64,000 nucleotides of DNA from Eledone cirrhosa (taxonomy: Eukaryota), in the NCBI GenBank assembly GCA_964016885.1, contig CAXHJY010000590.1:1-64000 (forward strand). Direction: 5' to 3'. Shown here one piece after another: positions 1-64,000 of this stretch. Each line of letters begins with the position of its first letter. Position 1 is the first letter of the stretch. A model generated the notes under the pieces. The model ran no database searches. It worked only from the letters and a program-made list of their open reading frames with translations, and was not told where the DNA came from. A program made the translations under genes and the position numbers.

Positions 1-2960
<2,960 letters not shown>

Positions 2961-3401
2961 CATCCATCCTTATACATACATGTAAATACATTCTTACATT
3001 TACATACTACACACATTACACACAGTATTTAGTTACTCCAGACCAAACAACCCACACAATCTCTTTAAATGTTATATTTCGGTGTAACTTTATTAGTTTT
3101 TTTAAAAGTTTATAGTTTAGTTTTTTGGTTGCTTTTCGAATTTCAAATTTTCGAAACAAAATTTATTGAAGTTTCTTTTTTTTTTTTTTCATTTGTTGTT
3201 GTTGTTGTATGTTTTATTTATTCATCAAATATTTTTTTTTTTGCTATTTTCTTGTGTTTATTTTATTTTGTTTTGTTTTGTCTACGTGTCGTTGTCGTTG
3301 GAGACATTTTATCATGACATGAAAATTTGAAAAAAAATAAGGATTAAGAAAAAAAAAAAAAAAATTCCAATCAATCACATTCTATCATATCAATGCATCA
3401 T

Positions 3402-4090
3402 ATATAGATGTGAGATTTAGTTATCTATTCTCTTCATATATAGATGTGAGATTTAGTTATCACTTCTCCTCATATATAGATGAGGTATATAGTTATCACT
3501 TCTCATAATAGATGTAAGGGTTACTTATCTGTTTTCTTCAAATATAATGTAGGAGTTATCTGTTTTCCTCAAATATAGATGTAGGAAATACTTATCTCTT
3601 TTCCTCAAATATAGATGTAGGTGTATTACTTATCTGTTTTCCCAAATATAGACGTAGGAAATACTTATCTGTTTTCCGCAAATATAGACGTAGGAAATAC
3701 TTATCTGTTTTCCGCAAATATAGATGTAGGAAATACTTATCTGTTTTCCCAAATATAGACGTAGGAAATACTTATCTGTTTTCCGCAAATATAGATGTAG
3801 GAAATACTTATCTGTTTTTCCGCAAATATAGATGTAGGAAATACTTATCTGTTTTCCGCAAATATAGACGTAGGAAATACTTATCTGTTTTCCGCAAATA
3901 TAGATGTAGGAAATACTTATCTGTTTTCCGCAAATATAGATGTAGGAAATACTTATCTGTTTTCCGCAAATATAGATGTAGGAAATGCTTATCTGTTTTC
4001 TTCAAATATAGATGTAGGAAATACTTATCTGTTTTCCGCAAATATAGATGTAGGAAATGCTTATCTGTTTTCTTCAAATATAGATGTAGG
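3402..4090. repeat. ~36-bp minisatellite (AAATATAGATGTAGGAAATACTTATCTGTTTTCCGC), degenerating leftwards
   Basis: Contiguous near-identical units without spacers; lies just downstream of the LRR gene stop, probably in its 3' UTR. Confidence 0.95.
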
Positions 4091-4263
4091 GGTTAGCTAT
4101 GAGTTAGTTATGTTTTCCTCTATATCAACATTGGTTCAAATGGATATTGTAGAAAGTTGGAGGACATTTATCGCGGAAATTGAAACAAAAGAAAATGTAT
4201 TAAAAAAAAAAGATTTCCAATCAAATTAAAAGAAATAATATTTAAATCCATTGATTTCTGGCA

Positions 4264-6153
4264 TCATACATAGGTGTAGGATTTAATGATCTCTGTTCTT
4301 CTCTGCGTATCGACATCAGTGGAAACAGATATTGTAGAAATAGTGTGGGATCCCATCTCCCCAGTTCCACATAGCTCCTTGATTGATTGTACATGGTATT
4401 TCACTTGCTCCACTCCTAACACAACACCAGCGCGCACTCGGTTGGCGGCATAGCTGCTGGACTCTCGTATAGATTGCACGTAGTGGCTGCCGGTGTCCTT
4501 AATGGAGTGCATGTACTGACTGCTGGTGTCTCGGATAGTCTGTACATGCCACCTCATCTTCAGCATTCTTCTTTCAACTCCATCCACCAGACGAGCCCTC
4601 ACTTCATCGAGTGTCTCCCGGATGTTCACGTCCGGAGAGACTTTCTCGTAGTAGTCGTCGAAATCGGTGACAGGCGTGGTACACTTTAGGGGTGATGCCC
4701 CTGGAGAGTGGTCCAGGTATGGTATGGAACCGAAGGAAGAAAAGTCCGAGTTGCTGCAGTCACTCATCTTCTCGATCTCAGTCGACGAATGGATCTCGAC
4801 CGGTTGAATCTCCGGATCTTGGATTGACACCTTGGAGTTCTTCTTCCGTTTGTGGATCACGTGGATGAGCAGGCGGACTGACCCGAACAGAATGCCGAGT
4901 AGAAGGAAGGAAAGTGACGCGCCGAAACTGACAATGAGGCTAGTGGTGTAAACCGACGGGATTAAGGAATACACTTTCAGGACCAACGTCGCCGAATTAT
5001 TCCCTAAGGGGTTGATTGCTAAACAACGAAACCGACCACCGAAATAGCCGCGTAGGTTGTGAATAAAAAGGGAGCCATTATTAGCAATGTAAATATCTGA
5101 ACTGTATCTAGAATCTGAATATGTATGTCGCATGAGAAACGGCTGTGATATTGAATTTAATAGGTGCAGGTGCCTATCGTGGGCAAAGAGGTCACCCCAG
5201 GGTGTTACCCACACAATGCTGGGCCCAGGGGAGCCTGTAGCATTGCAATCCAGACGAATATTTTGATGACTAACTATAGACATATTGGCACTTACAAAGT
5301 CCAGGCTGGGACTTTCACATATCACATCGGTGTAATTCAAAATCGACACCTGGTCCCCCTCTAATGAAGGTGGTGAATGACAGGTGAGGTTATGAAAGTT
5401 ATAGAAAAGATTAGGATTGCTACTGTGAGTATCCAAAAACTCTTGCACAACACAAGAACAGTCGATTGGGTTACCTTCCAGTGATACCTGGTACAGGTTA
5501 CTAAACGACAGTAACACATCTTCGTGGAATGTCTGAAGCTGATTGTGGCGCAAGTCAACCACTCTTAGAATACTGTTGTTAGTGAATGTCAACGGAGGTA
5601 TGTATGTTAAATTGTTGTGGGATAAATTCAACACTTCTAAATTTTCTAAAGGTTTGAATATGTAATTTGGTAATACTGGAAGAAAGTTTTTGTGTAAGTC
5701 AAGATATGTTAAGTGAACCAAATCAGAAAATACCCCTTTCGGCAGTGCTGTTAGCTTGTTGTTGCTTAAGTCTAAATGTACGAGGTTTTGTAGACCTAGA
5801 AATGCATCCTGAGTTATGTTTTTAATGCGGTTCCCACTGAGGTTTAGGTAAACTAAACTAGTGAGGCCGAGGAAGGACTGTAAAGAGACGCCAGTCAATT
5901 CGTTGAAACTCAAATCAAGGTTGACGATATCGGCTGGGAAGAGAGACCGGGCGGAAAAATCTTCCAGGCGTCCGTTGATGGTGATGTTGCGTACGTGAGG
6001 TGGAACATTTTCCAATCTCTCGATATTGTAGCATGTCAGAGAGAGACTCTCATTGCAGCTGCAACCAATTTGGCAACAGGTGACCTTGACCACAGCTGTA
6101 AAGGCCAACAGGAATATTGACTTGTAGACAGAAGAGAAAGCGTGAAGATTCAT
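4264..6153 (-). CDS. Single-pass LRR-Ig receptor (signal peptide, LRRNT, ~7 LRRs, LRRCT, Ig domain, TM helix, cytoplasmic tail); LRRN/LRIT/LINGO-like LIG family; 629 aa in one coding exon
   Basis: ATG at 6153 followed by hydrophobic signal (IFLLAFTAVVKVTCC); LxxLxLSxNxL repeats; LRRCT GNPIDCSC...C...P; Ig LDCNATGSPGPSIVW...FRCLAINPLG; TM LIVSFGASLSFLLLGILFGSV; C-terminal TYV. Confidence 0.93.
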   Translation of the reverse strand: MNLHAFSSVYKSIFLLAFTAVVKVTCCQIGCSCNESLSLTCYNIERLENVPPHVRNITINGRLEDFSARSLFPADIVNLDLSFNELTGVSLQSFLGLTSLVYLNLSGNRIKNITQDAFLGLQNLVHLDLSNNKLTALPKGVFSDLVHLTYLDLHKNFLPVLPNYIFKPLENLEVLNLSHNNLTYIPPLTFTNNSILRVVDLRHNQLQTFHEDVLLSFSNLYQVSLEGNPIDCSCVVQEFLDTHSSNPNLFYNFHNLTCHSPPSLEGDQVSILNYTDVICESPSLDFVSANMSIVSHQNIRLDCNATGSPGPSIVWVTPWGDLFAHDRHLHLLNSISQPFLMRHTYSDSRYSSDIYIANNGSLFIHNLRGYFGGRFRCLAINPLGNNSATLVLKVYSLIPSVYTTSLIVSFGASLSFLLLGILFGSVRLLIHVIHKRKKNSKVSIQDPEIQPVEIHSSTEIEKMSDCSNSDFSSFGSIPYLDHSPGASPLKCTTPVTDFDDYYEKVSPDVNIRETLDEVRARLVDGVERRMLKMRWHVQTIRDTSSQYMHSIKDTGSHYVQSIRESSSYAANRVRAGVVLGVEQVKYHVQSIKELCGTGEMGSHTISTISVSTDVDTQRRTEIIKSYTYV

Positions 6154-6175
6154 TTTTTCACCAAACTGGATCCGA

Positions 6176-6200
6176 CTGAAATAGCAAACAGAACAGACAT
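6176..6200 (-). promoter_or_regulatory. Splice acceptor upstream of the LRR coding exon (exon starts at 6175)
   Basis: Minus strand reads TCTGTTCTGTTTGCTATTTCAG|TCGG, a pyrimidine tract plus CAG 22 nt before the ATG. Confidence 0.7.
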
Positions 6201-6365
6201 CATTAGTCAACGACAGGATTGCGATTAGTCACAACTAAAACAGCAAATATTTTAAGGGCCATTTTCCCTACTAAAGCAAATATTAATCTTACACAGTAAT
6301 GTAAATGTTAAAGGGTTAATTGGTCTCTTATGAAGTTACACCTTATAGAAGGTTTCTTGGGTGTT

Positions 6366-6580
6366 TTAATCCTTTAACATTTAAACCAGCCATAACCAGC
6401 CAGAATTTTCTCACCTCTTTCTGTTCAAACCAGCCATAACTGGATACTCATACTGACATTACGGTATTGTTCTCAAAATAAATAATATCAAAATCTTGTA
6501 GATTCAATATTATGTGAGGTAAAGTGATTACCATGAAATACAATAGTATATATAGAGTAATGTAAATGCTAAAGGGTTAA
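6366..6580. mobile_element. piggyBac-like MITE (TTAA target)
   Basis: TTAA-TCCTTTAACATTT ... AAATGCTAAAGGG-TTAA terminal inverted repeats; a second right end (AAATGTTAAAGGGTTAA) at ~6303-6319. Confidence 0.6.
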
Positions 6581-6896
6581 TGGCAAAAACCCCAAGTCCT
6601 ATCATGAAAAACAATGTGAGATAGAACCAACAACCTTGTGATAATGAGTACAACACCCTAACCACAAGGCCACACCACACCACACCATTCCCAAGATCCA
6701 GCTGAACATCCTCTCCACAGATAGCAATTAGTGAAGACAGTTTGTTAGATAAACCAAATCAATCAATACCCTCGACATAAAGTCATCTCATCAATCTATT
6801 TGTTTTTCTTTCTTTCATTCCATTTAAATGTCATTTCCAAACAAAGTTGGCATAATTCTATACAACGGCAGAGTTTGTGGATAAAATGGAAGGGAG

Positions 6897-7108
6897 GTTG
6901 GTGGTGAGAGTGGTAGTCGTGGTAAGAGTGGTTGGTGGTGGTGGTGGTGGTGGTGAGGGTGAGAGTGGTGGTAGTGGTGAGGGTGGTTGGTAGTGATGGT
7001 GGTTGGTAGTGGTGGTGATGGGGTTGAGGGTGGTTGGTGGTGATGGGGTTGAGGGTGGTTGGTAGTGGTGGTTGGTGGTGGTAGTGGTGTGATGGATGGT
7101 GGTGATGG
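6897..7108. repeat. (GGT)n-rich simple repeat
   Basis: Direct. Confidence 0.95.
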
Positions 7109-7195
7109 TTTTGCACATGCAAAACCATTTTGCTGGATTGAGAGATGATGAGTATGAAGATGTGTGTGTGTGTCAACTTTTCTTGTACATTGCCT

Positions 7196-7468
7196 TTCTT
7201 TACGCTTAGAGTTGCTGAAGCATGGAACAAACTGCCTGCGTCAGTTGTTAGCTGCCGAGACACTGCATCCTTTAAAACCCTCATGCTTCCAGAAATTCGC
7301 CAAAACTACACCTGATGTCCCTCTTCCATACACATGCACACCATGACTCATGCACTGTTCATTTTCCTGATGTTTGTACATTACCCTATGTACTATACAT
7401 ACACTTTTTGATGAGTTGTAGTGCACCTGAGCACTGTACACAATATTTTCATTATTATTAGTCATTAT
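7196..7468 (+). mobile_element. 3' fragment of a CR1/L2-type LINE
   Basis: Translates FFTLRVAEAWNKLPASVVSCRDTASFK, the typical CR1 ORF2 C-terminal motif, followed by a 3' UTR and ATT repeats. Confidence 0.75.
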
Positions 7469-7482
7469 TATTTAATTCCTTT

Positions 7483-7842
7483 TTCAAATCCCGCCGAGGT
7501 TAACTTTGCCTTTCATCCTTACGGGGTCGATAAAATAAAGTACCAGTAATGCACTGGGTAGTTGCTGGCCTTGTGCCAAAAGTAGAAACAATTATTATTA
7601 TTAGTAGTAGTAGTAATAAGGACAGTGGATTGGCAGTATCGGTAGAGCGTCAGATGCCATGCTTTGCAGCAGAGTTACGGCCCTTTACGATCTGAGTTCA
7701 AATCCCCCCGAGGTTAACTTTGCCTTTCATCCTTACGGGGTCGATAAAATAAAGTACCAGTAATGCACTGGGGTCGATTTAATCGACTTCCCCTCCCCCA
7801 AAATTGCTGGCCTTGTGCCTATATAAGAAACCATTGTTATTA
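7483..7842 (+). mobile_element. tRNA-derived SINEs: truncated copy (7483-7602) plus near-full copy (7618-7842)
   Basis: A-box TGGCAGTATCGG, B-box GAGTTCAAATCC, shared body GGGGTCGATAAAATAAAGTACCAGT, (ATT)n tail; related minus-strand copies at ~9192-9300, 31640-31765 and 32619-32662. Confidence 0.85.
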
Positions 7843-7912
7843 GCAGCAGGGACGTTATTTGTTGCAAATGTTGGCCATTTGGCTTACAGGTGAATATTGC
7901 TGCTGTAGTGAG

Positions 7913-8258
7913 GAGGATGATGGTGGTGGTGGTGGTGGTGGTGATGAAGGTGATGGTGATGTAGGTGGTGGTGGTTATGAAGATGGTGGTGGTGGTTATG
8001 AAGAAGATGGTGGTGGTGGTGGTGATGATGAAGATGGTGCTGTTGGTGGGGATGAAGATGGTGGTGGTGATGAAGGTGGTGATGGTGGTGGTTATGAAGA
8101 AGATGGTGGTGGTGGTGATGATGAAGATGGTGCTGTTGGTGGGGATGAATATGGTGGTGGTGGTGGTTATGAAGAAGATGGTGGTGGTGGTGGGGATGAA
8201 GATGGTGGTGGTTATGAAGAAGATGGTGGTGGTGGTTATGAAGATGGTAGTGGTGGTG
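7913..8258. repeat. (GGT/GAT/GAA) trinucleotide compound repeat
   Basis: Direct. Confidence 0.9.
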
Positions 8259-8518
8259 ACAATTTATTACTAATCACCAAATTAGCAATAATCAGAACCA
8301 GAAGCCAGCATTTTCAAAAAAAAAAAAAAAAAAAACCTTGTTTTGCTGACATTTGTCCAAAGCATAAATCAATACGAAGAAGTGGACGATAATGTCCAAA
8401 CTATTTTAGGAAACAGACCAAAAATTTACTCCAAACCAGATGAAAGAGAGAGAAAATTATTTAATAAAAAAATGAAAACAAGAAAGCTGGGAGTAGATAT
8501 GTTTTTTTGTTTTTTTGT

Positions 8519-8796
8519 CTGAATATATTATGGCTGTGTGGTTAACCCATTCATTAGCATATTGCTGAATATATTATGGCTGTGTGGTTAACCCATTCAT
8601 TAGCATATTGCTGAATATATTATGGCTGTGTGGTTAACCCATTCATTAGCATATTGCTGAATATATTATGGCTGTGTGGTTAACCCATTCATTAGCATAT
8701 TGCTGAATATATTATGGCTGTGTGGTTAACCCATTCATTAGCATATTGCTGAATATATTATGGCTGTGTGGTTAACCCATTCATTAGCATATTGCT
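8519..8796. repeat. Perfect 46-bp tandem repeat, 6 copies
   Basis: CTGAATATATTATGGCTGTGTGGTTAACCCATTCATTAGCATATTG x6, no spacers. Confidence 0.97.
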
Positions 8797-8857
8797 AATG
8801 AGAAATACTGTCTATGGTTCACAAATAATTTGGAAAATAATCAAGACTTTGGACGAA

Positions 8858-9019
8858 CCATCATCACCATCGTCATCACCATCATCACCATCGCCATCAT
8901 CACCATCGTCATCACCATCATCACCATCATCATCATCACTACAATCATCACCATCATCATTACAATCATCATCACCATCATCATCATCATCATCATCACT
9001 ACAATCATCACCATCATCA
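8858..9019. repeat. (CAT/CAC)n repeat
   Basis: Direct. Confidence 0.95.
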
Positions 9020-9440
9020 TAGACTATGGGCAAGTGGTTAGAATGTCTCAGGAAAGATATAACCCACATTAAGCCAACAATCTTGGTTCCTCTGTGTATA
9101 ATCAACAAGAAAAATGTAAGATAATTGTCGAATTGGTTTTTAGATCTGATTGGTTTCATTAACCTGGGACAATCTACCCATAACGAGAATTCTTTCTAAC
9201 ATTGGCACAAGGCCAGAAAATTTGAGGGTTGAAAGGAAATGATGATTATATCGACCCCTTGTACTTGACTGATATTTTATTTTATCAACTCGGCAGAAAG
9301 TAACTCCAGGTAGAGCCACTACTTCTCTGAATTGAGAGATCACAGCTCTGATACTGTGGCATGTGGTTAGAATGTCTCAGGAAAGAATCACTGGACAGAT
9401 TTTACAGGCAAAACCAGCAGGAAAAATATCCAGGGGTAGA

Positions 9441-10964
<1,524 letters not shown>

Positions 10965-10969
<5 letters not shown>

Positions 10970-11151
10970 AACCAGTAAGACCCCGACAGCTGAGCTCAAG
11001 CCGTTTCGACGGCTAATTCTGAATTAGCCGTCGAAACGGCTTGAGCTCAGCTGTCGGGGTCTTACTGGTTCCTATTACCCACTCTACTACCTCAAGTATT
11101 GAGTACTTTGGTGTGTTATGGTCCACCTGGTTCCTTACCATATTTCCTTCG

Positions 11152-11154
<3 letters not shown>
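10965..11154 (+). mobile_element. Short fold-back (palindromic) PLE-type remnant with half hammerhead and unique 3' tail
   Basis: Perfect inverted repeat 10965-11075 around a 1-nt spacer (11020); contains GAAAC-GGCT-TGAGCTC-AGCT-GTC; tail 11076-11154; flanked by (TA)n. Confidence 0.75.
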
Positions 11155-11210
<56 letters not shown>

Positions 11211-11275
11211 CATATATATATATATATATATTAAGAGAGTAAAACAAAGAATCCTTTAATACATCAAAAGATTTT

Positions 11276-11320
11276 ATTAGCCGACAATGTTTCGTCCTAT
11301 TAAGGACTCATCAGGGCAAT
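11276..11320 (-). ncRNA. Minimal type I hammerhead ribozyme
   Basis: AUUGCC CUGAUGA GUCC-UUAAUA-GGAC GAAA C-AUU-GUC^GGCUAAU: canonical core, 4-bp stem II, GUC cleavage triplet. Confidence 0.9.
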
Positions 11321-11949
11321 CAAAACAACAAGAGGTAATTTCGGCAGATACAAGCCAGAAACTCTGAAGAATATGGAGTTTACATACACTAATGTCTTAC
11401 AAAGATATACGATAATAAAAATGAAGATAAAAATAATAAAATATATAATAACTAAGGATGTAGATAACATTAAGAACCATATTACAAATATAGTCCAAAG
11501 TCACCAACTTAAATCTAAACAAATTTGGTTATATAGAGCAGGAATTATATACAACACAGTATAATACATTCTAATAATAATATATCTATACCAACATTAA
11601 AATTCTAAATTAAAAATCAAAAGGTACAATATATACATGTATATATGTGCGCACACACACACACACACATATTACAATACACATATCTATTTTCCATTAC
11701 ACAGAAATTAAGCCCTATTGGAAGTTTGCACATCAAAAATATCAAAAATAAGCATGGTAATAGTGAAAATAATGCTAATACATCTACCTATATATATATA
11801 TATATACATACATATATATATATATACATACATTTATATATATATATATACATACATATATATATATATACATACATATATATATATACATACATATATA
11901 TATATACATACATATATATATATATACATACATATATATATATACATAC

Positions 11950-11980
<31 letters not shown>

Positions 11981-12088
11981 CATACATATGTATATATATA
12001 TACATACATATGTATATATATATACATACATATGTATATATATATACATACGTATATATATATACATACATATATATATATATATATA

Positions 12089-12310
12089 TACAGTCCACGC
12101 TGTAATGTGGCCGTGTAGGCAACACGGTAAAAACCTCCCAGCCCCACACTGTAAATGTGGTTGGTGTTAGGAAGGGCATCCAGCTGTAGAAAACCCGCCA
12201 GATAGTCCTATGCGAGCAAGACAATCACTCTTGCCTCAAGTGGGAAAACCCCCGTCCAAACGCATGCAAGCGTGGAACACGGGCGTTAAATGTTGATCAT
12301 GATAATGATA
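12089..12310 (+). mobile_element. 3' end fragment of the RTE LINE family at 42952-47917
   Basis: Close match to the reverse complement of 42952-43176; (GAT)n-like tail. Confidence 0.9.
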
Positions 12311-12321
12311 TATATATATAC

Positions 12322-12502
12322 ATGGTGGCTGCCAATTCGTTTTCGAGTACGGCCACTACTTTATATCCATGTAGGAGAACCCCTACCGATGCGCTGAACA
12401 AATGTGACTTTTTAGTCCAGCCAGCGACTTGAAAACTCTGGTACAAACACTACACTTGCGACAATTATTGACATAGTGCTGGGCCCATGGTACCATGTGA
12501 CG
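12322..12502 (-). mobile_element. 3' fragment of an RTE/BovB-like LINE with terminal C2H2 finger
   Basis: Minus strand translates CSVCTRVFKSLAGLKSHICSAHR-stop, followed by a short 3' UTR. Confidence 0.65.
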
Positions 12503-12586
12503 ATATATATATACATACATATATATATACATATATATATATACATATATATATACATATATATATACATATATACATATATATAT

Positions 12587-12851
12587 GTTAACCTTGGTCT
12601 TCCTCTTCTAGTGTGTCCATGTAGGGGCTCCCAAAGGAGCACTGAGTGCAATGTCAACTCTGGATGTCGGTGAGCATGTCCAGCTAACCTCAGTCTCCTC
12701 TGTGTCACTTTGAGGTTAACGTATTTTGATGCCCTAAGGACAGACACTGGTCTGTTGGAGACGCAGGACATGGCAGCGATAATGAGGGACAGAGACCGCT
12801 GGAGAGAACTCGTCCATGGATCTCGGGAATTTTACCCACCTTAGATAGATA
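12587..12851 (+). mobile_element. 5'-truncated, 5'-inverted RTE-type LINE 3' end
   Basis: Minus segment 12587-12720 encodes RRLRLAGHAHRH...GRPRLTY; plus segment continues LTYFDALRTDTGL...DRDRWRELV-stop, then a (TAGA)n tail. Confidence 0.8.
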
Positions 12852-12865
12852 CATATATATATATA

Positions 12866-13217
12866 CATTATTTCTGAAGACGGCATATATGTGTGTTTGG
12901 TATGTATATTTAATCTTGATAGTTTGTATAATTTTGTATAATTTTGTACATAGATCTGTTGAATATGCATGCCAATTCTAACACATATATATCCTAGAAA
13001 CGATCGTTAAATAATGAACTTTTTTTGTTTAATATAAGGAACTGTTTCATTGTTTTATTCATTATTTGTTTAATATTTTATCTTGACTCTGTATACCGTT
13101 TATCTTTCACCGAAAGTGATTTTTCATTACATCTCTTCTTTCCATGATATCCGGAATACATTGAGTTCTTCATACGGATTGGACACTACCGTAAACTCTT
13201 GGTAGATTTATCTACAT
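12866..13217 (+). mobile_element. Solo pseudo-LTR of the PLE family at 50059-64000, with hammerhead at 12866-13016
   Basis: Slightly diverged reverse complement of 50061-50404; CAUUAUUU CUGAAGA ... GAAA CGAUCGUU^AAAUAAUG. Confidence 0.9.
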
Positions 13218-13225
13218 ATATATAC

Positions 13226-13274
<49 letters not shown>

Positions 13275-13275
13275 C

Positions 13276-13354
<79 letters not shown>

Positions 13355-13513
13355 CATATATATATATACATATATATATATATACATATATATATATACA
13401 TATACATATATACATATACATATATATACATACATACATATACATATATATATATATACATATATATATATACATACATATACATATATATATATACATA
13501 TACATATATATAC

Positions 13514-13544
<31 letters not shown>

Positions 13545-13545
13545 C

Positions 13546-13576
<31 letters not shown>

Positions 13577-13579
13577 CAT

Positions 13580-13619
<40 letters not shown>

Positions 13620-13676
13620 CATATATATACATATATATATATACATATATATACATATATATACATATATATATAC

Positions 13677-13709
<33 letters not shown>

Positions 13710-13764
13710 CATACATATATATATATATATACATACATACATATATATATATATACATACATAC

Positions 13765-13797
<33 letters not shown>

Positions 13798-13820
13798 CAT
13801 ACATATATATATATATAAAT

Positions 13821-13853
<33 letters not shown>

Positions 13854-14126
13854 CATACATATATATATATATATATATACATACATATATATATATATAT
13901 ATATACATACGTATATATATATATATATATACATACATATATATATATATATATATACATACATATATATATATATATACATACATACATATAAATATAT
14001 ATATATATATATATACATACATACATACATATAAATATATATACATACATACATATAAATATATATACATACATACATATAAATATATATACATATATAT
14101 ATATATATATACATATATATATACAA

Positions 14127-14159
<33 letters not shown>

Positions 14160-14333
14160 CATATATGTATATATACATACATACATACATATATATAAAT
14201 ATATATACATATATGTATATATACATACATACATATATATATATATACATACATATATATATATATACATACATATATATATACATACATATATATATAT
14301 ATACATACATATATATATATATACATACATATA

Positions 14334-14374
<41 letters not shown>

Positions 14375-14496
14375 ATATACATACATATATATATATATAC
14401 ATACATATATATATATATACATACATATATATATATATACATACATATATATATACATACATATATATATATATATATACATACATATATATATAT

Positions 14497-14527
<31 letters not shown>

Positions 14528-14670
14528 CATACATATATATATATATATATACATACATATATATATATATATATATACATACATATATATATATATATAT
14601 ATACATACATATATATACATATATATACATACATATATATACATGCATATATATATATACATATATATAT

Positions 14671-14715
<45 letters not shown>

Positions 14716-14746
14716 CATATATATATATATACATACATATATATAG

Positions 14747-14793
<47 letters not shown>

Positions 14794-14873
14794 CATACAT
14801 ATATATATATATATATACATACATATATATATATATATACATACATATATATATATATATACATACATATATA

Positions 14874-14914
<41 letters not shown>

Positions 14915-14944
14915 ACATATATATATATATACATACATATATAC
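13218..14944. repeat. (TA)n/(TACA)n microsatellite
   Basis: Direct. Confidence 0.99.
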
Positions 14945-17900
14945 TGCACAAACTCCCATTGCTGCCATTAACAAACAAACAAATTAACAACACACCAAAA
15001 CAATTAAAACCATCCACTCTCGCCTCTACATTTTTGCTTAACGCCCAAGGCATCAGCCCTTCCACCAATACTCAAAAATGGAAGATCAAATTCCTGGAGG
15101 ACTGGATTGATGTCCATCCAAACCACATCCCTTTCTTCGTCCTCACTGAAACCCATCTCAGTAACCTCCACTTGGAAGCCGAGGTGAAAGTGAAAAATTT
15201 CAAAGCCATCCGTGCTGATCGCGCTGGCAGAAGAAAGGGCGGAACTGCCATTTATGTCCATAATTCTTTCTCAACAGAAGCTATGAACATATTCACTAAT
15301 GGATACTGTGAGGCAGTCACTGTATTCAGTCAAACCAACAACCTATTAGTAGTTGGGCTCTATAGGCCACCCCAAACGCCTGTACCATGCTTCAAGGAAT
15401 GCCTCAACAGCATAAAGTGTTTCATCCAAGAGTGTCACCCTGACAACATCTTAATGATGGGGGACTTCAACCTCCCCGGAGTTGACTGGTCCACAAACAC
15501 CCTGCCACCAGGTTCTTCTGCCTCAACCTCTGACAGGGAAGCTGTGGAATCGCTTCTTGACTTCATGGATGATTTCTTCCTATCCCAACTAGTGCTCGAA
15601 CCAACGAGGTGCCACAAAAACGTCCTAGACTTAATTTTCAGCAATCACACTGACAATATCCACAATATTGCAGTGGAGAAAACTCTACTCTCTGATCATG
15701 ACATGGTTCTCTGTGATCTGAGATTCCACCGTCCAATATACAAACCCAATGTCATCTCTCCTGTCCATCCGTTTGACGCTATGGATTTCCACAATGCAAA
15801 CTGGGAAGCGATCAGTCATGATCTTGCACATGTCGACTGGTCCTTCACGCACACTCATACACCCACTAACATCAAAAAGTCCTGGCAGACATTTGTGGAC
15901 ACTGTTACAAACATATGTGCTAAACACACCCCATTAAGAACTATAAACAAATCTAAGAGCAGAATCCCTAGAAATAGAAAAACGCTCATCAGAAAAATTA
16001 AGAGAACGAACAAAAAAATCAACAAGCTGAAATACTGTCAGCAGCAACACATCAACTTGACTGCCATTTCATCACTAGAGATTAAAAAACATAACCTCCA
16101 AAACAACATAATGTCCCTCATCAACAATCAGAGAAGAGCTGAAGAGGCCTGGGCCATTGAGAAGATCAAACTCAATCCCAAAGTGTTCTTTTCATTTGCA
16201 AAAAAACACAAAATCACTGGCTCTACTGTTGGCCCTCTAATTGATGAAAATGGCACTCTTCAAGACAATGCTAAAACCATGGGTGAGATACTGCAGAAAC
16301 AATACTGCTCTGTTTTCAGCAATCCTGATATGGCCGATCTGGGCTGTATCGGCGATGTTACTCCCCATTACACCTTATCGGACATAACGTTTGGCGCCCC
16401 TGATGTCTTGGCGGCAATAAAGGAAATCAAGCATAATTCAGCAGTAGGTCCCGATAGGTTCCCTGCTTGTGTCCTGAAGGCGTGTCAACACCAACTTGCT
16501 TCTCCTCTTGCCAATCTGTGGCGGAACTCACTGGATGCTGGATATGTGCCAGAAAACCTTCTATCCCAGTCTGTTGTCCCAGTTTTCAAAAAGGGAAACA
16601 AATCCCTTGCCGTGAATTACCGTCCAATCTCACTCACCTCTCATATCATTAAGGTATTTGAGCGAGTGGTGAGATCGCGAATGACCCACTTCCTTGAGAG
16701 TAACAATATGCTGAACTCCAACCAGCATGGATTCCGTAATGGAAGGGATTGCCTGACGCAACTACTGCATCACTTTGATGACATTTTGAGAGCCTTGGGA
16801 GAGGGTTCCAACACTGATGTTATCTACCTTGATTTCAGCAAGGCCTTTGACAGGGTTGATCATAACATTCTACTGAGAAAGCTGTCCAATATTGGTGTCA
16901 CTGGAAAGCTGCTGCAGTGGATCAAGAGCTTCCTGTCAAACAGAACCCAACATGTTGTAGTTGACGGAGTCAAATCAAGCCCAGCCAAAGTCAGTAGTGG
17001 AGTCCCACAAGGCACTGTGTTGGGCCCACTTCTCTTCATCATCTATATTAATGACATCACTGACATCATCAAACACAGCAACATTAAAATTTTTGCTGAT
17101 GATTCCAAGCTCCAAAAGGTCATCAATGGCGTGGATGACCGGATAAGCCTTCAGTCAGACCTACTGGCTGTTACCCAATGGGCAGAAAAGAATAACATGT
17201 TACTGAACGAAGACAAATTCGAACTGATCCACTTTGGAAAAGAGGATGCTCTGAAACTCCCGTACTCCCTTCCCTCCGGGGAAACTCTCGTGGCATCTAA
17301 CAACATCAGAGACTTGGGAGTAACCGTGGACAGCAACATAAGCTGGACCACGCATATAAGCAGCAAAGTTGACATGGCCCGCAGAATGTGTTCCTGGATC
17401 CTCAGAACCTTCCAGTCGAGAGATTCCCGCACCATTATCCTTCTCTTCTCTACTTTCGCCCGACCACACCTTGAATACTGTTGTCCACTGTGGTCTCCCC
17501 ACACGAAACAAAGTATCATGAAACTTGAAGCTCCTCAAAGGGCAATCACGAAAAAGATAGATGGCATGTCAGACCTTGACTACTGGGGTCGATTGGAAAA
17601 CCTGAAACTTTACTCACTCCAACGTCGCCGTGAGCGTTATATTATCTGCATGATGTGGAAAATGTTCCATCATCACTGCCCAAATGATGTTGGCATCGCC
17701 TTCAAGATACACCCAAGGCTTGGGCCCCGTGCTATCCGTCCCATTCAAAAATCTAAATTGCAACTCATAACAACAATACGGCACAATTATTTCACCTCAA
17801 TCGGCCCTGCTCTCTTCAACATCACACCAGGACACGTCAAAACAGAAACTGACCACACAAAATTCAAGAAGTCTTTGGACAAATTCCTCCAAGTAATCCC

Positions 17901-18072
17901 GGACAAACCACCCACACCCGGATATGTCTCTGCAAACAGTAATTCTCTTCTCGAATGGGCCATGGTGCCCAAATCCTGAATTGAAAGACTTCGCCAGGTG
18001 GTGCTATTAAGTTAGACATGGCCTGGGCCAATACTGGCCAAAACATTTCAAAGTTATTCAAAGTTCAAAGTT
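14945..18072 (+). mobile_element. CR1/L2-group LINE, 5'-truncated just upstream of ORF2
   Basis: Open APE-RT ORF, short 3' UTR, (TTCAAAG[TTA])n tail, inserted in (TA)n. Confidence 0.92.
14959..17979 (+). CDS. LINE ORF2: apurinic-type endonuclease plus reverse transcriptase (no ATG at the true N-terminus)
   Basis: LTETHL, YRPP, MGDFN, SDHD endonuclease motifs; [33 protein letters not shown] motifs. Confidence 0.92.
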
Positions 18073-18098
18073 ATATATATACATATATATATATACAT

Positions 18099-19300
18099 AC
18101 ATTCTACTGAGAAAGCTGTCCAATATTGGTGTCACTGGAAAGCTGCTGCAGTGGATCAAGAGCTTCCTGTCAAACAGAACCCAACATGTTGTAGTTGAGG
18201 GAGTCAAATCAAGCCCAGCCAAAGTCAGTAGTGGAGTCCCACAAGGCACTGTGTTGGGCCCACTTCTCTTCATCATCTATATTAATGACATCACTGACAT
18301 CATCAAACACAGCAACATTAAAATTTTCGCTGATGATTCCAAGCTCCAAAAGGTCATCAATGGCGTGGATGACCGGATAAGCCTTCAGTCAGACCTACTG
18401 GCTGTTACCCAATGGGCAGAAAAGAACAACATGTTACTGAACGAAGACAAATTCGAACTGATCCACTTTGGAAAAGAGGATGCTCTGAAACTCCCGTACT
18501 CCCTTCCCTCCGGGGAAACTCTCGTGGCATCTAACAACATCAGAGACTTGGGAGTAACCGTGGACAGCAACATAAGCTGGACCACGCATATAAGCAGCAA
18601 AGTTGACATGGCCCGCAGAATGTGTTCCTGGATCCTCAGAACCTTCCAGTCGAGAGATTCCCGCACCATTATCCTTCTCTTCTCTACTTTCGCCCGACCA
18701 CACCTTGAATACTGTTGTCCACTGTGGTCTCCCCACACGAAACAAAGTATCATGAAACTTGAAGCTCCTCAAAGGGCAATCACGAAAAAGATAGATGGCA
18801 TGTCAGACCTTGACTACTGGGGTCGATTGGAAAACCTGAAACTTTATTCACTCCAACGTCGCCGTGAGCGTTATATTATCTGCATGATGTGGAAAATGTT
18901 CCATCATCACTGCCCAAATGATGTTGGCATCGCCTTCAAGATACACCCAAGGCTTGGGCCCCGTGCTATCCGTCCCATTCAAAAATCTAAATCGCAACTC
19001 ATAACAACAATACGGCACAATTATTTCACCTCAATCGGCCCTGCTCTCTTCAACATCACACCAGGACACGTCAAAACAGAAACTGACCACACAAAATTCA
19101 AGAAGTCTTTGGACAAATTCCTCCAAGTAATCCCGGACAAACCACCCACACCCGGATATGTCTCCGCAAACAGTAATTCTCTTCTCGAATGGGCCATGGT
19201 GCCCAAATCCTGAATTGAAAGACTTCGCCAGGTGGTGCTATTAAGTTAGACATGGCCTGGGCCAATACTGGCCAAAACATTTCAAAGTTATTCAAAGTTA
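18099..19300 (+). mobile_element. Second, 5'-truncated near-identical copy of the same LINE (RT C-terminal half, ORF to 19213)
   Basis: Duplicates 16865-18066 with a few substitutions (e.g. KSKL vs KSKS); separated from copy 1 by a short TA tract. Confidence 0.93.
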
Positions 19301-19365
19301 CATATATGTATATACATATATATATACATACATATATATATATATACATACATATATATATATAC

Positions 19366-19398
<33 letters not shown>

Positions 19399-19415
19399 CA
19401 TACATATATATATAC

Positions 19416-19446
<31 letters not shown>

Positions 19447-19469
19447 CATATATATATATACATACATAC

Positions 19470-19560
<91 letters not shown>

Positions 19561-19583
19561 CATACATACATATATATATATAC

Positions 19584-19614
<31 letters not shown>

Positions 19615-19633
19615 CATACATATATATATATAT

Positions 19634-19664
<31 letters not shown>

Positions 19665-19727
19665 CATACATATATATACATATATACATATATATACATA
19701 TATATACATATATATATATACATATAT

Positions 19728-19778
<51 letters not shown>

Positions 19779-19914
19779 CATATATATATATACATATATA
19801 TACATACATATATATATATACATATATATATATACATATATATATATATACATACATATATATATATATACATACAAATATATATATATATACATACATA
19901 TATATATACATACA

Positions 19915-19952
<38 letters not shown>

Positions 19953-20051
19953 CATACATATATATATACATACATACATATATATATACATACATATATA
20001 TATATATATACATACATATATATATATATACATACATATATATATATATAT

Positions 20052-20090
<39 letters not shown>

Positions 20091-20092
20091 CA

Positions 20093-20166
<74 letters not shown>

Positions 20167-20186
20167 TATATATATACATATATATA
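19301..20186. repeat. (TA)n/(TACA)n microsatellite
   Basis: Direct. Confidence 0.99.
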
Positions 20187-20230
20187 TACAATATTAAATA
20201 AATGGAAAACTATATTTATAAAACCATATT

Positions 20231-20296
20231 TATTTCATTATATATATTTCGGGGATATCATATTAACAATATGCTATGCCTTCATCAGACAAAATA
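20231..20296 (-). ncRNA. Type I hammerhead motif (mirror of 26722-26787)
   Basis: Reverse complement of the right-arm motif. Confidence 0.75.
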
Positions 20297-21795
20297 CAAT
20301 ATAAACAGTTTTATAGATAAATATATTCGACATACCGTAATAAACATCAACTGCAGTGAAAATACAGAGAGAAAGAAAGAGAGAGAGAAAAGAGGGAAAT
20401 AGGAAAGAAAGAAAGACAAAACGAAGAAAAGGAAGAAAAAGAAGAAAAAGAAAAAGAAGAAATGCATGGGACAAAATAGAGAGATGGAAAAATAGATAAA
20501 GCGAAGAGCTTCATGTAAAGAGACAGAAAGAGATATATATATATATAGAGAGAGAGAGGAAGTAGAGATAGATACATATATAAATATAGATATAGAAAAA
20601 TTAGGTAGTGGGAGGTCATTTTGAGTAAGTGTATCAATGATGCATTTATTTATTTATTTATTTATTTATTTAGCTCAAGTATTAATGTAAGGGAGATATA
20701 TAGAGAGATATAAAGAGATATAGAGAGAGAAAAAATTTAAAAATAGCCAGACATATTCGAGGCGTAGAAAACCCTATGTTTTAATGTATTAGTATTTATA
20801 AAACTTACACTATATTGTAAATATCAGTATTCCTGAATGAAACAAGTATTCACAATGCGTGAAAATTCATTATCTTATGTTTAGTTTTTTAAAAAAATTC
20901 ATATGTCTATGTGAATCCAACTGATTCACTCCGCAAATTCAAAGTTACCGGAAAACATTCTCAATGTGGTATAAAAATTTGAGCGTATTATTATTCTTGC
21001 GATTACTCTACAAGATTATCTATCAAGCAGAAATAGAGAGCAGATTTCAATATACCAATCGAAAATATATATTATATTATAAGCAGAGATAACAATAATA
21101 ATGATAATAAGTAAAAATATATAAAAAAATATAAAAATATAGAATAGAAAACTAAAAAAGAATATTACGAAAGAATATTACATAATAAAAATATTGCATA
21201 TTAAAAATACTACGTATTAAAAATATTACGTATTAAAACTTTACATATAAAAATATTAAAAATAAAAATTTACATATAAAAATATTAATAAAATAAAAAT
21301 ATTATAGAATACTACAATACTAAAAGAATAAAAGTAAAAATAAAAATAAAAATAAAAATAAAAATAAAAATAAAAATAAAAATAAAAATGAAAATAAAAA
21401 TAAACCACAAAGAACAACCCTTCAAAGTTAATTGACAATATATTGCCAAGTTCACTACAAGACAAAGCCAAAAATTATCTATCAAATCACATCTAGCAAG
21501 GAATATCGCAAAAAAAGATTATGATGTCCAATAATGTCTACATATGTTCCTATATTTAATATATAAGTTTATCAAGTGTAAGGTTAATTCAAAAAATTTG
21601 GAGCATCGGCTTTTAGGGTAGCTTAATTTTTCATGAGGAATGTTTAGATAAAAAAATAAAAATAAAAATAAAAATAAAAATAAATAAAATAAAATAAAAT
21701 AAACAATAAAAAGAGTAAAAAGAGGGAATCAAAGATTTAGGAATCAAAAGATTTATCGGCTAGTTCTCATATAAATATAAATCAAACTAAATATA

Positions 21796-23574
21796 CTACA
21801 TTTTAAATTTAAATTTATATTTAAACGTTGAGTTTAATCTATGTTTGCAACAACTGAATAAATTTGTCCGTAGGTTAAGGGAATTTTTAGATTTTAGTAT
21901 AAAGAATATCTCCTCTGCGCAGAGGTCACATGTCTCAGAGGATGAATTAAAAGGAATCCCTCTTGAGACTATATTCCAAGCCGTCGAATATCTAACGTTA
22001 TCTAGCTTAAGTTGCCAGAGTACACCTGATAGTGCCGTTGAAGATTTTTTATTTGGATCTGTGAAAGAATTCTTGTGGTTATTATAGCGAAGTTTAAATT
22101 CCGTCGATGTGGAACCGACGTAGTTAAAAGAATTAGAGTCAGTATTAACATTACAATTGTATACTATATTTTTAACTAAGCAGTTGTTATTTAACGGACA
22201 TTTAGATCTATCTCTACAGTTACATTTGTTAACTTGTATATTATTTATGCTATTATCAGTAGGTTTTAAGTTCCTATTATTTATTCTATTAATATTTTGT
22301 GCTAAATTTTTGGTGGATGAGTAGGTTAATTTAATTGTATGCCTATTGAAGATTGAGTGGTACCTATGTGTTCTAGGGAAGCGATTATCAAGAGCTTTGA
22401 AAAATAATTTAGCGATGTGGGTTTTAATGTTTAGTGAGAAAGGGGGGGGCAAACCAAATTATGTTCCTAGTTCTATTTCTTTTTTGTCCTTTGGAATTAT
22501 TGTAATGCTTTCTATTATAGTTGTTAATGTTGTTGCCGTCATTAGAAAAGTTGTTACTTTGTTTAGTTTGTTTATCATTATCTATGTACACAATCTTATC
22601 AGCATACCCTGCCCTAGCTAGTGCATCATTATAGTATTGGGCCTTTTCGTCAAAAATCTTTCTATTCGACGAGATCCTAGAGATACGTTTTTGGACTGAG
22701 TTTACTATAGTGTTTTTGACAGATCTGGGGTGGTTAGAGTTAAAGTTGACATAGTTTAAGTTTTCATTCAACTTGTGAAAAGGATAGTGGAGACATGTGT
22801 TGAGATTTAATGTTATATCTAGGAAATTGACTATTCTATGGTTGTTCTCAATTTCTATTTTAAGGTTAAAGTAATTAAAAAATTTTGTAATTTGTTTACA
22901 TTTTCTATTTAGTTCAGGGTTATTATTATTAATAAGTAAAAGCATGTCATCCCTATATAAACCTCCGGTAGTACCAGGTATTTTCCTATGTAGCGAATTG
23001 ATTAAAAATAAGCCCACAAGGTCAGTTACCTGAGCTGAGTCGGAAGATCCCATAGTTATGTCAAAATTGCTATCTCTATCTGCTCTAGTCCATAATTTGT
23101 CATCAAATTCTATCAAAGTTTTCCTAGCCGATAATATAATATGCATTTCTTTGCTAGTTAGGTCCGTATGTTTGAATGCGTAATTTAGTGCCTTATTTAG
23201 TAGACTAGGGGTAATAGAAGAATAATAGTTAGCTATATCAAGTTGAATAAACCTATTATTATTGTCATATTTAATTTGCCTAAACCACTCAACAACCTCT
23301 CCAGTTCCCTTCCACAAGCTCAGGTTAGATACATAATCCAAGTTCTTAATTTGCAGTATCACCCTGTCAAGAATGTTTTTGCTTAATTTGCCCAGGTCCG
23401 ATTTTGAAGGTGCGATCAATCTAACTGGCAGGTCAATCTCAAAATTCCTCTTGTGGTCCTTCATATTGATCTTCGGTTTCCTGGGCACGAAAGGTTGTGT
23501 TCTGTTCTCAATTTCCAACTCATGCATTATACAAGATGCTTCAACATTCATTTTCTCAAGTTCGGTCTTATCTG
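21796..23574 (-). pseudogene. PLE RT + GIY-YIG ORF, 5'-truncated, +1 frameshift in G8 run (22442-22449)
   Basis: FIQLDIANYYSSI, ITMGSSDSAQ, GLYRDD, VNFLDITL; then CNCRDRSKCPLNNNC, IVY...YVG, CDLC...CKH. Confidence 0.88.
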
Positions 23575-25154
23575 CATTCTTGACAGGGTGATACTGCAAA
23601 TTAAGAACTTGGATTATGTATCTAACCTGAGCTTGTGGAAGGGAACTGGAGAGGTTGTTGAGTGGTTTAGGCAAATTAAATATGACAATAATAATAGGTT
23701 TATTCAACTTGATATAGCTAACTATTATTCTTCTATTACCCCTAGTCTACTAAATAAGGCACTAAATTACGCATTCAAACATACGGACCTAACTAGCAAA
23801 GAAATGCATATTATATTATCGGCTAGGAAAACTTTGATAGAATTTGATGACAAATTATGGACTAGAGCAGATAGAGATAGCAATTTTGACATAACTATGG
23901 GATCTTCCGACTCAGCTCAGGTAACTGACCTTGTGGGCTTATTTTTAATCAATTCGCTACATAGGAAAATACCTGGTACTACCGGAGGTTTATATAGGGA
24001 TGACATGCTTTTACTTATTAATAATAATAACCCTGAACTAAATAGAAAATGTAAACAAATTACAAAATTTTTTAATTACTTTAACCTTAAAATAGAAATT
24101 GAGAACAACCATAGAATAGTCAATTTCCTAGATATAACATTAAATCTCAACACATGTCTCCACTATCCTTTTCACAAGTTGAATGAAAACTTAAACTATG
24201 TCAACTTTAACTCTAACCACCCCAGATCTGTCAAAAACACTATAGTAAACTCAGTCCAAAAACGTATCTCTAGGATCTCGTCGAATAGAAAGATTTTTGA
24301 CGAAAAGGCCCAATACTATAATGATGCACTAGCTAGGGCAGGGTATGCTGATAAGATTGTGTACATAGATAATGATAAACAAACTAAACAAAGTAACAAC
24401 TTTTCTAATGACGGCAACAACATTAACAACTATAATAGAAAGCATTACAATAATTCCAAAGGACAAAAAAGAAATAGAACTAGGAACATAATTTGGTTTG
24501 CCCCCCCCTTTCTCACTAAACATTAAAACCCACATCGCTAAATTATTTTTCAAAGCTCTTGATAATCGCTTCCCTAGAACACATAGGTACCACTCAATCT
24601 TCAATAGGCATACAATTAAATTAACCTACTCATCCACCAAAAATTTAGCACAAAATATTAATAGAATAAATAATAGGAACTTAAAACCTACTGATAATAG
24701 CATAAATAATATACAAGTTAACAAATGTAACTGTAGAGATAGATCTAAATGTCCGTTAAATAACAACTGCTTAGTTAAAAATATAGTATACAATTGTAAT
24801 GTTAATACTGACTCTAATTCTTTTAACTACGTCGGTTCCACATCGACGGAATTTAAACTTCGCTATAATAACCACAAGAATTCTTTCACAGATCCAAATA
24901 AAAAATCTTCAACGGCACTATCAGGTGTACTCTGGCAACTTAAGCTAGATAACGTTAGATATTCGACGGCTTGGAATATAGTCTCAAGAGGGATTCCTTT
25001 TAATTCATCCTCTGAGACATGTGACCTCTGCGCAGAGGAGATATTCTTTATACTAAAATCTAAAAATTCCCTTAACCTACGGACAAATTTATTCAGTTGT
25101 TGCAAACATAGATTAAACTCAACGTTTAAATATAAATTTAAATTTAAAATGTAG
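23575..25154 (+). pseudogene. Mirror copy of the PLE RT + GIY-YIG ORF with the same frameshift (C8 at 24501-24508)
   Basis: Same translation as the left arm. Confidence 0.88.
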
Positions 25155-26307
25155 TATATTTAGTTTGATTTATATTTATATGAGAACTAGCCGATAAATC
25201 TTTTGATTCCTAAATCTTTGATTCCCTCTTTTTACTCTTTTTATTGTTTATTTTATTTTATTTTATTTATTTTTATTTTTATTTTTATTTTTATTTTTTT
25301 ATCTAAACATTCCCCATGAAAAATTAAGCTACCCTAAAAGCCGATGCTCCAAATTTTTTGAATTAACCTTACACTTGATAAACTTATATATTAAATATAG
25401 GAACATATGTAGACATTATTGGACATCATAATCTTTTTTTGCGATATTCCTTGCTAGATGTGATTTGATAGATAATTTTTGGCTTTGTCTTGTAGTGAAC
25501 TTGGCAATATATTGTCAATTAACTTTGAAGGGTTGTTCTTTGTGGTTTATTTTTATTTTCATTTTTATTTTTATTTTTATTTTTATTTTTATTTTTATTT
25601 TTATTTTTATTTTTATTTTTATTTTTATTTTTATTTTTATTTTTACTTTTATTCTTTTAGTATTGTAGTATTCTATAATATTTTTATTTTATTAATATTT
25701 TTATATGTAAATTTTTATTTTTAATATTTTTATATGTAAAGTTTTAATACGTAATATTTTTAATACGTAGTATTTTTAATATGCAATATTTTTATTATGT
25801 AATATTCTTTCGTAATATTCTTTTTTAGTTTTCTATTCTATATTTTTATATTTTTTTATATATTTTTACTTATTATCATTATTATTGTTATCTCTGCTTA
25901 TAATATAATATATATTTTCGATTGGTATATTGAAATCTGCTCTCTATTTCTGCTTGATAGATAATCTTGTAGAGTAATCGCAAGAATAATAATACGCTCA
26001 AATTTTTATACCACATTGAGAATGTTTTCCGGTAACTTTGAATTTGCGGAGTGAATCAGTTGGATTCACATAGACATATGAATTTTTTTAAAAAACTAAA
26101 CATAAGATAATGAATTTTCACGCATTGTGAATACTTGTTTCATTCAGGAATACTGATATTTACAATATAGTGTAAGTTTTATAAATACTAATACATTAAA
26201 ACATAGGGTTTTCTACGCCTCGAATATGTCTGGCTATTTTTAAATTTTTTCTCTCTCTATATCTCTTTATATCTCTCTATATATCTCCCTTACATTAATA
26301 CTTGAGC

Positions 26308-26338
<31 letters not shown>

Positions 26339-26721
26339 ATGCATCATTGATACACTTACTCAAAATGACCTCCCACTACCTAATTTTTCTATATCTATAT
26401 TTATATATGTATCTATCTCTACTTCCTCTCTCTCTCTATATATATATATATCTCTTTCTGTCTCTTTACATGAAGCTCTTCGCTTTATCTATTTTTCCAT
26501 CTCTCTATTTTGTCCCATGCATTTCTTCTTTTTCTTTTTCTTCTTTTTCTTCCTTTTCTTCGTTTTGTCTTTCTTTCTTTCCTATTTCCCTCTTTTCTCT
26601 CTCTCTTTCTTTCTCTCTTTCTTTCTCTCTGTATTTTCACTGCTAGAGTGAACCTCTTCAAATGAAGTTGATGTTTAATACGGTATGTCGAATATATTTA
26701 TCTATAAAACTGTTTATATTG

Positions 26722-26787
26722 TATTTTGTCTGATGAAGGCATAGCATATTGTTAATATGATATCCCCGAAATATATATAATGAAATA
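26722..26787 (+). ncRNA. Type I hammerhead motif in PLE pseudo-LTR
   Basis: UAUUUUGU CUGAUGA AGGC...CAUAUU-GUU-AAUAUG...CCCC GAAA UAUAUA UA^AUGAAAUA; 8-bp stem I, palindromic stem III. Confidence 0.78.
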
Positions 26788-26958
26788 AATATGGTTTTAT
26801 AAATATAGTTTTCCATTTATTTAATATTGTAAATATACTCCAAGTATTTGTCGAGTGCTTTTATATCAGTTATAAATATTTACTAGTTGTAACCCAACAA
26901 TTTTAAATATAACTTTACATGTACATATATATATATATACATATATATATATACATAG

Positions 26959-26989
<31 letters not shown>

Positions 26990-27072
26990 CATAGATATAT
27001 ATATATACATAGATATATATATATACATACATATATATATATACATACATATATATATACATATATATATAC

Positions 27073-27107
<35 letters not shown>

Positions 27108-27113
27108 CATATA

Positions 27114-27473
27114 TATAAAGAAAAAGGGATGAAATCGAAAATGCAACTGAAGTCTTATTTTTTTTAAAAATATATATATTTATTTGGTTCCTTTACCGGT
27201 TTCGCAGTTCTTCTGCTTTTCAAAAGGTGAGTTGAGATGGAGGGTCTGTGGTTTTTCTCACATCTGAGATGTGAGAAAAACCACAGACCCTCCATCTCAA
27301 CTCACCTTTTGAAAAGCAGAAGAACTGCGAAACCGGTAAAGGAACCAAATAAATATATATATTTTTTAAAAAAATAAGACTTCAGTTGCATTTTCGATTT
27401 CATCCCTTTTTCTTTATACTTCCACTCGTGTAGGACACCTCGGTTATTTTTCATTTTGTAAAAAAAACCTCAC

Positions 27474-27480
<7 letters not shown>
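27114..27480 (+). mobile_element. Non-coding fold-back hammerhead element (palindrome 27114-27418, centre 27266, tail 27419-27480)
   Basis: 152-bp arms with 1-nt spacer, flanked by (TA)n. Confidence 0.85.
27305..27342 (+). ncRNA. Minimal hammerhead with U3-A8 covariant core (mirror copy at 27190-27227, minus)
   Basis: CCUU UUGAAAA GCAG-AAGAA-CUGC GAAA CCGG UA^AAGG; all three stems pair. Confidence 0.8.
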
Positions 27481-27532
<52 letters not shown>

Positions 27533-27553
27533 TACATATATATATACATATAT

Positions 27554-27979
27554 GTAGGAGGTGAGTTTTATTATAGTACAATAAAGCAATGTAGATATCG
27601 GATAAGAAGCACTCTACAGTTTGTAGGACTGGAGTATACATAATATAAGATCAAAAGATGGTTAAAGGAGTTCCATGTATTTTATTATGCGCATTTCAAA
27701 AACAAACATCATCATGCAATAATATTTGTGTTTTCATCAGATAAAACAGGAGAACATGATATGAAGGCTAAAAAACACTTGTGGATAGTGCAGTTTTAAA
27801 TCAACATATCATATGTTGATTTAAAACTGCACTATCCACAAGTGTTTTTTAGCCTTCATATCATGTTCTCCTGTTTTATCTGATGAAAACACAAATATTA
27901 TTGCATGATGATGTTTGTTTTTGAAATGCGCATAATAAAATACATGGAACTCCTTTAACCATCTTTTGATCTTATATTA
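27554..27979 (-). mobile_element. Non-coding fold-back hammerhead element (palindrome 27641-27979, centre 27810, tail 27640-27554)
   Basis: 169-bp arms with 1-nt spacer, flanked by (TA)n. Confidence 0.85.
27874..27940 (+). ncRNA. Type I hammerhead motif (mirror copy at 27680-27746, minus)
   Basis: UUUUAU CUGAUGA AAAC-ACAAAUAU...AUGUUUGU-UUUU GAAA UGCGCA UA^AUAAAA. Confidence 0.75.
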
Positions 27980-30086
<2,107 letters not shown>

Positions 30087-31043
30087 ACTAGACATGAAAA
30101 ATGCGCAAGCTCAAAAGTGCCACAGAATGTTATAATAAACCTTCAAAAGTGTGGGACTAGAGTTGTTGCTAAAAAATATTGTAATCATTATATATCGTAC
30201 ATTCTGTGGCATCCTTTATAAAAATAGCTTAAACCAACGAAGCCTTTATTTTTACGCTATTTCACTTAGTTAATTCTTAGAGTGTAACATATAAAAATAT
30301 GATTTACAACTATAAAATAAATTAATTAATATAATAACAGAGCTGCGGAGCTGAAATTTAGGAAATAATGGAGTATCGGATCCTGAGTTGGAGCCAGTCA
30401 ATTTTTGGCCGACTCCGCAGCCCTGTATAATACATTTCATATTAAAGTTATTAATAAACCTATTTTACACTTCATGCAAATTACCACGAGATATTGATAT
30501 TAGATATAAGATACAGCGCAATATCTACAGCTGTAAAAGTACGAAAGCGAAGTAATAATAAGTGGCTTAAGGTAATTCCAATATGAAAGTTTGTAGTGAT
30601 AAAAATTTGATAATGCAATACGATTGTTAATATTATAGTTCTATGAAAATGTAACAATAGATAACTAAATTATTTTACTATTAGTATATTTAAGAAATTA
30701 TCATTATAGATTTGATCGTTCATATAAGCATCATATTAAGTTTCAACACAATTATTTTGTTACTATGAGTATATGATAATAATATTACGTAATTATTTAT
30801 AGCTGTTATTACATTAAACATAGATGTATTTATTTTTATATGTTACACTCTAAGAATTAACTAAGTGAAATAGCGTAAAAATAAAGGCTCCGTTGGTTTA
30901 AGCTATTTTTATAAAGGATGCCACAGAATGTACGATATATAATGATTACAATATTTTTTAGCAACAACTCTAGTCCCACACTTTTGAAGGTTTATTATAA
31001 CATTCTGTGGCACTTTTGAGCTTGCGCATTTTTCATGTCTAGT
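30087..31043. mobile_element. Non-autonomous element with 213-bp terminal inverted repeats (30087-30299 / 30831-31043)
   Basis: Arms match apart from one substitution seen; AT-rich non-coding interior. Confidence 0.8.
30338..30425. mobile_element. 88-bp hAT-type MITE nested in the above
   Basis: TIRs CAGAGCTGCGGAG / CTCCGCAGCCCTG; 8-bp TSD TATAATAA / TATAATAC. Confidence 0.75.
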
Positions 31044-31639
31044 TTAATATTTTTTTAAGGCAACGCTTGTAATAACTCTAGTTAAACAGGATATATATTA
31101 ATAATAAATTATCGTTGTAATGTAATTAGATTATGTAATTGTTATTATAAATTATCTTATAAATATTAGTGTAAGATGTATAAAAATATTTTCAGACTTT
31201 TAATATAAACAACTACAAAAAACAATCAATATTAAATCAATATATTATACATAATAGAAAACATAAAATATACAATACAAAAACAAAATATTTACATACA
31301 ATTGCAATTATCAGTGTATATACATTTTCTTTATATTCCCTGAGCAAATTAATAAGATTTGTTTTTATTGTACATAATTTGATGACTTGTTGGAGTGTAT
31401 TAAAAGATAGCAACAATTTGTGATTAAATTGTTATCTTAAGCAACTCACTTTTTAATAGTTGTTGGCTGAGCGAAATTGTAAAAGCCTATGAGCAAATAT
31501 AAAAAAAAATACACAAACAACATTTCCTTGTGTTATTACAACATTAGATAAAATAATTGAGCAATGTCGTTATATTTTGCTCTTATTGCACATTAATAGT
31601 GTTTCTATTTTTCGGCACAAATCCATTACGGCAGTCCAT

Positions 31640-31765
31640 TACTGGTACTTTATTTTATCGAATTAGTAAGTATGAAAGTCGAAGTTAACCTCGGCAGGAT
31701 TTGAACTTAGAATGCAAAGGACCATAACAATACTGCAAAGCATGGTGTCTGACGCTCTACTAATA
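31640..31765 (-). mobile_element. tRNA-derived SINE (same family as 7618-7842), partial
   Basis: ACTGGTACTTTATTTTATCG...GTTAACCTCGGCAGGATTTGAACT...GACGCTCTAC. Confidence 0.8.
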
Positions 31766-32157
31766 CTTGTGTTGAGCTGGTCATTAATTTATGGTGGTCG
31801 TGCGTGGAGTAGAGCAATCGCTAGTTGAAATATTATGAACAAAACATTTTTATTTGCCGAAGAACATATTTTCAATACTGTTTGTGAATGTGACGAAGGA
31901 AATACATTCTGATATGGAACAGTGTACAAAGTGTGTCTGTGAATAACATAATGTTACCTCATGTTGTTGTCAAGACATAATGGATTTCGTATATCCAGTT
32001 AGAAGATGAAACCTAGCCATCTCGGATTAGTTATATTTCATGCCATGTGTAAACGTGTTTGAGGATAGCAAAATATGCGCGTTAATTATAATAATTAGTT
32101 AATAATATTACAAAATATACCTAATTAAACTCTTTGCTTGAAATTTTATCATTCTTC

Positions 32158-32251
<94 letters not shown>

Positions 32252-33654
32252 TTATCTAGTCCTTCGCTCAAGATTAATCTATAAGTTTAGATGTTTGCCT
32301 TCGTTTAAGTAAATATTACAGTAAGATTTTTAATATAAACAACTACAAAAAACGATTAATATTAAAACGAAAAAATTATCAATGATAAAAGAAGCGGATG
32401 CAACTTTTTTTTTTATAAAGTTATATTCCTGTTTCTTTAAAGAACATTTCATTTTTGTTCTATTGTAGGCGAAATAATGCAATGGTTTAATAGGGAAGAT
32501 ATAACTTACGAATTATGTCTCTAACCGTGTAACGCTTTTTAAGTAGATAACTACAATTGAAAATACTAAAGAAATGGAACCAACAATTCAATTTGAAAGT
32601 CGTCTAGTGACAGTGTATTACTGGTACTTTATTTTATCGACCCCGTAACGATGAAAGGCAAAAATGCAAATGCTTAAAATTTAAATTGCCTTAATTCTAT
32701 CGTCTGCTGTTTCATTAAAGGGAGATTATCGTCTGTATTTAATTCTATCGTCTACTGTTCCACTAAACAGATATACCTCCACTATCGTCTCTATTTATAC
32801 ATTTTAACTTATAACTTATACACATTTGATTTGAAATATTTTATCTAGTCCCCCCTCTCAATATTATGATGATTTCTTTCGAATGAAACAGTTCTAGTCC
32901 TGTAGAAGCCATTTATATATATAATTGAACTGAGTTAAAAATTCACAATATTTATAATTAAATAAGCTCATATATATATGTGTGTATTTATCTGTTTATT
33001 GTATTATATATAATGTGTGTATATACAGGATGTCCCCCAAAAATATATACACACTTCAACAGCATTCTAATAACTATTGCCTGTACAGGTAATCAAAGTG
33101 TCAATCGAATGTTAGTTTCGTGTTTTAACAGTACAAATTTACAATACACACATAAAACCAGTGTATATACATACATGAGTGTGTATACACATACATGAAT
33201 GTGTATATACAATATATATGTATATATATATAGACACATATATTCACGGTGCAACGGTACATTGAAATATAGATGCGGGAGAGGGGGGGTGTATATATAG
33301 GGGCGCTGGGGATAAAGGAGTGTAAAGCGTGTGTAATTGATATATTGAAGGAGAGGAGCGTGCAGCGATAGAGTAACAAATATATAGAGAGGGGGAGAGA
33401 TGGTATTGAAGGGGAGGAGTGCAAAGCGAAAGAGTAAGAGATATATATAGAGACGGAACAGATAGAGAGAAACAGGCGTAAGTAACAGTGGAAGAGATAT
33501 AGAGAGAGGTACTCTGATTGGTTGAAAATTAGCCAATGACATACGATCACCACCACCACGGCTATCCCCGAAAAATTTTTAAAGAAGCTAGGCATATATG
33601 TTAGAACACGAAAAGTGAACATTCTGTTGTTTCACACTTTTCGTGTTCTAACAG

Positions 33655-37985
<4,331 letters not shown>

Positions 37986-38067
37986 CTCTTTTACTCTTTT
38001 ACTCTTTTACCTGTTTCAGCCATCCGGCTGAGGCCATGCTGGGGCACCGCCCTTGTTGCTACACATT

Positions 38068-41000
38068 TTATCTCCAGCCTGTATAGGTTGGCCACTGGTG
38101 TAGGAGGGAGTTTGTTGCTGCTGCCCTTAGGTTTCCCTCGTGTCTTGCTGTGGGCTCATCCGGGATCCTGGATAACAAGGTGTCGAGATGTTTCTTAAAG
38201 ACATCCACCTCCACGTCATGCAAGTCTCGCAGATGCCTCGGCAGCCTGTTGAAGAGTTGAGGGCCCTTGAATCCCAGGCTATTGCAATACCTGCTCCTTA
38301 TTCTAGATGTGGAAGACGGGACCTTTGGCACCACACAGTGACGTCCTGTTCGACGGTTGGTCCAGCTCCCAATGCCAAAGTTTGGTGCTAGTCCCTCCAG
38401 GATTTTCCACATGTAGATCACTGCGTATCTCTCCCGTCTTCACTCCAAGGAGTAGAGGTTCAGTTCCTTCAGCCTCTCCCAGTAGCTTGTCTCCCTCATC
38501 TTGGCAATCCTCTTGGTGTAGCTTCGCTGGATTGCCTCAAGCTCTGTGGTTAGTTTGACACTATGGGGTGACCACAGCTGGGAGCAGTAGTCCAGGCGGC
38601 TTAGGACAAAAGTCCTCCACAGTGTCAACATGGTGTCTCGATCTCTTGTAAGGAAAGTCCTCAAGATCCAGCCAGCGAATCGTCTACATGCTGTCGCCAC
38701 CTTCATGATGTGTGAAGAAAAAGATGCATCATCGCTCATGTCTATGCCCAGGTCTCGTATCGATTTTGACACGGGGATATCGGTCCCTCCTGGTCCTGTG
38801 TAGCTGTGTTCCGCTATATTTGTGTTTGTGTTTGCAGGTTTGTATTGTAGGGCTTGGAATTTGCCAGCATTAAACTGCATGTTGTTTTCTTCCGCCCATC
38901 TGTATATGGCATCCAGATCCTGCTGTAAGAGGGCAGCGTCAGCCGGGTTTTTGATTGCCTGTGCTACCTTAGTATCATCAGCATAGCTAGTGAGGGATGT
39001 TGTTGCATGCACCACAGAGGGCATGTCCGAGAGAGCCACCAAAAACAGTAGTGGTTCCAGGACTGTCCCCTGAGGCACCCCACTTGTTATCGGTGTTTCC
39101 CTCGAGAGGGCCCCATTTGCTGCGACTGCCTGGCTTCTGTCCCTCAGGAAGCCATGCAGCCACTCACCTACTTTTCCAGCTATGCCGAGTCCGTGTAGTT
39201 TGTGACATATCATTCCGTGGTCGACCTTGTCAAAGGCCTTCGCAAAGTCAAGATATATCACGTCTACATGTGAGCTGTCTAGTAGTTGTCTCAGTACCCA
39301 GTCGTAGTGATGTAGCAGCTGTGTAAGGCAGCTTCTTCCTGGGCGGAAGCCATGTTGCGTGCTAGTCAGGCGGTCATTTTCTTCGAGGAAAGTGATTAGT
39401 TTCTTTCTGACGACTCGCTCCATGACCTTACTGATATGCGACGTCAGGGAGACTGGCCTATAGTTCTTGGCCTCCGCTCTACTACCTCCTTTATGGATAG
39501 GGCATATTGTGCCTTCTTTCAGCTCCCTGGGTAGTACACCGCTAGCCAAGGAGCTTCTGAAGAGCATCTTCAGTGGAATTGCTAAGGCCCGCTTACATAT
39601 TTTTAGGAGAACTGCTGGGAATCCATCAGGTCCAGCAGCCGAGTCTGTTCTAATTTCATCAATGGCGTACACCACATCCTCCTCCGTTATGTCTATGTGG
39701 TTGATGGTTGCCATTTCTTGATGTAGTGTTGTGGCATCAAAGAACTCCTCTGGCTTCGTTATTTGCATGTGCCTCAGTGGACATGTGAAGACACTTTTGT
39801 ACTGTTCGTTCAGTATTTCACATATCTCTTGGGGATTTTCGGTTAATGAACCGTCCGTGTGGAAGAGTGGTCCAATCTTGCAGTGTACTGAGGCAGTTTC
39901 TTTTGCAAATTTAAAGAAGGCCTTAGGGTTTGTTTTAATGTTTTCTATGGCCCTGTTCTCTTTCCTTGCCCTCTCATTCTCATGTGAAAGCTTGAGTGCA
40001 ATCTCGGTGTCAAGTAGTGCACGTTTCAAATAGGATTCCTTCTTGTTTTGGTTTTGTTGACTATTCAACTGGTTTGAGAGTTTAGTTCTACGTCTCATAA
40101 GGATTTTCCTATCTCTGGGAATAAGATTTTTGTGTCTGTTTGCCTCTTTCTCCGGGACACACTTTTTGCATATGGTGTGTATCGTTGTCATGAAGTGTTG
40201 AAATTGTGTGTTAGTGTCTTGTGTGGCGATGTTTGCACTCCATGTTTGCTTCCGGATTTCACTCTTAATCTTCTTCCAGTCAGCCCCGTAGAAGTTAAGG
40301 CTGGATAGCGTCCCGGAGCTTCTTGGTGGTTTTGTCTCTGTTGGTTCTCTTGGACCACATATCATTAGCTCTACCAAGTTATGATCCGAGAGAATTGTTG
40401 GTGTCACCTTTACATTGTGGATGAGCACTTCGTTGTTTGTAAAACAGAGGTCCAGGACATTTTCGCCTCTTGTTGGGAGGAGTATTGCTTGCTCCATGAA
40501 CAGCCTGTGTGTGAGGGCCAGCAGGGATTCCGTCTGTCTCTGTTCTATTGACGTCATTCCAGGGAGGAGGTGGCCCTCAGGCCATTTGACCTTTGGTAGG
40601 TTGAAGTCTCCCAGCAGTAGGATGTTGAGACCCTGGTCCAGTTTGTCAAGGACCTCTTCTATCCTACTTAGGCTATCCTCAAATTTACCCTCATGACTGG
40701 GGGCATCGGGCGGCCGATATGTGACACATATTACCGTCTGTAGTTGCTTCATATGTATTATCAGTGTGTCACAGACTGAGTTTGAATGTGTCAACAGTAC
40801 AATTGGTGTGACATCTTCACGGATATACAGAGCAGCCCCACCATGAGTTCTCTCCTTCCTGTCCGAACGAAATACAGTATATTTCGGTATATGTATTTCT
40901 GCATCTGCTATACTGCTTGTCAGGTGCGTTTCGGTTAGTGCCATGCATAGTGCTTGATTGCTTATGGCTAAGTCTCCCAGGTAGGAAATTTTACTCATGT

Positions 41001-41109
41001 TGCTGAGTTTCACCAGGCCCCTGACATTCAGCAGCAGCACTGGTGTGACTTTTGGGGTGCCAGTAATGGCTGTCGGTATGACACCTGGTCTGGTGTCAGC
41101 GGCGGCCAC
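38068..41109 (-). pseudogene. LINE ORF2 APE-RT with one in-frame TGA at 38440-38442
   Basis: ALTETHL, LGDFN, SDHN, YLDFAKAFD, YADD; reads LYSLE*RRERYAVIYMWK and continues in frame to 38068; QGTVLEP where G is expected. Confidence 0.88.
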
Positions 41110-41990
41110 TCTGGGTCCCTTAACTGCGGTGGTCTCGAGTGCTGGTGTGGATGACCCTGCCTCTGGAGACGATGCAGCCAGGTCAGCTGTCCCACAATCT
41201 TCTCTGCCATCACTAAAAAATTTTTCTGATCTGCTGCTGCCATCTGTATCTCGTCGGCATGTGCGTGCCTTCTCCTTGTTGGTGCAGCACGCGCGACATC
41301 AGCATACTTCTGGAGCGGCTTATTTCGGCTTTGGCTGGGGCATGTTGCGCGAGTATGATGGGCATAGTTCGTTTGAGACCTAGGGTGGGCGAATCTGCAT
41401 CCCATCCCTGTCTCTCCATGCCAGCATGTCCCGTTCTTGAAAAACTTGCACATTACTTGGGGTTTTTTGCTCCCAGTGTCTCGGTGCTTTCTGTTCTTTC
41501 TTTGAACAGTTGTCCACTGGTCCCTCTGCGCTTGGTTCTCCTTCGGAAGGTGATTTCGCTTTTCACCTTTGCCCTTAGCTTGTTGGTTGCCCGGCCTGCC
41601 CTCCCTGCCTGTAGCGGAGGGTATATCATTTTCTTTCAGGTCCGTGCTTGTGCTCTCCTCCTTTTCTTTTTCCCTTTCTTTTTCCTCTTCCTTTTCCCTC
41701 TCCTTCTCCTCATCCCTCCCTTCGGTTTTCTCCTCCCCGAGGACACGGCTTAGCATCGCCATATGAGGCGCTATGAGGACATACGCCTTCTCAATTTCTT
41801 TTCTCTTTCTCTCTATCTGTACCAGGGTCCTCATAAACCCATGGCTCTTCAGGTTCTCCGCCATCTTTTTGCTTGGTGGAGACCCATCAGCCATAGTCCA
41901 CCCCTTGATCAAAACCGCTAGTTCAATCTTCGACCAGTTTCGCTGACTCCTGATTTCACATTTTTCCCATTTTTCCTGCATGCAGTCCAT
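41028..41990 (-). CDS. LINE ORF1: Myb/SANT(trihelix)-like N-terminus, acidic coil, CCCH zinc finger
   Basis: WSKIELAVLIKGW...MAENLKSHGFMRTLVQIERKRKEIEKAY; CKFFKNGTCWHGETGMGCRFAHP. Confidence 0.75.
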   Translation of the reverse strand: MDCMQEKWEKCEIRSQRNWSKIELAVLIKGWTMADGSPPSKKMAENLKSHGFMRTLVQIERKRKEIEKAYVLIAPHMAMLSRVLGEEKTEGRDEEKEREKEEEKEREKEKEESTSTDLKENDIPSATGREGRPGNQQAKGKGEKRNHLPKENQAQRDQWTTVQRKNRKHRDTGSKKPQVMCKFFKNGTCWHGETGMGCRFAHPRSQTNYAHHTRATCPSQSRNKPLQKYADVARAAPTRRRHAHADEIQMAAADQKNFLVMAEKIVGQLTWLHRLQRQGHPHQHSRPPQLRDPEWPPLTPDQVSYRQPLLAPQKSHQCCC

Positions 41991-42194
41991 TTCGCTGTGG
42001 AGGGGAGAAAGAGGGACAGTGGGAGGTGTAGAGTAGAGGTTAGAGAGGGACAGAGTGAGGGAGGGAGATAGAGATATTACTCCAGCGAGAGAAAAAGAAA
42101 GAGAAACAGAAGAAAAGAAAAGAAAAGGGGGAGACAGAAGAGGGGAGCGAGAGAGATAGCGGGAAGAGTGGGGGGGGTCAGAGGGAGAGAGAGA

Positions 42195-42236
<42 letters not shown>

Positions 42237-42460
42237 CGTTGATCTAGAGAGAGGGAGAAAGAGAGCTCGTTGATCGAGAGAGAGAGAGGGGGAGAGAGAG
42301 AGAGAGAGAGAGAGGAAGGAGAGAGATAGAGACAGCGTGAGAGCGTGAGCAACTGCAGTTCATAAATATAAAAATAAATTTTTAAATCTAAATTTAAATT
42401 AATGAATGGAAGAAACCGGAAACAGAGATATAGAAACACGATGTAAATGTCTGTTTACAA

Positions 42461-42675
<215 letters not shown>

Positions 42676-42708
42676 CATATATATACATATATATATACAT
42701 ATATATAC

Positions 42709-42765
<57 letters not shown>

Positions 42766-42890
42766 CATATATATACATATATATATACATATATATACAT
42801 ATATATATACATATATATACATATATATATACATATATATACATATATATATACATATATATACATACATATATACATATATATACATAC

Positions 42891-42925
<35 letters not shown>

Positions 42926-43457
42926 CATACATATATATATATATACATACATATCATCATCATCATCATCATCATCAGGTTTAGCGTCCGTGTTCCACGC
43001 TTGCATGGGTTCGGGGGTTTTCCCACTTGAGGCAAGAGTGGTTGTCTTGCTCGCATAGGACTGTCTGGCGGGTTTTCTACAGTTGGATGCCCTTCCTAAC
43101 ACCAACCACATTTACAGTGTGGGGCTGGGAGGTTTTTACCGTGTTGCCTACACGGCCACATTACAGCGTGGACTGTCTGGCGGGTTTTCTACAGCTGGAT
43201 GCCCTTCCTAACACCAACCACATTTACAGTGTGGGGCTGGGAGGTTTTTACCGTGTTGCCTACACGGCCACATTTACAGCGTGGACTGTGTGTTTTTTGT
43301 CATGACACCTACACGATCTCATTTGTTTCGGCCTGGATGTTGTGGGACCAACATAACTTTACATTGAAAGGGGCGGTGTGGGTGGGGTGGAGGTGGTGGG
43401 ACGGGGGTGTGTTTTGATAGAGGTGCCTACTGACTGTAGTAGGTTTTTACTTTGTAT

Positions 43458-46400
43458 TTAGGTAAGGCGGGTCTTCTCTATTACTGAGTACCGCCAAAGG
43501 TCTCGCTCCAGTGACATTGTCTTGGAGAGGTGTAAGCGTGTGAGGTCGGAATTTATCAGCTCGTCCCATGTTTTTCTGGGTCTGCCTACTCCGTGGCTAC
43601 CGTCTATCTTTATTGCCCTGCACTTTGTTATACAGCTGTCGTCTTTCATGCGCATCACGTGACCGTACCAACGTAGCCTTCTCTCGAGTAAACAACATCT
43701 GATCCCTCTTATCTCTAATTTATTCCTTAGTTCGTTTATGCTTTGCCGTTCACGTATATTACTATTACACATCCAGCGGAGCATGCAAGCTTCGTTCCTC
43801 TCTAGTCTGCGTATATCCTCTGCACACAATGCCCAGGTCTCACTGCCATGCAGCATTGCTGTTCGTATGCAGGCATCGTATAACCTGCCTTTCATTTTTA
43901 GGGAGAACCCTCTAGCGGCTAATAGTGGTATAACCTCTCTGAACTTTTTCCATCCAGTTCTGACTCTAGCTACTGTACTTTCAGAGCACCCTCCCCCACT
44001 GCTGATTTTGTCACCCAGATAACGGAAGCTGTCCACTATTTCTATAGAACCCTCTGCGCAGTTGAAGGAGCTAGTATTTTGTGGGCACTTGCTGCTACTT
44101 ATTGCACCAGAGCACCGGCCACATGTAAAATCTATGTTCTTAGTTAGCTTACCTGTGATCCCACTACATCTTTTATGCACCCATACTTTGCATTTGGGAC
44201 ATAAAATGGAGTTTCTACCTACGCCTTTCCTACACACTGAGCATGGCCATTTCCCCGATGGGACCGCCGCCTTATTTTCTTTCCTACAAACTAGAACTTT
44301 AGTCTTAGCCAGGTTAATTTTAAGGCCTTTTGATTCTAGGCCGTGCTTCCACGTTTGGAATTTCTTCTCTAGTTCGGTCATTGATTCAGCTATGAGCGTT
44401 AGATCATCTGCGTATAGGAGTTCCCATGGGCAGCCGGTCTTGAACTCCTCTGTTATAGCCTGAAGGGCAATAATAAATAGTAGGGGGCTAAGTACAGAGC
44501 CCTGATGGACACCAACTTTTACGCTAAACTCTTCACTATATTCGTTGTTAATTCTAACCTTACTGACTGTTTCTTTATACATGGCTTGTATAGCTCTCAC
44601 AAGCCATTCATCAACACCTAGTTTTCTAAGAGACCACCAGATAATGGAACGGGGGACTCTGTCGAAGGCTTTCTCCAAGTCGACAAAAGCTAAGTATAGG
44701 GGTTTACTTTTAGCTAGGTACTTCTCCTGTAGTTGTCGTACAATGAAAAGAGCGTCTGTGGTACTTTTGCCTGACACAAACCCGAACTGCATTTCATCTA
44801 GATCAATTCTCTCTCTGATTAGTTGCGCTATTACTTTTTCCGTGACCTTCATGACCTGGTCGATTAATTTAATGCCTCTATAGTTACTCCTATCTAGGGC
44901 ATCTCCTTTTCCCTTATAGCAGTTAACGATGATGCTGCTACGCCATTCCTTCGGAACAACCCCATTCTGTACGACTTGGTTAACTATCCGGGTGACCATG
45001 GTGTGTCCCACCGAACCAGATGCCTTCAGCATCTCAGCAACTATTTCCGAAGGCCCAGCCGCCTTACCCGTCTTCATATCTTTGATTGCCTTACTTATTA
45101 TACTACCTTTAACTAACACTGCTGGTCCCTCTATTGGATCGATCTGGGGGAGACTGTCTTTCTCCCATTTGTTCTCCTCATTTAGAAGCCTTTCGTAGTG
45201 ACACTTCCAAGCTACCTTCTTATCAGCGTCGGTGATGGCAAGTATGCCATCATCGTTAAGTACACACTTCTCCCCGACAATATCACGGTTTTCCTTGACA
45301 CATTGCCTGGCAATCCTGAACACCTCACGTTTTTGGTCCTCACGTTGTAGAACATGCTTGAACTTTCTTTCCTCTGCTTCCCTTCTTGCGAAGTACACTT
45401 GTCTCCTAGCTTCCCTCCTGGCCACTTGATAGTCTTCTCTACTTCCCCCATCCCGCCATACTTTCCAAGCCTGCTTTTTGGCCTTAATTGACTCCTCCAC
45501 CTTACTGTTCCACCACCATGTTACTCTCCTCCTACCTACAGGCCTGCTCCAGCCACAGACTTCGTCTGCCGCCGTCAGCAGGTTTGCTCTCAGGAATTCC
45601 CACTGTTCCTCTATATTATACGACTCTAATTGCTCTTCCTTACTGTCGAAAGCGTCAAGTAATTTGCTTTGAAATTTATTTCTGGCTATGGGGTCCTTTA
45701 GCTTCCATATTTTTCTCCTGAGGATAGTCCTCTTTCGCTGTCTAGTACGTCTCGTCCTGACTATGAGGTCGCTAATTATCAGTCTATGTTGGGAGGTGAA
45801 TTCTTCATGGGGGTGGGATTTAGTGTTAACAACAGACACTCTGTCACGTCTTCTGGTAAGGATATAATCTACCTGGCTTGTGTGTTCCCCCGATCTATAG
45901 GTGATCAAGTGATTGTCTCGTTTTTTGAAGTTAGTGTTACAGATAGTTAAGTTATTTGCGTCGCAGAATTCCAGGATTCTGGAGCCTTCCTCATTTCTAG
46001 TACCGAACCCATAGCCTCCATGGATTCCGTCATAGCCGTCACAATGTTGTCCAACGTGACCATTTAGGTCGCCTGCAATAACTATATAGTCACTGTCGGT
46101 TATTTGGGAGGTAGCGAGCATCAGTGTCTCGTAGAATCTGTCTTTTATAGCGCGGGGCTGTCCGGATTGGGGTGCGTACGCAGATATTACTGTCACCGTA
46201 GTTTTATTGAGGACAAGTCTTATTTTAATTATTCTGTCGTTCACTCTATTTACGTCTATTATCTTATCTGCCCACTTTTCTGCTACCATGATTCCTACCC
46301 CACCCAACCCATTGTCATTTCCCACCCAGAAAAGCTTATAGCATCGCTCTTTACCCACGATGAATCTAGCCGACCTTCCCCTCCACCTGGTCTCTTGAAT

Positions 46401-46478
46401 ACAACAAACATCGACCTCCTTACGTTCAAGCATTTCTACAACCTCGTTAGAGCGACCCTTTAAGGTGCCTACATTCAT
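43458..46478 (-). CDS. RTE ORF: APE endonuclease + RT + inserted PHD-type zinc finger, 1006 aa, intact
   Basis: MNVGTL, CIQETRW, SAYAPQ, GDLNGHVG; FVDLEKAFD, HQGSVLSPLLF, LYADD; CSVC...CPKCKVWVHKRC...CGRC; RRLRWYGHV, GRPRKTW. Confidence 0.93.
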   Translation of the reverse strand: MNVGTLKGRSNEVVEMLERKEVDVCCIQETRWRGRSARFIVGKERCYKLFWVGNDNGLGGVGIMVAEKWADKIIDVNRVNDRIIKIRLVLNKTTVTVISAYAPQSGQPRAIKDRFYETLMLATSQITDSDYIVIAGDLNGHVGQHCDGYDGIHGGYGFGTRNEEGSRILEFCDANNLTICNTNFKKRDNHLITYRSGEHTSQVDYILTRRRDRVSVVNTKSHPHEEFTSQHRLIISDLIVRTRRTRQRKRTILRRKIWKLKDPIARNKFQSKLLDAFDSKEEQLESYNIEEQWEFLRANLLTAADEVCGWSRPVGRRRVTWWWNSKVEESIKAKKQAWKVWRDGGSREDYQVARREARRQVYFARREAEERKFKHVLQREDQKREVFRIARQCVKENRDIVGEKCVLNDDGILAITDADKKVAWKCHYERLLNEENKWEKDSLPQIDPIEGPAVLVKGSIISKAIKDMKTGKAAGPSEIVAEMLKASGSVGHTMVTRIVNQVVQNGVVPKEWRSSIIVNCYKGKGDALDRSNYRGIKLIDQVMKVTEKVIAQLIRERIDLDEMQFGFVSGKSTTDALFIVRQLQEKYLAKSKPLYLAFVDLEKAFDRVPRSIIWWSLRKLGVDEWLVRAIQAMYKETVSKVRINNEYSEEFSVKVGVHQGSVLSPLLFIIALQAITEEFKTGCPWELLYADDLTLIAESMTELEKKFQTWKHGLESKGLKINLAKTKVLVCRKENKAAVPSGKWPCSVCRKGVGRNSILCPKCKVWVHKRCSGITGKLTKNIDFTCGRCSGAISSSKCPQNTSSFNCAEGSIEIVDSFRYLGDKISSGGGCSESTVARVRTGWKKFREVIPLLAARGFSLKMKGRLYDACIRTAMLHGSETWALCAEDIRRLERNEACMLRWMCNSNIRERQSINELRNKLEIRGIRCCLLERRLRWYGHVMRMKDDSCITKCRAIKIDGSHGVGRPRKTWDELINSDLTRLHLSKTMSLERDLWRYSVIEKTRLT

Positions 46479-46821
46479 GGTACCAACTCTGAAGTTTTGG
46501 ATTGCGTTTGGAGGGTGGGAGCGGTGGGGCGCGGGGTTATGTTAGCCATCCTGGGCCGAAACAAGGAGGAGTGCTTGCATTCTCGTCCACGAGGTGAATT
46601 TGGCTTTATCTTTGGCATTGTCGCTGAGCGTCCACATTTTTCTCTCTTCAACTCTCCAGAATTCCGTAGTCCATCCATCATATCGAAAAGCAACCAGTTA
46701 AGCGATAGTATGGGCCTCTGACTTATGATTGGTCCACGTAATAATGGTGGTGCGTGGGGGCGGGAGGGAGGGATGATGGGTTGTTAGCGAGAATGTAAGG
46801 TTTAAGATAAGATCGCCGTAT

Positions 46822-47612
46822 TTTGGGCATGATTTAACAATAAACGAAAATACAAGATTTGTTTTGTTTAAGAAATTACAATAGAGAAAATGCGGTGATA
46901 GGGAAAATATGATTTTTAGAGAAAAGATATGATATATAATGGTGAAAATACGATATAGTGTGAAATTAGGACATAGAAGTGATTGAATGAATGGGTTCGA
47001 ATGGAGAGAAGAATCGAGAAAAAATTGGGCATAATTTAACAATAAACGAAAATACAAGATTTGTTTTGTTTAAGAAATTACGATAGAGAAAATGCGGTGA
47101 TAGGGAAAATATGATTTTTAGAGAAAAGATATGATATATAATGGTGAAAATACGATATAGTGTGAAATTAGGACATAGAAGTGATTGAATGAATGGGTTC
47201 GAATGGAGAGAAGAATCGAGAAAAAATTGGGCATAATTTAACAATAAACGAAAATACAAGATTTGTTTTGTTTAAGAAATTACGATAGAGAAAATGCGGT
47301 GATAGGGAAAATATGATTTTTAGAGAAAAGATATGATATATAATGGTGAAAATACGATATAGTGTGAAATTAGGACATAGAAGTGATTGAATGAATGGGT
47401 TCGAATGGAGAGAAGAATCGAGAAAAAATTGGGCATAATTTAACAATAAACGAAAATACAAGATTTGTTTTGTTTAAGAAATTACGATAGAGAAAATGCG
47501 GTGATAGGGAAAATATGATATATAATGGTGAAAATATGATATAGTGTGAAATTAGGACATAGAAGTGATTGAATGAATGGGTTCGAATGGAGAGAAGAAT
47601 CGAGAAAAATTT
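46822..47612 (-). repeat. 202-bp tandem monomers (~3.9 copies) upstream of the RTE ORF
   Basis: Repeated small ORF starts at 47057, 47259 and 47461. Confidence 0.95.
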
Positions 47613-47917
47613 GAACGTTACTTTATACCGAAGGGAACAGCCATCCCAGAAATAGCGAGTTGGCGATTTTGATTAATTTTGGTAGGGTTTTATCTTATAT
47701 GTATAGAGAGGGAGGGGGGGGGGGGGCAGGAACCAGCATGATGGATGGGTAGGGGGTAGAATATGGGATGGAGCAGAGGTTAAAAGTTTAAATAGGTACT
47801 CGAAGATTTGCGTAAAACTTAGCAAGTTTAACAAATTATATTTAAAGGAATATATAATAGTGATAGCGAGAATGTAAGGTTTAAGATAAGATCGCCGTAT
47901 TTTGGGCATGATTTAAC

Positions 47918-50058
<2,141 letters not shown>

Positions 50059-50251
50059 ATTATGTAGATACATCTACCAAGAGTTTACGGTAGTGTCCAA
50101 TCCGTATGAAGAACTCAATGTATTCCGGATATCATGGAAAGAAGAGATGTAATGAAAAACCACTTTCGGTGAAAGATAAACGGTATACAGAGTCAAGATA
50201 AAATATTAAACAAATAATGAATAAACAATTCCTTATATTAAACAAAAAAAG

Positions 50252-50406
50252 TTCATTATTTAACGATCGTTTCTAGGGCATATATGTGTTATAATTGGTA
50301 TGCATATTCAACAGATCTATGTACAAAATTATACAAAATTATACAAATTATCAAGATTAAATATACATACCTAACACATATATACGCCGTCTTCAGAAAT
50401 AATGAA
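50252..50406 (-). ncRNA. Type I hammerhead motif with ~115-nt extended stem II
   Basis: UUCAUUAUUU CUGAAGA CGGC...AUAUAUGUGUUA-GGUAUGUAUAUUUAA.../...UUGAAUAUGCAUACC...UAACACAUAUAU-GCC CUA GAAA CGAUCG UU^AAAUAAUGAA. Confidence 0.8.
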
Positions 50407-51344
50407 GTATATTTATTGATAATAACAACAATTCAAAATTTCAGTTCAAAATTGACCAATGAAAACACAAAGGGTTAAAAGCAGTTCGGTGTGTGTATAT
50501 ACATGTAAAATCCTTACACATATTTTACAAAAATGTATGTATAACTTGTATACGCATACTAAAAAGATGGATGCAAACACAAAATTTCAAGGTTAATATC
50601 TCTGTAAGCTTAAAATGCGCTGATAAGATGCGCATTGATACTTATGGAGTCAAGCATATACATATATTTTTTCATATTCACACATATCAGTACAATCACA
50701 CATACACGCGCGTATATGCATAAATATACACATAACCACGAACATACAAACACACACACACCCCCACTCACATTTATATATGTGGATATAAAATCATAAG
50801 CGCATGGATATTAAATCACTCACATAAAACACTGGCACACACATTTCAAGATCAAGATACAGAAATTAGGTGGGAGGGGGGGGAGGGGTCAGTATTCAAT
50901 TGTCTGAGCAGACTGCCTAATATAAATGTATCTATAAATTAAGAAAAATAAAAAAATAAAACAATAAAATATAATAAATATAATATAATATACATACACA
51001 TACAGATATATACACATACATACATGTACGCGCACATAGAAATATTTACGCATACACACATACACACATACATATACAGTCATACACACACATACACTTA
51101 CACGAACATACACATACACATATATAAAGATATATATATACACACACACACACACGCAACACATACACACATACACATATATATAAAAAATGAATAATAA
51201 AGATATATATCCATATATATATACACACACATATATATATATATATATACATATATATACATATACATACACATACATCTAAATATACATACACATACAT
51301 ACACACATACATGTACATACATGTACATACATATACGCACATCG

Positions 51345-51393
<49 letters not shown>

Positions 51394-51741
51394 TAGACAT
51401 ATAGATACATACACACACAACTTACATACACATATATATATATATAGATGTACATTCATACATAGAATTAGATATATAATCATACATACATATGCACCTA
51501 CTTATACTCATATATATAAATACATACGCTTCCATATATGCGTATATACATAAAAAACACTACAACCTCACCTAACTCAGACATACAAATAAAAATAATA
51601 ATCAAAAGGCATATGTATATACATACACACACGCATTAATAGAGATATATATATATACACACATACATACACATATATATATATACATATATATACACAT
51701 ACATATATATATATACATATATATATACACACACATACACT

Positions 51742-51773
<32 letters not shown>

Positions 51774-51856
51774 AACATATATATCCACACACTCATACCA
51801 CCATAAATACACATACAAACACCCACATATATATATATATATATATATATACACAC

Positions 51857-51895
<39 letters not shown>

Positions 51896-52042
51896 TAAAA
51901 AACAGACATGCACATATATATATATATATTTTTTTACACTTATATATACACATATTATATACACATACACAACCTCACTTATACACATATACACATAAGT
52001 TATATTATAATAATAAAGAATAATATACATATATATATATAC

Positions 52043-52079
<37 letters not shown>

Positions 52080-52200
52080 CATACATACACATACATACAT
52101 ACACATAAACATATACATACATAAATACACACATACGAATAAAGACATATATTCACATATAGATACCTATATATATATATATATATCTATATATATATAT

Positions 52201-52253
<53 letters not shown>

Positions 52254-53392
52254 GACACACATACACACTCACATATATATATATATATATATATGTGTAT
52301 GTGTGTGTGCGCACATACACATATATACACACACACATACAAACACACACAAACACATACATATGCATACGTGCACACACACACACATATATCACATAGA
52401 TACGAAGATAAACATATAAATAGAGAGACATACATATATATACAACATACCTACACATACATACATACATACGCATATACATACACATATATATATATAC
52501 ATATATATATATATATTCCCATATATACAAGCATACACATACATACACATACATACACATATACATACAACACATTCACATACACATACATATATAATGC
52601 ATATATATACATATATATACATACATATGTACACTCATATATACACACGCAATCTTACATTCATATTTGCATGCGCATATATGTATTTTTATATTTAGAT
52701 ATAAATACCCAAACCTATATAGACACCTACCTACATATATATATTCATACATAGACGCTTACAAATACAGATGATAATAGTATGGTGGAAAGGGGGGGTT
52801 TGGAGAAGGGGATCAAAGTAAATATATGTTTCAAGAAACATATAATATTTTCCGTATCTTTATTCAATGTATGTTCTTACATATTTTCAGTGCTAGGAAA
52901 TACGACAAACAAGAAAAGGCAAAATCTATGCATCTCAAAATAAATAAGTATACCATTAATCATATGTTAACTAAACCAAAGATAGTCAACATATTGATTT
53001 CTAAGGTGTAAATTAGTTAGGTTTATAATATTTGAAGCAGAATTTTGAAGTCAAACAGTAGTAGATTATTAATTACAGTATAACTAAATTAAAGTTAATA
53101 ACGTTATGGTATCAATATTAGGAAATGAATTTAGTAATAGGGAAAAGAAACCCAAATAAAAATAAAATAAAGTATTACATCGGTAGTAGCATATAAATTA
53201 TATGTTAACTAAATTAAAAATTATATATTTATTTCAATAGTATATGTTAATTAGTATATGTTAATTAGGTATACAATACATAAAGCAGATATTGTATTTC
53301 ATCAATAGCATAATATAATTATATGCAAATAGAAATCAAAATTAATACGCATACATATACATATACATACACATACACATATACATACATAT

Positions 53393-53433
<41 letters not shown>

Positions 53434-53504
53434 TACACATATATACATACATACAGATACACATACACACACATACATACACATACACATATACATATAC
53501 ATAT

Positions 53505-53848
53505 GGAGGCATATGGCTTAGTGGTTAGAGCATTGGCCTTGCAATCGAAAGGTTGTGAGTTCAATTCTCAGACCGGGTGATGTGTTGTTTCCTTGAGCAA
53601 GAGACTTTATTTCACATTGCTCCAGTTTACTCAGCTGTAGAAATGAGATGATAGGGACTGGGGTCTCTATCATTCCACTGCAAAGTGGTCGTGGAGGTGC
53701 CACGGCAAAAAAGCACCCAGCACTCACTGTAAATGAGGTTGGTGTTAGGAAGGGCATCCAGCTGTAGAAATCATGCCAGAATCAGTTCCCGTCCCACCCT
53801 TGCAAGCAGGGAAAAGCGGACGTAAAATGAAATGATGATGAAATGATG
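53505..53848 (+). mobile_element. tRNA-derived CORE-type SINE with RTE-derived 3' tail, inserted in PLE unit 1
   Basis: A-box TGGCTTAGTGG, B-box GAGTTCAATTC, CORE-like CCTTGAGCAAG...CTCAGCTGTAGAAATG, tail shared with the RTE 3' UTR; absent from unit 2; ATAT duplicated at both ends. Confidence 0.9.
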
Positions 53849-54314
53849 ATATCTTTTTCAAAAAATTGCACAGAATATATTAACTAGGTATATATCCAAA
53901 ACACATCCCATTCTATGATTACATGACATTCTGCAATTCGTCTGTATAAGGATACTAATTTTAAGCAAATTAAAATTAAAATTTTTAGGTTGATTAAAAC
54001 TAAAACCAAATAATAAATATATTTCCAAAATGTATAATAATTAGGTCTATAATACTAAAAATTATTTCTCTGTCATTGGATACACGATATTATTATGTTA
54101 TATTTTATCTGTAAAAGAGTTATAATAAAAGGTTTAAATAAATTAAAATTAATCTATAAATTAAATTACTAAGTATATATTAGTAATATTTAAAGGTTTT
54201 TCACAATTTATGATTACATAATATTTTATATTCTCATCTGTAATAAAATATTTATTAAATTAAATTTATAGGTTAACTAACATTTAAATTAAATTAATTT
54301 CTAGAATAATGTTA

Positions 54315-56756
54315 TTAATTAGGTTTATAATATTTAAATGTTTTTTTTAGTTTATGATTACACGATATAATTAATTCCTGTCGTTTATTTAATAAGATAT
54401 CCCTAGACTTCATTATTTCAAATAGTTCTTGGGAACATAATCTACATTCCTTTCTATTATTTTGATAAGGGGTGGCTCTTTTGAGCACACTCCAGGTCAA
54501 ATCATATTTTATATTCTTATTTTTATAACTATTGATTTTTTCTGCTAGAGATGTTGTATTAGCCAGTGCGGCATTTTTAAAACTATGCTTGTGGGTATTA
54601 AACCTTGTCTTAAAATTGTTAGAGGTAGCTCCTATATATGAGCAAATAGAATCTTTAGTTTTAACATTACATTTATAGACTATGTTGTTAACAAGACAAT
54701 TCCCTTTTAATGGGCAGTTTGCTTTGTTTCTACAGTTACATCCTTTCGTTAATTCTGTATTTGAGGAGATATTATGGTTAATTTGATGTACTGGTGGTAT
54801 ACTTATGGTTTTCTTACATTTATATGCATTATATGCACTTATATTTTGTTTTATGTTATTTGTTGTAGAGTATGAGAATTTAACTGTAGACCTATTTAAG
54901 ATTTGATGGTATTTGTGGTTTGGCGGGAAGTTTTTCTCAAGGATATAAAAAAATTTTTTAGCAATATTATCCTTAACTTGTAAATTAAAAGGAGCATTAT
55001 ACCAAGTAACTCGTCTATTACGGTTTCTATGTTGTTTATTATTTTTATTATTTTTATAGGTTGTATCGTGATTTTTACTAGGAGGATTAATGTTAATGAT
55101 CTCACCATAACTATTTTTAGTTATATTTGTAGATTTAGGTGTTTTATCTTTTTTATTAGGAGTTTTATTATTAATATTTATTATAGTTGTATGATGAGTA
55201 GTTTTTTGAGGGTTACTATACTTTATATTAGAAGATTTAGTATTTTGGGGTATATTGTGGGTGGCATTTAGGTGTGTACTTTTCATTTGGTGTTTGTTGG
55301 TAATATTATGCTGTATGTTTTCAGTATTTTTAGTAGAAGGTATATACTCTAATCTATTTTTGTGGCCACTTCTATCTAGAGCTTCATTATAAAAGGTCGC
55401 ATTTTTATCAAATACATCTTGGTTAGAAGAAAGGTTAGAAATTCTAAGTGATATATTATATGCAAGGTTTTTAAGGATAGATTTAGGGTGATTAGATTGT
55501 GAGTGTATGTAATGTAAGTTTTGGTTAGGTTTATGGTAAGGTTGGTAGATACCCGTAGCTAAATCTAAAGTTATATCTAGGAAATTTACTACTTTACTTG
55601 TTTTTTCAAAAGTAATATTAAGATTATAATAGTCTTTAAGGAAAGTTCTAATATGTTTTTTGTTTTTTTCGATTTCTGAAAGGCTAAGGTTGTTAGAAAG
55701 AAGAAGACAGTCATCACGATATAAACCACCTTTGAGGTGGGGAAAAGAGGCATTTATGTTGAAAAGGAGAAAGAGGCCCACAAGATCAGTAATTTGGGCG
55801 GAATCGCTTGAACCCATAGTAATATCAAAAAGATTACTGTATGTGTTTCTGGTCCAGTATTCATTCTGAAATTCAATAAGTGTTAGTCTAGCATGTGTAA
55901 TAATGTTAATGTCATCCGAAGTTAAGCTAGATCTATTTTTAGCAAATATCAATGCTTTGTTCAGGAGTATAGGTGATATAGAAGAATAGTAATTATCTAT
56001 ATCAAATTGTAGGAAAGAAGCAGAAGATTTACACCTAATATTTTTAAACCAGTTAATTACCTGGGAGGTGTTTTCCCAGAGTGGTAAAATAACGTGTTTT
56101 CTTATTTGTGGGATGACTCTATCTAAAATTTTTTTGCTAATTATTCCAATATCTGATTTGGAGGGACATATAAGTCTGATAGAAGGATTAGAGTTAAAGA
56201 TAGATTTGTGATCTTTCAGGTTGAAATGTGGTCTTTTCAATGCCAAAGGTTCAGTTCTATCTTCAATGTTTAGTTTTTTTACTATGTTGTGTGTTTTGTT
56301 GTTGATGTTGGTGAGTGACACATTATTAGATTTTTTATAATTTTTTCTGAGTTCTTTATATATGAACTCATTATAATGTTCAATATCCATATGATACAAG
56401 TTACCAGTTTTGTCCGAGTGGACATGGATTTTTTTAGACTTTTTTAGGTCCAATAGGGTAGAATCAAGGTCCTTTTGAAAGACGGATTTATACTTTTTAA
56501 ATTTGAGGTGTTTAATTAAATTAAAAAGGTCTTTCTCGAAGTCTTCAAGTAAAAAGTTGTGTGGTGGATTCTTGTAAGTATTGAAATCATACATATATTT
56601 CCGATCTGCTTGTTTAGATTTTCTATCGAAGTGGTAGGCTCTCCATCTAACCCTTCTGATAAAATTATTAGTTTTCTGAATCATAAGGAGTAAGAAGTCG
56701 TCCTTAGAAGGTATTGGTATGTTTTTTAAGGAGGTTCCTAAATATTGTTTTTCCAT
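54315..56756 (-). CDS. PLE protein (RT + C-terminal GIY-YIG endonuclease), intact, 813 aa from the first ATG; Hydra-clade-like
   Basis: SDKTGN, FDIDNYYSSI, TMGS, GLYRDD, VNFLDITL, WYNAPF, CNCRNKANCPLKGNC, IVY...YIG, CRLC...CNH. Confidence 0.93.
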   Translation of the reverse strand: MEKQYLGTSLKNIPIPSKDDFLLLMIQKTNNFIRRVRWRAYHFDRKSKQADRKYMYDFNTYKNPPHNFLLEDFEKDLFNLIKHLKFKKYKSVFQKDLDSTLLDLKKSKKIHVHSDKTGNLYHMDIEHYNEFIYKELRKNYKKSNNVSLTNINNKTHNIVKKLNIEDRTEPLALKRPHFNLKDHKSIFNSNPSIRLICPSKSDIGIISKKILDRVIPQIRKHVILPLWENTSQVINWFKNIRCKSSASFLQFDIDNYYSSISPILLNKALIFAKNRSSLTSDDINIITHARLTLIEFQNEYWTRNTYSNLFDITMGSSDSAQITDLVGLFLLFNINASFPHLKGGLYRDDCLLLSNNLSLSEIEKNKKHIRTFLKDYYNLNITFEKTSKVVNFLDITLDLATGIYQPYHKPNQNLHYIHSQSNHPKSILKNLAYNISLRISNLSSNQDVFDKNATFYNEALDRSGHKNRLEYIPSTKNTENIQHNITNKHQMKSTHLNATHNIPQNTKSSNIKYSNPQKTTHHTTIININNKTPNKKDKTPKSTNITKNSYGEIININPPSKNHDTTYKNNKNNKQHRNRNRRVTWYNAPFNLQVKDNIAKKFFYILEKNFPPNHKYHQILNRSTVKFSYSTTNNIKQNISAYNAYKCKKTISIPPVHQINHNISSNTELTKGCNCRNKANCPLKGNCLVNNIVYKCNVKTKDSICSYIGATSNNFKTRFNTHKHSFKNAALANTTSLAEKINSYKNKNIKYDLTWSVLKRATPYQNNRKECRLCSQELFEIMKSRDILLNKRQELIISCNHKLKKTFKYYKPN

Positions 56757-57099
56757 TGTGATATGGATGATGGACAATTGAAAGAGCTCAACTAAATGTA
56801 TATGGGTTTACAAAATCATACATATATATATGTTTATACATAAATATAAAATTAATACACACATACAGTACAAAAATACGAATATTTCCGTGAAAATAGG
56901 AGCAAAATTATGTAGATACATCTACCAAGAGTTTACGGTAGTGTCCAATCCGTATGAAGAACTCAATGTATTCCGGATATCATGGAAAGAAGAGATGTAA
57001 TGAAAAACCACTTTCGGTGAAAGATAAACGGTATACAGAGTCAAGATAAAATATTAAACAAATAATGAATAAACAATTCCTTATATTAAACAAAAAAAG

Positions 57100-57254
57100 T
57101 TCATTATTTAACGATCGTTTCTAGGGCATATATGTGTTATAATTGGTATGCATATTCAACAGATCTATGTACAAAATTATACAAAATTATACAAATTATC
57201 AAGATTAAATATACATACCTAACACATATATACGCCGTCTTCAGAAATAATGAA
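57100..57254 (-). ncRNA. Second copy of the extended-stem-II hammerhead
   Basis: Same sequence as 50252-50406. Confidence 0.8.
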
Positions 57255-58192
57255 GTATATTTATTGATAATAACAACAATTCAAAATTTCAGTTCAAAAT
57301 TGACCAATGAAAACACAAAGGGTTAAAAGCAGTTCGGTGTGTGTATATACATGTAAAATCCTTACACATATTTTACAAAAATGTATGTATAACTTGTATA
57401 CGCATACTAAAAAGATGGATGCAAACACAAAATTTCAAGGTTAATATCTCTGTAAGCTTAAAATGCGCTGATAAGATGCGCATTGATACTTATGGAGTCA
57501 AGCATATACATATATTTTTTCATATTCACACATATCAGTACAATCACACATACACGCGCGTATATGCATAAATATACACATAACCACGAACATACAAACA
57601 CACACACACCCCCACTCACATTTATATATGTGGATATAAAATCATAAGCGCATGGATATTAAATCACTCACATAAAACACTGGCACACACATTTCAAGAT
57701 CAAGATACAGAAATTAGGTGGGAGGGGGGGGAGGGGTCAGTATTCAATTGTCTGAGCAGACTGCCTAATATAAATGTATCTATAAATTAAGAAAAATAAA
57801 AAAATAAAACAATAAAATATAATAAATATAATATAATATACATACACATACAGATATATACACATACATACATGTACGCGCACATAGAAATATTTACGCA
57901 TACACACATACACACATACATATACAGTCATACACACACATACACTTACACGAACATACACATACACATATATAAAGATATATATATACACACACACACA
58001 CACGCAACACATACACACATACACATATATATAAAAAATGAATAATAAAGATATATATCCATATATATATACACACACATATATATATATATATATACAT
58101 ATATATACATATACATACACATACATCTAAATATACATACACATACATACACACATACATGTACATACATGTACATACATATACGCACATCG

Positions 58193-58241
<49 letters not shown>

Positions 58242-58589
58242 TAGACATATAGATACATACACACACAACTTACATACACATATATATATATATAGATGTA
58301 CATTCATACATAGAATTAGATATATAATCATACATACATATGCACCTACTTATACTCATATATATAAATACATACGCTTCCATATATGCGTATATACATA
58401 AAAAACACTACAACCTCACCTAACTCAGACATACAAATAAAAATAATAATCAAAAGGCATATGTATATACATACACACACGCATTAATAGAGATATATAT
58501 ATATACACACATACATACACATATATATATATACATATATATACACATACATATATATATATACATATATATATACACACACATACACT

Positions 58590-58626
<37 letters not shown>

Positions 58627-58706
58627 ATATATATCCACACACTCATACCACCATAAATACACATACAAACACCCACATATATATATATATATATATATAT
58701 ACACAC

Positions 58707-58747
<41 letters not shown>

Positions 58748-58894
58748 TAAAAAACAGACATGCACATATATATATATATATTTTTTTACACTTATATATA
58801 CACATATTATATACACATACACAACCTCACTTATACACATATACACATAAGTTATATTATAATAATAAAGAATAATATACATATATATATATAC

Positions 58895-58926
<32 letters not shown>

Positions 58927-59050
58927 ATACATACATACACATACATACATACACATAAACATATACATACATAAATACACACATACGAATAAAGACATAT
59001 ATTCACACATAGACACCTATATATATATATATATATCTATATATATATAT

Positions 59051-59103
<53 letters not shown>

Positions 59104-60252
59104 GACACACATACACACTCACATATATATATATATATATATATGTGTATGTGTGTGTGCGCACATACACATATATACACACACACATACAAACACACAC
59201 AAACACATACATATGCATACGTGCACACACACACACATATATCACATAGATACGAAGATAAACATATAAATAGAGAGACATACATATATATACAACATAC
59301 CTACACATACATACATACATACGCATATACATACACATATATATATATACATATATATATATATATTCCCATATATACAAGCATACACATACATACACAT
59401 ACATACACATACATACACATATACATACAACACATTCACATACACATACATATATAATGCATATATATACATATATATACATACATATGTACACTCATAT
59501 ATACACACGCAATCTTACATTCATATTTGCATGCGCATATATGTATTTTTATATTTAGATATAAATACCCAAACCTATATAGACACCTACCTACATATAT
59601 ATATTCATACATAGACGCTTACAAATACAGATGATAATAGTATGGTGGAAAGGGGGGGTTTGGAGAAGGGGATCAAAGTAAATATATGTTTCAAGAAACA
59701 TATAATATTTTCCGTATCTTTATTCAATGTATGTTCTTACATATTTTCAGTGCTAGGAAATACGACAAACAAGAAAAGGCAAAATCTATGCATCTCAAAA
59801 TAAATAAGTATACCATTAATCATATGTTAACTAAACCAAAGATAGTCAACATATTGATTTCTAAGGTGTAAATTAGTTAGGTTTATAATATTTGAAGCAG
59901 AATTTTGAAGTCAAACAGTAGTAGATTATTAATTACAGTATAACTAAATTAAAGTTAATAACGTTATGGTATCAATATTAGGAAATGAATTTAGTAATAG
60001 GGAAAAGAAACCCAAATAAAAATAAAATAAAGTATTACATCGGTAGTAGCATATAAATTATATGTTAACTAAATTAAAAATTATATATTTATTTCAATAG
60101 TATATGTTAATTAGTATATGTTAATTAGGTATACAATACATAAAGCAGATATTGTATTTCATCAATAGCATAATATAATTATATGCAAATAGAAATCAAA
60201 ATTAATACGCATACATATACATATACATACACATACACATATACATACATAT

Positions 60253-60295
<43 letters not shown>

Positions 60296-60828
60296 TACAC
60301 ATATATACATACATACAGATACACATACACACACATACATACACATACACATATACATATACATATCTTTTTCAAAAAATTGCACAGAATATATTAACTA
60401 GGTATATATCCAAAACACATCCCATTCTATGATTACATGACATTCTGCAATTCGTCTGTATAAGGATACTAATTTTAAGCAAATTAAAATTAAAATTTTT
60501 AGGTTGATTAAAACTAAAACCAAATAATAAATATATTTCCAAAATGTATAATAATTAGGTCTATAATACTAAAAATTATTTCTCTGTCATTGGATACACG
60601 ATATTATTATGTTATATTTTATCTGTAAAAGAGTTATAATAAAAGGTTTAAATAAATTAAAATTAATCTATAAATTAAATTACTAAGTATATATTAGTAA
60701 TATTTAAAGGTTTTTCACAATTTATGATTACATAATATTTTATATTCTCATCTGTAATAAAATATTTATTAAATTAAATTTATAGGTTAACTAACATTTA
60801 AATTAAATTAATTTCTAGAATAATGTTA

Positions 60829-63270
60829 TTAATTAGGTTTATAATATTTAAATGTTTTTTTTAGTTTATGATTACACGATATAATTAATTCCTGTCGTTT
60901 ATTTAATAAGATATCCCTAGACTTCATTATTTCAAATAGTTCTTGGGAACATAATCTACATTCCTTTCTATTATTTTGATAAGGGGTGGCTCTTTTGAGC
61001 ACACTCCAGGTCAAATCATATTTTATATTCTTATTTTTATAACTATTGATTTTTTCTGCTAGAGATGTTGTATTAGCCAGTGCGGCATTTTTAAAACTAT
61101 GCTTGTGGGTATTAAACCTTGTCTTAAAATTGTTAGAGGTAGCTCCTATATATGAGCAAATAGAATCTTTAGTTTTAACATTACATTTATAGACTATGTT
61201 GTTAACAAGACAATTCCCTTTTAATGGGCAGTTTGCTTTGTTTCTACAGTTACATCCTTTCGTTAATTCTGTATTTGAGGAGATATTATGGTTAATTTGA
61301 TGTACTGGTGGTATACTTATGGTTTTCTTACATTTATATGCATTATATGCACTTATATTTTGTTTTATGTTATTTGTTGTAGAGTATGAGAATTTAACTG
61401 TAGACCTATTTAAGATTTGATGGTATTTGTGGTTTGGCGGGAAGTTTTTCTCAAGGATATAAAAAAATTTTTTAGCAATATTATCCTTAACTTGTAAATT
61501 AAAAGGAGCATTATACCAAGTAACTCGTCTATTACGGTTTCTATGTTGTTTATTATTTTTATTATTTTTATAGGTTGTATCGTGATTTTTACTAGGAGGA
61601 TTAATGTTAATGATCTCACCACAACTATTTTTAGTTATATTTGTAGATTTAGGTGTTTTATCTTTTTTATTAGGAGTTTTATTATTAATATTTATTATAG
61701 TTGTATGATGAGTAGTTTTTTGAGGGTTACTATACTTTATATTAGAAGATTTAGTATTTTGGGGTATATTGTGGGTGGCATTTAGGTGTGTACTTTTCAT
61801 TTGGTGTTTGTTGGTAATATTATGCTGTATGTTTTCAGTATTTTTAGTAGAAGGTATATACTCTAATCTATTTTTGTGGCCACTTCTATCTAGAGCTTCA
61901 TTATAAAAGGTCGCATTTTTATCAAATACATCTTGGTTAGAAGAAAGGTTAGAAATTCTAAGTGATATATTATATGCAAGGTTTTTAAGGATAGATTTAG
62001 GGTGATTAGATTGTGAGTGTATGTAATGTAAGTTTTGGTTAGGTTTATGGTAAGGTTGGTAGATACCCGTAGCTAAATCTAAAGTTATATCTAGGAAATT
62101 TACTACTTTACTTGTTTTTTCAAAAGTAATATTAAGATTATAATAGTCTTTAAGGAAAGTTCTAATATGTTTTTTGTTTTTTTCGATTTCTGAAAGGCTA
62201 AGGTTGTTAGAAAGAAGAAGACAGTCATCACGATATAAACCACCTTTGAGGTGGGGAAAAGAGGCATTTATGTTGAAAAGGAGAAAGAGGCCCACAAGAT
62301 CAGTAATTTGGGCGGAATCGCTTGAACCCATAGTAATATCAAAAAGATTACTGTATGTGTTTCTGGTCCAGTATTCATTCTGAAATTCAATAAGTGTTAG
62401 TCTAGCATGTGTAATAATGTTAATGTCATCCGAAGTTAAGCTAGATCTATTTTTAGCAAATATCAATGCTTTGTTCAGGAGTATAGGTGATATAGAAGAA
62501 TAGTAATTATCTATATCAAATTGTAGGAAAGAAGCAGAAGATTTACACCTAATATTTTTAAACCAGTTAATTACCTGGGAGGTGTTTTCCCAGAGTGGTA
62601 AAATAACGTGTTTTCTTATTTGTGGGATGACTCTATCTAAAATTTTTTTGCTAATTATTCCAATATCTGATTTGGAGGGACATATAAGTCTGATAGAAGG
62701 ATTAGAGTTAAAGTTAGATTTGTGATCTTTCAGGTTGAAATGTGGTCTTTTCAATGCCAAAGGTTCAGTTCTATCTTCAATGTTTAGTTTTTTTACTATG
62801 TTGTGTGTTTTGTTGTTGATGTTGGTGAGTGACACATTATTAGATTTTTTATAATTTTTTCTGAGTTCTTTATATATGAACTCATTATAATGTTCAATAT
62901 CCATATGATACAAGTTACCAGTTTTGTCCGAGTGGACATGGATTTTTTTAGACTTTTTTAGGTCCAATAGGGTAGAATCAAGGTCCTTTTGAAAGACGGA
63001 TTTATACTTTTTAAATTTGAGGTGTTTAATTAAATTAAAAAGGTCTTTCTCGAAGTCTTCAAGTAAAAAGTTGTGTGGTGGATTCTTGTAAGTATTGAAA
63101 TCATACATATATTTCCGATCTGCTTGTTTAGATTTTCTATCGAAGTGGTAGGCTCTCCATCTAACCCTTCTGATAAAATTATTAGTTTTCTGAATCATAA
63201 GGAGTAAGAAGTCGTCCTTAGAAGGTATTGGTATGTTTTTTAAGGAGGTTCCTAAATATTGTTTTTCCAT
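60829..63270 (-). CDS. Second intact PLE RT-GIY-YIG ORF
   Basis: Matches the first copy except for two amino-acid changes seen (KSIF/KSNF, NSYG/NSCG). Confidence 0.93.
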   Translation of the reverse strand: MEKQYLGTSLKNIPIPSKDDFLLLMIQKTNNFIRRVRWRAYHFDRKSKQADRKYMYDFNTYKNPPHNFLLEDFEKDLFNLIKHLKFKKYKSVFQKDLDSTLLDLKKSKKIHVHSDKTGNLYHMDIEHYNEFIYKELRKNYKKSNNVSLTNINNKTHNIVKKLNIEDRTEPLALKRPHFNLKDHKSNFNSNPSIRLICPSKSDIGIISKKILDRVIPQIRKHVILPLWENTSQVINWFKNIRCKSSASFLQFDIDNYYSSISPILLNKALIFAKNRSSLTSDDINIITHARLTLIEFQNEYWTRNTYSNLFDITMGSSDSAQITDLVGLFLLFNINASFPHLKGGLYRDDCLLLSNNLSLSEIEKNKKHIRTFLKDYYNLNITFEKTSKVVNFLDITLDLATGIYQPYHKPNQNLHYIHSQSNHPKSILKNLAYNISLRISNLSSNQDVFDKNATFYNEALDRSGHKNRLEYIPSTKNTENIQHNITNKHQMKSTHLNATHNIPQNTKSSNIKYSNPQKTTHHTTIININNKTPNKKDKTPKSTNITKNSCGEIININPPSKNHDTTYKNNKNNKQHRNRNRRVTWYNAPFNLQVKDNIAKKFFYILEKNFPPNHKYHQILNRSTVKFSYSTTNNIKQNISAYNAYKCKKTISIPPVHQINHNISSNTELTKGCNCRNKANCPLKGNCLVNNIVYKCNVKTKDSICSYIGATSNNFKTRFNTHKHSFKNAALANTTSLAEKINSYKNKNIKYDLTWSVLKRATPYQNNRKECRLCSQELFEIMKSRDILLNKRQELIISCNHKLKKTFKYYKPN

Positions 63271-64000
63271 TGTGATATGGATGATGGACAATTGAAAGAG
63301 CTCAACTAAATGTATATGGGTTTACAAAATCATACATATATATATGTTTATACATAAATATAAAATTAATACACACATACAGTACAAAAATACGAATATT
63401 TCCGTGAAAATAGGAGCAAAATTATGTAGATACATCTACCAAGAGTTTACGGTAGTGTCCAATCCGTATGAAGAACTCAATGTATTCCGGATATCATGGA
63501 AAGAAGAGATGTAATGAAAAACCACTTTCGGTGAAAGATAAACGGTATACAGAGTCAAGATAAAATATTAAACAAATAATGAATAAACAATTCCTTATAT
63601 TAAACAAAAAAAGTTCATTATTTAACGATGTTGTATGTATGTGTATGTATATTTAGATGTATGTGTATGTATATGTATATATATGTATATATATATATAT
63701 ATATGTGTGTGTATATATATATGGATATATATCTTTATTATTCATTTTTTATATATATGTGTATGTGTGTATGTGTTGCGTGTGTGTGTGTGTGTATATA
63801 TATATCTTTATATATGTGTATGTGTATGTTCGTGTAAGTGTATGTGTGTGTATGACTGTATATGTATGTGTGTATGTGTGTATGCGTAAATATTTCTATG
63901 TGCGCGTACATGTATGTATGTGTATATATCTGTATGTGTATGTATATTATATTATATTTATTATATTTTATTGTTTTATTTTTTTATTTTTCTTAATTTA

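What the first reader, a model, noticed from the sequence alone, without database searches (positions are those of the whole stretch)
50252..50406. Hammerhead with a very long (~115 nt) stem II in an intact PLE, in three copies
Seen: a 10-bp stem I flanks CUGAAGA and GAAA-CGAUCG-UU. The two core halves are separated by a long imperfect hairpin (AUAUAUGUGUUA/UAACACAUAUAU, GGUAUGUAUAUU/AAUAUGCAUACC). The base of stem II is non-canonical (C-GGC...GCC-CUA). Copies lie at 50252, 57100 and, diverged, 12866; the solo copy begins right at stem I. Known: PLE hammerheads normally have short stems II. Inferred: standard descriptors with loop-length limits would miss this motif, so the family may be wrongly scored as ribozyme-less.
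Basis: partly seen in the sequence, partly recalled or inferred. Interest (0 to 1): 0.78.

Follow-up and report, generated by a model that had tools for sequence, protein, structure and literature searches.

The report
Long-armed hammerhead in octopod retrotransposons
Thousands of copies of a jumping gene in this likely octopus-type genome carry a hammerhead ribozyme motif with one arm several times longer than usual, too long for the published search pattern, and it is predicted to cut RNA only slowly and in pairs.

Summary
Observation confirmed. The motif is a type I hammerhead in the pLTR of an intact, young Hydra-clade Penelope-like element (PLE; 813-aa RT/GIY-YIG ORF) in a 3-Gb, likely octopod genome. 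One exact pattern finds 6,048 copies (control 0). The core halves lie 116 nt apart, against 10-26 nt in other Hydra PLEs; the published descriptor allows 26 nt at most. Stem I and the base of stem II covary across three subfamilies while the core is constant. Other families in this genome have 76-104-nt stems II. Across these long motifs stem III occurs as five different perfect palindromes, which points to dimer cleavage. The odd stem II base (C·A) is ordinary for Hydra hammerheads. Cleavage is untested and no RNA data were available. No evidence this family was ever scored ribozyme-less. Verdict: new variant of a known kind.

The parts
50252..50406 (-). Type I hammerhead motif in the 3' pLTR: stem I 10 bp, CUGAAGA 50396-50390, GAAA 50273-50270, predicted cleavage after GUU between 50262 and 50261
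50274..50389 (-). 116-nt stem II: C·A, G·U, G-C, C×C, then 14-bp and 12-bp helices and an imperfect apical hairpin
50263..50270 (-). Palindromic stem III/loop 3 (ACGAUCGU), predicted dimerisation helix
50403..50403 (-). Modal 5' end of short genomic copies (7 nt before C3; the A of UC|AUU); putative transcription start. The equivalent position in the upstream pLTR is 57251
   Evidence: transcription start is inferred
50212..50221 (-). Second UUCAUUAUUU, predicted to compete for the 3' strand of stem I
   Evidence: prediction only
50063..50199 (-). About 135-nt 'tail' present at only one end of insertions; holds the clade-wide RCTC...GAGY hairpin motif (50193-50113) with a 72-nt spacer
54315..56756 (-). 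Intact 813-aa ORF: RT plus C-terminal GIY-YIG, with Hydra-clade motifs
50059..56906 (-). Full 6,848-bp unit (150-nt leader, ORF, about 3.9-kb microsatellite-rich 3' UTR, pLTR) inserted in (TA)n
57100..57254 (-). Identical hammerhead in the upstream pLTR of the tandem; would be the 5' end of the transcript for the 56756 ORF
56907..63420 (-). Upstream tandem unit with a second intact ORF (60829-63270)
63421..64000 (.). Partial third pLTR (63421-63632, starts in stem III) joined to an inverted 5'-truncated copy that runs beyond the window
12866..13215 (+). Solo short copy from stem I to the tail end, between microsatellites

Best explanation
This is a type I hammerhead motif in the pLTR of an intact Hydra-clade Penelope-like retrotransposon, with stem II lengthened to 116 nt, and it likely cleaves after GUU only slowly, when two copies pair through the palindromic stem III. 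Shown: the anatomy, about 6,000 copies, covarying stems, a constant core, and short copies that begin at stem I. Inferred: the long arm is a tolerated, lineage-specific expansion that is kept paired because it must bring the two core halves together. Transcription likely starts 7 nt before the core. RT likely primes at the two tail ends within the RNA, as in PAc, and runs to the RNA 5' end; this gives solo copies and head-to-head pairs that begin at stem I. Most integration templates are therefore uncleaved. Cleavage probably needs the second pLTR 6.8 kb away or another transcript, and possibly the element's own protein.
For: Covariation on 16 sequences of subfamilies A, B, C: 93.7% of 607 cells paired, 7 of 38 pairs with changes on both sides (2 in stem I, 3 at the stem II base, 2 further up); slid controls 28-55% paired. 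The CUGAnGA and GAAAC-GT core was kept in all 16, but they were selected by that pattern. Unselected check: 11 of 12 core positions were invariant in 104 BLAST-found young copies, and one position had 1 variant (overlapping loci may be counted twice). Stem III is a perfect palindrome in five different sequences among long-stem motifs and in the window's second family. Cofolding gives the double-hammerhead fold at -111.2 versus 2 x -48.2 kcal/mol. 5' ends: 24 of 90 tail-selected copies start within -11..+4 of C3 and 0 of 90 within 5 nt of the cleavage site; genome-wide 708 start at -7. In PMC11167929 (section 3, read) the PAc HHR cleaves only with protein, uncleaved RNA is the dominant template, and the tail lies between two RT start sites. 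PLE min-HHRs cleave weakly and only as multimers (PMC4209133, parts 1-2 of 4). Tree of the EN region: the long-stem families A, B, C, E form a clade (95/87), sister to the window's 31-nt family.
Against: No cleavage assay, and no RNA run was listed. The shuffle control for the number of pairs with two-sided change was reached by 117 of 500 shuffles, and further pair types by 455 of 500; the 16 rows represent only three subfamilies. With 90 nt of downstream context, predicted stem I pairing falls to 0.0 in 3 of 3 family A copies and 0.01-0.10 in 3 of 3 family B copies, but stays at 0.77-0.94 in 2 of 4 family C copies. In longer contexts the core is predicted partly mispaired. The cofold also pairs A14 with U17, an inactive register. 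Starts at the cleavage site are only 31, of which 12 begin with AG; 5 of 5 such cases inspected are stem I fold-back joints; the control position gives 15. Rare substitutions in the core are lower than in flanks (1.05 versus 2.6-3.0 per 1000) but rest on 2 events. A long stem II removes the usual loop 2 contact, and GUU is a weaker triplet than GUC (both recalled). The tree uses only 219 columns and is midpoint-rooted.
Confidence: 0.65

Rival explanations
1. The motif is catalytically almost silent and is kept as a folded signal at the RNA 5' end, for example for binding the RT or as an internal promoter.
For: Copies come mostly from uncleaved RNA. The downstream anti-strand is predicted to sequester stem I in families A and B. 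PAc HHR mutants still insert in vitro.
Against: The exact catalytic core and a palindromic stem III of changing sequence are kept across families whose proteins are only 30-76% identical to family A over the EN region; this is what selection for catalysis predicts. A few head-to-head junctions have both partners starting at the cleavage site, such as L189.
Confidence: 0.2
2. The long stem II is itself a selected module, a protein-docking or regulatory dsRNA arm that gates cleavage.
For: 76-126-nt arms occur in several families with unlike sequences, some branched. Pairing is maintained along the arm, 92-98% of cells in helices 3-5.
Against: Length varies within family A by 10-nt tandem units (104-126 nt). 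The tail hairpin spacer (72-82 nt versus 5-30 nt) and the 3' UTR are lengthened too, which suggests general non-coding expansion. No A-to-G editing signature: 7 of 37 A sites versus 6 of 50 T sites, p 0.42. Short-armed hammerheads (12-14, 21, 31, 38 nt) coexist in the same genome.
Confidence: 0.12
3. The 5'-end pile-up at stem I marks a stall of 5'-3' decay or an RT jump at the folded ribozyme, not a transcription start. This concerns only one step of the best explanation.
For: Ends spread over -11..+4, at the 5' edge of a stable fold. Stem I complementarity does cause fold-back joints.
Against: The ends have a mode and an edge at -7, the A of an initiator-like YC|ANT (initiator consensus recalled). 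One family C copy starts at the same base (L059). Penelope has an internal, initiator-type promoter in its pLTR (PMC2377424 passages). An RT stall would be expected on the 3' side of the fold.
Confidence: 0.25

Closest known systems
Hydra-clade PLE hammerheads (Craig et al. 2021, PMC8557442; including Hydra-1_Obim)
   Same: Type I HHR in the pLTR downstream of a C-terminal-EN ORF; (TA)n targets; 2-3-bp stem III with a near-palindromic loop; frequent non-G-C pair at 10.1-11.1; U, A or C at the cleavage site.
   Different: Core-to-core distance 116 nt versus 26 nt or less (23 nt in Hydra-1_Obim, by eye); unit 6.8 kb versus under about 3 kb; tail about 135 nt versus the 30-40 bp described for PLEs.
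Minimal dimeric PLE hammerheads (Cervera and de la Pena 2014, PMC4209133)
   Same: Palindromic helix III, predicted dimer, no canonical tertiary loops, extra nucleotides at the stem II base.
   Different: Their 'larger than usual' helix II is 7-8 bp; the descriptor stops at 26 nt.
PAc (Poseidon, Anolis) protein-assisted HHR (PMC11167929)
   Same: Tail between two 3' ends; copies made from uncleaved RNA.
   Different: Different PLE clade; there the ORF starts inside stem II, here the ATG lies about 340 nt downstream of the motif.
Discontinuous CLEC2 hammerhead (review passages, PMC2950038)
   Same: A large insertion hides an intact core from pattern searches.
PLE-X1_sMoe hammerhead (File S2 of PMC8557442)
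   Same: A PLE HHR flagged as deviating, with a long stem II region.
   Different: About 54 nt (by eye), in an EN-minus spike-moss element; half the length seen here.

Membership tests
Type I hammerhead ribozyme | Core CUGANGA ... GAAA ... UH | tested here: met
   CUGAAGA, GAAA, GUU; near-invariant in 104 young copies
Type I hammerhead ribozyme | Three helices around the core, helix I open-ended | tested here: met
   stem III is invariant within A, B, C and supported across families by palindrome exchange
Type I hammerhead ribozyme | Canonical G10.1-C11.1 pair | tested here: not met
   C·A here, U-A in family B. Not strictly defining: only 16 of 52 Hydra-like HHRs have G-C, and families D, E and H in this genome have G-C
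Type I hammerhead ribozyme | Loop 1-loop 2 tertiary contact | tested here: inconclusive
   No terminal loop 2 lies near the core; an alternative contact was not modelled. PLE min-HHRs lack it as well
Type I hammerhead ribozyme | Site-specific self-cleavage | not testable with these tools
   No assay; genomic 5'-end signal at the site is weak and ambiguous
Dimeric PLE hammerhead | Short palindromic stem III | tested here: met
   ACGAUCGU; duplex -10.0 kcal/mol; dimer fold favoured
Hydra-clade PLE | Single ORF with RT and C-terminal GIY-YIG | tested here: met
   813 aa, YRDD and YIG motifs. Pfam gave no hit
Hydra-clade PLE | RWK, DKT, CxCX5C linker, CxxC and CxH motifs | tested here: met
   RWR (variant), SDKTG, CNCRNKANC, CRLC, CNH against the definition
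Hydra-clade PLE | Insertion into (TA)n; tandem and inverted structure with pLTR and tail | tested here: met
Hydra-clade PLE | Length generally under 3 kb | tested here: not met
   6,848-bp unit, owing to a 3.9-kb 3' UTR; a described trait, not a defining one
Hydra-clade PLE | RT phylogeny with reference Hydra versus Neptune, Poseidon and Nematis | not tested
   Reference sequences were only readable in a supplement; the tree has no named references

The most novel reading that the evidence does not exclude
Octopod Hydra PLEs evolved a class of hammerheads in which a 75-125-nt stem II and a downstream anti-stem-I strand form a protein-gated switch at the first nucleotides of the transcript. The element's own RT would decide whether the RNA is cut or copied, and the 5' end of the ribozyme doubles as the promoter start.
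Probability: 0.12. Interest if true: 0.78.

Novelty: new variant of a known kind. Interest (0 to 1): 0.5.

Why it matters
Natural hammerheads are catalogued with descriptors that cap stem II and its loop at about 26 nt. Here at least 6,000 copies of one family group, and about 650 matches above control from other families, lie outside that cap, so ribozyme censuses in large invertebrate genomes may be low. The family is young (100 of 100 top ORF hits are 99-100% identical) and abundant, and the genomic copies record RNA 5' ends. That gives a direct test of the open question of whether PLE hammerheads cut the RNA used for integration; here mostly they do not. The RCTC...GAGY tail hairpin is a candidate RT recognition signal for the whole clade.

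Tried and rejected
Rfam: no hammerhead hit at 50050-50600 up to E 10. It also missed three short Hydra-like HHRs at the gathering threshold, so the miss says nothing specific about the long stem. The whole-window scan showed only 150 of 455 rows, all microsatellite-driven. Pfam: no hit for either Hydra ORF. RNA evidence: no RNA holder listed; three runs of unknown kind were laid as contigs and not used as evidence of expression or ends. ADAR-editing signature in stem II: a nominal excess per base vanished when counted per site; rejected. Cleavage-derived copies: head-to-head junctions near the site number 101 for gaps 14-44 and 47 for gaps 45-75. By eye about 10-12 of the 50 listed have a partner starting exactly at the site, but T-run/A-run fold-back explains most, and many junctions extend past the site; inconclusive. 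The control position is imperfect because its TA matches the target repeat. Family D: no Hydra ORF between two copies 4.6 kb apart, so its link to Hydra rests only on the tail motif. An intron ending at stem I, as in D. virilis Penelope, was considered; no YAG lies at the 5' ends seen. Lunse et al. (PMC5785218) was not held; I saw only its citation and a review's summary, and it may describe longer variants. One supplementary file of PMC4209133 could not be searched. bioRxiv supplements are closed. Earlier scan findings: none. Alignment had one row with wrong coordinates and was replaced.

Full report
1. Observation. The RNA folds into stem I, a long stem II and a short stem III, with z = -7.13 and 0 of 200 shuffles as stable. 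The segment between CUGAAGA and GAAA is 116 nt. Copies lie at 57100-57254 (identical), at 12866-13019 (+ strand, 94.8%) and just beyond the window. A pattern holding both core halves with a 95-125-nt gap has 6,048 genome matches and 0 in the control.

2. The host element. The motif ends a 6,848-bp unit that has an intact 813-aa ORF at 56756-54315 and a 3.9-kb microsatellite-rich 3' UTR; a second unit, a partial pLTR and an inverted truncated copy lie upstream. The 100 best-scoring genomic ORF matches are 99-100% identical, so the family is young. [quoted passage not shown] These are the features of the Hydra clade given by Craig et al. (PMC8557442: section 11, passages and supplement parts 1, 2, 24, 52 read). 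A single-exon LRR-Ig gene in the window is 83% identical to an Octopus vulgaris protein and 70% to a cuttlefish protein, so the host is likely an octopod.

3. How unusual is the length? Published Hydra HHRs span 26 nt or less between the core halves (File S2, counted by eye). In 77 metagenome contigs with related ORFs (the best 80 of 438 were kept), a scan allowing about 160 nt found sense-strand HHRs with 10-25-nt segments. It also gave matches of 35-150 nt in six contigs (L240, L242, L262, L269, L281, L282); these are antisense, lack a standard stem III, or overlap a better short motif, and I treat them as chance. The tally of 52 distinct motifs was filtered to under 30 nt. The descriptor of Cervera and de la Pena allows 26 nt at most (supplement passages). 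In this genome long arms are common: family A 104-126 nt, B 99-107, C 100-103. A pattern for canonical G10.1-C11.1 motifs with a 72-102-nt gap gives 894 matches against 243 in the control and reveals further families of 76-104 nt. Families B, C and E lie next to Hydra-type coding sequence; for D and H only the tail motif links them. On a tree of the EN region (36 rows, 219 columns), A, B, C and E group together (95/87), sister to the window's second Hydra family, whose stem II is 31 nt (where it is labelled 33; corrected). Family labels are mine. Literature searches and passage look-ups in PMC6765202, PMC7229834 and PMC6155905 found no description of such long stems II; Lunse et al. could not be read.

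4. Is the structure under selection? From 62 distinct A/B/C motifs, 18 were kept at under 96.5% similarity. I aligned 16, dropping a 126-nt duplication variant and a poly-C variant. For the named structure, 93.7% of 607 cells pair and 7 of 38 pairs change on both sides, including U-A to C-G in stem I and G-C to A-U at the stem II base; slid controls pair 28-55%. The weaker statistics (117 of 500 and 455 of 500 shuffles) and the relatedness of the rows temper this. The first stem II position is C·A in A and C and U-A in B. C·A also occurs in a short Hydra-like HHR (L293), so the junction is ordinary for the clade. Stem III is a perfect 8-nt palindrome in five different sequences among long-stem motifs, with four other rarer sequences one change away from a palindrome. 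Two monomers cofold into the double-hammerhead arrangement, 15 kcal/mol below two monomers.

5. What the copies say about the RNA. Of 90 copies chosen by a tail sequence (the first 90 of 2,147), 24 begin within -11..+4 of C3, 8 inside the motif, 0 within 5 nt of the cleavage site, 3 downstream of it, and 55 extend further upstream. Genome-wide, 708 copies begin at -7 with two non-matching flanking bases, 31 begin at the cleavage site and 15 at a control position. Many short copies are head-to-head pairs, one with the roughly 135-nt tail and one without. This fits the PAc model (PMC11167929, section 3 read): RT starts at two internal sites and copies uncleaved RNA. My inference is that priming in the 5' pLTR runs off at the RNA 5' end at -7, an initiator-like site and likely transcription start, and that two such cDNAs anneal. 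A minority may derive from cleaved RNA: in L189 both partners start at the site, but the overall signal is ambiguous.

6. Neighbouring RNA elements. A second UUCAUUAUUU 40 nt downstream is predicted to capture the 3' strand of stem I in A and B, but less so in C. Shuffle p values are 0.03-0.04 for A and 0.07-0.24 for B and C, so this is a lead only. A motif RCTC-N-GAGY follows the HHR in 38 of 48 metagenome elements (shuffled mean 1.9, maximum 7) with spacers of 5-30 nt. In families A and C the spacer is 72-82 nt. Both pLTR structures, the tail and the 3' UTR are thus lengthened, which favours tolerated expansion over a dedicated function of the arm.

7. Mechanism and verdict. Shown: anatomy, copy number, covariation, core constancy, palindrome exchange and 5'-end distribution. 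Inferred: dimeric, slow, perhaps protein-assisted cleavage after GUU; transcription start at -7; neutral lengthening under a pairing constraint. Untested: any catalysis. It works like a dimeric PLE hammerhead and meets the sequence and structure tests for a type I HHR in a Hydra-clade PLE. It differs in a stem II four to ten times longer than in other Hydra PLEs. New variant of a known kind; interest 0.5.

Noticed in passing
window 20190-26830: A second, divergent Hydra-clade family (about 41-47% protein identity) as a near-perfect inverted pair; its hammerhead (26722-26787 +, mirror 20231-20296 -) has a 31-nt stem II and an AUAUAUAU palindrome.
   Followed up: partly
L237-L313, 45-110 nt downstream of the HHR; window 50113-50193: Clade-wide hairpin motif RCTC...GAGY at the start of the tail, in 38 of 48 elements; candidate RT recognition or initiation signal. 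I did not search the literature for it.
   Followed up: partly
L195-L221, L329, L341 (family D): An abundant family with a 95-97-nt branched stem II, canonical G10.1-C11.1 and a 4-5-bp stem I; no ORF found nearby, possibly non-autonomous.
   Followed up: partly
L335:2137-2800: Three short hammerheads in a 310-bp tandem repeat, retrozyme-like.
   Followed up: no
window 4264-6228 (-): Single-exon LRR-Ig transmembrane gene, 83% identical to an Octopus vulgaris LRFN5-like protein.
   Followed up: partly
window 14083-19213 (+), 38440-41298 (-), 43458-46541 (-): Long open frames of APE-RT non-LTR retrotransposons (one with a 1.2-kb tandem duplication of its 3' part; one RTE-like by recalled motifs).
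   Followed up: no
window 27223-27309 and 27637-27983: Perfect inverted repeats (hairpins), possibly MITE-like or fold-back insertions.
   Followed up: no
L181, L182, L186, L187, L191: Joints in which an inverted copy starting at stem I continues directly into the 3' strand of stem I, as expected if the cDNA end folds back on the stem I complement.
   Followed up: partly
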